Assembly: GCF_053078305.1 (NCBI RefSeq) | Contig: NZ_CP166879.1 | Strand: one strand, 5' to 3' | DNA: 64,000 bases | Made by a program: the position numbers and the translations under genes | The notes under the pieces: model-generated | The model's input: the letters and a program-made list of their open reading frames with translations, nothing else | The model's database searches: none | Told to the model about the DNA's origin: nothing | In this document: positions 1-64,000 of the stretch, one piece after another | Numbering within the stretch: position 1 is the stretch's first letter | Layout of the letters: every line of letters starts with the position of its first letter

Positions 1-2607
1 GAGCTGGATATCAACGTTAAACCCGAGCTTGCGGGCCAGCGCCACCATGCCACGATTGTTTGGCATCGTAATACCATTCAGACGTTGTAGTCCGTGATCT
101 CGCGTATAGGTAATCAACTTTTCCATTAAGCGTCGACCTAAGCCTAACCCTTTGAGATCCGAGCGAACCAGCACGGCAAATTCGGCATCGATGTTATCAG
201 GGTCGGAGATCGCACGCGTGACGCCGAGGATCTCTTCCGTTTGATCAATACGTCGTACCGCTACAAACGCCATTTCCCGATCGTAGTCGATCTGCGTCAT
301 GTTGGCTAAATCTTCATGGGTAAATTCGTTGATCTCGCTAAAGTAGCGGTAATAAAGATCTTCTTTGGTGACTCGCGAAATGAATTGCTGAAGTTGTGGC
401 TCATCTTCTGGCAAAATCGGGCGGAACAAGCAGCGTTCACCGTTTTTCAATTCTACCCATTCTTCCAGCTGATGCGGATAAGGGCGCACTGCCAGCCGAC
501 TCTCGTTATCGCCTTCAAACGGCGCGATATCCAGCGTGACATCCAGCGCGGTAAATTCACTGCCAGAAGCCAGCAAAGGATGAATATCCAGACGCTGAAT
601 TTCCGGGCAATCGACAATCAAGTTGGAAACCTGCACCAGAAGCTGGCTCAAGCCTGCAACATCCAATGGGCGTAGCGCACTGCGCGCACGAATCTTTTTA
701 CTTTTGATCCCCTGAATAACCAGATAGCGGGCCAGGTTCATATTCAGCGGCGGCAGTGCGACGACGGCTTGATCTTCAGGACGCCACTCCACACCGCCTT
801 CACCCAGCATGATCAACGGCCCAAAAACCGGATCGTGCTCAACCACAACCCGCAACTCCTGAGCGCCAGCACGGTTAGCCATACTTTGCACCAACAGGCC
901 GTGGACCCGCGCCTGCGGCCAGGTCATTTTTACGCGATCGAAAATAGCGTTTGCCGCTTGCTGGACTTCATTGGCTGTACGCAGGTACAGCATGACGCCC
1001 TGAACTTCCGATTTATGTGGAATATCCGGCGAACGCAATTTCAGCGCCACCGGATAACCAATCTGTTCGGCAATATGCACCGCTTCGGTGCTATCACTGG
1101 CAATCCAGGTAGGGAGCGTGTTCATGCCATACGCTTGCAGGATGGGCTGAACTTCATGGGTATCGAGCGACGTAGCCCCTTCGGCAATCGCCTGTTGCAA
1201 TAGAAGATGCGCTTTTGCGGTATTGGAAGTCAGATTGCTGGGCAACGCCGGCGTTTCGCGTAGTTGCTTCTGATTACGCCGGTACTCCACCATATGCATA
1301 AAAGCAGTGATGGTTCCTTCCGGGGTACGGTAGGTCGGCAGCCCGGCTTCGCTGAATAAACGTCGTGCCTCTTGCGAGGAGTGCTCGCCGCACCAGTTCG
1401 TCAGCAGAGAAACATACTTGCTGCGGGGATGATGCTTTACCGCTTCAATTAATGCTTGCGCACTTTCTGTTGCGGGAGCAGCGGCGCTGGGCGAATGAAT
1501 AACCATCAGCGCATCAAAATCCTGGCTATGGAGCAGAATGTCCAGCGTTTTGACATAATGCTCGCTGCTGGCGTCATCGCGCAGATCGAGCGGGTTAGAG
1601 ATTGCCACATGTCCTGGCAGTGCATCACGCAGTTTCTGGCAGGTTTCTTCGCTTAGTGTTGCCAGCTTGCCATTGCGTGACCATAAGGCATCCAGCGCCA
1701 GCGCGGCAGGCGCAGCACCGTTGCTGATAATCATCAACCGGTCGCCACGCAGCGGGCGCATATGGCTAAGGGTTTCTACCGCCGAAAACAGTTCGTGGGT
1801 GTCCTGTACCCGCAACAAACCGGCACGCTGAATAGCCGCATCCCATGCCGGGTCCATTCCTGCCGTCGTGTTGAGCAGTCGCTGTGCCGCCGGGCTACGT
1901 CCGCTTTTAATCACCAGAATCGGTTTATTACGCGAGGCACTACGGGCCGCCGAAACAAAGCGTCGCGCGTCGCTTAACTGTTCGAGATAGAGCAGGATGG
2001 CGCTGGTTTTACTGTCGCGTGCCAGATAGTCAAGCAATTCATCAACGTCGATATCCAGGCTGTCGCCGAGCGCAATAAAGTAGGAAAAGCCCATCTCACG
2101 CTGTTGCGCCCAGTCGAGGATGGTGTTGGAGACGGCAGCCGATTGTGAAATAAACGCCAGCTTGCCGCGTTTAATAGGTACCGGCGAAAAGCTGGCATTC
2201 AGACCTTGCCAGGGAGCCAGTAAACCCAGACTGTTTGGTCCAAGCAGGCGCATGTTATGGCGCAGGGCGCAGGCGCGGAGATCTTCGTGTTGCGATGCCG
2301 GGGCGGAAAGAATAATGCAGGTTTTACAGCCTTTCTCGCCGAGCTCTTCCAGAAGAGCAAGATTACGGCTGGCATTGGTACATAAAACCGCAAGGTCGGG
2401 TGTAAAGGGCAAGCTGGCAATATCCGGCCAGGCCAACACACCCAACACCGCTTTCCAGGCTGGCGTCACCGGGAGTACCGGTCCGTTAAAGCCTCCCGCC
2501 AGCAGGTTACGCATCATCAGGTAACCTGCGCGATTGGGTTTCATCGACGCGCCAATTACCGCTATCGATTTTGGTCGCAGTAGTGCTTCCAGTCCTCGCT
2601 GACTCAT
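1..2607 (-). CDS. patZ: Protein lysine acetyltransferase Pka/PatZ (YfiQ); 3' end runs off window start
   Basis: Minus-strand translation from ATG at 2607..2605 reads MSQRGLEALLRPKSIAVIGAS... and continues open to position 1 with a GNAT-like C-terminal region; absent from ORF track because its stop lies outside the window. Confidence 0.85.
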   Translation of the reverse strand, partial: MSQRGLEALLRPKSIAVIGASMKPNRAGYLMMRNLLAGGFNGPVLPVTPAWKAVLGVLAWPDIASLPFTPDLAVLCTNASRNLALLEELGEKGCKTCIILSAPASQHEDLRACALRHNMRLLGPNSLGLLAPWQGLNASFSPVPIKRGKLAFISQSAAVSNTILDWAQQREMGFSYFIALGDSLDIDVDELLDYLARDSKTSAILLYLEQLSDARRFVSAARSASRNKPILVIKSGRSPAAQRLLNTTAGMDPAWDAAIQRAGLLRVQDTHELFSAVETLSHMRPLRGDRLMIISNGAAPAALALDALWSRNGKLATLSEETCQKLRDALPGHVAISNPLDLRDDASSEHYVKTLDILLHSQDFDALMVIHSPSAAAPATESAQALIEAVKHHPRSKYVSLLTNWCGEHSSQEARRLFSEAGLPTYRTPEGTITAFMHMVEYRRNQKQLRETPALPSNLTSNTAKAHLLLQQAIAEGATSLDTHEVQPILQAYGMNTLPTWIASDSTEAVHIAEQIGYPVALKLRSPDIPHKSEVQGVMLYLRTANEVQQAANAIFDRVKMTWPQARVHGLLVQSMANRAGAQELRVVVEHDPVFGPLIMLGEGGVEWRPEDQAVVALPPLNMNLARYLVIQGIKSKKIRARSALRPLDVAGLSQLLVQVSNLIVDCPEIQRLDIHPLLASGSEFTALDVTLDIAPFEGDNESRLAVRPYPHQLEEWVELKNGERCLFRPILPEDEPQLQQFISRVTKEDLYYRYFSEINEFTHEDLANMTQIDYDREMAFVAVRRIDQTEEILGVTRAISDPDNIDAEFAVLVRSDLKGLGLGRRLMEKLITYTRDHGLQRLNGITMPNNRGMVALARKLGFNVDIQL

Positions 2608-2638
2608 ACCGGTCTCCCGCAGAAGTGACCGAATGATT

Positions 2639-3337
2639 TTAAACGCTTTCTAACTGTTCTGCTGTGATGCTACCCAGATGTTGCGTTTTTCCTGCCAGAT
2701 AGCGTGTTTTAAAGCGGGTAAAATGCTCGCCTAACCCTGCTGCCGCCCCGGTATCGCCGGCCATATCTAACAGTGCGATGGCTACCTCGGCAGTACAATA
2801 TTGGCCTTCAGCCTGGGCTTCACGCAGGCGATAGGCAGAAAGCCGGGAAAGATCGACGGAAATGACGGGAAGATTATCCAGATACGGACTTTTACGAAAC
2901 ATCTTGCGAGCTTCCGGCCAGGTACCATCGAGCATGATAAACAGCGGTGGCTTACCGGCAGGTGGTGTGAAGATCACTTCCCGTTGCTCATCAGCATACG
3001 AGGCGGGAAAGACCACCATTGGCTGATAATCCGGGTTTTGTACCAGATCCAGCAAATCCTGCGAGGGTTCGGTACGCGACCATTGAAACGCAACGGTATC
3101 AGGCAAAATATCAGCAATCAGACGCCCGGTATTACTGGGCTTCATTGGCTCGGTGTCGAACATCAGCAAACAGAAGCGACTTTTTGCTTCCGCTGGCGTG
3201 ATTGTTGAACAGAGACATAATTTCTCTGGCAAAAGACAGCGTTGGCAGCGACGAACGCGATTACCGCGGGCAAGAAAAGGACGTGTTGCGCGCGCAATAC
3301 GTTCGGCGCGTAACTGGAGAACAGCGTTTTCGGTCAT
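2639..3337 (-). CDS. yfiP: DTW-domain tRNA-uridine aminocarboxypropyltransferase (YfiP/TapT)
   Basis: ORF 2639..3388 contains MTENAVLQLRAERIA... and a DGTW motif; start chosen at internal Met to give 232 aa as in K-12. Confidence 0.8.
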   Translation of the reverse strand: MTENAVLQLRAERIARATRPFLARGNRVRRCQRCLLPEKLCLCSTITPAEAKSRFCLLMFDTEPMKPSNTGRLIADILPDTVAFQWSRTEPSQDLLDLVQNPDYQPMVVFPASYADEQREVIFTPPAGKPPLFIMLDGTWPEARKMFRKSPYLDNLPVISVDLSRLSAYRLREAQAEGQYCTAEVAIALLDMAGDTGAAAGLGEHFTRFKTRYLAGKTQHLGSITAEQLESV

Positions 3338-3405
3338 AAGAGAGCGTCGAAAAAACGCCATTGTCGCAGAGGAGAAAACGGGGCACAAGATGCGCCCCGG
3401 TAAGA

Positions 3406-3825
3406 TTAAAGAGATTCGTTCAACCAGCTGTCGAACGGCGCTTTCGGCACTGCGCCATTAAGCATGTCGACAACCTGACCGTTTTTGAAAATCATGATCG
3501 TCGGAATACTGCGAATACCAAAGCGGCTGCTTAATTCACGTTCAGCTTCGGTATTCACTTTCACAAAGCGCACTTTACCGCTACGCTCTTGCGCGACATC
3601 TTCAAAAATTGGTGCGAAATTACGGCAGGGGCCGCACCACGGTGCCCAGAAGTCGATCACCACTGGTAGATCATCTTTCAGCAATTTGTCGAGCGTTTCA
3701 CCGGTCGCATTAATCACCTCTCCGTCAAACAAGTCGTGACCGCAGCGTCCGCATTTTGCCGCATCTTCGATCCGATCGTCGGGAATGCGATTGATGGCCT
3801 GACAATGGGTACAAACGGTATTCAT
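3406..3825 (-). CDS. trxC: Thioredoxin 2
   Basis: 139 aa with N-terminal CxxC...CxxC zinc finger and WCGPC active site. Confidence 0.92.
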
Positions 3826-4031
3826 AACTAACCTCGGGATGAGTAAGGAGACTTATCGGCAACGACGCCGGTATGTTTCTAATATGTTACATATTATCGG
3901 GGACATTGTTCTAGACAACAATCTGTTTTATTCAATAGGTATGATAGTCGCAGGCTTTGGTACGAAATCATGGCGAACCGCGCGGACTTCGGGTAATCTG
4001 CGCGCTTCGCGCAGCGCTGGTGGAGAAAAGC

Positions 4032-5069
4032 ATGAACGATGAAATGAAAGGTAAAAGCGGCAAGGTCAAAGTGATGTATGTCCGCAGTGATGATGATTCT
4101 GATAAACGTACCCACAACCCGCGTACCGGGAAAGGGGGCGGGCGTCCAGGAAAATCTCGTGCTGACGGTGGCCGTCGCCCCGCCCGCGATGACAAACAGA
4201 GTCAGCCCCGTGACCGCAAGTGGGAAGAGTCGCCGTGGCGCACGGTTTCCCGCGCGCCGGGTGATGAGACGCCGGAAAAGGCCGATCACGGTGGTATCAG
4301 TGGTAAAAGTTTTATTGATCCGGAAGTGTTGCGTCGTCAGCGTGCGGAAGAAACCCGCGTCTACGGCGAAAATGCATGTCAGGCACTGTTCCAGAGCCGT
4401 CCGGAAGCGATTGTTCGCGCCTGGTTTATCCAGAGCGTAACGCCACGTTTTAAAGAAGCCTTGCGCTGGATGGCGGCAAACCGCAAAGCGTACCATGTGG
4501 TGGATGAAGCGGAATTGACAAAAGCGTCAGGCACGGAACATCACGGCGGCGTTTGCTTCCTGATCAAAAAGCGTAATGGCACAACCGTGCAGCAGTGGGT
4601 AAGCCAGGCAGGTGCGCAGGATTGCGTTCTGGCACTGGAAAACGAATCTAACCCGCATAACCTGGGTGGCATGATGCGCAGCTGCGCGCACTTCGGCGTG
4701 AAAGGCGTTGTGGTGCAGGATGCGGCACTGCTGGAGTCGGGTGCGGCTATCCGTACCGCAGAAGGCGGCGCAGAACACGTTCAGCCGATTACTGGCGACA
4801 ACATTGTTAACGTGCTGGATGATTTCCGTCAGGCGGGTTACACCGTAGTGACAACTTCCAGCGAGCAGGGTAAACCGCTGTTCAAAACCAGCCTGCCAGC
4901 GAAAATGGTACTGGTGCTGGGTCAGGAATATGAAGGGTTACCGGATGCCGCACGCGATCCGAACGATCTGCGCGTGAAGATTGACGGTACGGGCAACGTT
5001 GCCGGGCTGAATATCTCTGTTGCAACAGGCGTTTTGCTTGGTGAATGGTGGCGTCAGAATAAAGCCTGA
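4032..5069 (+). CDS. yfiF: SpoU/TrmH-family RNA methyltransferase YfiF
   Basis: ORF 3957..5069; internal start [17 protein letters not shown] gives 345 aa; basic N-terminal region then SpoU-type methylase domain. Confidence 0.8.
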
Positions 5070-5116
5070 TAAATCAGCCGGGTGGCAACTCTGCCATCCG
5101 GCATTTTCCCGCAAAT

Positions 5117-5806
5117 TTACTCACTCTCTGCCGGTAATACTGGCATCCAGTCAATCGGCGTCTCGCCATGTTGTTCCAGCCACTGATTTGCCAGCACAAA
5201 ATGGTTACAGCCAAAGAATCCACGATGCGCAGAAAGCGGTGACGGATGCGGTGCTTTCAGTACGTGATGGCGTTGCTTATCTATAATCGCCCCTTTCTTT
5301 TGCGCATGCGATCCCCACAACAAAAACACCACGCCTTCGCGATGCTGGTTAATCAGGCTGATTACTTTATCGGTGAAGGTTTCCCAGCCGAGGCTGGCGT
5401 GGGAATGCGCCTGACCTGCGCGTACCGTCAACACAGTATTGAGTAGCAGAACGCCCTGACGCGCCCAGCTTTCAAGATAACCATGATTAGGGCGGGTGAA
5501 GCCCGGAATAGTATTTTCCAGCTCTTTATACATATTCAGCAGTGACGGAGGAGTGGCGATTCCGGGGCGAACGGAAAATGCCAGCCCATGCGCCTGTCCC
5601 GGTCCGTGATAAGGATCCTGGCCGAGAATCACCACTTTAACGTCACCCAACTCGGTAAAGCGGAACGCGTTAAAGACATCTTTTTGTGGTGGATAGATAG
5701 TGACGCCGGACTGCCGCTCGCTGGCGACGGTCTGAAGGGTATTAAGAAAATAGGGTTGCTGCTTCTCTTCAGCCAGCACGTCATGCCAGGTTAATTCGTT
5801 AGCCAT
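5117..5806 (-). CDS. ung: Uracil-DNA glycosylase
   Basis: 229 aa, [11 protein letters not shown]..., [18 protein letters not shown] motif. Confidence 0.95.
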
Positions 5807-5935
5807 CTCGCTCTCCTGCGAATCTTCAATCCGCCTAGCTTAACTGCTTCTTTCTACAGAACAAAATCATGCTCATTTTTTAGACTTAAACGAGTGCAAA
5901 AAAATGTAAATTGGTAAAATTTCACACCCGCATAA

Positions 5936-6003
5936 GTTGATGTAAAACAATAAAATCCATTTGCGACCACAATCGATGTGTGGTTTTTGTTGATTTAAAT
6001 CAA
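5936..6003 (+). promoter_or_regulatory. grcA promoter region with two FNR-type sites (TTGAT-N4-ATCAA at 5990..6003; weaker TTGAT-N4-AACAA at 5936..5949)
   Basis: Exact match to the FNR consensus at 5990..6003 upstream of grcA; grcA is a known FNR-activated gene. Confidence 0.5.
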
Positions 6004-6110
6004 AGAATCAAGGGGGTTTGAGGAGTATATATACACTCAAGCAACAATGGTTTTACCAATTGGCCGCGACAGGCTGAACAAATCAAATAATTTTGCCGGG
6101 GAGGCATCAC

Positions 6111-6494
6111 ATGATTACAGGTATCCAGATTACTAAAGCCGCTAACGACGATCTGCTGAACTCTTTCTGGCTGCTGGACAGCGAAAAAGGCGAAGCACGT
6201 TGCATCGTTGCGAAAGCAGGTTTTGCAGAAGACGAAGTGGTTGCAGTAAGCAAACTGGGTGACATTGAGTACCGTGAAGTTCCAGTAGAAGTGAAACCAG
6301 AAGTTCGCGTTGAAGGTGGTCAGCACCTGAACGTTAACGTTCTGCGTCGTGAAACTCTGGAAGATGCAGTTAAGCATCCGGAAAAATATCCGCAGCTGAC
6401 CATCCGTGTATCCGGTTATGCAGTTCGCTTTAACTCTCTGACTCCGGAACAGCAGCGCGACGTTATCGCTCGTACCTTTACTGAAAGCCTGTAA
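6111..6494 (+). CDS. grcA: Autonomous glycyl radical cofactor GrcA (YfiD)
   Basis: [20 protein letters not shown]... 127 aa with C-terminal glycyl-radical motif RVSGYAV. Confidence 0.92.
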
Positions 6495-6516
6495 GGCTTA
6501 AGTAGCAAGTTACTAA

Positions 6517-6547
6517 GCGGAAGAGGGCGACCTCTTCCGCTTTTTTT
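6517..6547 (+). terminator. Rho-independent terminator after grcA
   Basis: Hairpin gcggaagagg-gcga-cctcttccgc followed by a run of seven T. Confidence 0.7.
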
Positions 6548-6549
6548 CA

Positions 6550-7137
6550 TTAATAGAAAATGCGTACCGCGCAATAGATCAGTAGCAGCGCCAGCACGAT
6601 ATTTAACTGGCGACCATACTGGCGAAACAATCGCTGAAACAGATGCCCCGCCAGCGCCCAGCACACATTACCAAACGTCCCAATCATTGCCAGCAAAACG
6701 CTGACGCCAACTACCCAGCTTAACGCCTGTGTTTGCGGCAGAACAAATGTCGACAGTGCCGTAACACCGTACAAAATGATTTTGACGTTCACAAACTGCA
6801 AAGCAAAGCTGGCCCAAAAACTGATTGGTTTTGTCTGAAGCCCGTCTTCCTTTGTTGGACTGGTAGCGATTTTCCACGCCAGCCAGACAATATATGCCGC
6901 CCCCGCCCAACTCAACAGATGCACAGCTGCCGGGTCGATAACAGCCAGTGAAAACGAAATGCCCGCACACAGCAACATGACGATTAAAAATCCCAGACTC
7001 ATCCCTGCCAGCACGCGGGTACTCTGATGAAATCCGTGCGTTGTGGCTGAGCTAAGGGCGAGAATATTGTTCGGTCCTGGCGTCATGGCGGTAATCAGGG
7101 TGTAAGTCCAAAAAGCACTTAAAAGGGTCGGTGTCAC
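6550..7137 (-). CDS. eamB: Cysteine/O-acetylserine exporter EamB (YfiK), LysE/RhtB family
   Basis: 195 aa multi-pass membrane protein MTPTLLSAFWTYTLITAMTPGPNN... typical RhtB-family N-terminus. Confidence 0.85.
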   Translation of the reverse strand: MTPTLLSAFWTYTLITAMTPGPNNILALSSATTHGFHQSTRVLAGMSLGFLIVMLLCAGISFSLAVIDPAAVHLLSWAGAAYIVWLAWKIATSPTKEDGLQTKPISFWASFALQFVNVKIILYGVTALSTFVLPQTQALSWVVGVSVLLAMIGTFGNVCWALAGHLFQRLFRQYGRQLNIVLALLLIYCAVRIFY

Positions 7138-7239
7138 TTGTTATCTCCTCTGTTTTGGTAGACAGTACCCGACACGGAATATTTAAAAAAATGAATGTTT
7201 TTACATTCTAAATTCGATATTTTCGATAGGTTTGGGGTT

Positions 7240-8121
7240 ATGGATCTGCGCCGTTTTATTACGCTTAAAACCGTGGTGGAAGAGGGTTCCTTTTTGCGAG
7301 CTTCGCAAAAATTGTGCTGTACACAATCGACGGTGACTTTTCATATTCAGCAGCTTGAGCAGGAGTTCTCAGTCCAGTTATTTGAGAAAATTGGCCGACG
7401 GATGTGCCTCACTCGCGAAGGTAAAAAGCTGCTGCCGCACATTTATGAACTCACCAGAGTGATGGATACCCTTCGTGAGGCTGCCAAAAAGGAGTCGGAT
7501 CCAGACGGGGAACTACGCGTTGTTTCGGGCGAAACGTTGCTCTCTTACCGAATGCCGCAGGTGTTGCAGCGTTTTCGGCAACGCGCCCCAAAAGTGCGTT
7601 TATCGTTGCAGTCTCTGAACTGTTACGTGATCCGTGATGCGCTATTGAATGATGAGGCCGATGTCGGGGTTTTTTATCGCGTAGGGAATGATGATGCCCT
7701 GAACCGACGAGAATTGGGTGATCAATCGCTGGTGCTGGTAGCTTCACCGCAAATTGCAGATGTCGATTTTACTGAGCCGGGAAGACATAACGCCTGTAGC
7801 TTTATTATCAACGAACCGCAATGTGTATTCCGGCAGATATTTGAGAGCACGCTGCGCCAGCGGCGGATCACGGTGGAAAATACCATTGAGCTGTTAAGCA
7901 TTGAAAGTATCAAACGTTGTGTCGCGGCGAATATCGGTGTCAGTTACTTGCCCCGCTTTGCGGTGGAAAAAGAGCTTGAGAGCGGAGAATTAATTGAATT
8001 GCCTTTTGGCGAACACTCGCAGACCATTACGGCAATGTGCGCTCACCATGCCGGAAAAGCGGTTAGCCCGGCGATGCACACTTTTATTCAGTGTGTTGAA
8101 GATTGTTTTTTGCCGGGATAA
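7240..8121 (+). CDS. yfiE: LysR-family transcriptional regulator YfiE
   Basis: MDLRRFITLKTVVEEGSF... HTH plus LysR substrate-binding domain; 293 aa from internal Met of ORF 7195..8121. Confidence 0.8.
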   Translation: MDLRRFITLKTVVEEGSFLRASQKLCCTQSTVTFHIQQLEQEFSVQLFEKIGRRMCLTREGKKLLPHIYELTRVMDTLREAAKKESDPDGELRVVSGETLLSYRMPQVLQRFRQRAPKVRLSLQSLNCYVIRDALLNDEADVGVFYRVGNDDALNRRELGDQSLVLVASPQIADVDFTEPGRHNACSFIINEPQCVFRQIFESTLRQRRITVENTIELLSIESIKRCVAANIGVSYLPRFAVEKELESGELIELPFGEHSQTITAMCAHHAGKAVSPAMHTFIQCVEDCFLPG

Positions 8122-8123
8122 AA

Positions 8124-8150
8124 ATAATGCCGGGCTTAAACCCGGCATTG
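8124..8150 (-). terminator. Hairpin terminator between convergent yfiE and srmB
   Basis: aatgccgggc-ttaaa-cccggcatt palindrome; U-rich tract follows on the minus-strand transcript. Confidence 0.55.
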
Positions 8151-8153
8151 AGA

Positions 8154-9488
8154 TTACTCTTCTGTCGTTTGCGGTGGCACGCCCGTTCCGCTTGGTTTAC
8201 GGCGCTTACCAATATTTTTGGTATCGCGATGGCGTTTTTTCACCCGCGGCTTCTCTTTCTCTTTAGCTTTTTTCTTCTCGGCGCGTTTTGCCAGTACTTT
8301 CTTCGATGGCTTGCCGGTCTGCTTCTCGCTTGGTGCACGCGTTTTCGGGCGTAACTCATCAATTACGCGAGCTTTAATTGGCTCTTCAATATAGCGACCA
8401 ACTTTGCCCAGCAGCAGATGGTCATGGGCTTCTACCAGCGAAATTGCGGTGCCTTTACGACCGGCGCGCGCGGTACGTCCGATACGGTGCAAATAAGTAT
8501 CGCCACTGCGCGGCATATCGAAGTTAAAGACGTGGCTGACGTCAGGAATGTCGATACCGCGCGCAGCAACATCGGTTGCAACCAGTACGTTTACGCGACC
8601 TTCGGTCAAACGCTTGATCGCTTCGTTACGCTTGCCTTGTACCATCTCACCTTCGAGATAGCAGTTGTTGATGCCCGCTTCGCGCAGCCAGTTTGCCAGC
8701 TCATGCACACGCTCACGCTTACGCACAAACACAATTGAGCGGGTCGCTTCCGGCTGTTTTAACAGATGCACCAGCAATGCGGTTTTATGTTCCAGGTCAT
8801 CGGCGCGGTAATACCACTGATGAATTTTTTTGCGCTCACGGGTGGACGGATTGGCAGAAACCTCCACCGGATCTTCCAGCAGACGCTCGGCAAAGTCCTG
8901 AATCGCATCGCCTTCCAGAGTTGCCGAAAAGAGCAGGGTCTGTTTACGCCAGCGCGTTTCGCCAGCAATATGTTCGATATCCTGAGCGAAGCCCATATCC
9001 AGCATACGGTCTGCTTCGTCGAGGATCAGCGTTTCAACCGCGCGGCAATCGAAGTTCTCTTCTTTTATGTATTGCAGCAGACGTCCGGTCGTGGCGACCA
9101 CGATGTCCTGATTTTCGCTGAACACTTCCGCGTGGTTCATATAGGCTACGCCGCCGGTGATGGTGGCGATATCCAGATGCGTATGTTTCGCCAGTTCGCG
9201 GGCATGATCGGCCACCTGCATCGCCAGCTCGCGAGTTGGGGTGAGGATCAAAATACGCGGCGGACCGGATTTCTTACGCGGGAAATCGAGCAGGTGCTGC
9301 AACGCTGGCAGCAGATACGCCGCCGTTTTACCGGTGCCTGTCGGCGCAGAACCGAGTACATCACGGCCATCGAGCGCAGGCGGAATGGCGGCAGCCTGAA
9401 TGGCGGTCGGGCGAGTGAAACCTTTATCCTGGAGGGCTTCCAGCAGGCTTTCGTCGAGTTCAAGTTCGGAAAAAGTCGTTACAGTCAT
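8154..9488 (-). CDS. srmB: DEAD-box ATP-dependent RNA helicase SrmB
   Basis: 444 aa, [11 protein letters not shown]alker A, DEAD motif (LILDEADRM), basic C-terminal tail. Confidence 0.95.
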
Positions 9489-9619
9489 GTTCTACCTCTG
9501 TGTGGGGCGCTGATTATAGACGTTACGGCTGCAATCTTCATCTGTTTGTATGGATATCGCTTCTCGGGTATTGTTCTCACCCGGTGCTATCGCCGTTTTT
9601 CCTGCAAGGTTTTATTTTC

Positions 9620-11973
<2,354 letters not shown>

Positions 11974-12261
11974 TTAATTTACTAAACACGGTTTGGTCAG
12001 CATAGCATCATGTTGTGCGAATAAACACCTGCTATTTTAATATTTGTTACAGTGGCTAAACACGCTGACGCAGGGCGGCGAGAAAAAGAGAAGTTACTGG
12101 CTGGTGGAGGATTAGGTGGTGAAATAAAAAGGCCGTTGGGTTACTCTTCAGGCAGTTAAATGGGCATTTCTACACAGATAATGCGATGTTCAGATTCTGT
12201 AGACTTATAATGATAGATAATGATCCGTCTACAGCATGACAAACAAAAACAGATGCGTTAC

Positions 12262-12289
12262 GGAACTTTACAAAAACGAGACACTCTAA
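12262..12289 (+). promoter_or_regulatory. Sigma-E-dependent rpoE promoter
   Basis: GGAACTT (12262..12268) and TCTAA (12285..12289) match the sigma-E -35/-10 consensus upstream of rpoE. Confidence 0.6.
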
Positions 12290-12371
12290 CCCTTTGCTTG
12301 CTCAAATTGCAGCTAATGGAGTGGCGTTTCGATAGCGCGTGGAAATTTGGTTTGGGGAGACTTTACCTCGG

Positions 12372-12947
12372 ATGAGCGAGCAGTTAACGGACCAGGTCCT
12401 GGTTGAACGGGTCCAGAAGGGAGATCAGAAAGCCTTTAACTTACTGGTAGTGCGCTATCAGCATAAAGTGGCGAGTCTGGTTTCCCGCTATGTGCCGTCG
12501 GGTGATGTTCCCGATGTGGTACAAGAAGCTTTTATTAAAGCCTATCGTGCGCTGGATTCGTTCCGGGGAGATAGCGCTTTTTATACATGGCTGTATCGGA
12601 TTGCTGTAAATACAGCGAAAAATTACCTGGTTGCTCAGGGGCGTCGTCCACCTTCCAGTGATGTGGATGCCATTGAAGCTGAAAACTTCGAAAGTGGCGG
12701 CGCGTTGAAAGAAATTTCGAACCCTGAGAACTTAATGTTGTCAGAAGAACTGAGACAGATAGTTTTCCGAACTATTGAGTCCCTCCCGGAAGATTTACGC
12801 ATGGCAATAACCTTGCGGGAGCTGGATGGCCTGAGCTATGAAGAGATAGCCGCTATCATGGATTGTCCGGTAGGTACGGTGCGTTCACGTATCTTCCGAG
12901 CGAGGGAAGCTATTGATAACAAAGTTCAACCGCTTATCAGGCGTTGA
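12372..12947 (+). CDS. rpoE: RNA polymerase sigma-E factor
   Basis: MSEQLTDQVLVERVQKGDQKAFNLLVVRYQHKV...; 191 aa from internal Met of ORF 12339..12947. Confidence 0.95.
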   Translation: MSEQLTDQVLVERVQKGDQKAFNLLVVRYQHKVASLVSRYVPSGDVPDVVQEAFIKAYRALDSFRGDSAFYTWLYRIAVNTAKNYLVAQGRRPPSSDVDAIEAENFESGGALKEISNPENLMLSEELRQIVFRTIESLPEDLRMAITLRELDGLSYEEIAAIMDCPVGTVRSRIFRAREAIDNKVQPLIRR

Positions 12948-12979
12948 CGATAGCGGGATACTGGATAAGGGTATTAGGC

Positions 12980-13630
12980 ATGCAGAAAGAACAACTTTCC
13001 GCTTTAATGGATGGCGAAACGCTGGATAGTGAGCTGCTTAACGAACTGGCTCATAACCCAGAAATGCAGAAAACCTGGGAAAGCTATCACTTAATCCGTG
13101 ACTCAATGCGGGGTGATACTCCCGAGGTGCTCCATTTCGATATCTCTTCACGCGTGATGGCCGCCATTGAAGAAGAGCCAGTACGTCAACCGGCGACATT
13201 GATCCCGGAAGCCCAGCCTGCGCCGCATCAATGGCAGAAAATGCCATTCTGGCAGAAAGTACGTCCGTGGGCGGCACAGCTTACCCAAATGGGCGTAGCC
13301 GCATGCGTATCGCTTGCAGTTATCGTTGGCGTCCAGCACTATAATGGACAATCTGAAACGTCCCAGCAGCCCGAAACACCGGTATTTAATACACTGCCGA
13401 TGATGGGTAAAGCCAGCCCGGTTAGCCTGGGAGTACCTTCTGAAGCGACCGCAAATAATGGTCAACAGCAGCAGGTACAGGAGCAGCGTCGTCGCATTAA
13501 TGCAATGTTGCAGGATTACGAACTGCAACGCCGACTCCACTCTGAACAGCTTCAGTTTGAGCAGGCGCAAACCCAGCAAGCCGCTGTACAGGTGCCAGGA
13601 ATTCAAACTTTAGGAACGCAATCGCAGTAA
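12980..13630 (+). CDS. rseA: Anti-sigma-E factor RseA
   Basis: MQKEQLSALMDGETLDSELLNELAHNPEMQKTWESYHLIRD...; single TM segment; 216 aa. Confidence 0.9.
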   Translation: MQKEQLSALMDGETLDSELLNELAHNPEMQKTWESYHLIRDSMRGDTPEVLHFDISSRVMAAIEEEPVRQPATLIPEAQPAPHQWQKMPFWQKVRPWAAQLTQMGVAACVSLAVIVGVQHYNGQSETSQQPETPVFNTLPMMGKASPVSLGVPSEATANNGQQQQVQEQRRRINAMLQDYELQRRLHSEQLQFEQAQTQQAAVQVPGIQTLGTQSQ

Positions 13631-14586
13631 TGAAGCAACTTTGGTTTGCCATGTCATTAGTGACAGGTAGCCTGTTATTCTCTGCTAACGCCTCGGCCAC
13701 TCCCGCGTCCGGGGCGTTATTACAGCAGATGAACCTGGCCAGTCAGTCACTGAATTACGAGCTGTCATTCATCAGCATCAATAAACAGGGTGTTGAGTCT
13801 CTGCGTTATCGACATGCACGCCTCGATAACCGTCCTCTTGCACAATTGTTGCAAATGGATGGCCCGCGCCGGGAAGTGGTACAGCGCGGCAATGAAATCA
13901 GCTATTTTGAACCGGGCCTTGAACCGTTTACTCTTAATGGCGATTACATTGTTGATTCTCTGCCATCGCTCATCTATACCGATTTCAAACGCCTTTCTCC
14001 TTACTACGACTTTATCTCCGTCGGGCGCACGCGTATTGCTGATCGTCTTTGTGAAGTTATTCGCGTGGTTGCTCGTGATGGCACACGCTACAGCTACATC
14101 GTGTGGATGGACACCGAATCGAAATTACCGATGCGGGTTGATCTTCTTGATCGCGATGGTGAAACGCTGGAACAATTTCGCGTGATTGCTTTTAACGTCA
14201 ATCAGGATATCAGCAGCAGTATGCAGACGCTGGCGAAGGCAAATTTGCCGCCGTTGCTTTCTGTTCCTGTAGGTGAAAAAGCTAAATTCAGCTGGACGCC
14301 AACCTGGTTGCCACAGGGTTTTAGCGAAGTTTCCAGTAGTCGACGTCCGCTACCGACGATGGACAACATGCCTATCGAATCACGTCTCTATTCCGACGGA
14401 TTATTCAGCTTCTCGGTAAACGTTAACCGCGCTACGCCATCGAGCACCGATCAGATGTTGCGCACCGGACGCAGAACCGTCAGTACAAGCGTACGTGATA
14501 ACGCTGAAATCACCATTGTCGGTGAACTGCCGCCGCAAACGGCGAAACGCATTGCCGAGAATATTAAGTTCGGGGCAGCGCAATGA
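13630..14586 (+). CDS. rseB: Sigma-E regulatory protein RseB
   Basis: 318 aa with signal peptide MKQLWFAMSLVTGSLLFSANASA; operon position after rseA. Confidence 0.9.
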   Translation: MKQLWFAMSLVTGSLLFSANASATPASGALLQQMNLASQSLNYELSFISINKQGVESLRYRHARLDNRPLAQLLQMDGPRREVVQRGNEISYFEPGLEPFTLNGDYIVDSLPSLIYTDFKRLSPYYDFISVGRTRIADRLCEVIRVVARDGTRYSYIVWMDTESKLPMRVDLLDRDGETLEQFRVIAFNVNQDISSSMQTLAKANLPPLLSVPVGEKAKFSWTPTWLPQGFSEVSSSRRPLPTMDNMPIESRLYSDGLFSFSVNVNRATPSSTDQMLRTGRRTVSTSVRDNAEITIVGELPPQTAKRIAENIKFGAAQ

Positions 14587-15062
14587 TCAAAGAGTGGGCT
14601 ACCGTCGTCTCCTGGCAAAACGGGCAGGCGCTGGTCAGTTGTGATGTTAAAGCCTCATGCAGCAGCTGCGCTTCACGCGCCGGTTGCGGTAGCCGCGTGT
14701 TGAATAAACTTGGCCCGCAAACCACGCATACCATTGTCGTACCCTGTGATGAGCCGTTAGTGCCGGGGCAAAAAGTGGAATTGGGGATCGCCGAAGGCAG
14801 CCTGCTTAGCTCCGCATTACTGGTTTATATGTCGCCGCTGGTGGGATTATTCCTCATCGCTTCGCTATTTCAGCTACTCTTTGCTTCTGACGTCGCAGCA
14901 TTATGTGGTGCGGTCCTCGGCGGTATTGGCGGGTTCCTGATTGCGCGTGGCTACTCGCGTAAGTTTGCTGCCCGGGCAGAATGGCAACCGATCATCTTAA
15001 GCGTGGCATTGCCGCCTGGCCTTGTGCGATTTGAAACATCTTCGGAAGACGCGAGCCAGTGA
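14583..15062 (+). CDS. rseC: RseC (SoxR-reducing system component)
   Basis: 159 aa, Cys-rich N-terminus and two TM helices; overlaps rseB stop. Confidence 0.88.
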   Translation: MIKEWATVVSWQNGQALVSCDVKASCSSCASRAGCGSRVLNKLGPQTTHTIVVPCDEPLVPGQKVELGIAEGSLLSSALLVYMSPLVGLFLIASLFQLLFASDVAALCGAVLGGIGGFLIARGYSRKFAARAEWQPIILSVALPPGLVRFETSSEDASQ

Positions 15063-15259
15063 TTTCACTGGCTTTGTTGCATTTTGCATAACAAATGCGA
15101 GGACGTTTCCAGATACCACAATCCATACGGTATGAACATTTCCTCGCCTCAATGTTGTAGTGTAGAATGCGGCGTTTCTATTAATACAGACGTTAAGCTC
15201 AGAACAGCGACTTCTAAAAGCCTGGTTAACCGGGCATTAAGGCACAATAATCATACTTT

Positions 15260-17059
<1,800 letters not shown>

Positions 17060-17074
17060 CCCTTAGGAGTTGGC

Positions 17075-18049
17075 ATGGCGAATATGTTTGCCCTGATTCT
17101 GGTGATTGCCACACTGGTGACGGGCATTTTATGGTGCGTGGATAAATTCTTTTTCGCACCTAAACGGCGGGAACGTCAGGCAGCGGCGCAGGCGGCTGCC
17201 GGTGACTCACTGGATAAAGCAACGTTGAAAAAGGTTGCGCCGAAGCCTGGCTGGCTGGAAACCGGTGCTTCTGTTTTTCCGGTACTGGCTATCGTATTGA
17301 TTGTGCGTTCGTTTATTTATGAACCGTTCCAGATCCCGTCAGGTTCGATGATGCCGACTCTGTTAATCGGTGATTTTATTCTGGTAGAGAAGTTTGCTTA
17401 TGGCATTAAAGATCCTATCTACCAGAAAACGCTGATCGAAACCGGTCATCCGAAACGCGGCGATATCGTGGTCTTTAAATATCCGGAAGATCCAAAGCTT
17501 GATTACATCAAGCGCGCGGTGGGTTTACCGGGCGATAAAGTCACTTACGATCCGGTCTCAAAAGAGCTGACGATTCAACCGGGATGCAGTTCCGGCCAGG
17601 CGTGTGAAAACGCGCTGCCGGTCACCTACTCAAACGTGGAACCGAGCGATTTCGTTCAGACCTTCTCACGCCGTAATGGTGGGGAAGCGACCAGCGGATT
17701 CTTTGAAGTGCCGAAAAACGAAACCAAAGAAAATGGAATTCGTCTTTCCGAGCGTAAAGAGACACTGGGTGATGTGACGCACCGCATTCTGACAGTGCCG
17801 ATTGCGCAGGATCAGGTGGGGATGTATTACCAGCAGCCAGGGCAACAACTGGCAACCTGGATTGTTCCTCCGGGACAATACTTCATGATGGGCGACAACC
17901 GCGACAACAGCGCGGACAGCCGTTACTGGGGCTTTGTGCCTGAAGCGAATCTGGTCGGTCGGGCAACGGCTATCTGGATGAGCTTCGATAAGCAAGAAGG
18001 CGAATGGCCGACAGGTGTGCGCTTAAGTCGCATTGGCGGCATCCATTAA
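17075..18049 (+). CDS. lepB: Signal peptidase I
   Basis: 324 aa, two N-terminal TM segments, SGSMMPTL active-site Ser region. Confidence 0.95.
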   Translation: MANMFALILVIATLVTGILWCVDKFFFAPKRRERQAAAQAAAGDSLDKATLKKVAPKPGWLETGASVFPVLAIVLIVRSFIYEPFQIPSGSMMPTLLIGDFILVEKFAYGIKDPIYQKTLIETGHPKRGDIVVFKYPEDPKLDYIKRAVGLPGDKVTYDPVSKELTIQPGCSSGQACENALPVTYSNVEPSDFVQTFSRRNGGEATSGFFEVPKNETKENGIRLSERKETLGDVTHRILTVPIAQDQVGMYYQQPGQQLATWIVPPGQYFMMGDNRDNSADSRYWGFVPEANLVGRATAIWMSFDKQEGEWPTGVRLSRIGGIH

Positions 18050-18064
18050 TAGCTCATCTTCGTT

Positions 18065-18100
18065 CACGTTGTCGCCGTTATGGCGACAACGTGAATTATT
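18065..18100 (+). terminator. Hairpin after lepB
   Basis: cacgttgtcgcc-gttat-ggcgacaacgtg 12-bp stem followed by an A/T-rich tract. Confidence 0.55.
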
Positions 18101-18189
18101 TATGAGATAAATCTCCCGTGGCTAACGACATCCCCCGTCGTTGTGTATAGAATATTCCCCCGAAGTTTAAGGTTGGCACCTCCAGGTTG

Positions 18190-19904
<1,715 letters not shown>

Positions 19905-19915
19905 GAGTAACTCCG

Positions 19916-20644
19916 ATGGAAGGCTGGCAGCGCGCATTTGTCCTGCATAGTCGCCCGTGGAGCGAAACCAGCCTGATGCTGGACGTCTTCACGGAGGAAT
20001 CGGGTCGCGTGCGTCTGGTTGCCAAAGGCGCACGCTCTAAACGCTCTACCCTGAAAGGTGCATTACAGCCTTTCACCCCTCTCTTGCTACGTTTTGGCGG
20101 GCGTGGCGAAGTCAAAACGCTGCGCAGTGCTGAAGCTGTCTCGCTGGCGCTGCCATTAAGCGGTATCACGCTTTACAGCGGTCTGTACATCAACGAACTT
20201 CTCTCCCGCGTACTGGAATACGAGACGCGCTTCTCTGAACTCTTTTTCGATTACTTGCACTGCATTCAGTCTCTTGCAGGGGTCACTGGTACGCCAGAAC
20301 CCGCGCTGCGCCGCTTTGAACTGGCACTGCTCGGGCATCTGGGTTATGGCGTCAATTTTACCCATTGTGCGGGTAGCGGCGAGCCGGTAGATGACACCAT
20401 GACGTATCGTTATCGCGAAGAAAAAGGGTTTATCGCAAGCGTCGTTATCGACAATAAAACGTTCACCGGAAGGCAGTTGAAAGCGTTACACGTGCGGGAA
20501 TTTCCTGACGCAGACACACTGCGCGCCGCGAAACGCTTTACCCGCATGGCGCTTAAGCCGTATCTTGGCGGTAAACCTTTAAAGAGCAGGGAACTGTTCC
20601 GGCAATTTATGCCTAAGCGAACGGTGAAAACACATTATGAATGA
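19916..20644 (+). CDS. recO: DNA repair protein RecO
   Basis: 242 aa, [28 protein letters not shown]... Confidence 0.95.
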
Positions 20645-20655
20645 TGAGGATTGTC

Positions 20656-21387
20656 ATGGCTGAATTACTGTTAGGCGTCAACATTGACCATATCGCTACG
20701 CTGCGCAACGCGCGCGGTACCGCTTACCCGGATCCGGTGCAGGCCGCGTTTATTGCCGAGCAGGCGGGGGCGGACGGCATTACCGTGCATTTACGTGAAG
20801 ATCGCCGCCACATTACTGACCGCGATGTGCGCATCCTGCGTCAGACGCTGGATACCCGCATGAATCTGGAGATGGCGGTGACCGAAGAGATGCTGGCGAT
20901 CGCGGTTGAGACGAAGCCGCATTTTTGCTGCCTGGTACCAGAAAAGCGTCAGGAAGTAACAACCGAAGGCGGCCTGGACGTTGCAGGGCAGCGTGAAAAA
21001 ATGCGCAATGCCTGCAAACGTCTGGCGGATGCCGGGATTCAGGTTTCTCTGTTTATCGACGCCGATGAAGAGCAGATCAAAGCTGCGGCAGAGGTTGGCG
21101 CACCGTTTATCGAGATCCACACCGGTTGCTATGCTGATGCCAAAACTGACGCCGAACAGGCGCAAGAGCTGGCGCGTATCGCCAAAGCCGCGACCTTTGC
21201 CGCTAGTCTCGGTTTGAAAGTTAACGCCGGACACGGTCTGACCTATCACAACGTAAAAGCCATTGCCGCCATCCCTGAGATGCACGAACTGAATATCGGT
21301 CATGCCATTATTGGTCGTGCAGTGATGACCGGACTGAAAGATGCGGTGGCAGAAATGAAGCGCCTGATGCTGGAAGCGCGTGGCTAA
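20656..21387 (+). CDS. pdxJ: Pyridoxine 5'-phosphate synthase
   Basis: [22 protein letters not shown]...; 243 aa from internal Met. Confidence 0.92.
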
Positions 21388-21767
21388 TGGCAATATTAGG
21401 TTTAGGCACGGATATCGTCGAGATCGCTCGCATAGAAGCAGTGATCGCCCGATCCGGTGAGCGCCTGGCACGCCGCGTATTAAGCGATAACGAATGGGAA
21501 ATTTGGAAAACGCACCACCAGCCGGTGCGTTTTCTGGCGAAACGCTTTGCCGTAAAAGAAGCCGCAGCAAAAGCGTTTGGCACCGGGATCCGCAATGGTC
21601 TGGCGTTTAATCAGTTTGAAGTATTTAACGATGAGCTTGGTAAGCCACGGCTGCGACTGTGGGGCGAGGCATTAAAACTGGCGGAAAAGCTGGGCGTTGC
21701 AAATATGCATGTGACGCTGGCCGATGAGCGCCACTATGCTTGCGCCACGGTAATTATTGAAAGTTAA
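21387..21767 (+). CDS. acpS: Holo-ACP synthase
   Basis: 126 aa [17 protein letters not shown]... Confidence 0.95.
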
Positions 21768-21793
21768 AAATAATACCGTTCTCTTTAAAAAGT

Positions 21794-21826
21794 AAAACCC
21801 CCGAACTGGTAAGGAACGGGGGTTTT
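21794..21826. terminator. Bidirectional hairpin terminator (acpS operon / ohsC)
   Basis: aaaaccccc-g...c-gggggtttt perfect palindrome with flanking A/T runs on both strands. Confidence 0.7.
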
Positions 21827-21890
21827 ACTTTGTAACTTTAATTTAGTGCAGCACGCACCCTCAACAACAGCGATTATGGATCAGGGTAGT
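21795..21890 (-). ncRNA. ohsC: Putative OhsC antitoxin sRNA of the shoB/ohsC type I toxin-antitoxin locus (boundaries approximate)
   Basis: Lies divergently upstream of shoB, ends at the palindromic terminator, and contains tgcagcacgcaccctcaacaa, a near-copy of tgcagcatgcaccctcaataa in the shoB 5' UTR (22094..22114). Confidence 0.4.
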
Positions 21891-22187
21891 TATCTTTTAC
21901 AAGCAACTTGCAATCTTTATCATAAAAACTCGAGCCTTTACGAAGAAAGCGATATTGATGGCAAGATTAACGTGACCGCCAATTCGTAAGTACATTAAAA
22001 TTGGTTTCGTTATTGGCGATTTTGCTGTGCTTTACACCATGCCACAGAATTCCCCCATTGAAACGAGTGGTGTCGTCAAAGCTCTGGTGTGGAGTGCAGC
22101 ATGCACCCTCAATAACTCGCACGTTCAGTTTTGGGGAGATGTAAGGGCTAATCTGAACGGCTGCATTCCTTGTTTAAGGAAAAACGA

Positions 22188-22268
22188 ATGACTGATTGCC
22201 GATACCTTATTAAACGGGCCATCAAAATCATCATTGCTGTTTTACAGCTGATCCTTCTGTTCTTATAA
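22188..22268 (+). CDS. shoB: Type I toxin ShoB (26-aa hydrophobic peptide)
   Basis: ATG at 22188 encodes MTDCRYLIKRAIKIIIAVLQLILLFL then TAA; not in ORF track because under 60 aa. Confidence 0.75.
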   Translation: MTDCRYLIKRAIKIIIAVLQLILLFL

Positions 22269-22285
22269 CACAAGGAAACGTACTT

Positions 22286-22322
22286 AAGGTGCGTCCGGTG
22301 AACCAGTCGGACGCACCTTTAA
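22286..22322 (+). terminator. Hairpin after shoB
   Basis: aggtgcgtccg ... cggacgcacct 11-bp inverted repeat followed by ttaataa. Confidence 0.5.
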
Positions 22323-22462
22323 TAACTATAAATAAGTGTCTGGGCAGATACTATATAAATTAACTTAGTGAATGTTTATGCTAATAATCATCAATTAAAT
22401 AAATATAATAGCGTTAAGGTTTCCCTATAAAATAATTAATACTCTACTTCAGGAGCAGAATA

Positions 22463-22732
<270 letters not shown>

Positions 22733-22937
22733 TTACCGTTAAATTATTTTAAAATCAGTAAGTTGTATCGAGTTTGTATGCTTTACAGTTATTAACTTAC
22801 TGTATGTTGATCCAGTGTATTTAACCTTGATAAACTCAGTCCAGCAACACAAAACCGCAACACATTGCATTTTGTCCCGTAGAAAAGACTTGTATGTGTG
22901 AGCTTGTTTTCTGCGCCTACGCAGATAAGGATTGAGA

Positions 22938-24335
22938 ATGCCGCGCACTGTAACACATAATCCGGATAGCCCCAATAATGACGATGTTTTAGCCGCATCT
23001 GAAAAATGGGACGCCTGTAAACCCCCCTATACCAGCGCACACATAAAAATCTGTGTTGCTGCCGCCAAAATCATCCTCGCAGCTTCCGGCGTGGCTCGCC
23101 GTTCCAAATACGAAAAAGAGAACTATCTCCGTATCGATTTCAGCAAAGCCGGTAAGGTTACATTTTACGCCGAGTTTCCAAAAAAGATGGGCCTCAAGGG
23201 TAAAAAGCTCGGCGAGTGGCCGGAGCTCGCTATCCAGCTGGCGCGCGAAAAAGCGCTAGGTATGGCTGACTGTGGCTTGCGGGCAGAGTCCGTACATGCA
23301 GCGCTGGAAATGTACCGGGATGACCTCAAAGCCAAAGTCGCCCGGCAGAAGCTGAGCCCGGACAGTTTCACAACCTACGGGGTGCGTATCGACCGGATTA
23401 AAGCAACGTTCGGCGAGCGTGAGGTGTTCAGCGACGTAACATACAATCGGCTAGTGGAAGTGCTGGACGAGTGGATCGCCACTCGCTCGAACAATAACGC
23501 CCTGGAGTTGTTTGCCGAGCTCCGTCGGTTCTGGAAGTTCTGCGCACCTACTCTTTGTAACGGTCGCAATGTTGCTGCCAGTCTGCCAGATGATTATGTT
23601 TCCTCCCGCGTACAGAAACCCACCCCCACACGGCTTTTTACCGATATTGAGTCAATCGCCCGGCTCTGGCTCAATGTTGCCGCCTGCACCTCTGTACACC
23701 AGAAGAATGCTGTTCGCTTCATGATCATCACCGGCGTTCGTCCGATTAATGTCCATAACCTGCGCTGGGACTACGTTCACGAGGAGACTGGCGAAATTGT
23801 TTATCCTGAAGGGGTTATCGGCATGCGAGGGGCTATGAAAACACAAAAGGCTTTCCGCCTGCCAATAACGCCGGAGATCCGGCGGATTATCGACGAGCAG
23901 AAAGCATGGCGTGATTCAGTTCCTGAGTGCAACAGGGATTATGTATTTTTGCAGCCGCGTGATCCAATGCAGCCATTTTCAAAACGATCACTGGATAAGC
24001 TAGTGAAAACATACAGCCCGGATGGGGCTGTAAAAGGATTAAAACATGATGGGACTGTTAAAGGGAAAGACGGTGCATTTAATACGATGTGCCGTAAATT
24101 CCTTAAGAGCAATGTTATTGCCTTGATGAAGGAAAGAGGCTATTCCCGATCAGACCGAAGGGAAATCAGCCTCCTTTGCCTTCACCACTCCAGCAAGTCA
24201 GATGACCCGATGGCAGAACATTACGACTTTTCTGATGAGATTTTGCAGGAAGAGATTGCGTTAAAGCGCGAAGCTTTCGAGGCTCACGAGCGGAGCATAC
24301 TTGCGCAGGTGGCATTGCTACGGCGGCGAGGTTAA
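22938..24335 (+). CDS. int: Phage integrase, tyrosine recombinase family
   Basis: Adjacent to attL; C-terminal region with R...H..R...Y-type catalytic signature (ITGVRP..., LHHSSKSD..., AEHY); ATG at 22938 preceded by aagga. Confidence 0.8.
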   Translation: MPRTVTHNPDSPNNDDVLAASEKWDACKPPYTSAHIKICVAAAKIILAASGVARRSKYEKENYLRIDFSKAGKVTFYAEFPKKMGLKGKKLGEWPELAIQLAREKALGMADCGLRAESVHAALEMYRDDLKAKVARQKLSPDSFTTYGVRIDRIKATFGEREVFSDVTYNRLVEVLDEWIATRSNNNALELFAELRRFWKFCAPTLCNGRNVAASLPDDYVSSRVQKPTPTRLFTDIESIARLWLNVAACTSVHQKNAVRFMIITGVRPINVHNLRWDYVHEETGEIVYPEGVIGMRGAMKTQKAFRLPITPEIRRIIDEQKAWRDSVPECNRDYVFLQPRDPMQPFSKRSLDKLVKTYSPDGAVKGLKHDGTVKGKDGAFNTMCRKFLKSNVIALMKERGYSRSDRREISLLCLHHSSKSDDPMAEHYDFSDEILQEEIALKREAFEAHERSILAQVALLRRRG

Positions 24336-24532
24336 TACCGGCTGCGACACTTTTGAATAAAAGCGTCGACATTGCGGCGCTCATAACGAACTACTTTTGC
24401 ACTGAAACGAATTGGTGCCAGGATAGCCCGATGACGATGCTTAATATTCCACTCACATAGCGTTTTCTGTGTAATACCTAACTTTTGGCATACTTCATCC
24501 GGGGTGAGTAAATCGTCGGGTTTCTCGCTCAT
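24332..24532 (-). CDS. AlpA-like HTH DNA-binding protein (putative excisionase/regulator)
   Basis: 66 aa, LLTPDEVCQKLGITQKTLCEWN helix-turn-helix; next to integrase. Confidence 0.6.
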   Translation of the reverse strand: MSEKPDDLLTPDEVCQKLGITQKTLCEWNIKHRHRAILAPIRFSAKVVRYERRNVDAFIQKCRSRY

Positions 24533-25923
24533 GCTATACCTCTCTTTTTCATGGCATCGAGCAGGATGTCCTGCACTGTTCGTTTTGAGTTGCGCCGCTC
24601 CATCACCATTTCGTCCATAGTGTCGGCAGCAATAATGTGGTGAATAAATACCGGACGATTGTGTCCGGCTTGTATCTGCCTGGTGGGGCCGATACGTTCA
24701 ATAATTTGCTGATATTGCTCCAGGTCCCACCAGTGTGAGAAAAATACCAGTATATTTCCGCCGTCTTGCATGTTCAGGCCGTGGCCCGCGCTGGCTGGGT
24801 GTGCAAAGAGAACAGGAATCTTTCCGGAATTCCAGTCGCGCAGTGTCTGTGGATCCTGGTCGAGGTGACGACCGCGAGGGAATGCTTTAAGCAAGCGTTC
24901 AAGATCGTGTTTCCAGTGATAAGCAACCAGCACAGGTGCGCCAGCTGCTTCGGCCAGTATGCTGTCCAGCGCCTGTAGTTTGGTGTCATGCAGTTCTGAC
25001 CAACTTCCGGTGTCGTCTGTGTATACTGCGCCACTGGCGATTTGAAGACACTTCAGTGTCTTTGCCGCGGCGTTCGGTGCTTCGATGCCTTCGCCATTCA
25101 GCTCGAGGAACATTTCCTTTTCCATTTCACGATACTGCTGACGGGCCTTCGGGGGCATATCCACGCGGATTACGTTATGGATGGGGTCTTTGATATCGAA
25201 CCAGTCGGCCGCATCCAGCGAGAGGGTCACATCGGCTAACGCTCGCTGTATTTCACCCTGTGAGTGAGCAAAAGGCTCCAGTTTGGTCCAGCTCTGCCCC
25301 GGAAACTGTATCGATTTGAACCAGCGTGAGGTAAATGCGCCGTAAGTGCGCCCGAGACGTTGCCCCAGGTCCACAAACCACGATTGTCCCCACAAATCTA
25401 CCAGGCCGTTCGGTGCTGGCGTACCGGTGAGATTTATCCAGCGCCGGACATACTTGTGCGCCACTTTGCCCAGCGCCGCCGCGCGCTTACCACCACCTCG
25501 CAGCCGGAAGGATTTTAGCCGGGTGCTTTCATCTGGAATGACAGTACCGAACGGCCATCGTTCTCCCAATTCCTCAACCAGCCAGACAAGGTTATCGTAG
25601 TTGATGGTGAACACGCTCGCGTTGTTGTTCGCCAACGCTGCAGAGCGCGCTTTGGCATTACCAACAATTGGTTGTACCTCGATATTGCGCAAATGCCCCC
25701 ACTTCAGTGCTTCATCCGGCCAGGTGTTTGCTGCAACGCGTAGCGGCGCGAGGACCAGCGCGGGGCGTGTTTCTGCTCCAGCCATGAAAAGATCTTCCAG
25801 CGTGGTGAGTGTCGCTACGGTTTTACCCATCCCCATCCCTGCCCAGATGTTGCCGCGCAGAATGTCGGTTTGGTGATTGATTATGAGGTTTTGATAAAGT
25901 CGGGGGTGGAATATGTTATTCAT
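24529..25923 (-). CDS. Superfamily-2 (SNF2/DEAD-like) helicase
   Basis: GMGKTVATL Walker A, DEST(R) motif II, C-terminal helicase domain; start placed at MNNIFHPRLYQ (ORF extends to 25998). Confidence 0.7.
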   Translation of the reverse strand: MNNIFHPRLYQNLIINHQTDILRGNIWAGMGMGKTVATLTTLEDLFMAGAETRPALVLAPLRVAANTWPDEALKWGHLRNIEVQPIVGNAKARSAALANNNASVFTINYDNLVWLVEELGERWPFGTVIPDESTRLKSFRLRGGGKRAAALGKVAHKYVRRWINLTGTPAPNGLVDLWGQSWFVDLGQRLGRTYGAFTSRWFKSIQFPGQSWTKLEPFAHSQGEIQRALADVTLSLDAADWFDIKDPIHNVIRVDMPPKARQQYREMEKEMFLELNGEGIEAPNAAAKTLKCLQIASGAVYTDDTGSWSELHDTKLQALDSILAEAAGAPVLVAYHWKHDLERLLKAFPRGRHLDQDPQTLRDWNSGKIPVLFAHPASAGHGLNMQDGGNILVFFSHWWDLEQYQQIIERIGPTRQIQAGHNRPVFIHHIIAADTMDEMVMERRNSKRTVQDILLDAMKKRGIA

Positions 25924-25985
25924 TAATACACCTATGGTAGAATATGTGTCAATTCTCTCTCTATATATAACTAACGGAGGCGGGT

Positions 25986-26783
25986 ATGCCCCTGGCAAAA
26001 ATACTTACAAAACAAGTTTCTTTATTAACTGTTTTTTCAGCGTTAGCTTATGTGATGGCATATTCTTTTCAGAAAGGTGTTGCATCGTATTATGGCTATC
26101 CAGCCCTTTTTATTAAAATAGATTTAAATACGCTATTGTATTCGGCTGTATGGCTTTTGTTTTTTAGTTTTTTATTTCTCGGTGCCTTATACGCGACATT
26201 GATGTTTGATTTGAAAGGGAAATATTATGTTCCATTTATTATATTTATAGTGGTTATGCTAATACCTAATTTTTACATAATAGGATTCCATTGGCCTTTT
26301 GGTTATTTCTCAGAAACCTCTGTGATGAGTGTTGGAGATATTTTATTATTTGCTCTGCTTTTGTTGAATTACCACAATGCGGTGTCCGCGTCAATCCATA
26401 GTAAGAGACACGAACATCATATGGATAGCATTAGAAAATTTGGGAGGCTTGCAGAGTATAAAGACGTATTTTATTATATCGATTTAAAAATCCTAAAATC
26501 AGCTTTTCCTTTAGGGGTGATGACATTATTGATATTGAGCTATACCTTCGGGAAGGTTACTGCATTTAAAAATAACGAATATTATATGGTAGATGGTAGT
26601 AATACTAAAGTGTTGCTCAATTCATTTGGTAGTGGTTTTGTTGTTGGTGATTGTGAGTCCAATAGCGCAAAATTTGAATTTGTTAATGATTTAAAAGGGA
26701 TGAAATTCACAGTCATGTCCTCTAAAAAGGAAATAGCTAAATTAAAAGAGTGTTTCGAAACACGTGTTAAAAATACGGATTAA
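25986..26783 (+). CDS. AT-rich multi-pass membrane protein of unknown function (cargo)
   Basis: 265 aa, at least four hydrophobic helices; strongly AT-rich codon usage versus neighbours; ggagg RBS 6 nt upstream; extended -10 TGgTAGAAT at 25945..25953. Confidence 0.5.
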   Translation: MPLAKILTKQVSLLTVFSALAYVMAYSFQKGVASYYGYPALFIKIDLNTLLYSAVWLLFFSFLFLGALYATLMFDLKGKYYVPFIIFIVVMLIPNFYIIGFHWPFGYFSETSVMSVGDILLFALLLLNYHNAVSASIHSKRHEHHMDSIRKFGRLAEYKDVFYYIDLKILKSAFPLGVMTLLILSYTFGKVTAFKNNEYYMVDGSNTKVLLNSFGSGFVVGDCESNSAKFEFVNDLKGMKFTVMSSKKEIAKLKECFETRVKNTD

Positions 26784-26795
26784 AGTATAAGTCTT

Positions 26796-27083
26796 TTATC
26801 TTTTATTGCGGCTTAAAATAATTTCCTCCAGATTTTTGCTATCCAGCACCACCACGGTAAAGCCCAGCTCGCGCAGCCGCTTGTGCTCGCGCAACTGGTC
26901 GGCGCGTGGTGCTTTGCCGGGTGCTTTGCATTCAACGAAAACAAGACGGCCGCCGGGTAGCAGAACAATGCGATCCGGTACCGAGCGGCGACCAGGTGAT
27001 ATGAACTTAAAGGCGACCCCACCAGCCTTTTTCACTTCGGCGACGAGATGCTTCTCGATTAGGTTTTCACGTTCATATATCAT
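26796..27083 (-). CDS. VRR-NUC domain nuclease
   Basis: 95 aa with PD-(D/E)xK-like DRIVLLP...VFVECK motif typical of VRR-NUC; commonly partnered with phage SF2 helicases. Confidence 0.7.
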   Translation of the reverse strand: MIYERENLIEKHLVAEVKKAGGVAFKFISPGRRSVPDRIVLLPGGRLVFVECKAPGKAPRADQLREHKRLRELGFTVVVLDSKNLEEIILSRNKR

Positions 27084-27125
27084 ATGACGTTTCCTTTAGC
27101 CCTCTAGTTTGAGGGCTGGGAATCT

Positions 27126-27677
27126 TTAGCGACGGCTGGGATGAATTTTTTCACGGAGAACTAAGGTTAGTTGTTCTAGTGTCAATGGCTCGCCAAAATT
27201 CTCATGAAATAATGGATTGAATACATGCATCATGCGTTCGTATGTTGCCAGCGAAGGCGTGTGAGAATTAAGATCTCTTAATTTGAATTCTTCAAATCTA
27301 TCCAGTTTATTGATGACGAAATCAGCGGCTGCAAGATACTCAGTTTCGTTATTTCCATCGAATCCTTTGAATATTGGATTTTTTCCAAATAACTCAACAT
27401 TTTCTTTTAACTTCTTTTTTTCTTCTTCTGTAAGTTCACTGTAGCTATATTCAATAACTCTCCACATATCTAGGATGTCTAGAACTTTTTTTACAACACG
27501 TGGAGTTTCGGTATTTTTAAATGGAATACCACTAAATTTCCAAGGGAGTGCCCATGTTTGGTTTTCGAATATAGCATCACGGACAAATGTGTGATCGATT
27601 TCGCCTTCAATCTCGTTTTTATCGTACAGGTCACACAGCATCATTAGAATTAGTTTTTCGCCATCTGAAAGTTGCAT
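27126..27677 (-). CDS. YfbU-family (UPF0304)-like protein, function unknown (cargo)
   Basis: 183 aa; blocks M.LSDGEKLILMML, VKKVLDILDMW, FKGFDGNNETEYL...RFEEF and YERMMHVF resemble E. coli YfbU as recalled from memory; AT-rich. Confidence 0.45.
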   Translation of the reverse strand: MQLSDGEKLILMMLCDLYDKNEIEGEIDHTFVRDAIFENQTWALPWKFSGIPFKNTETPRVVKKVLDILDMWRVIEYSYSELTEEEKKKLKENVELFGKNPIFKGFDGNNETEYLAAADFVINKLDRFEEFKLRDLNSHTPSLATYERMMHVFNPLFHENFGEPLTLEQLTLVLREKIHPSRR

Positions 27678-27682
27678 GTTTT

Positions 27683-28192
27683 TTATCCTTGAGTGTTAAA
27701 CGTTAAATCATCAACGAGTAGATCTATGTGAGGTTGAATAGCCAATATTTTTGCATGCAAAACTCTACCTGTTCTTAACTTTTCCGCAGGAGTTTTTGCA
27801 TCTGAAAGCTCAGAAATATTTTCCCTTATTTCAGCACAAAAATTTTCTGAGTCTATGCTCAATTTTACTTTATTGTTAGGTTTTATTGCTTGGGCTGCAA
27901 ATAAATCGATGAAATCCTCTATTTCAGAAATTATTGGTTCTAAACTTATGCCTCGAACATTTTCCTCATTCGAACCAGGACCAATTGCTCTTAGAGATTT
28001 TATGGCGGTTGATAACTTTCCATGAAGGTTGCCTGCGTCCCTTATACTACGTTGATAATTGACCGTAGCTAAAGCCTTTTGAGCTTCTGTGGCGGCATCC
28101 CGCGACTTTTTCCACCCCCATAGTGAACACATAGCACCAACTATGGTAACAAAAGTACCTATCCTTGATAGCCAGACATCTGTATTTTCCAT
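27683..28192 (-). CDS. Membrane-anchored protein of unknown function (cargo, upstream partner of the YfbU-like gene)
   Basis: 169 aa, single N-terminal TM helix (WLSRIGTFVTIVGAMCSLWGW) then soluble domain; 5-bp gap to downstream gene; AT-rich. Confidence 0.45.
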   Translation of the reverse strand: MENTDVWLSRIGTFVTIVGAMCSLWGWKKSRDAATEAQKALATVNYQRSIRDAGNLHGKLSTAIKSLRAIGPGSNEENVRGISLEPIISEIEDFIDLFAAQAIKPNNKVKLSIDSENFCAEIRENISELSDAKTPAEKLRTGRVLHAKILAIQPHIDLLVDDLTFNTQG

Positions 28193-28277
28193 TAAAGCAC
28201 CAAAAACAATCTGTTAAGGATAGCTATATGATACATATATCTTCAATGATGTCATGTATCTGATTTGTGAGCTGTGA

Positions 28278-30341
28278 TCAGTCCTTACGGTAGTGGTACG
28301 CCTCAAAACCGCCAGCGTTCAGTGGGATATCGGGCGCCCATTCGGGGTTAGTGGAGAGAAGCGCGGAAAGCGCTTTATCGTTGAAATCTTCTGTGTCAGG
28401 TGCTTCGGTGATCACCTCGTCGTGTACCGTCAGCACAATGCTGTAACCGGCATCTTCGATAAGCGGCATGTTTCCGGCCAGAACGTCGCGGGCGGCCGCT
28501 TGGGTGACGTTCTCCACCAGCTTTCCGCCGTAGGTTTTGAGTCGTTGCCATTTACGTGAATAAGAGTTAACACCCATATAGGTGATATTCCCTTTTTCGA
28601 TAATCGGAGACGGGTAGCATACAGCGCGTCCAGATGGCAGCTGTATGCGCAGCCACGCGCCATCACGTCGGATTTTAAGATAGCCGCAATACAATGTTTT
28701 TTGCGGTGTGGCGATTGCAGTGCGGACGGTGCGCTCCAGTTCGTACCAGAAATCACAGGTCGCGGGATGCGCCCGGCGCCAGAGACGTTTAAGTGAGTCG
28801 CAGGCGATAAATACCCGTTCAGAAAGCCCGTAGGTTGACTTGCGTTTAACCGATTCGTCGTACCAGCTTTTCGCCTCGCGGATAACATCGCGGGGAATGT
28901 TTGGTAGTGCGGCGTTCGCCAGCTCGTCGAGATCGAGACCGTAAACCAGTGCAAAAGTGATGAAGGCCGACACACCACCACCATAACCCAGACCGAGTTC
29001 CATGACTTTACCGATCTGACGCATGTGTTTATCAACATCATCTGGTGCAATATCGAAAGCTTTTGCATACGCCAGTTTATATAAGTCCGGACCCGTTCCG
29101 GCGTCGTACTCTCTGAATGCATTCAGTTTCCATTCTTCTCCCGCCAGCCATGCCAGCATACGGCCTTCAATGTTCGACAAGTCACTTACCACCAGCTTTT
29201 TGCCTGTTGGCGCGATAATGCAGCCACGTAACGCTGAACTGGTTAGTTCCATGATATTGTCAAACAGCAGGTCTGCACATCCGGCTTTCAGTGCTTCGAT
29301 GCCTTCGTCTATTTGTTCCTGTTTTAGTGAAGGGCGGGGAAGGTTCTGGGGCTGGAATAGCCGTCCGGCCCAACGACCGGTACGTGACGCCCCGCAGAAC
29401 TGTAGCGTACCGCGTAAGCGCCCGTCGTGGCTTACGCCTTTCATCAGTGCCTTGTATTTACTGGTGCTGGTAGTACTGGCCTGCAGGCGGATAGCCAGCA
29501 GTTCTTTCACGGCAGATGGTAAATCGGGGTCGGCAATACGACGTTCCAGAGTACTGCGTTGCATGTCTGGTAGCTCCACACCGTAGGATTCAACAATGTG
29601 CTTAATCAACGCGTCTCGTTGTGTGGCTGCCTGCACTTCGCCATCAGTCATTTCCTGTGTACGCTTTGCCAGGCGCTTTTGTTCCTGGTCTACCGCGTCG
29701 ATCGCAGCGCGTGCGAGTTCCACGTCCATGCAGACGCCCCGGTCATTGATCTGCTGATCACGATGCCAGAGCGCCAGTTCTGTCCCCTGATAATTCCACT
29801 TCGGCAGACGTTTATAGACTTCGCGCATTGCCTCGATATCCAGTCCGGCGTAAGCAACAAAGCGCCGCCATTCTTCCGGGTGGGTTTTGCTGGTGGCCCG
29901 GCGCAGTTTGCTGTTTTTCGGGCGTGGCTTACAGAACAGCTGGATCAGCGCTTTACCTTCTTTGTCCTTCGCTTTGTCTTGCGGGACGCCTAGTACTTCG
30001 CAGAGTTCCCCCAGAGACCCCGGGAGACCGTGCGCCAGCGCCTGCACCATTGTGTCGCGCCAACGTTCGACTGGCGGTGCCAGGCGCGGCATTGCATAAC
30101 GCAGAACGGTGCGGTCGAAGTGAGAGTTATGGAAATAAAGCAGGGTTTCAGGGTCTGCGATTGCTTCGTATAAGCCGTGTGGAATACCACCACCGGCAGT
30201 GATATCCCACACGTTTACTGGCCCGTCGTTGATAGCCCATGCGAAAAGCATCACTTCAACGCCTTCGGCATACGCATGGGTACCGTTCGTAATAGGGATT
30301 TCGCAATAGGTTTCCAGGTCGCCCCATAGTATATTGGACAT
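28278..30341 (-). CDS. Family-A (Pol I-like) DNA polymerase
   Basis: 687 aa; motif B-like [16 protein letters not shown] and motif C-like [12 protein letters not shown]-terminal region consistent with a 3'-5' exonuclease domain. Confidence 0.72.
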
Positions 30342-30387
30342 GTGTTTACCTTGGTTTTTATTCTATTAACTGATTAAAAGATTAATT

Positions 30388-31017
30388 ATGCATATGATCC
30401 AATACTTGATTGACCATACAGAGCATCTGGAGAAAATAGCTGGATATATTTTTTCATGTTTGATTGTTATGGGAGTCTGGATAAGAAAGATCATTTTTAA
30501 TTATAAGTATAAAGAGCCTAAATATGTCAAGAAGTTAATTTTATATTTAGTTAAGTATGAACGTTATCTGGATGAGGAGGATAAGAGTGCCATAGAAAAA
30601 AGAATAAATGATAAAATTATTCGTGATGCGCTGAAATTGCAATCCTCTTATAACCGAAGAGATGTTATTTACATTTGCAATAGATTAGAAAAAAGACAGT
30701 ATATAAATCAGTTGATTAAGCTTCAGAATTATATAGAGAAAGATAACGGAGTGTTTTTTATTAATGTTGATTTTTCAGGTTTTTTATTTATTATTAGTCG
30801 TCTGTTTTCCTTTCTGTGTTTTGTGCTGTTTACCCTTTTTTCTATTATCTGCATTATTTCCATAGGGCAAAATGAAGGCCTTTTAAATTATCTTGTGTAT
30901 ATGGTTATGATAATAGTTTTAGAGACTGTTGGTTTTTGGATGTATGATACTTTCCCGTCTAAGAAAAAGATCTGTGAACTAAATAAAGAATTGAGAAAGA
31001 TTAAGATTCCTGAGTGA
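30388..31017 (+). CDS. AT-rich membrane protein of unknown function (cargo)
   Basis: 209 aa, one N-terminal and two C-terminal hydrophobic helices, K/E-rich middle; very AT-rich; divergent from polymerase gene. Confidence 0.5.
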   Translation: MHMIQYLIDHTEHLEKIAGYIFSCLIVMGVWIRKIIFNYKYKEPKYVKKLILYLVKYERYLDEEDKSAIEKRINDKIIRDALKLQSSYNRRDVIYICNRLEKRQYINQLIKLQNYIEKDNGVFFINVDFSGFLFIISRLFSFLCFVLFTLFSIICIISIGQNEGLLNYLVYMVMIIVLETVGFWMYDTFPSKKKICELNKELRKIKIPE

Positions 31018-31033
31018 TTATACGCCTAATCAG

Positions 31034-31058
31034 TAGCCCGGTGTTTAACCGGGCGTCT
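31034..31058. terminator. Hairpin between convergent genes
   Basis: gcccggt-gttta-accgggc 7-bp stem; no strong U-tract. Confidence 0.35.
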
Positions 31059-31069
31059 ATGAAGTAGGG

Positions 31070-31618
31070 TTAAATTAGTGCTTCAGCATCAGCACCTTCG
31101 CTGATATCGTCGAAATCGTCAGCGCTTGCCACTCCGCCGCCAGCGAATGCATCGCCGTCTCGCAGGAACTGGACTCCGCCGAGTGAGGCATTAATGCGTT
31201 TACCGAAATTATTGTCCTGTGCCCAGATATCGATAACGGCGTTTACATAGCACCCTGCATAGGGACGTCCGTCAGCCTGAATAAGTGGCGAACGATCGCG
31301 ATCAAGAACAGCTGGGCGCGCTTTGTTAGCAGCATTCAGGAAGAAATTACCGGGGAAGCCTTCATACTCTGCTTTTTCATCACCATCATGCAGGCACAGA
31401 TTGAGTTTTTTCTCCAGCTGGTTATAAATGGGCTCCCACTTCTCTCCCCATTTTTCCTTCGCTACCTGCTTCATAGCTTTACGGATTTCTTCCAGTTGTG
31501 GGTGTTTGGGAGACATTAAAAATACTGCGGAGAAACGCGGATCGCCTTCGCCGTTTACAGTTTTAGCTTCAAACAGAGACGGGAAGGCCAGACGAACATT
31601 GTTCAGCTTCAGTTTCAT
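31070..31618 (-). CDS. Putative phage ssDNA-binding protein (DUF2815-like)
   Basis: 182 aa with acidic C-terminal tail (DDFDDISEGADAEALI) typical of SSB-like proteins; co-occurs with the downstream nuclease in phage replication modules. Confidence 0.55.
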   Translation of the reverse strand: MKLKLNNVRLAFPSLFEAKTVNGEGDPRFSAVFLMSPKHPQLEEIRKAMKQVAKEKWGEKWEPIYNQLEKKLNLCLHDGDEKAEYEGFPGNFFLNAANKARPAVLDRDRSPLIQADGRPYAGCYVNAVIDIWAQDNNFGKRINASLGGVQFLRDGDAFAGGGVASADDFDDISEGADAEALI

Positions 31619-31633
31619 GGGTATTTCCTTAAA

Positions 31634-32935
31634 TCAGATGAGGTCTGCGGTTAGCGTATCGTCGGATACGTCGTCGAAATCATTTACAGGGTTGATATTG
31701 AGTGCGGGGCGTGGGTCTGACTCGGGAACGACGGTTGGTTTACCATCAGCTCGTGTTATCAGTGCCTCGACTTTTGACCAACGGCGTGGACTGGCCTTTT
31801 TGATAAGTTTTTCGGCTTTTGTGGGACTAATAAGTTTAAAGTCGAATACTTCTTCAGTTTTGTACCTGAACTGGTCCTTCAGAAGTGCGCGAGCTGCCTC
31901 TTCATCACTCCAGGCCCGGTTACCTTGTTTTCCTGTTACCAGTTTAAACCCCGGTACCGGATGTCCGGCATTGAGTTCATTGTGAACCCGGTCCCGTACT
32001 GCCTTTAGCCAGGATTCAATAAAGTCGGCCTGGCTATAGATCTCCGCAAGCTGCTCAATGGTTAACAGAGGTACACGTGCGCTGGCATTGGTGATTATTT
32101 CGCTGACAGGCTTTGTCAGATCTTCAAAATCGCTGGCCGCTGTTTGTAAATGCTGCATTTTCTGGGCAGTGCAAATAGCTTTTGCTTTACAGAAGCGGCA
32201 CTGTTTTTCTCCAGGTATGAAGTTTTCCAGCGGTAGTGTCTCAATGCCTTCGCATTCAGCAATATTGAGAACAAGGATCGCACTGGTTGCGGCCTCCTGT
32301 GCCCGTTCACCGAAAGACTGAAGTTCCTGTACGGTTAACGACCATTCTGAAACGTGGTTGAGCCTTGGCTGGTGAATAAATAATCTTACAGTCTCAAAGT
32401 CATACAGCATGCTGAATTGTTCGAGCGCACCCAGAGCATACAGTTGTAGTTGCTCATTTTGTTCTGCATCAATGCGGACGCCTTTGCCATATTTCAGGTC
32501 GTGGATTTGTAATTCGTTACCAGCGATGATTATGCCGTCGGCAGTTCCGAAAGATTCTTCCACCCCCGTTATATGTGAGAAATCAACACGTTGTTCAACC
32601 AATAGTTCATTATTCTGTGCAAGAGTCCAGACCGTATCAACATACCGGCCAACGGCTTCGACCATTTCATCATCCACCTGTGGGCCAGATGTATCATCAG
32701 GATTTTCGCGAAGGGGGTATGAGCCGAGAAACATAGAAACATTGCATCCGGCGTAGTGTTCCGGGTGGCTTTGCCTGTTTCGTAGAACTTTTTCAGCAAG
32801 CGCGTGCGCTGCAGTGCCCTCGATTGCAAAAGTTGTTTCTTTATCCGGTTGTGTGGCCTCCAGCGCCAGACTTCCTGGGCAGCGCATCCATCGATGCGCT
32901 GATGATGGAGAAAGTTGTGCATGAACGTCTGGCAT
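31634..32935 (-). CDS. PD-(D/E)XK nuclease, Cas4/RecB-like (DUF2800-like)
   Basis: 433 aa; C-terminal cysteine cluster [10 protein letters not shown] plus additional Cys residues resembling a Cas4-type Fe-S motif. Confidence 0.6.
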
Positions 32936-32937
32936 GA

Positions 32938-33840
32938 TTAACCCTCCAGTGCTTTTTCAGCCAGGGTGATTACTTCAGCGAGATTTTCATCCGTTACTTC
33001 ACCAAGTTTCCTGGCTCCCTGTTTTTCCAGAATTGCAATAGCTTCTGCCCGGTAACCCCCTTTTGCTAACTGGAGGATCAACCCTTCAGCTTGTTTGCGT
33101 AGTGCCGCGAAATCAATTGTATGGTCATCTTTGGCGTCATTATTCTGGCTGGAATTTGCTGCGTCTCTGCGTGCAAATTCTTCCTGCAGCTGAAGGTACT
33201 CAACACGGTTGATCTCGATATGGCCTTTTTTAAGCATCTCGTTCAACTTGCGTAAGGTGTGGAGTTCACTGGCTGCTGTGCCGGATACATTTTTGACGTA
33301 AAACGGCCCCGTGCGTTCTCCATCTTTGTTACTGGCCTTTTTCGGCTTAACTTCATCACGCCCATCTGCAGGTGCATCAAGTAGTTGCTCGGCAAAAGCA
33401 CGTCGCTCGCCGATGGTTGGCAGGTCGTCCCAGAACTTAAGAATGTTACGGGACAGGTCCAGAAGAGCGGGTTTATGCAGTGCCCTGGCTCGTTTGACGC
33501 CCTGCAATGCGCTGTCGAGAGCATCAATCTGAACTACTCGTTTATCGCCTTCAGCATCACGGTAGGCAACAGCACGTTGCAGCATGTCTTCTGTGATAGG
33601 GGTGGCTACCGGGTAGAAACCAGCCAGTGCGATAACGTCGCTGAACTCCAGATCATCCAGTGTCATTGCCGCTGACATATTTTCAGTTTCAGTTGCTGTA
33701 TCCCGACATTCCTGCACTCGTGAAATCGTGTCAGGATGCATAACAATACCTGATGCCATTGTGCGGATAAGACGTTCAAGCAGCGCATTATGTTGTGCCA
33801 GAAGTTGATTATTAAGTTCGAGACTGGTTTCTAAACTCAT
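32938..33840 (-). CDS. Hypothetical protein (replication module)
   Basis: 300 aa ORF, stop overlaps start of downstream gene; no recognisable motif. Confidence 0.45.
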
Positions 33841-33986
33841 ACTGTGGTCCTCGCAACAAGGAGAATGAAAGTGATGATCAGACCGAGCGCAGTGGCAACG
33901 GCCAGACCGGTCATCAAATCGAAGTTTTTACGGCGATAACGGAGAACATCGCGCCCCGTCAGTCGATAGAGGTGTTCAGGTTTCAT
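33837..33986 (-). CDS. Small hydrophobic protein (49 aa)
   Basis: ATG at 33986..33984; [49 protein letters not shown]; stop overlaps ATG of gene 32938..33840. Confidence 0.35.
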   Translation of the reverse strand: MKPEHLYRLTGRDVLRYRRKNFDLMTGLAVATALGLIITFILLVARTTV

Positions 33987-34102
33987 CGGTTGTATTCCTT
34001 TTTTCATATCGGGGAGCGCGCTGTTGCGAGTGCGCTTTCAGACATAAAAAAGCCCGTCACTTGCGGCGGGCAAAGACTACACACAGCAATTACATGGATG
34101 AT

Positions 34103-34297
34103 TCAGTTGGTATTGTGCGTACGTGGTACCACAAGGTTGAAGCGGACACGCCAGTGCGTTGCAATGGTATGCAGGAAAGCACCACATCCAGGGCAGTGCT
34201 CATAACATTCGTTGATTTGGTATCGTTTTGGCTTTGGTGTCTGAAGCTGTGTTTGGCAAGCAGGGCATTCACCTTTGAGCGGTTTATATGTTTTCAC
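34103..34297 (-). CDS. Small Cys-rich putative zinc-finger protein
   Basis: 64 aa with CPAC...C..HCPGC arrangement; weak support. Confidence 0.3.
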   Translation of the reverse strand: MKTYKPLKGECPACQTQLQTPKPKRYQINECYEHCPGCGAFLHTIATHWRVRFNLVVPRTHNTN

Positions 34298-34576
34298 GCC
34301 GTTTCCTCATTCAGTTCACTTTGGTGGTTCGGCGGCTTCGACTTGTATCAGTAGGCAGTGCTTCGCCGCACCCCAAAGGGAACTTACTGACCCGTATTGC
34401 CGACATCCTGTCCCGCCACGGTCCCGACGCATGGTTTAGAGTCGCGCCGTTCGACTTGTGGCTAAAGATACAATTTGAGTTGTATTGTGTAAACCACAAA
34501 CGTGGTATTTTGTGGGGTGTGAATACTACTTTATTGATATTTAAGTGAATTTAATTTGTAAGACTTTACAAATGGG

Positions 34577-34600
34577 GTAAGGGAGGCTGTTACGCCTCCC
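34577..34600 (-). terminator. Hairpin downstream of repressor gene
   Basis: gggaggc-tgttac-gcctccc 7-bp stem directly 3' of the cI-like gene on the minus strand. Confidence 0.4.
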
Positions 34601-34619
34601 GATATTTACGGTGGGAATA

Positions 34620-35243
34620 CTAACGTTTACGGCGGTAAATACGGTGTTCGATCATTACACCTATGATCTGTAAGTTCATATCTGCACTACGAAAAATAGG
34701 GTAATCAGGATTTAGGGGGATTAATTCAAAGTCGTCGATGCCGATTCCTAATGGACGGTATTTTTTAAATGTAGCTTCGTGACCGTCGTTTTTGGCGACA
34801 ACAAACTCCCCTGGTGCAGGACATAGTTCAGGATCGATGATAACAATGTCTCCTTCTTTAAACTCTGGTTGCATGCTGTCGCCATCAATACGTAATGCGA
34901 AGCATGTTTCTGGAATGTCAGAGTCTGCCAAAATATATTCAAATTCCCCTGTCAGATCTGTTATGTCTCTTGCTTCTGTAAGCTCTCCTGCCTGAACGTA
35001 ACTTAATATAGGTATGCGTCTGGTACTTATCTCCGCGAGAGGCATAATATTTTTACCGTTCAGTAGCCAGTCTGGGCTACATTTCAAGGCCTTAGCCAGA
35101 TCCAGAAGATTGCGTGGCTTTCTGGTTCGTCCACTTTCGATGGATTCTATGGATTGTTGGCTAACCCCTGCAGAATTCGCTACTTCCACTTGAGTCATTC
35201 CTAATTCCAAACGACGTGCTTTAAAACGGGCTGCGAGAGACAT
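34620..35243 (-). CDS. cI-like prophage repressor (HTH_XRE plus S24 LexA-like peptidase)
   Basis: N-terminal HTH (LGMTQVEVANSAGVSQQSIESIESG) and C-terminal GDSM...K catalytic dyad; start at MSLAARF. Confidence 0.85.
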   Translation of the reverse strand: MSLAARFKARRLELGMTQVEVANSAGVSQQSIESIESGRTRKPRNLLDLAKALKCSPDWLLNGKNIMPLAEISTRRIPILSYVQAGELTEARDITDLTGEFEYILADSDIPETCFALRIDGDSMQPEFKEGDIVIIDPELCPAPGEFVVAKNDGHEATFKKYRPLGIGIDDFELIPLNPDYPIFRSADMNLQIIGVMIEHRIYRRKR

Positions 35244-35363
35244 GGGATTAGTCCTTCTGGGTTGTATTAATGTGTATACCCACATTAAAAACAATTTTTG
35301 TTGTATTTGACAAACCTCATTTGTTGTTGCTAAATACCACTAAAATTGTATGAGGTGAAAGCA
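35244..35363. promoter_or_regulatory. Divergent repressor/cro control region with operator palindrome
   Basis: Perfect 8-bp inverted repeat ttaatgtg-N6-cacattaa at 35267..35288; TTGACA at 35307..35312 and TAAATA at 35331..35336 oriented toward cro. Confidence 0.5.
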
Positions 35364-35576
35364 ATGACCTTAGCGACCCGAGTAAAAGAACGACGTAAAG
35401 AACTCAAAATGACGCAAGTTACGTTGGCTGAGCTCACAGGAGTGAGCCAGCAGGCAATAAACAGAATTGAAAGTGGTGTTATTGCTCGGCCACGTTATCT
35501 TCTTGAAATGTCTATAGCATTGGATTGCGACCCTAATTGGCTGTTGTATGGCTCACAAAACGATAAAAAGGCTTAA
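35364..35576 (+). CDS. Cro-like HTH regulator
   Basis: MTLATRVKERRKELKMTQVTLAELTGVSQQAINRIESG; gaggtga RBS before ATG at 35364. Confidence 0.7.
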   Translation: MTLATRVKERRKELKMTQVTLAELTGVSQQAINRIESGVIARPRYLLEMSIALDCDPNWLLYGSQNDKKA

Positions 35577-35579
35577 CCC

Positions 35580-37772
35580 ATGTCCGATAGCAAACCATGG
35601 GGAGCTACGCCTGATGAGTGGTTTCATTTCGACCTGGTATTGGGGAGAACTGATCATCTTCTCCCAGTTGTATGTAACCCCGGTGCGACCATATCCCCTG
35701 ATAGTAAACTGAAAGCGCTGGGTAAGACGCCAAGTCGCTATAACCGGGACCGCCAGGTCACCGGTATTGCTCAATGGACCGGGTATGTTGTTACTGAGCA
35801 TGATTTTGCCCGCTGGTCGAATGAACCGGATTATGGCATCTGCGTGCGTACAGGCCATGGCTGGCTGGCGCTGGACGGCGATAGCGAAGATGAAGACATT
35901 CAGGCAGATATTCGCAAAACGCTTGTGCAACTTCTGGGGGAGTTGCCGCCGCGACGCTGGCGAGCAAACAGTAATAAGTGTCTGTATCTGCTGGCCGTTG
36001 ATGGTGATTTCCGTAAGCGTATCCATCGCCTGGCGGGGGATATGGGCATTATCGAGTTGCTGGCGAACGGGCAGCAGTTCGTTGCCTGTGGTACGCACAG
36101 CAGCGGCGCGCGTATTGAATGGGACGGTGGTTTGCCGGATGAACCTCCGGCTATTACTGGTGAGCAGCTTGAAACGCTGTGGCAGCGCCTGGCTGAACAA
36201 CTCCCTGTGTCGGTAACCACCGAAGCGGGCAACACGAAGATGCGCGACCGATCAGCATTCACGCCCGGCGCGACGGATGATACAGCTGAATATCTTGATG
36301 CCAATGGCTGGACGCTGCTGGATGGCGCAAATGGTGAACGATATATCCGCTGTCCGTTTGAAGACGGCCACAGTAGCGGGGGCGATCCAACAAGCACAGC
36401 TTATTTTCCTGCGGGAACCGCGGGCTTTGAGCAGGGGCATTTTAAATGCCTGCATGCCAGTTGTGCGCATCGTGATGACGGAGATTTCCTTAATGCCATC
36501 GGGATCCGCAACGACGATTTCGAAGATCTGACCAGCACCGAAGTGGCGGAACCTTTACCGCTGCCTGCTTTCGAGCGTGATAAATGGGGGCGTATCGAGG
36601 CAACCATCAGCAACGCAGCCAAAGCAGTAGTACGCCCTGATTTTGTGGACATCGATATTCGCTTTGACCAGTTCCGCGACGAAATCATGTTTGCCTCTGC
36701 AGGATCCGGACAATGGCGAGCATTCACCGATGCGGATTATGCGCGCCTGCGCATCACGATGGAAAAGCGGGGATTTAAACCTGTTGGTCGTGAACTTATT
36801 CGCGATGTGGTGTTACTTGCAGCCGATGAACAACCATTCGATTCAGCGATTACCTGGCTGAACGGGCTGGAGTGGGATGGCGTGCCGCGCATCGAATGTT
36901 TCTACCATACGCACTTCGGTACAGCCGACACGCCTTATACCCGTGCGGTGTCTATGTACATGTGGACCGCGTTGGCGGGGCGAGTACTGGAGCCAGGCAT
37001 CAAAGCGGATATGGTGCCGATCCTCGTTGGTCCGCAGGGCTGCGGTAAGTCTTCCGGAGTGGAGGCACTGAGCCCTGATCCTGCGTTTTTTACTGAAATC
37101 TCTTTTGCCGAAAAAGACGATGATCTCGCTCGAAAAATGCGTGGTCGGCTGGTGGCAGAGATTGGTGAACTGCGCGGACTTAATACCAAAGAGCTGGAGT
37201 CAATCAAAGCGTTTGTGACGCGTACTCACGAAAACTGGATCCCGAAATACCGGGAGTTCGCCACCCAGTTTCCTCGTCGCCTGGTGTTCGTTGGTACCAC
37301 CAATGAGGACGAATTCCTTGCGGACAAGACTGGTAACCGTCGCTGGCTCCCCGTGGAAGTGTCGAAAGTCGACGTGAAAGCGATAAAAAGAGATCTCCTT
37401 TTACTTTGGGCTGAGGCTCGTGAGGTGTTTCAGCGTCTGGGGGGTATCCAGTTCCGTGAGGCTGAACAACTGGCAGCGAGTGTCCATGAACAGTACACCA
37501 TCAAGGATGCTTGGCTTGAAACGGTAGAGAAATGGCTCGACACGCCAGACCTGATGACTAATGAACTTCCGCGAAATTGCGAATTTTTACGCGCAAGTGA
37601 TGTTTTGCGTGATGCGATTGGGCTAAATCCTGACCGCATCGGAAAACGCGAAGAAATGCGAATTAGTAATGTTTTGCAAAATTGCGGGTATAAGCGTGTC
37701 CAAAGGCGAATTGGGGGGAAAATGACTCGAATTTTTGAGGCGGTGTCCCAACCTGTACCAGCCTCAAAATAG
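35580..37772 (+). CDS. Phage replication primase-helicase (primase domain plus D5/VirE-like P-loop NTPase)
   Basis: 730 aa; Walker A GPQGCGKSS and downstream motif LVFVGTTNE; Cys/His cluster (CLHASCAH) in N-terminal half. Confidence 0.72.
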   Translation: MSDSKPWGATPDEWFHFDLVLGRTDHLLPVVCNPGATISPDSKLKALGKTPSRYNRDRQVTGIAQWTGYVVTEHDFARWSNEPDYGICVRTGHGWLALDGDSEDEDIQADIRKTLVQLLGELPPRRWRANSNKCLYLLAVDGDFRKRIHRLAGDMGIIELLANGQQFVACGTHSSGARIEWDGGLPDEPPAITGEQLETLWQRLAEQLPVSVTTEAGNTKMRDRSAFTPGATDDTAEYLDANGWTLLDGANGERYIRCPFEDGHSSGGDPTSTAYFPAGTAGFEQGHFKCLHASCAHRDDGDFLNAIGIRNDDFEDLTSTEVAEPLPLPAFERDKWGRIEATISNAAKAVVRPDFVDIDIRFDQFRDEIMFASAGSGQWRAFTDADYARLRITMEKRGFKPVGRELIRDVVLLAADEQPFDSAITWLNGLEWDGVPRIECFYHTHFGTADTPYTRAVSMYMWTALAGRVLEPGIKADMVPILVGPQGCGKSSGVEALSPDPAFFTEISFAEKDDDLARKMRGRLVAEIGELRGLNTKELESIKAFVTRTHENWIPKYREFATQFPRRLVFVGTTNEDEFLADKTGNRRWLPVEVSKVDVKAIKRDLLLLWAEAREVFQRLGGIQFREAEQLAASVHEQYTIKDAWLETVEKWLDTPDLMTNELPRNCEFLRASDVLRDAIGLNPDRIGKREEMRISNVLQNCGYKRVQRRIGGKMTRIFEAVSQPVPASK

Positions 37773-47935: not shown

Positions 47936-48308
47936 TTTTCGCCGCGACTTCCCGCAGTTTGCTGACCCTGCCAAATATCCCGAAGCGCAAATCCAGTTTC
48001 GTCTGAATCTGGCCGATGAACTGCTGAGCGAAAACGTCACCGGCAAAAAGTTGTTTCCGTACTTTGCCGGGTTGTTCGTTGCGCACTACATGACGCTCTG
48101 GGCGGCAGACAGCCGGGCGATGCTGGCTGGCGAGCCGGGCGGTTCAACCAATGGAGTTCAGTCCTCAAAGTCCGTGGATAAGGTAAGCGTCAGTTATGAC
48201 ACCAGCGCGACGCTGAATCCTGATGCAGGTTTCTGGAATAACACCCGATATGGCGCTGAATTTTATCAGTTGATCACGATGTTCGGTGCAGGTGGTCGCC
48301 AGCTATGA
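47901..48308 (+). CDS. Putative head-tail connector/adaptor
   Basis: 135 aa; overlapping operon organisation. Confidence 0.4.
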
Positions 48309-48859
48309 GTTTCAAAAGCGGTGTAACAACGAGGGTGGATAACGCTAAGGCTATTCTGGATGCGCTCAGGTCGTTAACCAAAAAAGATGTGCTGGTCGGC
48401 ATCCCTTCGGAAGACAGCGAGCGGGATGATGTTCCGTTTGGTAATGCGGGCATCGGTTACCTCAACGAATACGGCTCACCAGAGCAGAACATCCCGCCAC
48501 GACCTCACCTGGTCCCCGGCGTTAAATCGGCAGAAGAGCAGACGGTGCCGCAGCTCAAAGCCGCGGCGCAGGCTGCACTTGATGGTAATGCTGCGGGAGC
48601 AGAAAGCGCACTCAACCGTGCCGGAACACTGGCCGCTAATGGCGTCAGGCGTTACATGACCATTACCGGCTTTACGCCGCTTGCTGACAGTACTGTTGAA
48701 GCCCGGGCTCGTCGGGGGCGCAAGGGGGCAACACTGGAACTTGCCCGGCGTGCTGCTGGCGAATCCCCGGGAACCGAACTGGCGAAACCATTAATTGACA
48801 CCGGGCAATATCGCAGAGCGATTACCCATGTTGTGAGGGATAAAAATGCCGACTCTTGA
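48305..48859 (+). CDS. Putative head completion protein
   Basis: 184 aa; overlapping starts/stops. Confidence 0.4.
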
Positions 48860-49235
48860 TGTAACAGATGTGCTTTTTGACCCCGATTTTTGCGACTTCA
48901 ATTTGTGGGTAACACGCCGTGTGCAAACGGTGGATGAGGACGGGATCGGCAGCGACAGCGAAGTTAAAAAGCAGTTTGCCGGAGTCGTAACTGTTGATCG
49001 CTCTCTGGAAAACCGTCGTATGCAGGCCGGGCAGGTAATCAGCGGTGCAATTCTGATTGTGACGACTGAGCGACTGACGCAGGGACAGACTGGCCGTGAT
49101 GCCGATATCGTGACGTATCAGGGCCGTGATTATCGTGTGACTTTCGTCGACCCGTATACAGCGTATGGTGCCGGATTCGTTCAGGCGCATTGTGAGTTGC
49201 TGCCGTTTGATGGGGGAATTCCGGTTGAGCAATAA
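48846..49235 (+). CDS. Putative tail completion/neck protein
   Basis: 129 aa. Confidence 0.4.
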   Translation: MPTLDVTDVLFDPDFCDFNLWVTRRVQTVDEDGIGSDSEVKKQFAGVVTVDRSLENRRMQAGQVISGAILIVTTERLTQGQTGRDADIVTYQGRDYRVTFVDPYTAYGAGFVQAHCELLPFDGGIPVEQ

Positions 49236-49773
49236 CACCAGCACAGAGCGCGGATGGCTGATACCAACCAGTGGCGATCCGGATTATGACGAAGCGCTCG
49301 ACAGGCTGTTAAGCCAGTGGATGCGTAACGTTTCCGGTCTGTCTGCCGGGATGGTTCGCCCGCGCTGGCAGAAAGAGCAGCCGCCACTGCTACCGGCTGA
49401 AACGAACTGGTGTGCGTTTGGGGTTATCGGATGGTCAGGTGATGACAGTCCGGCATTCACCAGACAGACTGATGATGGCTCTCAGCTCTGGCGGCATGAA
49501 ACGATTGAGTGTATGGCTTCGTTTTATGGTCCGGCGGGGATGGTGTATGCGTCCCGGTTTCGTGACGGTATATCTGTACCGCAGAACAACGCAGCACTGA
49601 ATGTGCTGGGGCTGTCTCTTGGCGATTACACAGGTCTGACTCCCTTCCCTGAACTTATTAATCAGCAATGGGTCCGCCGCTACGATATGACGGTGCGTCT
49701 GCGCCGGAAGGTTGTGCGCGAGTACGGTATTAAATCGCTGGTGGAAGCACCAGTCATCTTTTTCGGAGATTAA
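49165..49773 (+). CDS. Putative tail terminator/neck protein
   Basis: 202 aa; precedes sheath gene. Confidence 0.4.
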   Translation: MVPDSFRRIVSCCRLMGEFRLSNNTSTERGWLIPTSGDPDYDEALDRLLSQWMRNVSGLSAGMVRPRWQKEQPPLLPAETNWCAFGVIGWSGDDSPAFTRQTDDGSQLWRHETIECMASFYGPAGMVYASRFRDGISVPQNNAALNVLGLSLGDYTGLTPFPELINQQWVRRYDMTVRLRRKVVREYGIKSLVEAPVIFFGD

Positions 49774-49776
49774 GCT

Positions 49777-50922
49777 ATGGCACAGGGCTTGCCTGTATCA
49801 AACGTTGTTAATGTTGATGTGATCATGTCGCCGCGTGCAGCATCAGGGCGAAATTTTGGTGCATTACTCATTCTCGGCCCGTCCACAATCATTCCGGTAA
49901 GTGAGCGCATTCGCCGTTATTCTGCCGCGGAAGATATTGGAAAAGATTTTGGCGTGGAATCACCAGAATATAAGGCTGCGCAGGTGTTTTTCTCTCAATC
50001 ACCGAAACCTCAGGAGGTTTTTGTTGGTCGTTGGGTGAAAACGAAGGGAGACAGCGAACAGGCCACGCCTGAGACGCTGGAGCAGGCTGTGAATGCCATG
50101 CTCGATTATACTTCATGGTATGGGCTGGGGATTGCAGACGATGCAGATATTCCGGATGCAGACTGGCTGAAAGTGGCTGCGGCGATCGAATCCTCTTCTG
50201 TAAGCCGTATTCTGGCGATTACGACAAGCGATGAGAAATGCCTGCAGACTGCATCCAGCGATGATTTGGCATCAAAACTGAAAACCGCCGGATATTCACG
50301 CAGTTTTATTCAGTATTCATCGGGTAATAAATACGCTGCGTTATCTGCATTTGGCCGGGCATTCACGGTTAATTTCAATGGCAGTAATACCGCGATTACG
50401 CTCAAGTTTAAGCAGGCGCCGGGCGTCGGGTATGAAACACTGACAGTCAGCCAGGCATCGGCACTTGATGCAAAAAACTGCAATGTGTTCGTGTACTACC
50501 AGAATGATACGGCTATCCTCCAGCAGGGAGTGATGGCTAACGGCGATTTCTTTGATGAACGCCACGGCCTGGACTGGTTACAGAATTATGTGCAGACCAA
50601 CCTCTATAACCTGCTTTATACCAGCACCACGAAAGTACCCCAGACTGAAGCCGGTATTACCAGACTGTTATCAAGTGTTGAAAAATCACTGGATCAGGCC
50701 GTTCAGAATGGACTGATTGCTCCGGGCGTATGGAACGGTGGCGACCTGGGTCAGTTGTCATCAGGTGACACGCTGCCCAAAGGTTATTACGTATACGCCC
50801 AGCCACTGGATGAACAGGCACAATCAGAACGTGAAGCCCGTAAGGCTCCGGTGATTCAGGCTGCAATAAAACTTGCAGGCGCGGTTCATTACGCTGACGT
50901 ACAGATTAACGTTGTTCGCTAA
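49777..50922 (+). CDS. Tail sheath protein
   Basis: 381 aa, first of the sheath-tube-chaperone-tape measure gene order. Confidence 0.6.
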
Positions 50923-50932
50923 GGGGAAGTGA

Positions 50933-51373
50933 ATGTCTACCTATTCTTTTATGGATGTCACTGCGACGCTGACCGGGCCGACCGGTTCGATTGACCTCGG
51001 GTACGGTTCGGCAAGTTCTGAAGAGGGGATTGTGGTTGCGATGGGCGGTCCTAAAAACACCATGACCATCGGTGCTGATGGCGAAGTGATGCACAGTCTC
51101 CATGCAGATAAAAGCGGGACGATTACCGTTAACCTTCTGAAGACATCACCGACAAATAAAAAATTGTCGCTGGCGTATAACGCACAGAGCCAGTCTTCTG
51201 CCACATGGGGGAATAACGTTATCGTGATCCGCAACAAGGTCAGCGGCGACATCATCACGGCACGCAGTGTTGCGTTCCAGAAACAACCGGATAACGCCAA
51301 CGCTAAAACCGGTAATACGATGCCGTGGGTGTTTGACTGCGGCAAGATTGACCAGGTTCTCGGGGAGTTTTAA
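50933..51373 (+). CDS. Tail tube protein
   Basis: 146 aa following sheath. Confidence 0.55.
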   Translation: MSTYSFMDVTATLTGPTGSIDLGYGSASSEEGIVVAMGGPKNTMTIGADGEVMHSLHADKSGTITVNLLKTSPTNKKLSLAYNAQSQSSATWGNNVIVIRNKVSGDIITARSVAFQKQPDNANAKTGNTMPWVFDCGKIDQVLGEF

Positions 51374-51376
51374 TAC

Positions 51377-51829
51377 ATGGAGTTCGAAATCAAAGGCGTG
51401 AAATATCGCGTGGCAAAACTCAGCGTTTTTGACCAGCTGAAAGTGACCCGCAAACTTCTGCCGGTGCTGGCAGGAATGATGTCAGATTTCGGGAGCATTC
51501 GCTCCCGTTTGCCTGCTGATGGCAAAATCGACACCGTGAAATTCGAGCAGTTAAAACCGGTGTTTGAAACCATGCTCCCGCGTATCGCTGAGGAACTGTC
51601 TTCCCTGACCGAAGATGACACCAGTGCGATTATTCATCCCTGTCTTGCGGTGGTATCGCGGCGTCATATGGACGGATGGGTTCCGGTATTTACCCAGGGC
51701 GAACTGATGTTTGATGATATTGACTTGCTGGTCATGCTGCAGCTGGTGGCGCGGGTGGTCGCCGATTCGCTGGGAAATTTTTTGCCTACACCCCTTACCA
51801 GCACGACGCAGAGCCTGCAACAGGGCTGA
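51377..51829 (+). CDS. Tail assembly chaperone (probable -1 frameshift extension to about 52017)
   Basis: 150 aa before tape measure; T-rich slippery run aaatttttttg at 51775..51785; -1 frame open for 80 codons to TGA at 52015..52017. Confidence 0.5.
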   Translation: MEFEIKGVKYRVAKLSVFDQLKVTRKLLPVLAGMMSDFGSIRSRLPADGKIDTVKFEQLKPVFETMLPRIAEELSSLTEDDTSAIIHPCLAVVSRRHMDGWVPVFTQGELMFDDIDLLVMLQLVARVVADSLGNFLPTPLTSTTQSLQQG

Positions 51830-52006
51830 CGTTTAACAGCCTGCCGGACGGGCTGTCCTACCTTCTCAATCCGGTTGACGCCGGGTTAATTCCTTATACA
51901 GCACTTAAAGATGGCTCTGTCGATTTGTACGATATTGCTCTTTTGAATGACCATCTGGCGGTAAAAGCGGATAACCAGCGGCGCATTGAGAAATGGAGAG
52001 AGGATA

Positions 52007-53995
52007 ATGAACGCTGAAACTATTAAAGATTTCCTCGTCTCGCTTGGCTTCAGTGTGGATGATGCAGGAGCGAAAAAGTTCGGTTCTGTCCTCGCCGGTA
52101 CAACTGCAAATGTCATCAAAATGGGGCTGGCCGTTGAAGGAGCCGCGCTGTCCGTGGTGGCCTTCACGGCTAAGATCGCCTCCGGTCTGGATAATCTTTA
52201 CTGGGCGTCACAGCGCACTGGAGCGACAGTCCAGGGAATTCAGTCTATTGGCTATGCGGTTTCGCAGGTTGGCGGCAGCGTGGACGCTGCGCGATCTTCT
52301 CTGGAAAGCCTCTCCCGGTTTATTCGTAATAATCCCGGTGCAGAGGGATTTCTGAATCGCCTGGGGGTACAGACACGGGATGCCAGCGGTAACATGCGTG
52401 ACATGGCCGCTATTTTTACAGGTGTAGGCCAGAAGCTCAGCGGCATGCCGTATTACCGGGCTAACCAGTATGCGCAGATGCTGGGCATTGACGAAAATAC
52501 CCTTATGGCGATGCGTCGGGGTGTGGGTGGTTTCTCCGGGCAGTACAGCGCAATGGCGAAAGCTATCGGCTTCAATGCTGACGAGGCGGCCAGAAGCTCC
52601 AACAAATTTATGACCTCCCTGCGTGAGTTTAGCGCGATGGCAGGCATGGCCCGTGACAAAATCGGCTCTAATCTTGCGGGTGGACTTGCGGGGTCGCTGG
52701 ACACCCTGCGCCGCCATATCCTGGACAACTTCCCGCGCATCGAGCAGACTCTGACGAAAGCCATAAAAGGCATTCTGGCGCTCGGGGATATTATCGGGCG
52801 GCTGTTCTTCAGACTGATTGAGGGGACATCAGGCCTTATCACCTGGTGGCAATCGCTGGATAAGCAAACGCGGGAGTTGATCTCGCTGTTTGGCGCACTG
52901 ACGATTGCGCTGCGCATTCTGAACAGTACGTTCTGGATGTCGCCGATTGGCCTCATTACCGCGCTGGCGGCGGGGATTGCCCTCCTGTGGGAGGACTATC
53001 AGACCTGGAAGGAAGGCGGCGACAGCCTGATTGACTGGGGCAAGTGGAAACCGGAGGTCGATGCCGCGCTGAAGATGGTTCGTGACCTTAAAACAACCGT
53101 TAACGACCTGGTGAAAGCGCTGGCGAAACTGCTCAATATTGACCTCAAATCATGGTCCCTGAAGTGGGATTTCAGCAACTTCATCGACCAGATGGGCGAA
53201 TTCAGCAAAATGCTGAACATGATCGCCGACCTGCTCAACGCTATCAAAGATGGCCGCTGGGCTGATGCCGTCAGCATCGGCAAACAGATACTTAATCAGG
53301 GCAGCGAAAATCCGTCAGCGATGCCGATGGTTACAGACAGCGCTAACAGTACTGCCGACTGGATTAAAGAGCACTGGGGATTCGATCCCCGCAGCGTGGG
53401 CCGGACGGTACGCGGCTGGTTTGGTGATGATGAGCCGGAACAACATGCACAGGCTACGAAACGAGGAGAACGGAATAACAATCCGGGAAACCTTAATTTT
53501 GCTGGTCAGGCAGGGGCTTCTCTTGAACGCCCGGGCGGGCGATTTGCCAGATTTGAAACTGCCTTTGATGGATTACGGGCTCTTGCTCGTCAGTTAATGC
53601 TGTACGCCGGACGGGGAATAAACAGTGTGGAGAAAATTATCTCTACCTGGGCACCTGCGTCTGATAATAACAACACAACTGCGTATATCAGGGCTGTATC
53701 GCAACGACTGGGAGTGGATCCCCGGGCTGCCCTGAATATGAGCGATCCGCAAACCATGTCAGCATTGATGAGCAGCATTATCCAGCATGAAAATGGAAGA
53801 AATATCTATTCTCGAGAGCTGATTAATAAGGCTGCCGTGGCGGGAATTAGTGGCAAAATGACAGAGGTTAACCAGCAAAATACTTACCACATTTACGGTG
53901 GCGGAGATCCGCACGCTGTCGGTAATGAGGTTGCACGTCGGCAACAGTCTGCAAATGCTCAGGTCATGCGAAGTAATCAGGTGAGGGTGGGTTAG
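52007..53995 (+). CDS. Tail tape measure protein
   Basis: About 660 aa, Ala/Gly/Leu-rich helical protein with hydrophobic central segments; ATG at 52007 preceded by ggagagagga. Confidence 0.7.
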   Translation: MNAETIKDFLVSLGFSVDDAGAKKFGSVLAGTTANVIKMGLAVEGAALSVVAFTAKIASGLDNLYWASQRTGATVQGIQSIGYAVSQVGGSVDAARSSLESLSRFIRNNPGAEGFLNRLGVQTRDASGNMRDMAAIFTGVGQKLSGMPYYRANQYAQMLGIDENTLMAMRRGVGGFSGQYSAMAKAIGFNADEAARSSNKFMTSLREFSAMAGMARDKIGSNLAGGLAGSLDTLRRHILDNFPRIEQTLTKAIKGILALGDIIGRLFFRLIEGTSGLITWWQSLDKQTRELISLFGALTIALRILNSTFWMSPIGLITALAAGIALLWEDYQTWKEGGDSLIDWGKWKPEVDAALKMVRDLKTTVNDLVKALAKLLNIDLKSWSLKWDFSNFIDQMGEFSKMLNMIADLLNAIKDGRWADAVSIGKQILNQGSENPSAMPMVTDSANSTADWIKEHWGFDPRSVGRTVRGWFGDDEPEQHAQATKRGERNNNPGNLNFAGQAGASLERPGGRFARFETAFDGLRALARQLMLYAGRGINSVEKIISTWAPASDNNNTTAYIRAVSQRLGVDPRAALNMSDPQTMSALMSSIIQHENGRNIYSRELINKAAVAGISGKMTEVNQQNTYHIYGGGDPHAVGNEVARRQQSANAQVMRSNQVRVG

Positions 53996-54582
53996 TGGAT
54001 ATTCTCTCTACACTTTTTCATCAGCAGAGCAGAAAAATAGGAATGATTGTTCCCAGTGTTGTTATTTCAGAGAAGCATACAGATATGCTTGAAATAACAG
54101 AGCATCCGGTAGAGGTTGGGGCCGCTGTCGCTGATCATGCCTATAAAAAACCGTCAGAAGTGGTGATGGAGGTTGGTTTCGCCGGTGGCGGCGCATTGCT
54201 GGATTTTGCCAGTAATCTGACGGCTACCAGCCTGCTCGGCCTGAGTCCTCAGCAGACGTATCAGGAGCTACTGGATCTGCAGGAAAGCCGTATCCCCTTC
54301 GATGTGGTAACCGGTAAACGACTGTACAGCAACATGTTGATCCGGGCGTTGGAAGTGACGACGGACAAGACAACCGAAAACGTCCTGTCCGCCGTCCTCA
54401 CCCTGAGGGAGGTCATTATCTCCCGGACACAGCAGATTACCGTCGCGGATAAAACCAACATGAAGGAAGGGGCCAGCACGTCGGCGGTACAGAACAGCGG
54501 CAACAAAACCACAAAGCCTCCAGATACTTCACTGCTGAAAAGCATCACGGGTAACGTGGCGTCATTACTGGGGGGCGGCTAA
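53995..54582 (+). CDS. Putative tail/baseplate assembly protein
   Basis: 195 aa; module position only. Confidence 0.4.
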   Translation: MDILSTLFHQQSRKIGMIVPSVVISEKHTDMLEITEHPVEVGAAVADHAYKKPSEVVMEVGFAGGGALLDFASNLTATSLLGLSPQQTYQELLDLQESRIPFDVVTGKRLYSNMLIRALEVTTDKTTENVLSAVLTLREVIISRTQQITVADKTNMKEGASTSAVQNSGNKTTKPPDTSLLKSITGNVASLLGGG

Positions 54583-54884
54583 TGACAATTCAGGAAATTC
54601 CGCTGACAGCGGACAACCAGCAGTTCAGCATCGTCCTGGGGGGTGTCACCTGGCGGATTAGCATCATATGGCGCGATCTGTACTGGATTATGGACCTGCA
54701 GAACGACAGAGGGGAGCCGGTAATCTCCGGTATTCCTCTTGTCACTGGTGCTGACCTGCTGGCGCAGTACGCCTGTATGGGGCTTGGTTTTAAGCTGGTG
54801 GTGGTCTGTGATGACAACACACAGGATTACCCCACAAAAACTGACCTGGGCGGTCGCAGCCATTTACTGGTATCAACGGAGTAA
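54582..54884 (+). CDS. Putative tail protein
   Basis: 100 aa. Confidence 0.35.
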   Translation: MTIQEIPLTADNQQFSIVLGGVTWRISIIWRDLYWIMDLQNDRGEPVISGIPLVTGADLLAQYACMGLGFKLVVVCDDNTQDYPTKTDLGGRSHLLVSTE

Positions 54885-54886
54885 GC

Positions 54887-55951
54887 ATGTCACAGAACTG
54901 GATGAGACATTTCGAGCTGCAGCTTGTGGACGGGAACGGTCAGGGAATTGAGCTAAGTGATTTCAAAGTCACCTTTACGATCGACTGGTTCAACATCAGC
55001 AGCGCGTCCCGGGTAGGGACTATCAAAATTTATAACCTCTCGGCAGATACTGTGAACCGAATTACCGGGCAGGAGTTTTCGAAAGTGCGTCTGATTGCCG
55101 GTTACGACGGTATCGCGCCGGAGGTGTCAGCAAGCGACGTAGGGACCGTGCGGGGAGTTGACGCGGCGGACGTGGGCCAGAGAGATGGCCGCAACTACGG
55201 ACTGATTTTCAGCGGTGAAATTCGCTACTCGGTCACAGGAAAAGACAGTCCGGTTGATACCTACGTCCTGATTCAGGCAGCAGATACTGATCTGGCTTTT
55301 GCCACCAGTATAACCTCACAGACGCTGGCTGCCGGTTACACGGTCGCTGATGTGAACCGTGCGCTGATGAAAGACTTCGAAGCCAAAGGCGCGACCGAAG
55401 GCCTGACGCCTGAAATGCCTGCTACTGTATTCCCCCGGGGGCGGGTACTCTTTGGCATGACGCGGCATCTAATGGATAACGTAGCCGGACAATGTGGCGC
55501 AACATGGCAATTCGTGGACGGTCAGCGCCAGATGGTGGCGAATAACGAATATGTTCACGAAGCGATTGTGCTCAACAGCGCTACCGGGCTTATTGGCATG
55601 CCGCAGCAGACTATCGGTAACGGCGTAAACGTCCGCGCGCTTATTAATCCGAACATCCGGGTTAACGGGCTCATTCAGCTGGATCAGGCTTCCGTCTATC
55701 GTACCGCGTTGTCGAACAACGATATTGCGATGGCTGGTGGTCAGATCACCGACCAGAACACGGACGGAAATATCACGCTCAGCGGCACCACATCGCAGCC
55801 TGCCTGCATCGCAACGGATGGCGTTTATATTGTGCGCGGGATTATGTACACTGGCGACACAAGGGGCCAGGCGTGGTACATGGATATGATGTGTGAAGCG
55901 CGTGGCGCGGCGGATCTTGTTTCCTCATCAGCGAGGGAAAGAGGGCTTTAA
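54887..55951 (+). CDS. Putative baseplate hub / Mu P-like tail protein
   Basis: 354 aa; module position upstream of spike and wedge genes. Confidence 0.5.
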   Translation: MSQNWMRHFELQLVDGNGQGIELSDFKVTFTIDWFNISSASRVGTIKIYNLSADTVNRITGQEFSKVRLIAGYDGIAPEVSASDVGTVRGVDAADVGQRDGRNYGLIFSGEIRYSVTGKDSPVDTYVLIQAADTDLAFATSITSQTLAAGYTVADVNRALMKDFEAKGATEGLTPEMPATVFPRGRVLFGMTRHLMDNVAGQCGATWQFVDGQRQMVANNEYVHEAIVLNSATGLIGMPQQTIGNGVNVRALINPNIRVNGLIQLDQASVYRTALSNNDIAMAGGQITDQNTDGNITLSGTTSQPACIATDGVYIVRGIMYTGDTRGQAWYMDMMCEARGAADLVSSSARERGL

Positions 55952-56286
55952 TGAAACGGTTATGTTTGGCGTTAGTTATGATGGTTACTGCTCCGGCGAT
56001 GGCTGCAATTCAGTGCGGCAACTACACGATGACCGGTGACGGAATGACTGTTATTAACGGTGAAACTGTCACATCACAGAAGATAAAATTTCTGGGAAAA
56101 GATGGTGACTATTCAAACATGAAAATGGACATGGGCCTGATGCCTTCCCGTGATGGTAACAATTACGGCTTTGAGTTTGTGAAACGTAACGGAAAAGCTT
56201 TCCTGAACGTCCAGCTGCTGCAGAACAGCATGGACGCGCCGAAAATCATTGGATCTTTCCCGTGTAAAAAAGTGAGCAGCAAGTGA
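55951..56286 (+). CDS. Secreted small protein of unknown function (cargo inside baseplate operon)
   Basis: 111 aa with cleavable signal peptide MKRLCLALVMMVTAPAMA; start overlaps upstream stop (TAATGA). Confidence 0.45.
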   Translation: MKRLCLALVMMVTAPAMAAIQCGNYTMTGDGMTVINGETVTSQKIKFLGKDGDYSNMKMDMGLMPSRDGNNYGFEFVKRNGKAFLNVQLLQNSMDAPKIIGSFPCKKVSSK

Positions 56287-56795
56287 CAGTTGATGATGAT
56301 CCTTTGAATTCATTTCAAGACCCTGACTTTCAGGAACTTCTCGGCGGAATTGATATTACTCTTGTTATAAGGTTTTTTAATTATTTTTCGCGTTTCGAAT
56401 ATGCGTTAAAAAGAATTAATTTCAAAAAAACTGATCGTAGAAATTATCTAATCGGTGCTGACTGGAGCCGCTACGCTACTGATGATACGCGGCCTTTATA
56501 TCCTACTGGAAATAGAAATGTCGATAGGGCAGTTGAGTATCTATGTCAGCAACCTGTGAAGCAGCAGAGGCATGATTTTTCGTGGGAGGATAAACCTCCA
56601 ATCGAACCTCATTCTCTTGCTGAAGCATTAAAGCAGATCCCGTATATAAGAAATAATCTCTTTCACGGCGGGAAGTATTTACGTCCCGACCCCGTTCGTG
56701 ATGAAAAGTTATTGAAATACTCTATTTATTTGATGCAGTTGTGTTTGATAACTGATAATCAGCTTTCTGAATACTTTAATACTATCCACCGATAG
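56283..56795 (+). CDS. AT-rich protein of unknown function (cargo inside baseplate operon)
   Basis: 170 aa; markedly AT-rich versus flanking baseplate genes; followed by a hairpin plus T-run. Confidence 0.45.
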   Translation: MTVDDDPLNSFQDPDFQELLGGIDITLVIRFFNYFSRFEYALKRINFKKTDRRNYLIGADWSRYATDDTRPLYPTGNRNVDRAVEYLCQQPVKQQRHDFSWEDKPPIEPHSLAEALKQIPYIRNNLFHGGKYLRPDPVRDEKLLKYSIYLMQLCLITDNQLSEYFNTIHR

Positions 56796-56805
56796 TCATT
56801 CTTCA

Positions 56806-56840
56806 TGAGATAAAACCTGCCACCCGGCGGGTTTTTTGCT
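56806..56840 (+). terminator. Possible terminator after cargo gene
   Basis: accc-ggcg-gggt short stem followed by ttttttgcttttt. Confidence 0.4.
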
Positions 56841-56855
56841 TTTTGGAGCCTAACA

Positions 56856-57608
56856 ATGGCAGTAACTGACCAGACCCGCAGTGGCGATCTTGCCGAAACA
56901 TTTAAATCTGAACGGGAAACAACAAAGAACCAGATCCGTGTCGCCTTGCCTGGCATTATTCAGTCATTCGATCCTGACGCGGTGACGGCGGTTGTGCAGC
57001 CAGCTATCCGGTCGGTTGAAAAGGATAACGACGGTAACCGCATTACCAAAAATTACCCATTGCTGGTGGATGTGCCAGTGGTATTCCCGCGCGGCGGAGG
57101 CTGTACGTTGACTTTTCCGGTAAAAGCTGGGGATGAGTGTCTTGTCGTTTTTGCCGATCGTTGTATTGATTTCTGGTGGCAGAGCGGCGGGATACAGGAG
57201 ACGGTTGATGACAGAATGCATGATTTATCGGATGCGTTTTGTATTGTCGGTCCCCAGTCGCAGGCAAGGAAGATTAGCGGTATTAATACCAGTGCCACAC
57301 AGTTGCGTAGTGACGACGGCAGCACCTATTTTGAGCTTAATCCTGATACCCGGAAAATTAAAATTGTCGCTCCGGGGGGGCTTGATGTGGTTGCCCCCCT
57401 GGCTGATTTTTCTGAGAAAGTAACCATTCATGGCCTGTTAACCTGGATGGGGGGCATGGTGGGGTCTGTTGTTTCTGGTGTGGCTTCAAAAATCACTGGT
57501 GCTGTTGAGTTTTTGGGTAGCGTGAAGGCTAACGGCAAGCCAATCGATGATACGCACACTCATGGTGGTGTTCAGCGCGGTGGAAGCAATACCGACGGAG
57601 TAAACTGA
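56856..57608 (+). CDS. Baseplate spike/central needle protein (Mu gp45-like)
   Basis: 250 aa; Gly-rich C-terminal repeats and HTHGGVQRGGSNT tip motif. Confidence 0.55.
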   Translation: MAVTDQTRSGDLAETFKSERETTKNQIRVALPGIIQSFDPDAVTAVVQPAIRSVEKDNDGNRITKNYPLLVDVPVVFPRGGGCTLTFPVKAGDECLVVFADRCIDFWWQSGGIQETVDDRMHDLSDAFCIVGPQSQARKISGINTSATQLRSDDGSTYFELNPDTRKIKIVAPGGLDVVAPLADFSEKVTIHGLLTWMGGMVGSVVSGVASKITGAVEFLGSVKANGKPIDDTHTHGGVQRGGSNTDGVN

Positions 57609-57961
57609 TGCGATACAGACGTGAAGACGCCGATGGCGATTACACCTTTGGCAGCGGTGATGACACCTGGCTGATTAACTCACCGGAGGCCGTGGCGCAG
57701 GCGGTAAAAACGCGATTCGAATTGTGGTATGGGCAATGGTTTCTCGACACCACCGAGGGGACTCCGTGGATCCAGTCCGTACTCGGTAAGCAGAAGCCGG
57801 AAACCTACAACCTGGCGATCCGTAAGCGCATCCTCGAAACGCGGGGCGTTAAATCAATCCTCTCTTTCAATACGACGGTGGATACCACGACCCGACGTGT
57901 CATGTTTTCCGCTGAAATCGACACTCTTTATGGAATAACGACTGTTACATCGGAGGCGTAA
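57608..57961 (+). CDS. Baseplate wedge protein (gp25/W-like)
   Basis: 117 aa, precedes baseplate J. Confidence 0.5.
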   Translation: MRYRREDADGDYTFGSGDDTWLINSPEAVAQAVKTRFELWYGQWFLDTTEGTPWIQSVLGKQKPETYNLAIRKRILETRGVKSILSFNTTVDTTTRRVMFSAEIDTLYGITTVTSEA

Positions 57962-59160
57962 TGGCTCTGAACCTTGATTCTCTCGGTTTATCTGCAAAGG
58001 TAACCGCGGAGGGGATCAGTGCGCCTGATTATCAGACGATACTCAGCACCCTGATTAGCTATTTTCAGCAGATTTATGGCAGTGATGCCTACCTCGAACC
58101 GGACAGCAAAGACGGCCAGATGGTGGCTCTGATGGCGCTGGCGATTCATGATGCCAATAATATGGCGATAACTGTCTACAACTGTTTTTCACCGGCAACC
58201 GGCTATGGGGCTGCACTGACCAGTAACGTGAAAATAAATGGTATTTCACGTAAAGGCGCGACGAACTCTACGGTTGATTTGCTTCTTACAGGAACTGCCG
58301 GAACAACCATCATTAATGGCAGCGTGAAAGACAGTAATAATGTGATATGGCGTTTGCCTGCTTCAGTAGTGGTCGGCGTGGATGGTACAGTGATGGCGAC
58401 CGCAACATGTTCCGTCAGTGGTGCAGTGGCGGCGCTGGCTGGAACTATCACTGAAATTAATACGCCAACCCGTGGCTGGGTTTCGGTAACTAATCCTGCT
58501 GCGGCTACTGTGGGCACTCTGGCAGAAACTGACGCGGAGTTACGTATCCGTCAGTCGCAAAGTGTTGCGTTGCCATCAATAACCCCATTTGAAGCACTGG
58601 ATGGTGCTGTTTCTAATGTTACCGGTGTAACCCGCCACAAACTCTATGAAAACGATACTGGTTCGGAGGACGGTAACGGGTTACCGCCACACTCTGTTGC
58701 TGTAATTGTGGATGGCGGTGATGTGACGGATATTGCTCAGGCTATCAGAGGGAATAAAGGCCAGGGGACAGCCACTCACGGTACAACATCCGTTACGGTT
58801 CCGGATAAATACGGCAATCCCCATGTAATCAAATTCTCGCGTTCCAGTGATGTGCCTGTTTATGCCCGGATTAAATTAAAAGTTTTTACGGGTTATACCT
58901 CACAGATAGGGCAGCAGATCCAGCAGGCTATTTCCGACTATATCAATAGTTTGACGATTGGTGATTCGGTCCTTTTAAGTCGCATTTACTCACCGGCGAA
59001 TCTTGGCGTGGTGAGTGGCGGGAATGCACGCTATTACGATATTCAGGAACTGACGATTGGGAAATCCCCGGGGGCTTTGTCGTCATCAAACATTGATATC
59101 AGATACAACGAATCTGCGTCCTGTACCCCGGAAAATATCGTTATAACGGTGGAGTCATGA
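57961..59160 (+). CDS. Baseplate J-like protein
   Basis: 399 aa; size and position typical of baseplate J. Confidence 0.6.
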   Translation: MALNLDSLGLSAKVTAEGISAPDYQTILSTLISYFQQIYGSDAYLEPDSKDGQMVALMALAIHDANNMAITVYNCFSPATGYGAALTSNVKINGISRKGATNSTVDLLLTGTAGTTIINGSVKDSNNVIWRLPASVVVGVDGTVMATATCSVSGAVAALAGTITEINTPTRGWVSVTNPAAATVGTLAETDAELRIRQSQSVALPSITPFEALDGAVSNVTGVTRHKLYENDTGSEDGNGLPPHSVAVIVDGGDVTDIAQAIRGNKGQGTATHGTTSVTVPDKYGNPHVIKFSRSSDVPVYARIKLKVFTGYTSQIGQQIQQAISDYINSLTIGDSVLLSRIYSPANLGVVSGGNARYYDIQELTIGKSPGALSSSNIDIRYNESASCTPENIVITVES

Positions 59161-59837
59161 GCAAATACACCGAACTAATCACGAACTACCACGCCACCAA
59201 ACCTAAATTTCTTGCGCATGTTGATCTGATGACCCGGCCGCTTATTGATGTTGCGGCTGCCACCAGAGGGCTGATTACTGCATTTGATATTGACTCTGCG
59301 GTTGGTGTGCAACTTGACATTCTGGGATTGTGGATCGGACGTAGCCGTGTTGTCAGCCAGCCTATCTCAGGTGTCTATTTCAGCTGGGATACCGACGGGC
59401 TTGGATATGATCAGGGGGTATGGCAGGGACCATACGATCCTGATTCCGGATACATGTACCTCAGCGATGAAACTTATCGTGTCATTCTTAAAGCGAAGAT
59501 TGCGATTAATAACTGGGATGGACGGAATGATTCGCTTCCGGCAATTCTTGACGCTGCAACAGCAGGATCCGGGCTGCGAATGCAGATAGTCGATAACCAG
59601 GACATGACGATATCGGTCTGGGTCTTTCCTGATACTGATATTTCAGATGTATCGCGTGAGTTAATTGCGGCAATTAAACAGGGGTATCTCACAGTAAAAG
59701 CCGCCGGGGTATGGGCGGGTGGCATTGAAACACCTTCGGTGGAAACCCCATCGGAAGGCTCAAAATTTTTTGGTTTTGATATGGATAACGAATTCATCAG
59801 TGGTTTTGATGTAGGAGCATGGGGAGTATTACTCTGA
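59157..59837 (+). CDS. Baseplate wedge/tail fibre attachment protein (Mu gp48 / P2 I-like)
   Basis: 226 aa following baseplate J. Confidence 0.5.
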   Translation: MSKYTELITNYHATKPKFLAHVDLMTRPLIDVAAATRGLITAFDIDSAVGVQLDILGLWIGRSRVVSQPISGVYFSWDTDGLGYDQGVWQGPYDPDSGYMYLSDETYRVILKAKIAINNWDGRNDSLPAILDAATAGSGLRMQIVDNQDMTISVWVFPDTDISDVSRELIAAIKQGYLTVKAAGVWAGGIETPSVETPSEGSKFFGFDMDNEFISGFDVGAWGVLL

Positions 59838-60292
59838 TGGCGAAAAATGACTTTAAAGCGTTTGCAACGGATCGAAATGCCAATGTTATATCGCAGGAGG
59901 AATGGGAAGCGTTGCCCGCGCTTTTATCCGGATTTACAGCAGGGAAAGCCTCCAGTGCGCAAGTCAATAAGGTTATTCGGCAGGTCAGCTTTATTGCTGC
60001 AGCTCTGGCCCAGTTTGTAAGTGATAAAACGCAACGGGATGTGCTTGATAATGGTGATCTGCCCGGTTTTGTTGAATTGCTGGGATCGGGGTTTGCTGTT
60101 GAATACCTGAGCCGCAAGAATCCGTTTGGTGATATCAAATCGGATGGCACGGTGAAAACGGCTCTCGAAAACCTTGGTTTGGGAGAAGAGCACAGCGTTA
60201 AGCCGGGTTGTTTCTGCCTGCGTCAGCTTCCGCCCGGCCTGCAATTTCAGCTGAATCAGACTAATGGAAGCCATAGCCGCATCAATCAGTGA
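59819..60292 (+). CDS. Tail fibre, constant N-terminal part; truncated in the present orientation of the invertible segment
   Basis: ORF crosses the left recombination site at 60174 (…ALENLGLGE) and then reads antisense to tfa for about 40 codons to a stop. Confidence 0.55.
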   Translation: MGSITLMAKNDFKAFATDRNANVISQEEWEALPALLSGFTAGKASSAQVNKVIRQVSFIAAALAQFVSDKTQRDVLDNGDLPGFVELLGSGFAVEYLSRKNPFGDIKSDGTVKTALENLGLGEEHSVKPGCFCLRQLPPGLQFQLNQTNGSHSRINQ

Positions 60293-60715
60293 CTGGCGCC
60301 GTACTTCTGCCGCGTCTACTGCGGCGTTATGCTGTGCCTCAGTGTCGGTCACCCATTTCTCACCATCCCATTTATCGTATGACGTTAACGGGGCGATAGT
60401 GGTTGTATTTTCAGGGTAATCACCCGGAACTGTGATTTCTTTTGATTCTCCTGTTTCGGTGCTATAGACGATTTCACCGCGATGGTCTGGCACATATTCC
60501 CATGAGTTAAAATCTGCAGAACGGCAAATTGCATAACCAGCTTTATATGAGCCAGGAGCATCTAAACAGGAACATGCCGGGATACCGACACCCACAGCAA
60601 GATATTCAGTTGATGTGGAAATATATTCCCGTGTTTCACCATCATAATTATAAACGGTAATGTCTCCGGCCTTTGTGGCGATGAGTTCATTATTTAATAC
60701 AGCTTTACTTATCAT
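59924..60715 (-). CDS. Tail fibre assembly protein (Tfa/U-like); ORF currently reads through the left recombination site
   Basis: N-terminal 180 aa inside the segment resemble Tfa proteins (…SWEYVPDHRGEIVYSTETGESKEITVPGDYPENTTTIAPLTSYDKWDGEKWV…); last 83 codons lie outside the segment, antisense to the fibre gene. Confidence 0.6.
   Translation of the reverse strand: MISKAVLNNELIATKAGDITVYNYDGETREYISTSTEYLAVGVGIPACSCLDAPGSYKAGYAICRSADFNSWEYVPDHRGEIVYSTETGESKEITVPGDYPENTTTIAPLTSYDKWDGEKWVTDTEAQHNAAVDAAEVRRQSLIDAAMASISLIQLKLQAGRKLTQAETTRLNAVLFSQTKVFESRFHRAIRFDITKRILAAQVFNSKPRSQQFNKTGQITIIKHIPLRFITYKLGQSCSNKADLPNNLIDLRTGGFPCCKSG
60162..60187. repeat. Left recombination site of invertible segment (gix/hix-like, 26 bp)
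   Basis: ctctcgaaaacc-tt-ggtttgggagaa: two 12-bp quasi-palindromic half-sites around a 2-bp core, inverted copy at 61171..61196. Confidence 0.65.
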
Positions 60716-61184
60716 GCAGCCCTCACAATATAATTAAAGGCGATGTTACGGGAGCGGGTTTCAGATGCTGTGCGAACTGAGCGAGATGCGTCGAATGTCC
60801 AGTTATAAGCGCCATAACCCTCAATAATTTCGGCTTCCTTTAGACCTGTAGATAATACTTGCCCATGTTGACTAAATGGCCCTGAACTAAGTACGTCTCT
60901 AAAAAGCTGGGTACGCCCAAAAGAACCAACAATATTCTGAATTGCATCATTCTGTGCAGATAATAAGTTACGACCAGAGTCAATCCCGCGCCCATCATCC
61001 CAGCCACGAATAAATTCACCGCGTAAATCTGGTAATTTTAATGTTGGGTAAGCCTTTGCCAGATTTGGGTACTTTTCAGAAGAAAATACTGCTCCGTTAC
61101 ATTTTAGCCACCCCATTGGCGGAGTGGCTGAAGGCCACGGAACAGGCACACCAACCGGTAATGCAGAGCCTTCTCCCAAACCAA
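60174..61184. other. Invertible DNA segment (about 1 kb) carrying one tail-fibre C-terminus plus tfa cassette
   Basis: Flanked by inverted 26-bp sites (21 of 24 positions identical); invertase gene immediately adjacent. Confidence 0.65.
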
Positions 61185-61224
61185 CGTTTATGAAAATGCA
61201 GAAATAACGAGCAAATGGCATCAT
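60712..61224 (-). CDS. Tail fibre variable C-terminal cassette (tail-collar-like domain), silent in current orientation
   Basis: Open frame begins within the right recombination site (…NVGLGEGSALP…); GWLKCNGAVFSSEKYPNLAKAYPTLKLPDLRGEFIRGWDDGRGIDSGRNLLSAQNDAIQN resembles the phage tail collar domain. Confidence 0.6.
   Translation of the reverse strand: MMPFARYFCIFINVGLGEGSALPVGVPVPWPSATPPMGWLKCNGAVFSSEKYPNLAKAYPTLKLPDLRGEFIRGWDDGRGIDSGRNLLSAQNDAIQNIVGSFGRTQLFRDVLSSGPFSQHGQVLSTGLKEAEIIEGYGAYNWTFDASRSVRTASETRSRNIAFNYIVRAA
61171..61196. repeat. Right recombination site of invertible segment
   Basis: ttctcccaaacc-aa-cgtttatgaaaa, inverted copy of the left site. Confidence 0.65.
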
Positions 61225-61250
61225 TCCTGCTTTTGTCAGGGAGATCTACC

Positions 61251-61805
61251 ATGCTTATTGGCTATGTACGCGTATCAACAAATGACCAGAATACCGATCT
61301 ACAACGTAATGCGTTGAACTGTGCAGGATGCGAGCTGATTTTTGAAGACAAGATAAGCGGTACAAAGTCCGAAAGGCCGGGACTGAAAAAACTGCTCAGG
61401 ACATTATCGGCAGGTGACACTCTGGTTGTCTGGAAGCTGGATCGGCTGGGGCGTAGTATGCGGCATCTGGTCATTCTGGTTGAGGAGTTGCGCGAACGTG
61501 GCGTTAATTTTCGCAGCCTGACGGATGCTATTGATACCAGCACACCGATGGGGCGTTTTTTCTTTCATGTGATGGGGGCCCTGGCTGAAATGGAACGAGA
61601 ACTGATTGTTGAACGAACAAAAGCTGGACTGGAAGCTGCTCGCGCACAGGGACGAATTGGTGGACGTCGTCCCAAACTTACACCAGAACAATGGGCGCAG
61701 GCCGGGCGACTAATTGCATCAGGAGTTCCTCGCCAGAAGGTGGCGATCATTTATGATGTTGGCGTATCGACTTTGTATAAGAAGTTTCCGGTCGGAGATA
61801 AATGA
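61251..61805 (+). CDS. pin: Serine DNA invertase (Pin/Gin/Hin family)
   Basis: MLIGYVRVSTNDQNTDLQRNAL... with catalytic Ser and C-terminal HTH; closely resembles e14 Pin as recalled; ATG at 61251 after aggga. Confidence 0.88.
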   Translation: MLIGYVRVSTNDQNTDLQRNALNCAGCELIFEDKISGTKSERPGLKKLLRTLSAGDTLVVWKLDRLGRSMRHLVILVEELRERGVNFRSLTDAIDTSTPMGRFFFHVMGALAEMERELIVERTKAGLEAARAQGRIGGRRPKLTPEQWAQAGRLIASGVPRQKVAIIYDVGVSTLYKKFPVGDK

Positions 61806-61885
61806 AACCGTAGCACGTCGTATGCAAGAACGTGCCACGGCTGGCTGATAAGCTTGTAAAAATATTGAACAGGGAGTGGAGCATT

Positions 61886-62533
61886 CTATGAAGCTAATTT
61901 GTTTAATTTCATTTGTAGTGACTTTACTTCTTGGTCGATAATGTCGAATCCCTTATTGACAGCATCTCTTAGCTCTGCATCAATATTTTTTATCCCTTGA
62001 GCATAATCTACCATTATATTTATTTTTGCATCATGTAATCTCTTATACATGGTTTTATTTTTGTTATTGTCTGCCATGCCAATAAGGATTTTTTCATAAT
62101 CCTCAATGAGTTTGTTGTTTCCTTTAAATGATTGTATTAATGAGCGTGAATATGTGTATATGTTAATTATTGAGTCTCTAGCAGAATCATTTAGTTTTGC
62201 AATGACATTCGCATTTTGCTCATAGAATGTGAAATTATCATCCCCTACAGGGAATGTGAGAATCAACATTTGTCCCGGTTTTATATTATCAATGTGTGTT
62301 TTCATCCTTTTATTATATAAATTGATTAGGGTGAAAACTTCTCCCTTAACTCCTTTTAATACTGAAAGTTGTAATTCAAGGGATTCTCTTTCTGTCTCTA
62401 CTTTAGACAGCTTAGCTTGTTGGGTAACTCCTTTTAGGGTAAACCATCCGCCAATAAGAGTACCAACTAGAGCTGTGAGGGAGGAGGATAACCATCCAGG
62501 TATGCTATTTAAAAGATTACTAAATTCACTCAT
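61886..62533 (-). CDS. Membrane-anchored protein of unknown function (cargo at prophage right end)
   Basis: 215 aa; N-terminal TM helix (WLSSSLTALVGTLIGGWFTL), predicted coiled coil, N/K-rich soluble domain; AT-rich. Confidence 0.45.
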   Translation of the reverse strand: MSEFSNLLNSIPGWLSSSLTALVGTLIGGWFTLKGVTQQAKLSKVETERESLELQLSVLKGVKGEVFTLINLYNKRMKTHIDNIKPGQMLILTFPVGDDNFTFYEQNANVIAKLNDSARDSIINIYTYSRSLIQSFKGNNKLIEDYEKILIGMADNNKNKTMYKRLHDAKINIMVDYAQGIKNIDAELRDAVNKGFDIIDQEVKSLQMKLNKLAS

Positions 62534-62593
62534 TATAAGTACTCGCTAATATTGAACGATATATATATATCAAATTATTATAAAACTCGTCAG

Positions 62594-62935
62594 CTACTGG
62601 AGAAGGCTACCTGAACTTCGATCTATTCCTGCATCCATATAGTTGATGGTCTTCTGGAGCTCTTCGATTAGGGCAACAGCTTTTGCTCGAGAAATGCATA
62701 TTAGTTGATCCGGAAATTCTTGTAAGGGCCAGTTTGGTATACAGGCCATGTTATCAATGAAGGATGCAGACAAGTAAACTTCATTGGTAACCAGAGAATA
62801 GCTTACCTCAAAATTGGTGAGTTCCGGCAAACTGCTAACGTTTGACTCTTTTCTGCGCATAATATTATCCATGACTGTAATTATGTACAGGTGATGGTCT
62901 TCAATTTCGAAGAGGGAGTCAAGGGGGAGTCTCAA
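62594..62935 (-). CDS. Protein of unknown function (cargo, upstream partner)
   Basis: 113 aa, AT-rich, same strand as and 60 bp upstream of the 215-aa gene. Confidence 0.45.
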   Translation of the reverse strand: MRLPLDSLFEIEDHHLYIITVMDNIMRRKESNVSSLPELTNFEVSYSLVTNEVYLSASFIDNMACIPNWPLQEFPDQLICISRAKAVALIEELQKTINYMDAGIDRSSGSLLQ

Positions 62936-63062
62936 ATGAACCGTTATAGAAAAAGGGGGGGGATCTTTGTGTTGCTGAACTTATGCAAAATTTTTTTGCA
63001 CCATAAATCCAACAACACATTCAATAACACATTGCTGTATCACTATGAAAATAAATGTGTTT

Positions 63063-63119
63063 TTATTTGATTTCACACATATCACAATTGATGCATTTTT
63101 TAGTGATTAACAGCGCCAT
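63063..63119 (-). pseudogene. yfhL: Remnant of original yfhL 5' end (19 codons) at attR
   Basis: Minus-strand ATG at 63119 encodes [18 protein letters not shown] then stop; first 16 residues match YfhL N-terminus; diverges at the att core. Confidence 0.6.
63072..63089. repeat. attR core (18-bp direct repeat)
   Basis: ttcacacatatcacaatt identical to 22676..22693. Confidence 0.6.
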
Positions 63120-63174
63120 AAGGAAACTCTCAAAACAACACAAACCGGGCGGGCATTATACGCGCATTCTTTAC

Positions 63175-64000
63175 TCAGACCAGTTTTTTCACCAGCGCTT
63201 CACTATGACGAATACGTTCTGGTGCCAGTTCCAGATCCTGCTGAATCAGCGCAATGAACAGCAAATCCGTTAACATTCCCTGCGCGTGACAAGCAGAGAT
63301 TGAAGCACTGTTTGTCGCTTGTTCTTCGGCAATGGTATACAGGCAATGAGAAGCACGCTGTTGCAGGGCATTGGGAGTAAAGCCGGTAATCGCCAGCACT
63401 TTTCCGCCCACTCGCAGCATCTCATCTGCCGCCAGGTTTAACTCGCGTCGTACACCGGTGTAAGAAATGGCTAATAACAGATCGTCAGGGGACGACGCCT
63501 GTACGGTAGCGAGTAGCGCATGCATATCGCGCACTGCGGCAGCATTGAAGCCAATCTTCATCAGCTTCCAGGCAAAGTTTTGCGCCACCAGACCCGAAGC
63601 GCCAATACCGGTCAGAATTATCCGCCGCGCAGAGCGCAACATTGTTACGCATTCATGCAGTTTCTCTTCACTATTAACGTTTAGCGTTGCGTACATAGCG
63701 GCAGTATTTTCTTTAATCAGTTTTTCGCCGACCAGCCGTAACGGATCATCACCGCGGATTTGGTTATGAATGGGCACGGAGGGCGATTCCGGCTGGCTTG
63801 CCAGCGCTTCACTCAACGCCAACTTAAGCGCCGGAAAACCTTTATAGCCGAGTTTTTGCGCGAACTTCACGACGCTGGACTGACTGACTCCGGCTTCGTT
63901 GGCCAGTTGCTGAGAGCTTAAATGGCGCGCCGTATCAGGTTGTAGCAGCAGATAATCCGCCAGTTTTTTATCACTCTGGGCAAGCCCCTGGTAACGCTGA
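63175..64000 (-). CDS. yfhH: RpiR/MurR-family transcriptional regulator (YfhH-like); 5' end runs off window
   Basis: HTH region …LSSQQLANEAGVSQSSVVKFAQKLGYKGFPALKLALSEAL… followed by SIS domain; reading frame still open at window end. Confidence 0.8.
   Translation of the reverse strand, partial: QRYQGLAQSDKKLADYLLLQPDTARHLSSQQLANEAGVSQSSVVKFAQKLGYKGFPALKLALSEALASQPESPSVPIHNQIRGDDPLRLVGEKLIKENTAAMYATLNVNSEEKLHECVTMLRSARRIILTGIGASGLVAQNFAWKLMKIGFNAAAVRDMHALLATVQASSPDDLLLAISYTGVRRELNLAADEMLRVGGKVLAITGFTPNALQQRASHCLYTIAEEQATNSASISACHAQGMLTDLLFIALIQQDLELAPERIRHSEALVKKLV

What the first reader, a model, noticed from the sequence alone, without database searches (positions are those of the whole stretch)
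33837..34620. Structured, largely non-coding region with short repeats and small ORFs between replication genes and the repressor
Roughly 780 bp downstream of the repressor gene contains only short ORFs (a 49-aa hydrophobic peptide, a 64-aa Cys-rich peptide), a direct repeat ttcgacttgt (34329..34338 and 34450..34459) and a hairpin at 34577..34600. In lambdoid phages the equivalent position holds small regulators and sRNAs, so this could encode a small RNA or micro-protein involved in the lysis-lysogeny decision.
Basis: inference. Interest (0 to 1): 0.35.

Follow-up and report, generated by a model that had tools for sequence, protein, structure and literature searches.

The report
Phage early promoter with antiterminator RNA
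This stretch is the early-left control region of a dormant virus in E. coli: a repressor-controlled promoter, then a self-folding RNA of a known kind (HK022 'put') that lets RNA polymerase ignore stop signals, and then a stop signal that copies the tail of the host regulatory RNA RprA, which I could not find reported.

Summary
The region is not a loose set of repeats and micro-ORFs. It is the early-left (PL-type) control region of an E. coli prophage.

Read leftwards from the repressor stop codon, it holds:
- a strong hairpin where sister phages carry the repressor-gene terminator (34581-34600);
- two 18-bp palindromic operators that overlap a sigma-70 promoter (34465-34508), with the same palindrome in the cI/cro intergenic region;
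- a 72-nt RNA element (34387-34458, minus strand) homologous to the HK022 putL antiterminator RNA, in which every cryo-EM-defined helix can form and compensatory changes are present;
- a conserved long leader hairpin that ends at a ribosome-binding site;
- a real but exchangeable 64-aa zinc-ribbon ORF;
- an intrinsic terminator (34046-34091) that nearly copies the last 47 nt of the host sRNA RprA, its processed form;
- a conserved 49-aa membrane ORF that opens the replication operon.

It is not beyond chance and is not conserved.

The put element is a new, unannotated member of a known kind. The RprA-like seed-plus-terminator module, whose 18-mer recurs in more than 100 phage contexts, is the less expected result and remains unproven as an sRNA.

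The parts
34581..34600 (-). Hairpin about 20 nt after the repressor stop codon: terminator or 3'-end stabiliser of the repressor (PRM) transcript, insulating PL and put from read-through
   Evidence: The fold gives -16.1 kcal/mol, z -4.45. Other immunity types carry canonical hairpin-plus-U terminators at the same place. The Enterobacter relative keeps a hairpin with a different sequence (GGAGGGCC-CCAAC-GGCTCTCC). It has no clean U-tract, so terminator activity is inferred.
34491..34508 (.). Operator OL-b (AAACCA-N6-TGGTAT), overlapping the -35 of PL
   Evidence: The palindrome AWACMA-N6-TKGTWT has 4 exact matches in 64 kb, all flanking the repressor gene, against 0.07 expected. The pattern was derived post hoc. 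See also repeats D1, I2 and I21.
34468..34485 (.). Operator OL-a (ATACAA-N6-TTGTAT), overlapping the spacer and -10 of PL
   Evidence: The counterparts in the cI/cro intergenic region lie at 35289-35306 and 35334-35351.
34465..34493 (-). PL-type promoter: -35 TTTACA (34493..34488), 17-nt spacer, -10 TATCTT (34470..34465). The inferred start is about 34457-34459.
   Evidence: Promoter scan. It aligns column for column with the annotated HK022/O276 PL -35 and -10 and with the start of putL.
34387..34458 (-). putL-like antiterminator RNA (72 nt)
   Evidence: BLAST matches the annotated putL of HK022, HK75, O276 and HK639 at 79-84% identity, E 1e-9. The covariance model scores 92.8 bits, E 4e-20. 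All helices of the cryo-EM structure (PMC9378689) can form. Across 33 distinct put sequences, 95.2% of cells pair and 10 of 22 pairs show compensatory changes. The element is 100% identical in an Enterobacter bugandensis prophage whose flanks have diverged.
34313..34384 (-). Conserved long leader hairpin between put and the ribosome-binding site. Its variable apical part holds the second copy of the 10-mer.
   Evidence: The fold gives -28.6 kcal/mol, z -2.57. RNAalifold on 9 variants predicts 19 pairs, 3 of them with compensatory changes, and an apical loop that varies in sequence and length.
34103..34308 (-). Shine-Dalgarno GAGGAA (34308..34303) plus a 64-aa zinc-ribbon ORF (GTG 34297 to stop 34103), which is the exchangeable first gene
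   Evidence: ORF list. Three homologue clusters, including Enterobacter at 76% identity, keep C11, C14, C31, C35 and C38 invariant. Pfam Zn-ribbon matches are sub-threshold. Relatives carry unrelated ORFs behind the same leader and RBS.
34046..34091 (-). Intrinsic terminator that copies the processed 3' domain of host sRNA RprA: single-stranded AAUUGCUGUGUGUAGUCUUU (18-mer core 34073-34090), hairpin 34052-34071, U6 34046-34051
   Evidence: Rfam RF00034 scores 48.2 bits (gathering 70), E 3e-5. BLAST matches the annotated rprA in 5420 of 5426 E. coli genomes. Alignment to MG1655 rprA shows 20 of 20 identity in the single-stranded part and a compensated stem. The hairpin folds at -9.4 kcal/mol. 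It is conserved in all relatives even where the upstream ORF is replaced.
33837..33986 (-). 49-aa ORF with a C-terminal transmembrane helix; first conserved gene of the replication operon. Its stop overlaps the start of the 300-aa ORF.
   Evidence: phrog_11981 at E 1.4e-36, RefSeq CDS, and overlap with the ATG at 33840.
34337..34346 (.). No function assigned.

Best explanation
The region is the early-left control region of a temperate phage that has a polA/DUF2800/DUF2815/VapE replication module.

In the lysogen, the LexA-like (S24) repressor binds two 18-bp palindromic operators that overlap a sigma-70 promoter, PL, and keeps it shut. The hairpin just after the repressor gene stops PRM transcripts from running into PL.

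When the repressor is lost, transcription starts at about 34458 on the minus strand. The first 72 nt fold into a put-type RNA. By homology with HK022 putL, this RNA binds the zinc-binding domain of the RNA polymerase beta' subunit and makes the polymerase resistant to pausing and termination.

The modified polymerase passes a long leader hairpin and an exchangeable small ORF. It then reads through the intrinsic terminator at 34046-34071 and enters the roughly 10-kb replication operon.

Shown here: the sequence and structural homology of put, its position at the promoter, the operators, the terminator, and the mosaic conservation. Inferred: actual antitermination, the transcription start, repressor binding, and the role of the leader hairpin (possibly an RNase III or pause site).

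The terminator doubles as a near-copy of processed RprA. It may therefore also release a small Hfq-type RNA from transcripts that stop or are cut there.
For: Context: RefSeq annotation of an identical prophage shows a LexA-family repressor, an HTH cro-like gene, VapE primase, Q, DUF2800, DUF2815 and DNA polymerase.

Operators and promoter.

put:
- BLAST hits annotated putL, and the alignment includes the promoter hexamers.
- HK022 numbering was reconstructed from PMC9378689.
- In the window, pairs 3-7/15-19, 10-14/30-34 and stem II all form, with compensatory changes relative to HK022: A5-U17 becomes U-A, G38-C70 becomes C-G, and C41-G66 becomes U-A.
- A8, A9, U21, C25, U28, U32, G35, G43 and the -10-like AACCAT at +23..+28 are all kept.
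- The covariance model also finds HK022 putR, which was not in the training set, at E 5e-8. This shows the model is sensitive to divergent put elements.

Selection: put is 100% identical between E. coli and Enterobacter prophages whose overall alignment is 87% identical.

Module swapping: the same put, leader and RBS are joined to a different immunity region (TB06051) and to different first ORFs. Other relatives put a boxA-containing leader in the same slot, upstream of the same terminator.

Terminator.
Against: There is no experimental evidence for any of this in this phage.

Minimum-free-energy folding of put alone or of the whole leader is no better than shuffles (z +0.29 and -0.93). This is expected for an RNA whose fold needs polymerase and non-canonical pairs, but it gives no independent support.

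The -10 hexamer (TATCTT) and the terminator (5-7 bp stem, -9.4 kcal/mol, z -0.83) are weak by consensus.

U68, whose deletion abolishes antitermination in HK022, is G here.

No second put (putR) exists for the rightward operon.

The operator pattern was derived from the same four sites that it then 'finds'.

The put alignment came from a pattern search that fixed some columns, so invariance at CGAACGGCNCG, AGGAWG and GNCAAT holds by construction.
Confidence: 0.8

Rival explanations
1. One reading: the region encodes a trans-acting small RNA or micro-protein that takes part in the lysis-lysogeny decision, marked by the direct repeat and the hairpin.
For: Two small ORFs are real. A candidate trans-acting RNA, the RprA-like 3' module, does lie in the region.
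Against: The repeat is at chance level and is not conserved. The hairpin sits at the repressor-terminator position. The GC-rich 'structured' stretch is explained by put and the leader hairpin. The 64-aa ORF is exchangeable among relatives. No conserved promoter is dedicated to a small RNA.
Confidence: 0.1
2. The put-like element is a decaying relic of recombination with an HK022-like phage and no longer antiterminates. The left operon is expressed simply because the terminator is weak.
For: The terminator is weak. U68 is replaced by G. The upper part of stem II is one base pair shorter than in HK022.
Against: All pairs are intact, with compensatory rather than disruptive changes. The short-stem variant forms its own widespread clade with further covariation (A-U, G-C and U-G in the shortened stem). 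It is 100% conserved across genera while its flanks diverge.
Confidence: 0.08
3. The RprA-like sequence is only a terminator picked up from a host rprA gene, or the reverse, and has no trans-acting role. Its 18-mer is conserved for reasons tied to termination or processing.
For: It sits exactly where an operon-internal terminator is expected. No complement of 9 nt or more to the 18-mer exists elsewhere in the window. It has no dedicated promoter. It scores below the Rfam gathering threshold.
Against: In loci chosen through put, not through the 18-mer, the 18-mer is nearly invariant while the hairpin sequence changes freely. The same 18-mer is joined to unrelated terminator hairpins and to DicF-like scaffolds in 102 distinct phage contexts, including phages of Aeromonas and Stenotrophomonas. 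The conserved block starts where processed RprA starts. A terminator alone does not need an invariant single-stranded 18-mer upstream.
Confidence: 0.45

Closest known systems
HK022 putL / putR (polymerase-utilization antiterminator RNAs; cryo-EM PDB 7XUE, PMC9378689)
   Same: The sequence is 79% identical over 85 nt, promoter included. The element sits directly at the start of the PL transcript. Stem I, with the 3-7/15-19 duplex and the 10-14/30-34 helix, and stem II can both form. The residues shown by mutagenesis to matter are conserved, as is the sigma-70 pause-like AACCAT. A terminator lies downstream.
   Different: The upper part of stem II has 3 bp instead of 4. U68 is G. There is no putR. 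The gene that follows is a zinc-ribbon ORF, not nun. The host phage has a polA-type replication module rather than the lambda O/P type. Activity is untested.
HK639 putL-like antiterminator RNA (GenBank HM208537 annotation; King et al. 2011, J Bacteriol 193:5784, cited in PMC9378689 but not readable here)
   Same: It has a single put element, in the left operon only, and the same core sequence.
   Different: The stem II sequences differ. HK639 belongs to the 'long' upper-stem class, which never co-occurs with the RprA-like 18-mer.
Lambda PL/OL - nutL - N - tL1 (established knowledge)
   Same: The logic is the same: a repressor-controlled leftward promoter, an antitermination signal in the leader, a large leader hairpin ahead of the first RBS (an RNase III site in lambda), a small first gene, and then a terminator that must be overridden.
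   Different: No N protein or nut site is present in this phage. Antitermination is presumably RNA-only. Sister prophages with another immunity region do carry a boxA-like CGCTCTTTAACAA in the same slot.
RprA (Rfam RF00034), specifically its processed form RprAproc = last 47 nt (PMC9262595)
   Same: The single-stranded AAUUGCUGUGUGUAGUCUUU is 20 of 20 identical. The terminator hairpin is homologous, with an A-U to G-C compensation, and is followed by a U-tract. The conserved block begins where RprAproc begins.
   Different: It lacks the RprA 5' domain and the rpoS-pairing region; only a CUGA(A/G)U trace remains. It scores 48.2 bits against the 70-bit threshold. It has no Rcs-type promoter, and it lies inside a phage operon as a 3'-UTR-type element.
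DicF (Rfam RF00039), prophage early-operon sRNA of Qin
   Same: It is a phage sRNA-like module in the early operon next to the immunity region. Other phages join the same 18-mer to a DicF-like GGCGG(U/C)AUCAG scaffold (L162: 41.1 bits, E 2e-6).
   Different: The window element itself gives no DicF hit at E of 10 or below. Its scaffold is a single terminator hairpin.

Membership tests
put antiterminator RNA (HK022 type) | Sequence homology to HK022 putL/putR | tested here: met
   BLAST gives 79.3% over 85 nt, E 1e-9, to annotated putL. The covariance model built from 33 put sequences scores 92.8 bits, but the window-type sequence was in the training set. The BLAST hit is the independent evidence.
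put antiterminator RNA (HK022 type) | Two-stem V-shaped fold: 3-7/15-19 duplex, 10-14/30-34 helix, stem II 36-50/56-72 | tested here: met
   All pairs form in the window sequence, with three compensatory differences from HK022. Family-wide, 95.2% of cells pair, 10 of 22 pairs covary, and slid controls pair at 26-46%. The tertiary triplex and non-canonical pairs cannot be tested.
put antiterminator RNA (HK022 type) | Residues shown by mutagenesis to matter (A8, A9, U21, C25, U28, U32, G35, G43, G45, A64) | tested here: met
   All are present in the window (residue list from PMC9378689). U68 is G, so that residue is not conserved.
put antiterminator RNA (HK022 type) | putL lies immediately downstream of the repressor-controlled early promoter and carries a -10-like pause element at +23..+28 | tested here: met
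   The promoter hexamers align with the annotated HK022 PL. AACCAT is present. The operators overlap the promoter. The transcription start itself is inferred.
put antiterminator RNA (HK022 type) | Terminators downstream in the same operon | tested here: met
   A hairpin plus U6 lies at 34046-34071, between the first ORF and the replication genes.
put antiterminator RNA (HK022 type) | Second element (putR) in the rightward operon | tested here: not met
   A full-model search of the window finds nothing better than E 1.4, while HK022 putR is found at E 5e-8. HK639 also has one element only, so this feature is not obligatory.
put antiterminator RNA (HK022 type) | Factor-independent antitermination that depends on the beta' zinc-binding domain | not testable with these tools
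   This needs reporter or in vitro transcription assays.
RprA sRNA (RF00034) | Score at or above the Rfam gathering threshold, and full-length architecture (5' stem-loops, rpoS-pairing region) | tested here: not met
   It scores 48.2 bits against 70. Only model positions of about 60-106 align well. It is not a member, but it resembles the processed 3' domain.
RprA sRNA (RF00034) | 3' domain (RprAproc): single-stranded region plus terminator | tested here: met
   20 of 20 identity in the single-stranded part, plus a compensated stem and a U-tract. The 47-nt definition comes from PMC9262595.
DicF sRNA (RF00039) | Match to the DicF model | tested here: not met
   There is no hit at E of 10 or below in 33800-35400. 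Only relatives that carry the 18-mer on another scaffold match, and below threshold.
Lambda-type N/nut antitermination | boxA/boxB in the leader and an N-like Arg-rich protein | tested here: not met
   The window leader has no boxA. The first ORF is a zinc ribbon that is exchangeable among relatives. A boxA-like sequence is seen only in sister prophages with another immunity region.

The most novel reading that the evidence does not exclude
The operon-internal terminator is a phage-borne version of processed RprA. It would be a roughly 46-nt Hfq-type RNA with an invariant 18-nt single-stranded seed, AUUGCUGUGUGUAGUCUU, released from the 3' end of the first PL transcript by termination or RNase E cleavage.

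The same seed is carried on many different terminator or DicF-like scaffolds in phages of Escherichia, Enterobacter, Erwinia, Aeromonas and Stenotrophomonas. That would make it a widespread, horizontally shuffled phage sRNA module that taps into, or gave rise to, the host RprA 3' regulon.

In this phage, put would set the ratio between making the sRNA (termination) and expressing the replication genes (read-through).
Probability: 0.3. Interest if true: 0.7.

Novelty: new member of a known kind. Interest (0 to 1): 0.45.

Why it matters
The put element is a rare mechanism: an RNA that reprograms RNA polymerase on its own, with no protein factor.

This instance is unannotated in RefSeq, and put has no Rfam family. 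The instance belongs to a distinct short-stem clade in phages that do not have lambda-type replication genes. The more than 120 put-like hits in viral contigs suggest that RNA-only antitermination is more widespread than the handful of studied cases.

The natural variants supply ready-made compensatory mutants for the cryo-EM model.

The RprA-like terminator matters more if it is functional. It would link a core enterobacterial stress sRNA to a mobile phage module found well beyond the Enterobacterales. It would also give a concrete candidate for what the poorly understood processed form of RprA does, and for how phages exploit it.

Tried and rejected
- **Rfam at gathering thresholds:** no hit in the region. 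Only the permissive scan exposed the RprA similarity.
- **Single-sequence folding:** the whole leader and put alone fold no better than shuffles, so thermodynamics alone would have missed put.
- **The tool's terminator scan:** it missed the 34046-34071 terminator because its loop and bulges fall outside the scan's rules.
- **Search for a putR:** neither the pattern nor the covariance model found one.
- **The direct repeat as a functional element:** rejected on chance level and lack of conservation. I also considered that it marks the ends of an inserted put cassette. The recombination joints in relatives lie near the repeat, not at it.
- **Alternative ORFs on both strands across the region:** no PHROG match.
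- **A target for the 18-mer inside the window:** none with 9 nt or more of complementarity.
- **Pas prophage sRNAs (bioRxiv 2026.05.13.724894):** checked as a possible prior description of the RprA-like element. PasB lies among structural genes, PasA/C/D lie near lysis genes or Q, and RprA is not mentioned.
- **Literature searches:** no report of phage RprA-like sequences or of the 18-mer itself.
- **King et al. 2011 (put-like RNAs):** could not be read, so I cannot say whether this prophage group was already on their list.
Full report
**Context.** The window is E. coli chromosome (Rfam hits AsrC, rncO and ohsC at 14.5-21.9 kb) carrying a prophage integrated next to yfhL. An identical prophage in strain FDAARGOS_1059 is annotated in RefSeq. 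Its genes, translated to window coordinates, are:
- integrase;
- a roughly 10-kb leftward operon with helicase, VRR-NUC, a TIR protein, DNA polymerase (28278-30341), DUF2815, DUF2800, a 300-aa ORF and a 49-aa ORF;
- a LexA-family repressor (34620-35243, minus strand);
- a cro-like HTH gene (35364-35576, plus strand);
- VapE primase, Q, lysis genes and head genes.

RefSeq annotates nothing between the 49-aa ORF and the repressor, which corresponds to window 33987-34619.

**Checking the observation.**
- Both small ORFs exist on the minus strand.
  - The 49-aa ORF matches phrog_11981 (E 1.4e-36). Its stop overlaps the start of the 300-aa ORF.
  - The 64-aa Cys-rich ORF (GTG start, GAGGAA Shine-Dalgarno) has only three homologue clusters. 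They include an Enterobacter bugandensis prophage protein at 76% identity, and five Cys are invariant. Pfam zinc-ribbon matches are below threshold.
- The hairpin is real (34581-34600, -16.1 kcal/mol, z -4.45).
- The 10-bp repeat is exact, but it lies at 34337-34346 and 34450-34459.
  - 26% of shuffles and 44% of real 784-bp windows carry a repeat at least this long.
  - It is degraded or deleted in relatives.
- Other ORFs on either strand have no family match.

**Promoter and operators.** An 18-bp palindrome, A(T/A)AC(A/C)A-N6-T(T/G)GTAT, occurs at 34468-34485 and 34491-34508, and at 35289-35306 and 35334-35351. A weaker copy lies at 35312-35329.
- These are its only four exact occurrences in 64 kb, against 0.07 expected. 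The pattern was derived from these same sites.
- The two left copies overlap a minus-strand promoter: TTTACA, a 17-nt spacer, then TATCTT (34493..34465).
- This is the arrangement expected for OL/PL on one side of the repressor gene and OR/PR/PRM on the other.

**The put element.** A sensitive BLAST of 34095-34625 against phage genomes hit window 34385-34469. The matches were sequences annotated as putL antiterminator RNA and the PL -10 in HK022, HK75, O276 and HK639 (79-84% identity; annotations).
- The alignment runs from the -35 hexamer through the whole put element.
- I rebuilt the HK022 numbering from the cryo-EM paper (PMC9378689). The window RNA, with position 1 at 34458, can form every helix:
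  - 3-7 with 15-19;
  - 10-14 with 30-34;
  - stem II, 36-50 with 56-72.
- Three pairs differ from HK022 by compensatory changes. Stem II has a 3-bp rather than 4-bp top.
- The residues that mutagenesis marks as important are kept, and so is the -10-like AACCAT at +23..+28. The exception is U68, which is G.
- A pattern scan of IMG/VR returned more than 120 contigs and 48 distinct cores.
- On 33 putL-type sequences, the cryo-EM structure pairs 95.2% of cells against 26-46% for slid controls. Ten of 22 pairs change on both sides. Some columns were fixed by the search pattern, but the covarying ones were not.
- A covariance model scores the window at 92.8 bits. It also recovers HK022 putR, which was not used to build it, at E 5e-8. 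It finds no second put in the window.
- Put is 100% identical in the Enterobacter prophage, although the 680-column alignment is only 87% identical overall.
- Rfam has no family that matches put, even at E of 10.

**Leader hairpin and the exchangeable first gene.** Directly after put, 34313-34384 folds into a long interrupted hairpin (-28.6 kcal/mol, z -2.57).
- Nine variants support 19 pairs, three of them with compensatory changes. The apical part varies in sequence and length and holds the second copy of the 10-mer.
- The hairpin ends 5 nt before the Shine-Dalgarno.
- The block of put, hairpin and RBS behaves as a module:
  - it is joined to another immunity region in strain TB06051;
  - it is joined to at least four unrelated first ORFs in other relatives.
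- Its role is unknown. By analogy with the RNase III hairpin in the lambda N leader, it might separate polymerase-bound put from the mRNA. This is speculation.

**The terminator is an RprA 3' domain.** A permissive Rfam scan matched 34042-34151 (minus strand) to RprA (48.2 bits, gathering threshold 70, E 3e-5). Only the 3' part aligns well.
- BLAST of 75 nt hits the annotated rprA gene in 5420 of 5426 E. coli genomes.
- Against MG1655 rprA:
  - the single-stranded AAUUGCUGUGUGUAGUCUUU is identical;
  - the terminator stem differs by a compensated A-U to G-C change and one mismatch;
  - a U6 tract follows.
- This segment equals the last 47 nt of RprA, the processed form that coexists with full-length RprA in vivo (PMC9262595).
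- In the prophage family, this block is kept even where the upstream ORF is replaced, and the stop codon of each alternative ORF lies in its conserved CUGA.
- In loci chosen through put, 21 of 32 short-stem put loci have the 18-mer downstream. It is nearly invariant while the hairpin sequence varies. None of the 75 HK022- or HK639-type loci has it.
- The 18-mer also occurs in unrelated phages: the Erwinia N4-like Ea9-2 group, an Erwinia jumbo phage, Aeromonas pAEv1818, Stenotrophomonas BUCT708/709 and Escherichia LLS/Eeyore.
- It occurs in more than 120 IMG/VR contigs with 102 distinct flanks. About half of those flanks are terminator hairpins. The rest are a DicF-like scaffold.
- I found no report of this in the searchable literature.
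- Whether it acts in trans is untested, and no target lies in the window.

**Mechanism.**
1. Repressor loss opens PL.
2. The nascent put RNA modifies RNA polymerase.
3. The polymerase passes the RprA-like terminator and later obstacles to express the replication operon.
4. Transcripts that stop or are cleaved at the terminator could yield a roughly 46-nt RprAproc-like RNA.

Sister prophages carry a boxA-like leader in place of put, upstream of the same terminator. This supports the view that this slot is an antitermination slot.

**Verdict.** The core is a new, unannotated member of the put family within a standard PL/OL architecture. The RprA-like module is the unexpected element and deserves experimental follow-up.

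Noticed in passing
L005 (E. coli 89-3156) about 2750-3120 and L001 (phage vB_EcoM-606R2) about 7250-7460; alignment A2 columns 201-213: Sister prophages with a different immunity region have no put. Their leader begins with a perfect boxA-like CGCTCTTTAACAA and lies upstream of the same RprA-like terminator. No N-like ORF was seen. An RNA-only system and a nut-type system appear to have been swapped at one slot.
   Followed up: partly
L019, L049, L027, L061, L018, L096 (downstream of put) and L005: A conserved strong Shine-Dalgarno and a three-codon mini-ORF (AUG UGC/CAC AAG UAA), followed by GC-rich hairpins, lies in the leaders of many related phages. Its function is unknown.
   Followed up: no
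IMG/VR loci L136-L251; phage loci L130-L135: The exact 18-mer ATTGCTGTGTGTAGTCTT occurs in more than 120 viral contigs with 102 distinct flanks. It is joined either to terminator hairpins or to DicF-like scaffolds, and it appears in phages whose hosts (Aeromonas, Stenotrophomonas) are not known to me to have RprA.
   Followed up: partly
window 35289-35351: The cI/cro intergenic region holds three evenly spaced copies (23 and 22 bp apart) of the operator palindrome around a TTGACA (35307-35312) promoter. The layout resembles lambda OR1-3.
   Followed up: partly
window 25926-26723 (+), 30388-31017 (+), 27452-28213 (-): Two opposite-strand genes are inserted in the leftward replication operon. 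One of them is a 209-aa ORF. A TIR-domain gene also lies there. These are moron or defence candidates that leftward transcription must cross. A GC hairpin sits at about 31035-31055, between DUF2815 and the insert.
   Followed up: no
window 33927-33939 and 34626-34638: A 13-nt near-repeat, TTTACGGCG(A/G)TAA, lies in the 49-aa ORF and at the repressor gene's 3' end. Both stretches encode YRRK, so it is probably coincidence.
   Followed up: no
L162 4-136 (-) and the upstream flanks of many 18-mer sites: The sequence beside one DicF-like 18-mer element (L162) matches STnc100 (RF02076, 42.1 bits, below threshold). The upstream flanks of many other 18-mer sites carry a similar GGAGGCACC...CCACAAC motif. 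This suggests that these small phage RNA modules occur in clusters.
   Followed up: no
window 14547-15378, 18162-18376, 21789-21865: Host-flank Rfam hits AsrC, rncO and ohsC are above threshold. They confirm that the left part of the window is E. coli core chromosome.
   Followed up: no

What the first reader, a model, noticed from the sequence alone, without database searches (positions are those of the whole stretch)
51775..52017. Probable programmed -1 frameshift between tail assembly chaperone and tape measure genes
Near the 3' end of the chaperone ORF there is a T-rich slippery run (aaatttttttg, 51775..51785). The -1 frame from that point is open for 80 codons to a TGA at 52015..52017, overlapping the tape-measure start at 52007. 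This mirrors the conserved G/GT-type chaperone frameshift of long-tailed phages.
Basis: partly seen in the sequence, partly recalled or inferred. Interest (0 to 1): 0.4.

Follow-up and report, generated by a model that had tools for sequence, protein, structure and literature searches.

The report
Prophage tail chaperone −1 frameshift site
This is an ordinary, well-supported example of the ribosomal −1 frameshift that long-tailed phages use to make a short and a long tail-assembly chaperone from one gene; here it sits in a common E. coli prophage whose long form is mis-annotated in RefSeq as a separate small gene.

Summary
The run is GGGAAATTTTTTG (51772..51784), with six T, not seven.

- **The genes.** The 150-aa ORF 51377..51829 is a tail assembly chaperone (Pfam Phage_TAC_15, E 4e-31). 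It lies between the tail tube gene and the tape measure gene of a contractile-tailed prophage.
- **The −1 frame.** It is open over 51724..52017 and ends 11 nt into the tape measure gene. It has no usable start codon. It encodes a conserved domain (Pfam DUF6889, E 9e-20).
- **Selection.** It evolves under purifying selection: synonymous to non-synonymous changes are 21:6 and 23:5, against 2:25 in the other frames.
- **Conservation.** The two-frame layout recurs in all 40 phage records and all 76 distinct distant IMG/VR loci examined, down to 29% identity. It is never fused and never +1.
- **The slippery site.** The 13-mer holds three in-phase slippery heptamers: G_GGA_AAT, A_AAT_TTT and T_TTT_TTG. 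At the same codon, relatives keep X_XXT_TTY or at least a T_TTY tetramer.
- **No stimulator.** No downstream RNA structure was found, as in lambda and P2.

GenBank already annotates this frameshift in the relatives Mulock and Magia. RefSeq instead calls a CTG-started "DUF6889 family protein".

Verdict: a new member of a known kind, of low interest, with some value as an annotation correction. Frameshifting itself was not tested experimentally.

The parts
49777..50922 (+). Tail sheath gene (381 aa)
   Evidence: Pfam DUF3383 E 2e-100; phrog_205 'tail sheath' E 4e-135. The relative SEN34 has myovirus morphology by electron microscopy (PMC5261728).
50933..51373 (+). Tail tube gene (146 aa). Its stop lies 3 nt before the chaperone start.
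   Evidence: Pfam KPP10_Orf10 E 9e-61. RefSeq names it 'DUF3277 family protein'. The Magia record notes an XkdM-like match by HHpred.
51377..51829 (+). Short tail assembly chaperone, the 0-frame product (150 aa, TGA at 51827..51829)
   Evidence: Pfam PF21822 Phage_TAC_15, 108.5 bits against a cut-off of 22, E 4e-31. phrog_1688 'tail assembly chaperone' E 3e-65. The AF2 model matches predicted myovirus tail assembly chaperones in BFVD at E 1e-8.
51772..51784 (+). Slippery 13-mer GGGAAATTTTTTG. It holds three overlapping in-phase heptamers: G_GGA_AAT (51772), A_AAT_TTT (51775) and T_TTT_TTG (51778).
   Evidence: It is identical in 76 of 78 intact close IMG/VR relatives. It is also identical in Klebsiella, Salmonella, Yersinia, Hafnia, Citrobacter and Elizabethkingia phages, even though their flanks diverge.
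51775..51781 (+). A_AAT_TTT, the heptamer best supported by family-wide conservation (P site Asn AAU, A site Phe UUU)
   Evidence: Distant relatives keep X_XXT_TTY at this codon: C_CCT_TTT, G_GGT_TTT, T_TTT_TTT or A_AAT_TTT. Some keep only T_TTT. Locus L092 has lost G_GGA_AAT but keeps this heptamer. In E. coli, R_RR.U_UU.Y motifs and homogeneous A-site codons are the better shifters (PMC4066793).
51781..52017 (+). -1-frame extension of the long chaperone (78 codons plus TGA at 52015..52017). The predicted fusion is 213 aa: residues 1-135 from the 0 frame, then FAYTPYQ...REDNER.
   Evidence: translation; third-position substitutions 24/31 and 25/32; synonymous to non-synonymous 21:6 and 23:5, against 2:25 and 2:26 in the other frames; the extension aligns across 13 phages with 57% mean column identity, and conservation begins right at the shift site.
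51892..52008 (+). DUF6889 domain within the extension (fusion residues 173-211)
   Evidence: Pfam PF21829, 70.6 bits against a cut-off of 23.9, E 9e-20. phrog_4364 covers fusion residues 161-213, E 1e-22. AF2 pLDDT is about 90 over the helices at 157-212.
51853..52017 (+). Position of the stand-alone 'DUF6889 family protein' CDS that RefSeq annotates in near-identical E. coli genomes. It has a CTG start and is probably a mis-annotation.
   Evidence: the start codon is CTG; the invariant L21 and P22 of the extension lie upstream of that start.
52007..53995 (+). Tape measure protein gene (662 aa) with a C-terminal lytic transglycosylase region. Its start overlaps the end of the -1 extension by 11 nt.
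   Evidence: phrog_2276 'tail length tape measure protein' E 2.5e-282. Residues 474-649 match endolysin and transglycosylase PHROGs. RefSeq names it 'lytic transglycosylase'. A GGAGAGAGGA Shine-Dalgarno sequence precedes the ATG.

Best explanation
This is a programmed -1 ribosomal frameshift in the tail assembly chaperone gene of a temperate, contractile-tailed E. coli prophage related to Salmonella phage SEN34.

Most ribosomes translate 51377..51829 and release the 150-aa short chaperone. A minority slip back one nucleotide on the 13-nt patch GGGAAATTTTTTG (51772..51784). They then read the -1 frame to the TGA at 52015..52017. The result is a 213-aa long chaperone that carries the DUF6889 domain at its C-terminus.

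Slipping on G_GGA_AAT or A_AAT_TTT gives the junction ...SLGNF-FAYTPY.... Slipping on T_TTT_TTG gives ...SLGNFL-AYTPY.... Family-wide conservation points to the Phe UUU codon at 51779..51781 in the A site, that is A_AAU_UUU, as the core site. The P2-type U_UUU_UUG may add to it.

No RNA stimulator appears to be needed.

By analogy with lambda gpG/gpGT, which is inferred and not shown here, the shared N-terminal domain would coat the tape measure protein. The rare C-terminal domain would recruit the tube protein, so that tail polymerisation starts correctly. Neither chaperone form would end up in the virion.
For: **Shown here**
- Gene identities and order are sheath, tube, chaperone, tape measure.
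- The -1 frame is open for 97 codons, with P about 0.001-0.003.
- The extension matches Pfam DUF6889 (E 9e-20) and phrog_4364.
- The extension is under purifying selection specific to the -1 frame.
- The -1 frame has no ATG, GTG or TTG before 51925.
- Three in-phase heptamers sit where about 0.14 would be expected.
- A tblastn search with the fusion protein hits 40 phage records. Every hit is in two pieces in two frames, down to 29% identity.
- All 17 fetched loci, and all 76 distinct IMG/VR loci from a second, distant clade, have the -1 layout. None is fused and none is +1.
- A slippery heptamer sits at the homologous LGNF codon in 16 of the 17 loci. In the IMG/VR clade, 63 of 76 loci have a heptamer in the overlap. 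In 8 of the other 13 a T_TTT tetramer remains (GGG CCT TTT); the last 5 were mis-parsed by my script.
- Conservation of the extension starts immediately after the site.
- The frameshift product is already annotated in Mulock and Magia.

**From the literature**
- The lambda G/GT mechanism and its wide conservation are reviewed in PMC5009743.
- P2 E/E+E' shifts on TTTTTTG without a hairpin (PMC3091744).
- The rules for which motifs shift well in E. coli are in PMC4066793.
- The same argument, with a GTTTTT motif, was made for related Pakpunavirus and Andersonviridae chaperones (PMC12846349).
Against: - There is no direct evidence for the fusion protein, the shift efficiency or the exact slip site. 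All support is comparative.
- No stimulatory element was found. Fold z-scores of the downstream sequence were -0.45, -1.26 and 0.07, and Rfam gave no hit. Efficiency may therefore be low.
- The T6 run could also support some transcriptional slippage.
- Some GC-rich relatives lack a canonical heptamer, so the family's rule is looser than X_XXY_YYZ.
- The roles assigned to the two domains are by analogy only. The chaperone has no sequence or solved-structure match to lambda or P2 proteins.
Confidence: 0.9

Rival explanations
1. There are two independent genes. The DUF6889 peptide (about 54 aa) would be initiated on its own, for example at the CTG at 51853 that RefSeq uses. It would act as a separate small protein, and no frameshift would occur.
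For: - RefSeq/PGAP annotates it this way in near-identical E. coli genomes.
- Several phage records call a small downstream ORF. These are PSTCR3, BgManors32, ZHS, yong1 and MD-2021a.
- phrog_4364 is a family of such short calls.
Against: - The -1 frame has no ATG, GTG or TTG before 51925, and no Shine-Dalgarno sequence precedes the CTG.
- The invariant L21 and P22, and the conserved F/Y-x-R-x-x-Y motif, lie upstream of every proposed start. Conservation begins at the slippery site.
- The ORF is always in the -1 frame and always overlaps the chaperone 3' end at a slippery motif. Independent genes would not need this.
Confidence: 0.04
2. Transcriptional slippage is the cause. RNA polymerase would stutter on the T6 run and insert one extra U into some transcripts. 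Normal translation of those transcripts would then give the long form.
For: - The window has a T6 run, and some relatives have T7, such as L094 and the 'AAT TTT TTT CCC' group.
- Homopolymer runs are a known cause of indels in mRNA (PMC4066793; PMC5009743).
Against: - Many relatives keep the two-frame layout with runs of only three or four T. Examples are GGA AAT ACT TTC, CCT TTT ATT and AAT TTT ATT. That is too short for efficient polymerase slippage; this judgement rests on general knowledge.
- What the family conserves is the codon phase of the motif (X_XXY_YYZ or T_TTY in the 0 frame). Codon phase matters to ribosomes and not to RNA polymerase.
Confidence: 0.05
3. The feature is a chance open frame or a decaying gene. 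It would be a frameshift mutation in a once-continuous ORF of a defective prophage, with no functional long product.
For: - Prophages often decay. One relative, L090, carries a deletion in this region.
Against: - The same frame structure is present in 336 E. coli genomes, in at least 576 IMG/VR stretches and in cultured, plaque-forming phages such as SEN34, Mulock and Magia.
- The -1 frame shows strong purifying selection.
- No relative has the two parts in one frame.
Confidence: 0.01

Closest known systems
Phage lambda gpG / gpGT tail assembly chaperone -1 frameshift (Levin et al. 1993; Xu et al. 2004, 2013, 2014; reviewed in PMC5009743)
   Same: - The position is the same: between the major tail/tube gene and the tape measure gene.
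[quoted passage not shown]
- The extension ends at the tape measure start.
- The first heptamer here (G_GGA_AAT) is one base from lambda's G_GGA_AAG. Lambda's sequence is recalled from memory.
- No downstream structure is needed.
   Different: - There is no detectable sequence or solved-structure similarity.
- The host phage has a contractile tail.
- The A-site codon of that heptamer is AAU (Asn), not the highly shifty AAG (Lys).
- Two further heptamers overlap it.
Phage P2 E / E+E' frameshift (Christie et al. 2002; summarised in PMC3091744)
   Same: - It is a myovirus, with a -1 shift in the gene between tube and tape measure.
- The slippery sequence TTTTTTG is identical to the third heptamer here (51778..51784).
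- There is no hairpin downstream.
   Different: - The protein family is different: P2 E is 91 aa and E+E' is 142 aa.
- The tail module type is different. P2 has FI/FII, while this prophage has DUF3383 and KPP10_Orf10.
- Many relatives in this family lack TTTTTTG and rely on X_XXT_TTT.
Klebsiella phage Mulock and Burkholderia phage Magia 'tape measure chaperone frameshift product' (GenBank MN098327, NC_070954)
   Same: - They are true homologues, at 58% and 29% identity to the fusion protein.
- Mulock has the same 13-mer, GGGAAATTTTTTG.
- Their annotators joined the CDS as a -1 frameshift product.
   Different: - Those annotations are predictions only; the Mulock announcement does not mention the frameshift.
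- Magia uses C_CCT_TTT.
- The E. coli prophage copies are not annotated this way.
Pakpunavirus / Andersonviridae chaperone locus with GTTTTT motif (phage Adele paper, PMC12846349)
   Same: - The tail module has related parts: a DUF3383-type sheath and a KPP10-type tube.
- The downstream ORF is routinely mis-annotated as a hypothetical protein.
- The -1 frame is open in all alleles.
[quoted passage not shown]
   Different: - Those are lytic Pseudomonas and enterobacterial phages of other families.
- The motif is GTTTTT rather than the triple heptamer.
- Whether its chaperone falls in Pfam Phage_TAC_15 or DUF6889 was not tested here.

Membership tests
G/GT-type tail assembly chaperone frameshift (Xu, Hendrix and Duda 2004) | The gene pair lies between the major tail/tube gene and the tape measure gene. 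| tested here: met
   The order is sheath 49777-50922, tube 50933-51373, chaperone 51377-51829, extension to 52017, tape measure 52007-53995.
G/GT-type tail assembly chaperone frameshift (Xu, Hendrix and Duda 2004) | A second ORF overlaps the 3' end of the first in the -1 frame and has no start of its own. | tested here: met
   The -1 frame is open over 51724..52017 and overlaps the chaperone by 106 nt. The first ATG/GTG/TTG is at 51925.
G/GT-type tail assembly chaperone frameshift (Xu, Hendrix and Duda 2004) | A slippery sequence in the correct phase lies inside the overlap. | tested here: met
   G_GGA_AAT, A_AAT_TTT and T_TTT_TTG are all in phase. The background rate is 0.004 per codon.
G/GT-type tail assembly chaperone frameshift (Xu, Hendrix and Duda 2004) | The arrangement is conserved among divergent relatives despite low sequence identity. 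| tested here: met
   All 40 phage records match in two frames. All 17 fetched loci and all 76 distinct IMG/VR loci have the -1 layout. The slippery site sits at the homologous codon.
G/GT-type tail assembly chaperone frameshift (Xu, Hendrix and Duda 2004) | Both the short and the long protein are made, in a fixed ratio, from one start. | not testable with these tools
   This needs a western blot, mass spectrometry or a reporter assay.
G/GT-type tail assembly chaperone frameshift (Xu, Hendrix and Duda 2004) | Both products are required for tail assembly and are absent from virions. The N-terminal domain binds the tape measure and the C-terminal domain binds the tube protein. | not testable with these tools
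   This is inferred by analogy with lambda (PMC5009743). No interaction data or multimer model was available.
Pfam PF21822 Phage_TAC_15 | The score is above the family's gathering threshold. | tested here: met
   108.5 bits against 22. Residues 6-138 cover profile positions 1-122 of 127.
Pfam PF21829 DUF6889 | The score is above the family's gathering threshold. | tested here: met
   70.6 bits against 23.9 on fusion residues 173-211, which are encoded only in the -1 frame.
Stimulated -1 frameshift of the dnaX / IS3 type | There is a downstream hairpin or pseudoknot, and/or an upstream Shine-Dalgarno-like stimulator. | tested here: not met
   Folds of the downstream sequence do not differ from shuffles (z -0.45, -1.26, 0.07). 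Only the Bordetella relative reached z -2.4. Rfam gave no hit. No clear Shine-Dalgarno sequence lies 6-17 nt upstream, by inspection. This feature is not required for the G/GT type.

The most novel reading that the evidence does not exclude
The 13-nt patch might be more than a redundant slippery site. It could be a tuned 'triple-heptamer' device. Three consecutive chances to slip would set the ratio of long to short chaperone without any RNA stimulator. A double slip (-2) would put the ribosome in a frame that stops at 51836, giving a third, truncated product. Separately, the GC-rich relatives that keep only a U_UUU tetramer (GGG CCT TTT) would be natural cases of functional A-site-only -1 frameshifting in a structural phage gene.
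Probability: 0.12. Interest if true: 0.4.

Novelty: new member of a known kind. Interest (0 to 1): 0.2.

Why it matters
The biology is textbook. Conserved chaperone frameshifting in long-tailed phages has been known since 1993 and 2004, and homologues of this very gene already carry a frameshift annotation in two GenBank phage records.

The practical value is in annotation. In about 300 complete E. coli genomes, and in many phage records, the long form is split. The second part is called either a 'DUF6889 family protein' with a CTG start or an unannotated gap. DUF6889 and phrog_4364 are best read as the C-terminal domain of the long chaperone.

The comparative series collected here could guide a small experimental study of how much P-site re-pairing a natural shift site needs. 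It runs from triple heptamer to single heptamer to T_TTY tetramer, all at one homologous codon.

Tried and rejected
- **Downstream RNA stimulator.** Eight folds of the window and relatives and an Rfam scan at E ≤ 1 found nothing significant in the window.
- **Solved-structure relatives.** phmmer against PDB sequences and Foldseek against PDB gave no match. Only predicted viral chaperones matched.
- **First null model.** I measured -1 extensions beyond the stops of all long ORFs. The test was uninformative because extensions often run into the next real gene. I replaced it with the per-codon stop frequency.
- **The search for related loci with the N-terminal-domain alignment.** It failed because the alignment was too divergent. 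The extension alignment worked.
- **First IMG/VR scan.** It returned only close relatives at 83-100% identity, so I ran a second scan seeded with the Bordetella-type sequence.
- **Automatic frame assignment.** It mis-assigned the 0 frame in five GC-rich loci (L116, L122, L126, L127, L129). These are script artefacts, not exceptions.
- **Literature.** A search for DUF6889 found nothing. The Mulock announcement does not discuss the frameshift.
- **Independent initiation and chance ORF.** Both were considered and rejected; see the rival explanations.
Full report
**What is in the sequence**

The + strand around the finding carries a tightly packed tail operon:
- a 381-aa sheath gene (49777..50922; Pfam DUF3383 E 2e-100; phrog_205 'tail sheath');
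- a 146-aa tube gene (50933..51373; Pfam KPP10_Orf10 E 9e-61);
- a 150-aa ORF (51377..51829);
- a 662-aa tape measure gene that starts at the ATG at 52007 (phrog_2276 E 2.5e-282), with a lytic transglycosylase region near its C-terminus.

The 150-aa ORF is a tail assembly chaperone. It scores 108.5 bits against Pfam Phage_TAC_15 (cut-off 22) and E 3e-65 against phrog_1688.

Most junctions in this operon overlap or are separated by 10 nt or less. The chaperone-to-tape-measure junction instead shows an apparent 177-nt gap.

**Checking the observation**

The sequence at 51772..51784 is GGGAAATTTTTTG.

- In the 0 frame the codons are CTG GGA AAT TTT TTG.
- The -1 frame reads GGG AAA TTT TTT GCC ... 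and stays open to the TGA at 52015..52017, 11 nt past the tape measure ATG.
- The -1 frame is open for 97 codons in all (51724..52017).
- Stops occur in the -1 frame of the 17 neighbouring genes at 7.1% per codon. An open run of 81 codons therefore has P about 0.003, and 97 codons about 0.0008.

The 13-mer contains three overlapping heptamers, all in the X_XXY_YYZ phase: G_GGA_AAT, A_AAT_TTT and T_TTT_TTG. Such in-phase heptamers occur at 0.004 per codon in the tail genes, and this is the only cluster.

**The -1 frame codes for protein**

- The 78-residue extension matches Pfam DUF6889 (70.6 bits against a cut-off of 23.9; E 9e-20) and phrog_4364 (E 1e-22).
- I compared the window with Yersinia phage YP3 and Salmonella phage SEN34, which have the same lengths and no indels. 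In the stretch between the 0-frame stop and the tape measure start, 24 of 31 and 25 of 32 substitutions fall on third positions of the -1 frame.
- Codon changes there are synonymous to non-synonymous 21:6 and 23:5 in the -1 frame. In either other frame they are 2:25 and 2:26.
- The frame has no ATG, GTG or TTG before 51925, where only 30 codons remain and no Shine-Dalgarno sequence is present.
- In an alignment of 13 extensions, mean column identity is 57%, higher than for the N-terminal domain (40%).
- Conservation begins directly after the slippery site, with the motif F/Y-x-R-x-x-Y followed by an invariant L-P.

**Comparative evidence for the frameshift**

- A tblastn search with the conceptual 213-aa fusion finds 40 phage records. 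Hosts include Escherichia, Klebsiella, Salmonella, Yersinia, Hafnia, Citrobacter, Providencia, Edwardsiella, Elizabethkingia, Bordetella, Ralstonia, Burkholderia and Acinetobacter. Identity goes down to 29%. Every match is split into two pieces in two frames.
- In all 17 loci I fetched, the -1 frame is open across the chaperone stop and runs to the tape measure start.
- Sixteen of these 17 have an in-phase heptamer at the homologous codon of the conserved L-G-N/P-F motif. The variants are A_AAT_TTT, C_CCT_TTT, G_GGT_TTT, T_TTT_TTT or G_GGA_AAT. The seventeenth, Edwardsiella ZHS, keeps only GAT TTT, a T_TTT tetramer.
- IMG/VR holds at least 576 related stretches. Of 78 intact close relatives, 76 keep the 13-mer exactly. 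L092 has CTC GGA AAT TTT TTG, which loses the first heptamer. L094 has T7.
- A second scan, seeded with the Bordetella-type extension, gave 76 distinct loci from a distant clade. All have the -1 layout; none is fused in frame or +1. Sixty-three have a canonical heptamer in the overlap.
- Of the 13 without a heptamer, eight read GGG CCT TTT and so keep only the T_TTT tetramer. The other five are artefacts of my frame-assignment script in GC-rich genomes.
- A Bordetella-like subclade has CTG GGA AAT A(C/T)T TTC, that is G_GGA_AAT plus a T_TTC tetramer.

The common denominator is a Phe UUY codon preceded by U, placed in the ribosomal A site.

**Which heptamer is used here**

This is not resolved.
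- Family conservation favours A_AAU_UUU (51775..51781).
- So do the E. coli rules of Sharma et al. Their tetramer hierarchy is A_AA.G >> U_UU.C > U_UU.U > ..., homogeneous A-site codons shift better, and R_RR.U_UU.Y is notably efficient (PMC4066793).
- However, T_TTT_TTG is exactly the proven P2 E/E+E' site (PMC3091744).
- G_GGA_AAT is one base from lambda's G_GGA_AAG. Lambda's sequence is recalled from memory.

The first two heptamers give the same product (...GNFFAYTPY...). The third gives ...GNFLAYTPY....

**Stimulators**

I found none. Folds of the downstream RNA are no more stable than shuffled sequence (z -0.45, -1.26, 0.07). Rfam has no hit at E ≤ 1. This matches P2, where no hairpin is present.

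**Protein-level picture**

An AlphaFold2 model of the fusion, built on a 13-sequence alignment, has mean pLDDT 81.9 and pTM 0.74. It shows:
- a confident N-terminal domain of strands and helices (residues 1-137);
- a lower-confidence linker (pLDDT 66-75);
- a confident helical C-terminal domain (157-212, pLDDT about 90).

Foldseek finds no solved structure. It does find predicted myovirus tail assembly chaperones at E 1e-8, and also the 'tape measure chaperone' of Citrobacter phage Moogle.

The functional assignment is by analogy with lambda gpG/gpGT (PMC5009743) and is not shown here. In that model the N-terminal domain binds the tape measure and the C-terminal domain recruits the tube protein.

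**Rivals**

- *Independent initiation of a small DUF6889 protein.* This is what RefSeq annotates, with a CTG start at the equivalent of 51853. It is contradicted by the lack of a start codon and Shine-Dalgarno sequence, by conserved residues upstream of that start, and by the invariable -1 overlap at a slippery motif.
- *Transcriptional slippage on T6.* It cannot be excluded as a minor contributor. It does not explain relatives with only T3-T4 runs, nor the conservation of codon phase.
- *A decaying gene.* This is excluded by purifying selection and by the presence of the arrangement in plaque-forming phages.

**Context and novelty**

The window carries a prophage of about 40 kb between yfhL and yfhH. 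It is a mosaic relative of one in E. coli NCTC9022. The chaperone region is found in 336 of 5426 complete E. coli genomes. The tail module is related to Salmonella phage SEN34, which is a myovirus by electron microscopy (PMC5261728).

The frameshift is already annotated as a prediction in the homologues Mulock and Magia. An equivalent comparative argument was published for related Pakpunavirus and Andersonviridae chaperones (PMC12846349).

The finding is therefore a correct call of a known mechanism in a family where it has been predicted but, as far as I could find, never tested. I rate it a new member of a known kind, of low interest. Its modest value lies in correcting the annotation of DUF6889 and phrog_4364, and in the natural series of slippery-site variants.

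Noticed in passing
window 51853..52017 (RefSeq NZ_LR134237.1 1393840..1394004, locus L001 2054..2218): RefSeq/PGAP annotates a stand-alone 54-aa 'DUF6889 family protein' with a CTG start codon in near-identical E. coli genomes. That start lies downstream of invariant residues of the domain. The CDS is most likely the tail end of the frameshift product. The same split annotation, or an empty gap, occurs in many phage records, including SEN34, YP3, PSTCR3, yong1 and BgManors32.
   Followed up: yes
window 51794..51799 (CTTACC); homologous positions in L007, L010, L011, L013, L014, L017, L120-L154: The hexamer CTTAC(C/G) lies 12 nt 3' of the Phe codon. It is conserved from E. coli to Burkholderia, Acinetobacter and Bordetella relatives that share only about 30% protein identity. 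It encodes L-T in the 0 frame and Tyr in the -1 frame. I could not tell whether this reflects dual-coding constraint or an RNA-level element such as spacer or rRNA pairing.
   Followed up: partly
L120, L128, L132, L135, L145, L146, L148, L154 (IMG/VR relatives): These GC-rich relatives read GGG CCT TTT at the shift codon. They have no canonical X_XXY_YYZ heptamer and keep only a U_UUU A-site tetramer, yet they retain the full -1 layout. They are possible natural cases of tetramer-only frameshifting.
   Followed up: partly
L090 (IMGVR_UViG_2906166205_000002), locus 316..1225: A deletion joins a 246-aa head-module gene directly to the middle of the chaperone extension. The match starts at extension residue 5 and no slippery site remains. 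This looks like a degraded prophage. An ATG-started 96-aa ORF now covers the DUF6889 part.
   Followed up: partly
window about 22900..62900 (mapped from NZ_LR134237.1): The whole prophage sits between yfhL and yfhH. It is a mosaic of the NCTC9022 prophage: blocks of 94-99% identity are interrupted by unrelated segments, for example window 25922..28282, 34099..38928 and 55893..56810. By mapping from the annotated relative, it carries its own DNA polymerase plus a cluster of Nmad5, DUF2815, DUF2800, VRR-NUC and SNF2 genes, which suggests nucleotide modification or replication functions.
   Followed up: no
window about 61090..61850: This region matches a pinE-type site-specific DNA invertase (96% identity). 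In the relative it lies next to tail-fibre and fibre-assembly genes, which suggests an invertible host-range segment.
   Followed up: no
window 50472..50478 (sheath gene) and 53485..53491 (tape measure gene): Other in-phase slippery heptamers lie inside tail genes: A_AAA_AAC in the sheath gene and G_GGA_AAC in the tape measure gene. They are probably chance occurrences, since the background rate is 0.004 per codon. I did not examine what the -1 frame would encode there.
   Followed up: no
window 52007..53995: The tape measure protein carries a lytic transglycosylase-like region (residues 474-649 match endolysin and transglycosylase PHROGs). RefSeq names the whole gene 'lytic transglycosylase', which hides its tape measure role.
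   Followed up: partly

Follow-up and report, generated by a model that had tools for sequence, protein, structure and literature searches.

Beside a Pin-family invertase gene lies a short segment bounded by inverted sites and holding a single tail-fibre cassette, and the question that this locus raises is whether it is a one-cassette switch in its own right or what is left of a larger one. The window analysed here is a stretch of 64,000 nucleotides of contig NZ_CP166879.1 (assembly GCF_053078305.1), in which the locus is part of a full-length prophage of ~40 kb adjoining yfhH. The locus is an e14-type P segment, that is, the Pin-invertase tail-fibre host-range switch known from Escherichia coli myovirus-like prophages, and represents a decaying allele of this known system and not a novel type of switch. 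Taken as a whole, it is probably best explained as an e14-type switch that recently lost one cassette and the 3' end of a chaperone gene through a 936-bp deletion. The usual order in such a locus would be the constant fibre N-terminus, a site, Sv-tfa (forward) and tfaE-Sv' (reverse), the second site and pin. The features present here are listed in Table 1, in which L001 and L011 denote related loci.

Table 1. Positions of features at the P-segment locus (window coordinates).
Feature	Position	Strand	Evidence
Baseplate wedge gene (DUF2612 / Phage_Wedge1)	59157..59837	+	ORF; 681 bp as in annotated homologues; PHROG 587 match
Fibre gene, truncated state	59837..60292	+	ORF; PHROG 11303 / 1396 tail fibre profiles match residues 1-122
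Left 26-bp crossover site (gix/pix-like)	60162..60187		Core TT at 60174-60175
Deletion junction, 936 bp missing vs L001 and L011	60188..60189		blastn break points
tfaE tail-fibre assembly chaperone, native codons 1-175 only	60189..60715	-	Open frame runs on to 59924
Remaining fibre C-terminal cassette Sv' (Phage Tail Collar domain)	60712..61224	-	PF07484, E = 9e-15
Right 26-bp crossover site	61171..61196		Core at 61183-61184
pin, serine DNA invertase, 184 aa	61251..61805	+	PHROG 125, Gin structure 3uj3, K-12 PinE

The initial annotation proposed a Pin-family invertase adjoining the segment and drew a comparison with the e14 P segment, and both are borne out. Pin shares 176 of its 184 residues with K-12 PinE (96% identity), matches the PHROG 125 DNA invertase profile (4e-97) and, across residues 1-181, gives an end-to-end alignment with the Gin structure 3uj3 (E = 1e-93; unrounded, 1.3e-93). 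The nucleophile of the catalytic domain, Ser9, is present in the N-terminus MLIGYVRVSTNDQ, and the C-terminal helix-turn-helix (residues 142-182) matches the Hin DNA-binding domain 1hcr (E = 1e-6). A homologue of Pin is annotated with PF00239 and PF02796, and HTH_7 occurs at the equivalent position in the 184-aa pin products of related loci. By analogy with the invertase family, a recombinational enhancer is expected within the 5' part of pin; window positions 61151-61450, which take in the first 200 bp of the gene, are 96% identical to e14 DNA, and a scan for the enhancer with the degenerate Fis motif gave one match and is uninformative. A promoter scan of the pin-stfE spacer for leftward transcription yielded no convincing candidate, and the 215-aa ORF 3' of pin had no match in Pfam, PHROGs, NCBIfam or PADLOC.

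The inverted 26-bp gix/hix-like sites that had been claimed to bound a segment of ~1 kb are present where they were placed and are identical to those of e14. The left site reads CTCTCGAAAACC-TT-GGTTTGGGAGAA; the right site reads TTCTCCCAAACC AA CGTTTATGAAAA, with the reverse complement TTTTCATAAACG-TT-GGTTTGGGAGAA, such that the two are inverted, have the TT core in common and carry identical inner half-sites. The underlying 20-nt inverted repeat (60169-60188 and 61170-61189) is 95% complementary, with 981 nt between its arms. Scanning all 64 kb with the site motif gave three matches, one of which is the left site matching itself on the opposite strand, against 0.16 expected, and all fall at the two sites. 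Both sites equal, base for base, the corresponding sites in the e14 P segment of K-12 and in seven other loci. The left site contains the e14 crossover repeat TTGGTTTGGGAGAAG, as the repeat is given in PMC12529663, and experiments have demonstrated that the e14 segment inverts at TTGGTTTGGGAGAAGG (PMC12529663).

The fibre gene follows directly on the baseplate wedge gene, the stop codon of which overlaps the fibre ATG at 59837. From this ATG, the start used in relatives, the fibre has 151 codons; an in-frame upstream ATG at 59819 extends it to 157. The claim that the fibre in the present orientation is truncated, stopping after 157 codons because it passes through the left site into antisense tfa, is correct and corresponds to the ORF at 59819-60292. 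Its constant N-terminal part (59837-60188) ends in ...ENLGLGE and is followed by 35 foreign codons from antisense tfaE. The window carries a single collar-domain cassette and a single tfa, both on the minus strand as originally described. The cassette, Sv', is the positional equivalent of e14 stfE, and its leader MMPFARYFCIFINVGLGE begins outside the segment, adjoining pin. When inversion was simulated at the TT cores, the constant part came to lie in frame with the cassette, as the initial annotation had predicted, giving a product of 275 aa (269 aa from the ATG at 59837). Exactly this 269-aa fusion is encoded on JPQG01000003.1 (L019) of the draft assembly GCA_000736735.1. The chimeric ORF left beside pin by inversion, at the StfE2 position, would be a 51-aa nonsense peptide. 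Homology to StfE2 was considered for the corresponding chimeric ORF of the undeleted relative and dropped, the likeness to K-12 StfE2 being limited to a 17-residue leader.

Every relative examined has two cassettes. The exact 169-aa Sv' product occurs on 20 public contigs, and among the matches listed all ten of ten contigs with it have two cassettes and a TfaE of 200/201 aa. Two loci, DX6 and 00_3230, were considered as further deletions and rejected, since their second cassette is merely different and shorter. Of the two junction types, Sc-Sv', predicted for the inverted state, occurs in 561 E. coli genomes, and Sv'-pin, as present here, in 924. GCA_000736735.1 contains the two-cassette locus twice, in opposite orientations (L011 on JPQG01000017.1 and L019), which at the level of sequence documents inversion of the undeleted parent segment in a near-identical strain.

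Comparison with related prophages for a second cassette identified a gp53-like cassette that is deleted here relative to both L001 and L011. By blastn, window positions 59001-60188 correspond to L001 positions 2902-4089 and window positions 60189-61849 to L001 positions 5026-6686. L011 is 100% identical over window positions 57648-60188 and has no mismatches and two homopolymer-length gaps over 60189-64000, with the 936 bp present. Lost with the 936 bp were the gp53-like variable cassette and the tfa gene that belongs to it, along with the final 26 codons of tfaE. The fibre is truncated at present because the deletion took the cassette occupying the expressed position. A 111-bp query across the junction found no place with at least 80% query coverage in 5,426 complete E. 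coli genomes, and an exact search for the junction 29-mer had no match in GTDB representative genomes, JGI metagenomes or IMG/VR; exact-product look-ups with the 263-, 224-, 157- and 151-aa ORFs returned none on record. Judged from these comparisons, the deletion is private to the present genome, and very recent because a two-cassette sequence exists with no mismatch in either flank.

The same deletion damages the chaperone. The product of tfaE has 156 of 175 residues in common with K-12 TfaE, aligns with profile positions 7-179 of 239 of PHROG 105 and covers model positions 1-106 of 131 of the Pfam family Caudo_TAP; a PDB sequence search with full-length TfaE as query gave no match. The initial annotation expected inversion to give tfa a proper stop, which proved wrong: tfaE has lost its native last 26 codons, and the chaperone is without its conserved C-terminus in both orientations. 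In the present orientation its frame reads through the left site to give 263 aa, and after simulated inversion it runs on into the 5' end of pin, adding 49 foreign codons for a total of 224 aa. The two Tfa proteins of L001 resemble each other only across their C-terminal ~80 residues, the stretch to which the lost motif LDY(I/L)DA..D.S.APD..WP..P belongs. A passage in PMC9608196, citing North et al. 2019, describes the conserved C-terminal domain of Tfa as mediating trimerisation and fibre assembly. We infer that the truncated TfaE is non-functional; it might nevertheless remain active, or be replaced by a paralogue from another part of the genome, of which 64 kb are in view. Because in both states the chaperone ends in a nonsense tail instead of its conserved C-terminal motif, fibre assembly is probably defective unless TfaE is supplied in trans by another prophage.

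The end points of the deletion are odd. It starts one base past the left 26-bp site, at the exact inner edge of the inverted repeat, and ends within tfaE codon 175. A deletion by Pin, recombining the left site with a pseudo-site in tfaE, is rejected: the junction lies 13 nt from the crossover core, the inner half-site shows no flaw, and in the parent the sequence to the left of the right end point (GTCAATGTAATCC) is unlike a half-site. The window contains no third crossover site. Microhomology-mediated deletion was likewise rejected, since the end points have no bases in common against L001 or L011; with an e14-like Sv start (GGAGCA), one extra G would be expected. The two convergent tfa genes, through their LDYLDA motifs, form a weak central inverted repeat; the right end point falls 3 nt inside one of its arms, but this suggests no mechanism, and the repeat was discarded as a cause. 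To our knowledge, no known mechanism accounts for these end points, which leave some room for an artefact.

Compared with the e14 P segment and PinE, the locus has the same 26-bp sites, gene order and junction peptide ...ENLGLGE, a Pin that is 96% identical, and a homologous TfaE and StfE-type collar cassette. In contrast, e14 carries stfP-tfaP and tfaE-stfE in a segment of 1797 bp, whereas tfaE-Sv' alone remains in ~1.0 kb here, with tfaE truncated at its 3' end. The e14 element is moreover a remnant at icd, unlike the full-length prophage at yfhH, and has mcrA after pin where the 215-aa ORF lies here. In e14, fibre chimeras have a reported host-level anti-phage role that depended on a gp53-like variable part (PMC12529663). 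The cassette lost here is of the same gp53-like type as in those chimeras. The Mu G segment with Gin and the P1 C segment with Cin belong to the same serine invertase family and likewise combine a constant N-terminus with alternative C-termini and their own chaperones. They have two complete Sv-U pairs and two host ranges, whereas one pair with a damaged chaperone remains here and there is therefore no host-range alternation.

The H segment of Salmonella, inverted by Hin, is ~1 kb long, has 26-bp sites with a 2-bp core and gives an ON/OFF rather than an A/B outcome. Segment length, site architecture and outcome are thus as in the present locus, but Hin flips a promoter in a maintained, selected switch, whereas here ON/OFF is a by-product of a deletion in a system that shuffles coding sequence. 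In K-12, pinR (Rac) and pinQ (Qin) belong to decayed tail-fibre inversion modules, with a single fibre/tfa set by the pin gene. We know of no recognisable cognate invertible segment at either, whereas the present locus keeps both sites, correctly inverted. PinQ is described in PMC12529663.

With two intact, correctly inverted sites and an intact pin alongside, the remaining segment of ~1.0 kb probably still inverts. Pin, together with host Fis and an enhancer inside pin, would flip it by exchange at the TT cores. As currently oriented, the prophage would encode only the 151-aa fibre stump; flipped, it would encode the complete 269-aa collar-domain fibre. Toggling would then be between a truncated fibre and a full fibre with a damaged chaperone. 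That such flipping acts as real phase-variable ON/OFF control of the fibre in an otherwise intact prophage, with the ON state rescued by the TfaE of another prophage, seems to us very unlikely.

Other accounts of the locus differ in what they make of the gap and of the inversion. The 936-bp gap could be an assembly or consensus artefact, or a sequenced subclone, from a culture with the P segment in both orientations. Among public assemblies, the closest, from an essentially identical strain, does have the full segment in both orientations, indicating a mixed population, and mis-assembly of invertible segments has happened elsewhere: three 1.9-kb 'plasmids' in PLSDB consist solely of a P segment. 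The junction, without microhomology, exactly at the edge of the inverted repeat and unique across all searched collections, also fits an artefact. However, the joined sequences have no repeat or k-mer in common that could drive a mis-join, reads of the opposite orientation have no similarity that would place antisense tfaE directly after the left site, and both flanks are otherwise perfect, and we regard an artefact as improbable. The deletion may instead be real and inversion lost, for example through a silent pin or unfavourable geometry, so that the fibre gene would be dead and fixed in its truncated form. Flipping brings the prophage no obvious gain, because the chaperone is damaged in both states, and orphan invertases beside stf/tfa genes are found in the K-12 cryptic prophages Rac and Qin. 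Such a frozen state is nevertheless unlikely: the sites and pin are intact and equal or nearly equal to the active e14 versions, the undeleted parent segment exists in both orientations in a near-identical strain, a segment of ~1 kb is a normal substrate for the invertase family, and other Pin paralogues are able to act in trans (PMC12529663).

The initial annotation had left open whether the locus is an ON/OFF fibre switch or a shufflon half of which was deleted. The second reading is supported, given the two cassettes of the relatives and the mismatch-free flanks of L011; ON/OFF behaviour would be a mechanical by-product, as the junction is found nowhere else in the searched collections and the chaperone is truncated in both orientations. 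A single-cassette ON/OFF phase switch that is genuine and under selection, for the fibre or for a fibre-derived surface or defence protein, could be argued from what the locus has kept (both sites, the invertase and a fusion that stays in frame), and a host-level role in defence against phage T2 is reported for inversion of the e14 fibre cassettes (PMC12529663). Yet this allele is confined to the present genome and very young, a two-cassette counterpart with mismatch-free flanks exists, and the junction is in no other genome or metagenome searched. The ON state would moreover be without an intact chaperone because the deletion cuts into tfaE, and the ORF at the StfE2 position would be nonsense after inversion; we consider a selected switch extremely unlikely. 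The e14-type switch shortened by a recent deletion thus stays the preferred reading.

For annotation, the locus is a warning in two respects: the 157-aa 'fibre' and 263-aa 'tfa' are artefacts, produced by read-through as a result of the deletion, and public records contain mis-assembled invertible segments. If ON/OFF control of the fibre were true after all, one deletion would have turned a host-range A/B switch into a presence/absence switch, and an end point at the edge of a recombinase-bound site would hint at an undescribed, site-associated deletion mechanism. The value of the locus is otherwise modest, that of a dated snapshot of switch degeneration, in which a near-identical strain keeps the whole segment in both orientations, whereas here the cassette that was expressed is gone, as is part of the second chaperone, and both sites and the invertase remain.

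The locus is a real feature of a known system, an e14-type P (invertible) segment with a Pin invertase, and its single-cassette form derives from a fresh deletion rather than representing a separate switch design. The anatomy described in the initial annotation is all present, with inverted sites, a truncated fibre ORF, a minus-strand tail-fibre assembly chaperone gene (tfa) and collar cassette, and an invertase gene. The 184-aa product is a Pin/Gin-type serine invertase that matches the Gin structure 3uj3 over residues 1–181 (E = 1.3e-93), carries Ser9 within MLIGYVRVSTNDQ, matches the Hin DNA-binding domain with its C-terminus and PHROG 125 'DNA invertase', and has 176/184 residues in common with PinE of the K-12 e14 element. 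The minus-strand cassette contains a Phage Tail Collar domain (PF07484, E = 9e-15) and also matches tail-fibre PHROGs, while the tfa match spans only profile positions 7–179 of 239 in PHROG 105 and 1–106 of 131 in Pfam Caudo_TAP. For the fibre, 59837 is the start used in relatives.

Features of the invertible locus
Feature	Position	Strand	Placement	Length or sequence
Fibre ORF	59819 or 59837 to stop 60292		crosses left site	157 or 151 codons
Left 26-bp site	60162–60187			CTCTCGAAAACC-TT-GGTTTGGGAGAA
tfa	start 60715	minus	within segment	
Sv' cassette ORF	60712–61224	minus	within segment	169/170 aa
Right 26-bp site	61171–61196			in reverse complement TTTTCATAAACG-TT-GGTTTGGGAGAA
pin	61251–61805		right of segment	184 aa

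A 20-nt inverted repeat (60169–60188 and 61170–61189) has arms that are 95% complementary and lie 981 nt apart, and the two 26-bp sites share a TT core and identical inner half-sites. Within the 64-kb window the site motif is unique to these two sites (3 matches against 0.16 expected, one being the left site scoring on its own opposite strand). Base for base, both sites match those of e14 and seven other related loci, and they contain the repeat TTGGTTTGGGAGAAG, at which P-segment inversion has been demonstrated by experiment in e14 (Kirigo et al. 2025, PMC12529663).

All relatives examined (E. coli CD45, OkiPb01695, TL20, DX6, 00_3230, phage pro483, isolate L3_CS7_E2980 and e14) carry two convergent cassettes, ordered as the constant fibre part Sc, a site, the gp53-like variable cassette Sv and tfa in forward orientation, then tfaE and the collar-domain cassette Sv' in reverse, the second site and pin. 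In the CD45 alignment, window 59001–60188 corresponds to 2902–4089 and 60189–61849 to 5026–6686; because these blocks leave a gap, 936 bp are missing from the window: the gp53-like variable part together with its tfa gene, and 79 bp from the end of tfaE. Twenty public contigs encode the exact 169-aa Sv' product, and two cassettes with a 200/201-aa TfaE were found in 10/10 of the places listed. One of the 20, JPQG01000017.1 (GCA_000736735.1), is 100% identical to window 57648–60188 and has zero mismatches and only two homopolymer-length differences across 60189–64000, but it carries the 936 bp. The 'half-deleted' alternative offered by the initial annotation is thereby borne out against both CD45 and this contig and, judging from such mismatch-free flanks around the retained 936 bp, the deletion is private and very recent. 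The sole differences outside it, T runs at 62023 (T5 versus T4) and 62991 (T7 versus T8), are such as sequencing error in one or the other assembly typically produces. No place covering at least 80% of a 111-bp junction query was found in 5,426 complete E. coli genomes, the junction 29-mer is missing from GTDB representative genomes, JGI metagenomes and IMG/VR, and look-ups of the four aberrant ORF products gave no record.

The left deletion end (60188|60189) is the first base past the inverted repeat and one base beyond the 26-bp site, which a random end within Sv would reach roughly 1 time in 440. In the parent, the conserved C-terminal motifs of the two convergent tfa genes form a weak central inverted repeat, and the right end falls 3 nt within one of its arms. 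A Pin crossover cannot yield such a junction and is ruled out as its source; no microhomology was found at the junction, and no mechanism for the end points. Less probably, the deletion is an artefact or of subclone origin; we found no repeat able to cause mis-assembly, which argues against an artefact.

Inversion of the undeleted segment is visible in GCA_000736735.1, which carries the equivalent of window 57648–64000 twice with identical flanks, one P-segment orientation on a 1.42-Mb contig and the other on a 17.7-kb contig. JPQG01000003.1 shares both flanks with JPQG01000017.1, has the 1.96-kb segment inverted and encodes a 269-aa fusion protein exactly as predicted for the flipped state. 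As one locus was assembled in both orientations, the culture was a mixture. The predicted Sc–Sv' junction occurs in 561 E. coli genomes and the present Sv'–pin junction in 924, and TL20 has a natural flipped arrangement, a 269-aa fibre followed by a 200-aa TfaE. For the invertase family a segment of ~1 kb is a normal substrate, the Hin H segment being one example. The deleted allele probably still inverts, given its intact sites and pin, its family-typical ~1-kb size and its e14-like DNA (96% identity over window 61151–61450, including the first 200 bp of pin). Direct identification of a recombinational enhancer in the window was unsuccessful. Three 1.92-kb circular PLSDB 'plasmids' from cat E. 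coli (CP148528.1, NZ_CP148540.1 and NZ_CP148539.1) hold the P segment only (Sv, tfa, tfaE and Sv') and match window 60189–61172; mis-assembly of an invertible segment is their most likely origin, and excised circles a less likely one.

The host element is a ~40-kb myovirus-like prophage between the lepA–lepB side of the chromosome and yfhH. A 215-aa ORF between pin and yfhH (61886–62533, minus strand) has no match in Pfam, PHROGs, NCBIfam or PADLOC, and is frameshifted at a homopolymer in JPQG01000017.1. The corresponding slot holds mcrA in e14, a GIY-YIG LEM-3-like gene in DX6 and a 445-aa hypothetical in TL20, which points to variable cargo or defence genes at this place downstream of pin. 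An insertion separating the tail genes from the spike gene contains two small plus-strand ORFs (111 and 170 aa; 55951–56795), neither with a PADLOC match; the related TL20 prophage has a HEPN-domain gene just upstream of the spike gene.

Simulated exchange at the TT cores joins the constant part (...ENLGLGE) in frame with the collar cassette, as the initial annotation had anticipated; the product has 269 aa when read from the ATG at 59837 and 275 aa when read from 59819. Its further expectation, that inversion would give tfa a proper stop, does not hold: the relatives' native C-terminus, DYIDAVTATDISTAPDVIWPELPEA, is absent, and tfa reads through to 263 aa at present and, after inversion, would run across 49 foreign codons and into the beginning of pin (224 aa). 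The chimeric ORF beside pin, placed as is e14 StfE2 (reported to block adsorption of T2; PMC12529663), would then encode a 51-aa nonsense peptide. In its present state the prophage encodes no more than a stump of the fibre, in which the constant part is followed by 35 nonsense residues; in the flipped state it would encode a complete fibre with a TfaE lacking the conserved C-terminal motif. Between the two Tfa proteins of CD45, similarity is confined to the C-terminal ~80 residues, which include this motif, and PMC9608196, citing North et al. 2019, describes the conserved C-terminal domain of Tfa as mediating trimerisation and fibre assembly. Without a paralogous TfaE acting in trans, the ON state would probably be defective.

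Follow-up and report, generated by a model that had tools for sequence, protein, structure and literature searches.

A variable slot for accessory genes at the right end of an Escherichia coli prophage in yfhL, holding two unrelated genes, one of them a candidate single-gene cargo

The rexA-rexB genes of phage lambda are co-transcribed with cI and bring about abortive infection at the membrane; RexB is polytopic in the membrane and depends on RexA. In the e14 element of Escherichia coli K-12, an invertible stfE/tfaE segment is followed by the invertase gene pinE, an accessory gene and attR, and the att junction lies within a host gene (icd), the end of which is replaced by the phage; the accessory gene in this case encodes McrA, an HNH type IV restriction enzyme. 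In the Salmonella phage SEN34 (Brunovirus) and the Escherichia phages vB_EcoM-611R5, vB_EcoM-606R2 and vB_EcoM-683R1, genes for baseplate J, a DUF2612 protein and a tail fibre with its chaperone are followed by a small gene that is the last before attP/int. P22 SieA, which is sufficient alone to block DNA entry, has a length of 162-164 aa, is predicted to cross the membrane with three helices and contains an FxRYPxEAxxFNK motif (PMC10883804); SieA-type proteins are polytopic inner-membrane proteins of about 160 aa with 3-4 transmembrane segments and this motif conserved at the C-terminus (PMC10883804).

We analysed a stretch of 64,000 nucleotides from E. coli (contig NZ_CP166879.1; the whole stretch is hereafter the window), which contains a 40-kb prophage inserted in yfhL; the prophage has a baseplate of the Mu type, and its tail fibre is invertible. 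Its right end repeats the order seen in e14, with the invertible segment, a pin-type invertase (annotated as pinE or as a recombinase family protein in RefSeq relatives, and laid out as e14 pinE), an accessory gene and attR, and the att junction again falls within a host gene whose end is replaced by the phage. A preliminary description of this DNA had drawn two AT-rich same-strand genes between pin and attR; the ORF listing recovers both on the minus strand, here termed ORF-A and ORF-B, and the invertase on the left and the att core on the right do enclose them (Table 1). The chance expectation of a repeat of the 18-bp core within the window is 0. The insertion point is the 5' end of yfhL, whose original start lies at 63119 on the minus strand, and the phage supplies a replacement 5' end that starts at 22723 on the same strand; yfhH, annotated downstream in relatives, is located beyond the right part of the window. 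The CAACACA(T/A)T motifs of the right arm recur in the left arm (22846-22870) and are probably integrase arm-type sites.

Table 1. Features of the prophage right end and its att sites in the window
Feature	Coordinates	Strand	Description
att core at attL	22676..22693		sole second copy of the 18-bp core within the window
Pin-type serine invertase	61251..61805	+	left border of the cargo slot, itself outside the cargo; ORF call
Cargo segment of this prophage variant	61806..62578		ORF-A and unique flanks of 80 bp (3') and 45 bp (5')
ORF-A	61886..62533	-	215 aa; predicted membrane-anchored, stand-alone mobile cargo gene of a large unannotated family
Spacer	62534..62593		60 bp, AT-rich, with a (TA)n run; 62579-62593 (15 bp) backbone, other 45 bp cargo
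ORF-B	62594..62860	-	88 aa, pI 4.6 (acidic); end gene conserved in the backbone of the phage lineage
att arm (attP/attR)	62861..63071		non-coding; GC 0.35; repeated CAACACA(T/A)T motifs
Truncated original yfhL 5' end (yfhL')	63063..63119	-	18 codons, then a stop within phage DNA
att core at attR	63072..63089		18-bp core TTCACACATATCACAATT, exact repeat of 22676..22693

Comparison with related prophages revealed a variable slot for accessory genes at the prophage right end, in which two unrelated genes lie: the content of the slot varies, ORF-B is constant and ORF-A is specific to this variant. At the nucleotide level this backbone is 78.7% identical to SEN34 and 94.8% to vB_EcoM-611R5. Homology to the vB_EcoM-611R5-type prophages ends at a junction at 62579, and in the sister phage vB_EcoM-611R5 itself the backbone homology ceases 15 bp past the ORF-B stop codon; within the cargo segment that lies beyond, GC drops to about 0.30. 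In place of ORF-A, the vB_EcoM-611R5-type prophages have an unrelated gene for a 281-aa protein between the invertase and ORF-B/att, and SEN34 has an Acyl_transf_3 gene coding for an O-antigen acyltransferase; e14, which has no ORF-B, carries McrA in the equivalent position (pinE-mcrA-attR). The slot is empty in Citrobacter, where ORF-B adjoins the invertase, and further cargo sets were found at the same yfhL site in other genomes. Fixed flanking backbone genes with a changing content between them, the empty state included, are the pattern that marks a moron slot. The ORF-A family is unrelated to the two alternative cargos in hhalign comparisons, and PADLOC and PHROG scans of the alternative cargo and neighbour proteins gave no usable match. 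Thus, the accessory position at the prophage end holds as first described, and the surmise that conversion or defence genes are carried there is borne out in relatives by proven ones, McrA (e14) and Acyl_transf_3 (SEN34). The reported AT-richness was likewise confirmed, including that of the spacer with its (TA)n run: GC is 0.33 in ORF-A (GC3 0.29), 0.43 in ORF-B and 0.23 in the spacer, against 0.50 in the remaining prophage. ORF-A accordingly has the base composition off the phage backbone by which morons are recognized. In sum, this is an ordinary kind of accessory locus with a reasonable new candidate gene.

In the E. coli, SEN34, Salmonella and Citrobacter relatives no gene stands between ORF-B and the att junction, whether ORF-A is present or not, and the ORF-B product is 80% identical to the SEN34 protein and 95% identical to that of vB_EcoM-611R5. 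It had been read as 113 aa from a TTG at 62935; we instead place its start at the ATG at 62860, giving 88 aa, because 43 of the 61 homologues (including every full-length one from outside E. coli) have 87-88 aa, M1 is invariant across an alignment of 19 sequences, and PHROG_17793, a family of unknown function, matches from residue 26 (E 1e-43, covering residues 26-113 of the long version). The AF2 model (pLDDT 70) consists of a beta-hairpin and a long helix, and searches of Pfam, NCBIfam and PADLOC with ORF-B gave no match. ORF-B ranges over three genera; among 5426 complete E. coli genomes, 120 carry it.

ORF-A and ORF-B are both real genes, and purifying selection acts on them. Across 61806..63071 the longest run without a stop has 219 codons, compared with 166 at most among 2000 shuffles; dN/dS of ORF-A is 0.11-0.17 against four genera, and ORF-B has a pN of 0.11-0.18 with saturated synonymous sites. 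ORF-A is found in 79 of the 5426 complete E. coli genomes, and 216 homologues across Enterobacterales share 62-74% identity with it; nucleotide homology to other genera (74-77% by blastn) is limited to the coding part, 62523..61894. The family, with members of about 190-230 aa, forms 663 or more clusters when grouped at 50% identity, extends over the whole order and beyond, is absent from Pfam and conserves residues E65, Y73, F101, Y126, N139-N140 and Y177. ORF-A had no match in Pfam, NCBIfam or PADLOC and no functional match among PHROGs; against the 5027 models of PADLOC-DB 2.0.0, neither it nor ORF-B hit any family at E<=1, and ten distant ORF-A relatives yielded noise only in PADLOC (E>=0.003, partial) and nothing in a PHROG scan. 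PDB sequences searched with profiles of both families gave no usable match, profile searches recognized no catalytic family for ORF-A, and inspection by eye found no Rx4-6H HEPN-like motif in it. A search of the literature found no study of either protein; the paper on phiv142-3 orf6/orf10 was considered as a match to the locus and rejected, its primers failing to match the window. The earlier statement that the genes have no recognizable structural or lysogeny function thus stands: the searches linked neither protein to a family of virion, lysis or lysogeny proteins, and the homology searches run on both, like the structure searches with ORF-A, returned no functional assignment.

The AF2 model of ORF-A (pLDDT 79.9) places a single membrane helix at the N-terminus (about residues 11-33), behind which three long helices form a bundle. 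The N-terminal transmembrane helix proposed earlier is thereby retained, though its hydrophobicity in this copy is borderline (Kyte-Doolittle 1.35) and lower than in any other family member, and the proposed coiled coil is replaced by the three-helix bundle. The hydrophobic segment reaches a Kyte-Doolittle value of at least 1.6 in 25 of the 26 close relatives and is the only one, the second-best window being below 1.6 in all 26. The flanking K+R values are 0.12 before and 4.0 after the segment in these close relatives, and 0.50 versus 2.95 in 56 distant ones. From the model and these charges we infer that ORF-A is an inner-membrane protein with a short N-terminus outside and a helical bundle of ~180 residues in the cytoplasm. 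It resembles SieA in being a small prophage protein, predicted to sit in the inner membrane, whose gene is carried singly as an accessory close to conversion genes, and differs from it in having a single transmembrane helix and a large cytoplasmic bundle, both predicted; it shows no sequence relation to SieA, as the FxRYPxEAxxFNK motif is absent and no PHROG matches, which sets ORF-A apart from the SieA type in sequence and architecture. Unlike McrA of e14, the predicted membrane-anchored ORF-A has no nuclease or enzymatic signature. A chemoreceptor or histidine-kinase sensor of the 4HB_MCP type was also considered and rejected; such proteins have a periplasmic bundle between two transmembrane helices and a cytoplasmic signalling module, a layout that ORF-A does not share.

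Foldseek searches of the ORF-A model against the PDB returned generic bundles only (best E 0.05), and those against AFDB returned only uncharacterized proteins, three of which are named DUF4760 (E 2e-6 to 1e-4, TM about 0.65-0.7, similar length). Membership in Pfam DUF4760 (PF15956) was rejected, with 0 of 56 family members matching the Pfam model, and the resemblance is structural only. The sole paper found to mention DUF4760 (PMC9964261) names it among the cargo of genomic islands. As DUF4760 is itself an uncharacterized family, the resemblance sheds no light on function so far.

Homologues of ORF-A occur as single genes in other Enterobacterales, among them Enterobacter, Dickeya, Providencia, Citrobacter, Klebsiella and Morganella. 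One adjoins a HigBA toxin-antitoxin pair, another adjoins CcdAB in an ICE, and a third lies beside TIR and DUF5677 genes; in Providencia prophages the homologue is directly 3' of, and co-oriented with, genes for a cI-like repressor and a PD-(D/E)xK-type HSDR_N protein. In Citrobacter and Morganella it is the last gene before icd' at prophage ends, i.e., at the integration site of e14 itself, and travels with DinI/UmuDC/SRAP stress cargo. Other homologues are found in a small element that carries a capsid gene and an adaptor beside a truncated integrase, on phage-plasmid-like IncFIB replicons, and in chromosomal islets without phage genes. Settings of this kind are typical of cargo for defence or competition. 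Toxin-antitoxin and defence neighbours are also typical of any mobile-element cargo region, and the comparison of these contexts is descriptive. The contexts examined contained neither a conserved antitoxin-like partner gene beside the ORF-A homologues nor any virulence-related setting. Together, these contexts show that ORF-A spreads as bare single-gene cargo of many kinds of mobile element.

The Providencia homologue, placed 3' of a cI-like repressor and one further gene, occupies the position of rex in lambda, which implies expression in the lysogen there. The resemblance is positional: ORF-A has no sequence or architectural similarity to the Rex proteins, stands single in most contexts and, in this window, is not near a repressor. 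In a consensus scan the counts of promoter-like sites were not above those of shuffles, and no such site lies upstream of either gene on the correct strand, including the minus strand of the spacer; no terminator-like site was found on the minus strand of 61700..63250, and the Shine-Dalgarno sequence of ORF-A is weak. A shared promoter-like stretch upstream of ORF-A homologues was considered and dropped, the blastn homology being confined to the coding region. Rfam returned for the region just a sub-threshold CssrB match outside the genes. Any phage promoter for ORF-B would have to lie in the att arm. Since yfhL' shares its strand with ORF-B and ORF-A, host transcription could run into both.

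Our best guess, which we put forward tentatively, is that ORF-A may be a lysogen-expressed exclusion or abortive-infection protein at the inner membrane. The protein would be made in the lysogen, either from its own promoter or by co-directional host transcription that reads through from yfhH-yfhL', and would protect the lysogen at the inner membrane against other phages or mobile elements. By analogy with SieA, it might interfere with genome entry (superinfection exclusion); alternatively, it might sense a product of infection and damage the membrane (abortive infection). It is conceivable, if doubtful, that the family as a whole is a new stand-alone single-gene system against phages or mobile elements, maybe with a DUF4760-like fold, of which ORF-A would be the first examined member. 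Its proteins would be helical bundles anchored in the inner membrane and facing the cytoplasm, handed on as a bare ORF between prophage ends, immunity regions, ICEs, small elements with integrase and capsid genes, and phage-plasmid-like replicons.

We consider it unlikely that ORF-A is instead a lysogenic-conversion or host-physiology factor, i.e., a scaffold or regulator of an EzrA- or BAR-like kind acting in the envelope, stress, division or virulence, and not in defence. A membrane anchor with a helical bundle devoid of enzymatic motifs would suit such a role, as would the O-antigen acyltransferase in the same slot of SEN34 and the stress cargo that accompanies the Citrobacter and Morganella homologues. 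Family members also give weak matches to the BAR-like, Pil1 and EzrA Pfam models, but these are all sub-threshold and far from significant (E 0.02-0.24), virulence-related settings were not seen, and the toxin-antitoxin pairs, cI-like repressor and TIR gene among the neighbours fit inter-element conflict better. That ORF-A is selfish cargo, serving addiction or competition against plasmids, ICEs or satellites rather than phages, or giving the host no benefit, appears distinctly improbable to us. Its presence on many kinds of element (the ICE, the IncFIB phage-plasmid-like replicons and the small integrase/capsid element) and the frequent adjacency of toxin-antitoxin pairs speak for this reading; however, no antitoxin-like partner is conserved beside it, and strong purifying selection across genera argues for a function and against selfish cargo.

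A role in the phage lytic cycle, as a holin, antiholin, spanin-like regulator or helper of injection or assembly that is not expressed in the lysogen, would agree with a small, predicted membrane-anchored protein beside the tail genes and with the failure to detect a promoter; it is nevertheless very improbable, as ORF-A lies on the strand opposite to the late tail operon and convergent with it, sister phages of the same backbone do without it, homologues reside in an ICE as well as in chromosomal islets that lack phage genes, and a tblastn search of 50,697 phage records found no homologue, just as no PHROG matched. Neither homology to a virion or lysis family nor conservation in the late operon of related phages was found for ORF-A.

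The preliminary description had also joined the two genes into one module, and we hold it to be scarcely credible that they form one co-transcribed functional system (toxin and antitoxin, sensor and effector, or a defence operon). They do lie on the same strand 60 bp apart, are both AT-richer than the prophage and occur together in 79 E. coli genomes; yet about 40 complete E. coli genomes, as well as prophages of Salmonella and Citrobacter, have ORF-B but lack ORF-A, ORF-A occurs without ORF-B in each of the six other genera examined, and the range of ORF-B (three genera) differs from that of ORF-A (the whole order and beyond). The neighbour of ORF-B is variously the 281-aa gene, the acyltransferase or directly the invertase, so that the conserved co-occurrence and adjacency expected of a toxin-antitoxin or defence operon are not seen; the GC of the two genes differs (0.33 vs 0.43), and the recombination junction at 62579 runs between them. 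This distribution largely refutes the two-gene system. The two genes are shown to be independent, with ORF-B as the fixed end-gene of the backbone and ORF-A as an inserted, swappable cargo.

The locus thus offers a natural experiment, in which one backbone carries at least four alternative slot fillings (ORF-A, the unknown 281-aa protein, the acyltransferase or nothing). With McrA of e14 sitting in the equivalent place, the slot is a practical hunting ground for more accessory functions. Should ORF-A turn out to lack any phage-related phenotype, this would be one more uncharacterized moron. If ORF-A does protect lysogens, a compact single-gene membrane system would be added to the immunity genes borne by prophages, and a family of several hundred clusters, as yet unnamed in databases, would gain a function.

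An 18-bp exact repeat, TTCACACATATCACAATT, occurs in the window only at 22676..22693 and 63072..63089, against a chance expectation of none; the two copies delimit an element of ~40.4 kb, and the right part of the window is the end of this prophage. At attL (22676-22723) phage DNA upstream of the shared 18-bp core provides a replacement for the first 10 codons of yfhL. At attR the original host yfhL start is kept on the minus strand (ATG 63119), and its frame meets a stop within phage DNA after 18 codons. After integration yfhL is therefore intact at attL and reduced to a stump of 18 codons at attR (63063-63119), beyond which the annotation of RefSeq relatives places yfhH, yfhb, tadA and mltF. 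Both non-coding arms by the att core (62968-63064 and 22846-22870) bear direct and inverted copies of the motif CAACACA(T/A)T, which are probably the integrase arm-type binding sites of attP. The right end runs from baseplate and tail-fibre genes through an invertible tail-fibre segment to the features tabulated here.

Features at the right end of the prophage, in order toward the host junction
Feature	Coordinates	Strand	Remarks
pin-type invertase	61251..61805	+	intact 184-codon ORF in the window
ORF-A	61886..62533	-	215 aa
ORF-A/ORF-B spacer			60 bp; 23% GC; (TA)n run
ORF-B	62594..62860	-	88 aa; start ATG 62860
non-coding arm between ORF-B and att core			211 bp
att core, right copy	63072..63089		exact repeat of 22676..22693

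Annotation marks a frameshift in the invertase of several relatives (O103:H2 12009, L001:5447-6000; O55:H7 DEC5E, L022:2172-2728). Just 3' of the invertase stop in the window (61783-61847), a stretch of 35 bp (61813-61847) recurs with 100% identity in records of Stx1- and Stx2-converting phages (H33-H50), near their right ends; such phages make up 39 of the 49 records matching it. This region also holds a GCACGT...ACGTGC hairpin and overlaps a sub-threshold Rfam match to the Shigella sRNA CssrB (31.7 bits vs a gathering score of 76).

Both ORF-A and ORF-B are real genes. At 219 codons, the longest stop-free run is longer than in any of 2000 shuffles of the segment (maximum 166). ORF-A has 216 homologues in the database, at 62-74% identity across Enterobacterales, with dN/dS of 0.11-0.17 vs four genera; ORF-B has 61 homologues, and its non-synonymous divergence is 0.11-0.18, with synonymous sites saturated. 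ORF-B had been described as a 113-aa protein, which we correct to 88 aa: 43 of the 61 homologues, including all full-length ones outside E. coli, have 87-88 aa, Met-1 is invariant in a 19-sequence alignment, PHROG_17793 matches residues 26-113 of the longer form, and PGAP uses the 88-aa form wherever the gene is annotated. Some E. coli entries carry longer calls of 113-145 aa.

The preliminary description took the two genes as one module, a reading that we now regard as very improbable because each is found without the other, ORF-B in E. coli, Salmonella and Citrobacter and ORF-A in genera other than Escherichia, where no ORF-B-like neighbour lies beside its homologues in the loci examined. 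Of 5426 complete E. coli genomes, 79 have ORF-A and 120 have ORF-B; all copies are chromosomal, and they adjoin yfhH in every region examined. About 40 E. coli genomes have ORF-B only, an unrelated 281-aa gene replacing ORF-A, as it does in the induced phages vB_EcoM-611R5, 606R2 and 683R1; homology between the two variants ends at 62579, 15 bp beyond the ORF-B stop codon. GC content likewise sets the genes apart (0.33 for ORF-A vs 0.43 for ORF-B). An Acyl_transf_3 gene fills the slot in the Salmonella phage SEN34 and in related prophages of Salmonella, and there too the ORF-B homologue comes last, next to attP/int or the host junction; in Citrobacter, ORF-B adjoins the invertase directly, leaving the slot empty. 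ORF-B is thus a backbone gene of a phage lineage confined to Escherichia, Salmonella and Citrobacter. It is acidic (pI 4.6), has no sequence match among solved structures, and is modelled with moderate confidence (pLDDT 70) as a beta-hairpin followed by a long helix; its sole functional clue is its constant, inward-facing place by the att site.

The proposal that the genes occupy an accessory position at the prophage end is supported. Such variable slots are well known, the direct precedent being pinE-mcrA of e14 in E. coli K-12, which is laid out like this prophage end, with the stfE/tfaE invertible segment followed by pinE, mcrA and then attR in icd. The 281-aa alternative cargo (WP_001039127.1; L002:4869-5714 and L020:2354-3199, both minus strand) matches nothing in PADLOC or NCBIfam, and the variants carrying it have a truncated invertase gene. 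Other cargo sets of yfhL-site prophages are J-Hok/Gef-tail fibre-DUF4376; YadA-like, sigma-like and DinI genes; and, in O55:H7 DEC5E and NCTC9022 (L022:2777-3874, L044:3298-4356), a small protein, a DUF2335 membrane protein and a 108-aa protein, which replace ORF-B as well and of which none of the three matches PADLOC. The slot position alone says nothing on the function of ORF-A.

ORF-A matches no Pfam, NCBIfam or PADLOC family and no PHROG family at E<0.1; among 56 sampled relatives, none matches the Pfam DUF4760 model or another informative Pfam family, and we found nothing in the literature on any of these proteins. An exhaustive profile search recovered 663 clusters (50% identity level) at E<=1e-3, 250 of them at E<=1e-10, the best 150 of the 663 being mostly full-length proteins of about 185-230 aa. 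The AlphaFold2 model (26-sequence alignment; pLDDT 79.9, pTM 0.71; residues 1-36 of low confidence) has three long helices (29-82, 116-154, 160-214) and an ordered loop bearing an invariant GDDNFxFYExNA motif; the wider family keeps E65 and F101 without exception, and G24, Y73, Y126, N139, N140 and Y177 almost without exception. A single N-terminal hydrophobic segment reaches a Kyte-Doolittle value >=1.6 in 25/26 close and 49/56 distant members (1.35 in the window copy). Mean Lys+Arg counts in the 15 residues before vs after it are 0.12 vs 4.0 in the close set and 0.50 vs 2.95 in the distant set, so that, by the positive-inside rule, the helical bundle is predicted to face the cytoplasm.

In Enterobacter a homologue of ORF-A lies beside HigBA in a chromosomal islet, and in Dickeya an ICE carries one next to CcdAB and an IS110 element. 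Citrobacter prophages of two different tail types have it as their last gene, at the icd' junction; in Morganella it sits between gpJ and the UmuDC cargo, and in Klebsiella beside a truncated integrase in a small element with adaptor and capsid genes. By gene content (truncated integrase, PhiTE-type adaptor, Phage_cap_E capsid gene; L038-L040), this K. pneumoniae element resembles a capsid-forming phage-inducible island. In Providencia lambdoid prophages the homologue comes straight after a cI-like repressor and a 385-aa HSDR_N (PD-(D/E)xK nuclease-like) protein, all on one strand (L012:6013-8657), a set that is possibly a lysogeny-expressed accessory operon; one variant has an AbiTii-domain gene 6 kb away. 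Of the more distant relatives, some lie on a phage-like contig, some have TIR and DUF5677 genes as neighbours, and others are on ~110-kb non-mobilizable IncFIB plasmids with at least one phage-type gene. These plasmid-borne relatives, at 31% identity (L029, H131-H158), come from Enterobacter, Citrobacter, Salmonella and E. coli, and the plasmids, of 106-127 kb, may be phage-plasmids; the one examined is IncFIB, with a phage N-6-adenine methyltransferase gene. Nucleotide similarity of the window to the other-genus loci covers the coding region only (62523..61894, 74-77%), and judged from these alignments the shared part is essentially the bare ORF.

The ORF-A protein is compact, non-enzymatic, strongly conserved and anchored in the membrane. 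Many kinds of mobile element carry the gene as single-gene cargo: it is placed at prophage ends, behind a repressor in a position like that of rex, and next to toxin-antitoxin, TIR and restriction genes. The best-fitting reading, which we put forward tentatively, is a lysogen-expressed protein that would act at the inner membrane against phages or other elements coming in, via entry exclusion or abortive infection. As to expression, promoter-consensus counts were not above background, with nothing upstream of either gene on the correct strand; no terminator-like site was found between the host yfhH-yfhL' transcript and the two genes, so that transcription by host read-through is possible. Of the other roles for ORF-A, a phage-independent one in conversion or physiology is rather unlikely, one in element competition or addiction is less likely still, and one in the lytic cycle is highly implausible.

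The advance is modest. It consists in outlining the slot, with the cargos that can fill it and its empty form, in recognising ORF-B as a terminal backbone gene specific to this lineage, and in placing ORF-A in a large, unnamed, widely mobile family of defined architecture. ORF-A is a reasonable experimental candidate for a putative single-gene exclusion or defence protein.

Follow-up and report, generated by a model that had tools for sequence, protein, structure and literature searches.

The window analysed here is a stretch of DNA of 64,000 nucleotides (contig NZ_CP166879.1), and the feature under study lies close to its right end. A prophage of ~40.4 kb, occupying about 22694..63071, is present between two parts of the E. 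coli ferredoxin gene yfhL. At its left junction stands a complete yfhL next to the phage integrase gene. At its right junction, a short open reading frame is followed by the intergenic region of yfhH and yfhL and then by yfhH itself. The features of both junctions, along with the genes at the right end of the prophage, are collected in Table 1.

Table 1. Features of the two prophage junctions and of the right end of the prophage, listed from right to left in the window.
Feature	Position	Strand	Basis or remark
yfhH (MurR/RpiR-family regulator), cut by the end of the window	63175..64000	-	ORF
Native yfhH-yfhL intergenic region retained at attR	63120..63174	-	Sequence, footprint; predicted start at about 63145..63150
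Displaced native yfhL 5' fragment	63063..63119	-	Sequence, translation, empty-site comparison
attR copy of the 18-bp core TTCACACATATCACAATT, crossover region	63072..63089	.	Repeat comparison
attP right arm	62952..63071	.	Conserved in all yfhL-type prophages regardless of cargo
LexA-box-like palindrome CTGTAATTATGTACAG	62875..62890	.	Perfect CTGT-N8-ACAG, 15 nt upstream of the 88-aa gene
First attR-proximal gene, 88 aa, phrog_17793 (PHROG of unknown function)	62594..62860	-	PHROG match
Second attR-proximal gene, 215 aa	61886..62533	-	ORF; PGAP annotates the same strand
Terminator-like hairpin (14 pairs, 61806..61842), then UUUCAUUUAU	61798..61842	-	Closes the minus-strand unit at the 3' end of pin
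Tyrosine integrase, 465 aa	22938..24335	+	PF00589 (E 5e-7), phrog_1 integrase (E 5e-26)
Phage-supplied region upstream of rebuilt yfhL and int (attP left arm)	22724..22937	.	Sequence
Reconstituted intact yfhL, 86 aa	22463..22723	-	ORF; PGAP annotates as yfhL
attL copy of the 18-bp core TTCACACATATCACAATT	22676..22693	.	Repeat comparison

The short reading frame at the right junction is 57 nt long and runs on the minus strand from 63119 to 63063, with 18 sense codons and a stop; it opens with ATG GCG CTG and closes with ATC AAA TAA. Its first 16 codons (63119..63072) are host DNA, identical at 48 of 48 nucleotides to the native yfhL 5' end of empty-site strains, and the last two (IK) and the TAA come from the phage. 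The first-pass annotation had described a 19-codon piece of yfhL that was displaced to attR and fused to phage DNA. The displacement and the fusion are confirmed by the 48-nucleotide match and by the empty-site boundary at 63072, and the sequence and its translation were given correctly; the yfhL portion, though, amounts to only 16 codons, with two codons and the stop belonging to the phage. Its assignment of the junction to attR likewise holds, given the integrase gene, the identical 18-bp repeat at both ends and the rest of yfhL 40 kb away. The host 48-mer occurs once in the window, with no copies expected in shuffled sequence, and PGAP leaves the remnant without annotation in carrier strains such as OkiPb01695. 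The remnant is a by-product, at attR, of site-specific phage integration into codons 11-16 of yfhL.

The limits of host and phage DNA were set by comparison with genomes in which the site is empty. Of 5,426 complete E. coli genomes, 5,425 gave a match to 62700..63400 in a megablast search. The match spans the full query in 123 of them; in the other 5,302, position 63072 of the window is exactly where the homology sets in, and yfhL and yfhH are covered. In the empty-site locus of O157:H7 PA20 (L002), positions 1-2038 correspond to 20676-22713 of the window (pdxJ-acpS-shoB-yfhL) and positions 2001-2929 to 63072-64000. By this alignment, host and phage DNA meet at 22713 on the left and at 63072 on the right, with an overlap of 38 bp. 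The 18-bp core TTCACACATATCACAATT is present as an identical direct repeat at the two junctions. The 30 nt beside it, toward the start codon, are 63% identical with 11 differences, and the protein sequence is preserved.

The integrase gene adjoins attL. A near-identical copy of the prophage in OkiPb01695 is annotated with an excisionase-like HTH protein, replication genes, a myovirus-type tail module, a pin invertase and tail-fibre genes; no stx gene is annotated in it. An imperfect inverted repeat lies at 62968..63019 in the right arm of the attachment site, together with several copies of an AACACA(T) motif; AACACA(T)-type repeats recur in the left arm at 22843..22870. To judge from their sequence, the motifs of both arms are probably arm-type sites of the integrase. 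A comparison of the reconstructed attP with a phage collection brought up no free-phage record in which attP is contiguous. E. coli 'phage' records that match the right arm were rejected as evidence of attP, as they include the host flank from yfhH to tadA. On a related point, the GenBank 'complete phage genomes' vB_EcoM-611R5, -606R2 and -683R1 contain the host genes yfhH, pgpC and tadA (L004, ON470588.1 40486-42739), and thus are prophage predictions with host flank and not packaged genomes.

At attL, codons 1-10 of yfhL (22694..22723) are phage-derived and differ from the native gene at 11 nucleotides. Seven codons are changed, of which five are synonymous and two give the conservative replacements A2S and K8R, so that the product begins MSLLITKR. 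The arginine at position 8 is the native residue of the yfhL product in Serratia and Xenorhabdus. The DNA in front of this start codon is also supplied by the phage. It carries a promoter-like site on the minus strand, TCGATA-17-AATAAT at 22771..22743, which we infer to serve as a promoter, and a TGATTT...GTAA...TGAAATG pattern that is common to the element-type yfhL upstream regions of other genera. With a phage-derived head and upstream DNA, the regulation of yfhL in lysogens may therefore differ from that of the native gene.

Taken together, these features point to a particular geometry of integration. The attP of the phage would lie inside an 18-codon mini-ORF that imitates the 5' end of yfhL and has the identical 18-bp core. 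Recombination within such a mimic swaps the two 5' ends. At attL, an intact yfhL is now headed by the phage copy, along with the phage upstream DNA, and the native head, with its promoter and leader, is joined to the right arm of the phage, where the reading frame stops after two phage codons. From the sequence comparisons, it is highly likely that the right junction is the attR scar of a ~40.4-kb temperate phage that integrated at yfhL by an exchange of 5' ends.

Attachment sites that copy the end of a gene are familiar from phage 21 and e14, which integrate in icd, and from the tRNA-gene integrators P22 and P4. In all of these, attP copies the end of the target gene, integration preserves the gene, and a displaced fragment is left at the other junction. 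In the classical icd and tRNA cases it is the 3' end that is duplicated, and the host promoter stays with the gene; here, in contrast, it is the 5' end, and the promoter and leader are exchanged along with it. A closer analogue in mechanism is found in the elements with dusA-specific integrases, which replace the 5' end of the gene, offer putative promoters and leave a remnant 5' end (Farrugia et al. 2015, PMC4482086). As in the window, the 5' end of a conserved gene is swapped for element sequence and a native remnant persists at the far junction. The target, however, is dusA and not yfhL, and the two do not belong to the same family; membership of the dusA-associated integrase (DAI) elements was therefore rejected for the present prophage.

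The nearest known relative of the integration system is that of Serratia phage vB_SspS_OS31 (MT843276). Its integrase is 77% identical to that of the window (355 of 464 residues, no gaps), and its att lies in the same codons (~9-16) of the host 2[4Fe-4S] ferredoxin gene. It also has a phage-borne 5' mimic next to int, the record starting with TCGCACATGTCGCAGTTGATGCA...CAT, the reverse complement of the mimic. Both of its arms have AACACA-type repeats, and next to its right end there are accessory genes on the minus strand, with a LexA site. The two phages differ in other respects: OS31 is a siphovirus of the Hendrixvirinae with an annotated att repeat of 23 bp, whereas the prophage of the window has a myovirus-type tail, an identical core of 18 bp and other cargo. 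Bujak et al. 2020 (PMC7556043) describe OS31 as inserted in the host 2[4Fe-4S] ferredoxin gene and mention many prophages in homologous genes. Furthermore, Bobay et al. 2013 (PMC3603311) include yfhL among the targets of prophages, and the gene is known as the site of Stx2b prophages (PMC10675304, PMC12029490). These published prophages share the target, but yfhL is given there as disrupted or as an insertion site, while here its reading frame is rebuilt at attL. The gene-end-duplicating attP, the yfhL site and the OS31-type integrase group are thus all published, and with such an attP, site and integrase the remnant is an unavoidable consequence.

The remnant does not stand alone at attR, since the native intergenic region comes with it. 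The first-pass annotation had presumed that the yfhL promoter was kept there beside yfhH, and several lines of evidence support this. A perfect -10 hexamer, TATAAT, lies at 63160..63155 on the minus strand and is followed by GC-rich GCCCGCCC (local sequence ...CTGGTCTGAgtaaagaatgcgcgTATAATgcccgcccggtttgtgttgttttgagagtttccttATG). A degenerate-pattern scan with one genome per species gave 120 loci, 115 of them usable for the -10 count, and in 64 of these 115 a TATAAT is found at -45..-41 from the ATG of yfhL. Among 55 distinct sequences, the block GCG-TATAAT-GCCCGCCC is 85-100% conserved (85-98% for the flanking GCG and GCCCGCCC), as against only 36-78% for the 11 bases that separate it from the yfhH stop; TATAAT is present in 53 of the 55 loci having the GC-rich block. 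The divergent strain KV7 shows the same constraint: none of 103 positions is changed in the 55-bp spacer and the first 48 coding nucleotides, compared with 12 of 86 in the 3' end of yfhH.

The -35 element is weak, and its best candidates, CTGGTC or TGGTCT (2-3 of 6 positions), fall within the last codons of yfhH. A consensus promoter scan gave no minus-strand site in 63120..63175. This negative was set aside because the scan needs at least four of six matches in each hexamer, and a perfect -10 with a weak -35 falls below that requirement. No mapped yfhL TSS came up among the published TSS entries queried: one dataset gave just an sRNA table entry, and in the EDL933/MG1655 TSS comparison table a yfhH TSS (-52) is given, with no yfhL among the rows listed. 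Elsen et al. 2010 (PMC2984482) cite the Zaslaver reporter library for the activity of a promoter in the 5' sequence of yfhL, and report that they detected yfhL mRNA. Conservation and the cited reporter activity together suggest that a real promoter is very probably located at 63155..63160, and that the stranded host region very probably still fires. The clear phylogenetic footprint gives the probable location of the yfhL promoter.

The GC-rich block at 63147-63154 has the look of a discriminator and resembles those of stringently controlled promoters; we know of no regulation of this type for yfhL. A minus-strand scan showed no terminator-like site between yfhH and the remnant, and therefore transcripts of yfhH can also enter the prophage.

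The genes that such transcription would meet are two minus-strand ORFs. They had been placed earlier at 61886..62935. Two ORFs are indeed found there, but the nearer one is the 88-aa gene and not a frame of 62594..62935: the alignment with PHROG 17793 begins at residue 26 of the long ORF, the gene is annotated with a length of 267 nt in the related record, and strain 97-3250 has CTG in place of the in-frame ATG further upstream. The G+C content of 61886..62935 is 35%, against 49% for the prophage. The 215-aa protein matched no family in Pfam, PADLOC or PHROGs; it has a hydrophobic N-terminus. In other prophages with the same arm, different genes replace the 215-aa gene, so that the position looks like a variable accessory (moron) slot.

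In front of the 88-aa gene, the palindrome CTGTAATTATGTACAG agrees with the 20-bp LexA consensus at 14 of 20 positions; the number of such sites expected for the window as a whole is 0.74. The box is conserved in strains 97-3250 and OkiPb01695. In relatives, DinI-like genes are preceded by LexA sites at the corresponding position (L013, 2421-2436 and 2449-2464), and a site is annotated in OS31. With a LexA-like operator before the first cargo gene, the cargo most likely has its own SOS-controlled promoter.

Two smaller features lie between this box and the attP arm. Tandem 11-nt repeats, AAGAGGGAGTC / AAGGGGGAGTC, are seen at 62910-62931 just upstream of the LexA-like box, and may be an operator or part of the cargo promoter region. 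The second feature is a homopolymer of eight G (C8 on the minus strand) at 62955-62962, with the attP arm on one side and the promoter region of the cargo on the other; in other strains it is shorter and interrupted, for example GGGGAG in 97-3250.

Transcription from the stranded promoter had been proposed to run antisense into the right arm, toward the cargo. The proposal is wrong in its direction: both ORFs lie on the minus strand, as the remnant does, and read-through would thus be sense. Host transcripts would enter the prophage in sense to the two accessory genes, after first crossing an attP arm that leaves ~200 nt untranslated between the remnant stop at 63063 and the first cargo gene. 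The inverted repeat at 62968..63019 lies in this path. As minus-strand RNA it folds with -26.3 kcal/mol (z = -4.65). The hairpin is made of inverted copies of the AACACA motif and is conserved whatever the cargo. No U-tract comes after it, AAAGAUCCCCCCCC following instead, and it has no match in Rfam. For these two reasons its reading as a terminator or a structured RNA was rejected, and the simplest view is that it is part of the attP arm. A minus-strand scan from 63175 to 61886 gave no canonical intrinsic terminator. The untranslated stretch after the remnant is C-rich and G-poor, with C/G up to 3.2, and from its base composition could load Rho.

The remnant is most likely a passive scar. 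Beyond that, the question is how far the incoming transcripts would go. One answer is that they end in the attP arm, either by Rho after the early stop, or at the hairpin, or against bound Int, IHF or LexA, with no effect on the cargo. The stop two codons past the junction, which is kept in all nine E. coli variants and is similarly early in OS31 and in two further loci (L077, L123), speaks for this reading, but in AT-rich DNA early stops are to be expected by chance. The C-rich, G-poor stretch that follows would suit Rho, but this dependence is read from base composition, and a canonical intrinsic terminator is absent. The SOS-type operators of the cargo itself also count in its favour. On balance, the chances that the scar is inert and insulated in this way are about even.

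Another answer is that the stranded yfhL promoter, along with read-through from yfhH, gives a meaningful, lysogen-specific sense expression of the 88-aa and 215-aa genes. The promoter is conserved, and no intrinsic terminator stands in the path. Further, the cargo points the same way as the transcription that enters from the host, in the window as well as in 97-3250, CUVET16-465, F1022 and OS31, and a sigma-70 site at or above the scan threshold is absent directly upstream of either cargo gene. Co-orientation, however, is equally expected of any accessory gene expressed in lysogeny. The RNA would also have to survive ~200 nt without translation after a premature stop, through a stretch that looks suited to Rho loading, and a strong hairpin. 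Moreover, LexA-type operators accompany the cargo both here and in relatives, and their control would be undone by constitutive read-through. Such a capture of the host promoter is possible, yet we consider it rather doubtful. A broader form of the idea is an integration-dependent exchange of promoters, in which the host yfhL promoter is placed in sense upstream of the accessory genes and a phage promoter before yfhL, adding host-physiological to SOS control. This may be regarded as unlikely. If true, it would make yfhL phage-regulated, and the arrangement would be common to many yfhL-targeting elements of Enterobacterales. Under the preferred reading of a passive scar, the remnant would contribute, at most, a degree of constitutive read-through, in sense, to an accessory unit that is under SOS regulation and stops at the 61806..61842 hairpin.

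An antisense interference of host-promoter transcription with the cargo is highly improbable: transcription from the host side is indeed antisense to pin and to the late (tail) operon of the phage, both plus-strand features, but the two annotated, homology-supported cargo ORFs are on the minus strand, and the terminator-like hairpin before pin makes antisense transcription into pin unlikely. An Rfam CssrB match at 61783-61839 was dismissed, as it scores 31.7 bits against a gathering score of 76 and coincides with this hairpin.

As the native leader and start codon are kept, the 18-aa peptide is probably made, and a free phage would encode an equivalent mini-ORF across attP; that the peptide is a functional small protein nevertheless has next to no likelihood, for one cluster motif is left with just three of its four cysteines, the C-terminal residues differ among relatives (IK, II, EIK, H, QWFK...), and the geometry of recombination accounts fully for the existence of the ORF.

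The arrangement is not peculiar to one strain. Among the 5,426 complete E. coli genomes, 158 have the right arm (62860..63071), with an identity of 85-100% and with yfhH beside it in every case. The same 215-aa cargo gene is also present in 79 genomes, including ETEC H10407 and O103:H2 12009. Nine diverse prophages share the arm and an identical remnant, with the stop at the same place (IK*, II* or EIK*), and differ in their cargo, which includes DinI-like genes, DUF2335 genes and siphovirus-type tail fibres. In other species, an element-type region homologous to that of the window is found upstream of yfhL in many genera (Serratia, Edwardsiella, Proteus, Providencia, Xenorhabdus, Erwinia). 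The TGATTT...GTAA...TGAAATG pattern is seen at 22724-22800 of the window and in the loci L037, L050, L061, L078, L089, L092, L102, L111, L112, L124 and L134, and thus extends over Serratia, Edwardsiella, Providencia, Xenorhabdus, Erwinia and E. coli. This shared pattern suggests that yfhL is already headed by mobile-element DNA in the reference genomes of many species. Two further pairs of a remnant and a full-length gene were identified, one in an Erwinia MAG (L077/L078) and one in another species (L123/L124).

By itself, the remnant matters little: both the type of integration and the site are known, and a scar such as this is what they would be expected to leave. Around it, some small additions can be made: yfhL is rebuilt, its promoter has a footprint, read-through would be sense to the cargo, and the first cargo gene has a LexA-type operator. 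Prophages of this kind rebuild yfhL and do not leave it 'disrupted', as surveys list it. For expression studies of the right-end genes, for example in H10407 and O103:H2 12009, it is relevant that the host promoter points in the sense direction and that a LexA-type operator precedes the first gene.

Two observations concern the neighbourhood of the right end. In OkiPb01695, a carrier of the same prophage, yfhH is annotated as frameshifted (L001 3476-4325, NZ_AP042570.1), which is probably incidental. Inside the prophage, a pin-type DNA invertase gene (61215-61805) lies beside opposed tail-fibre and tail-fibre-assembly genes (59800-61805), an arrangement typical of an invertible host-range segment.
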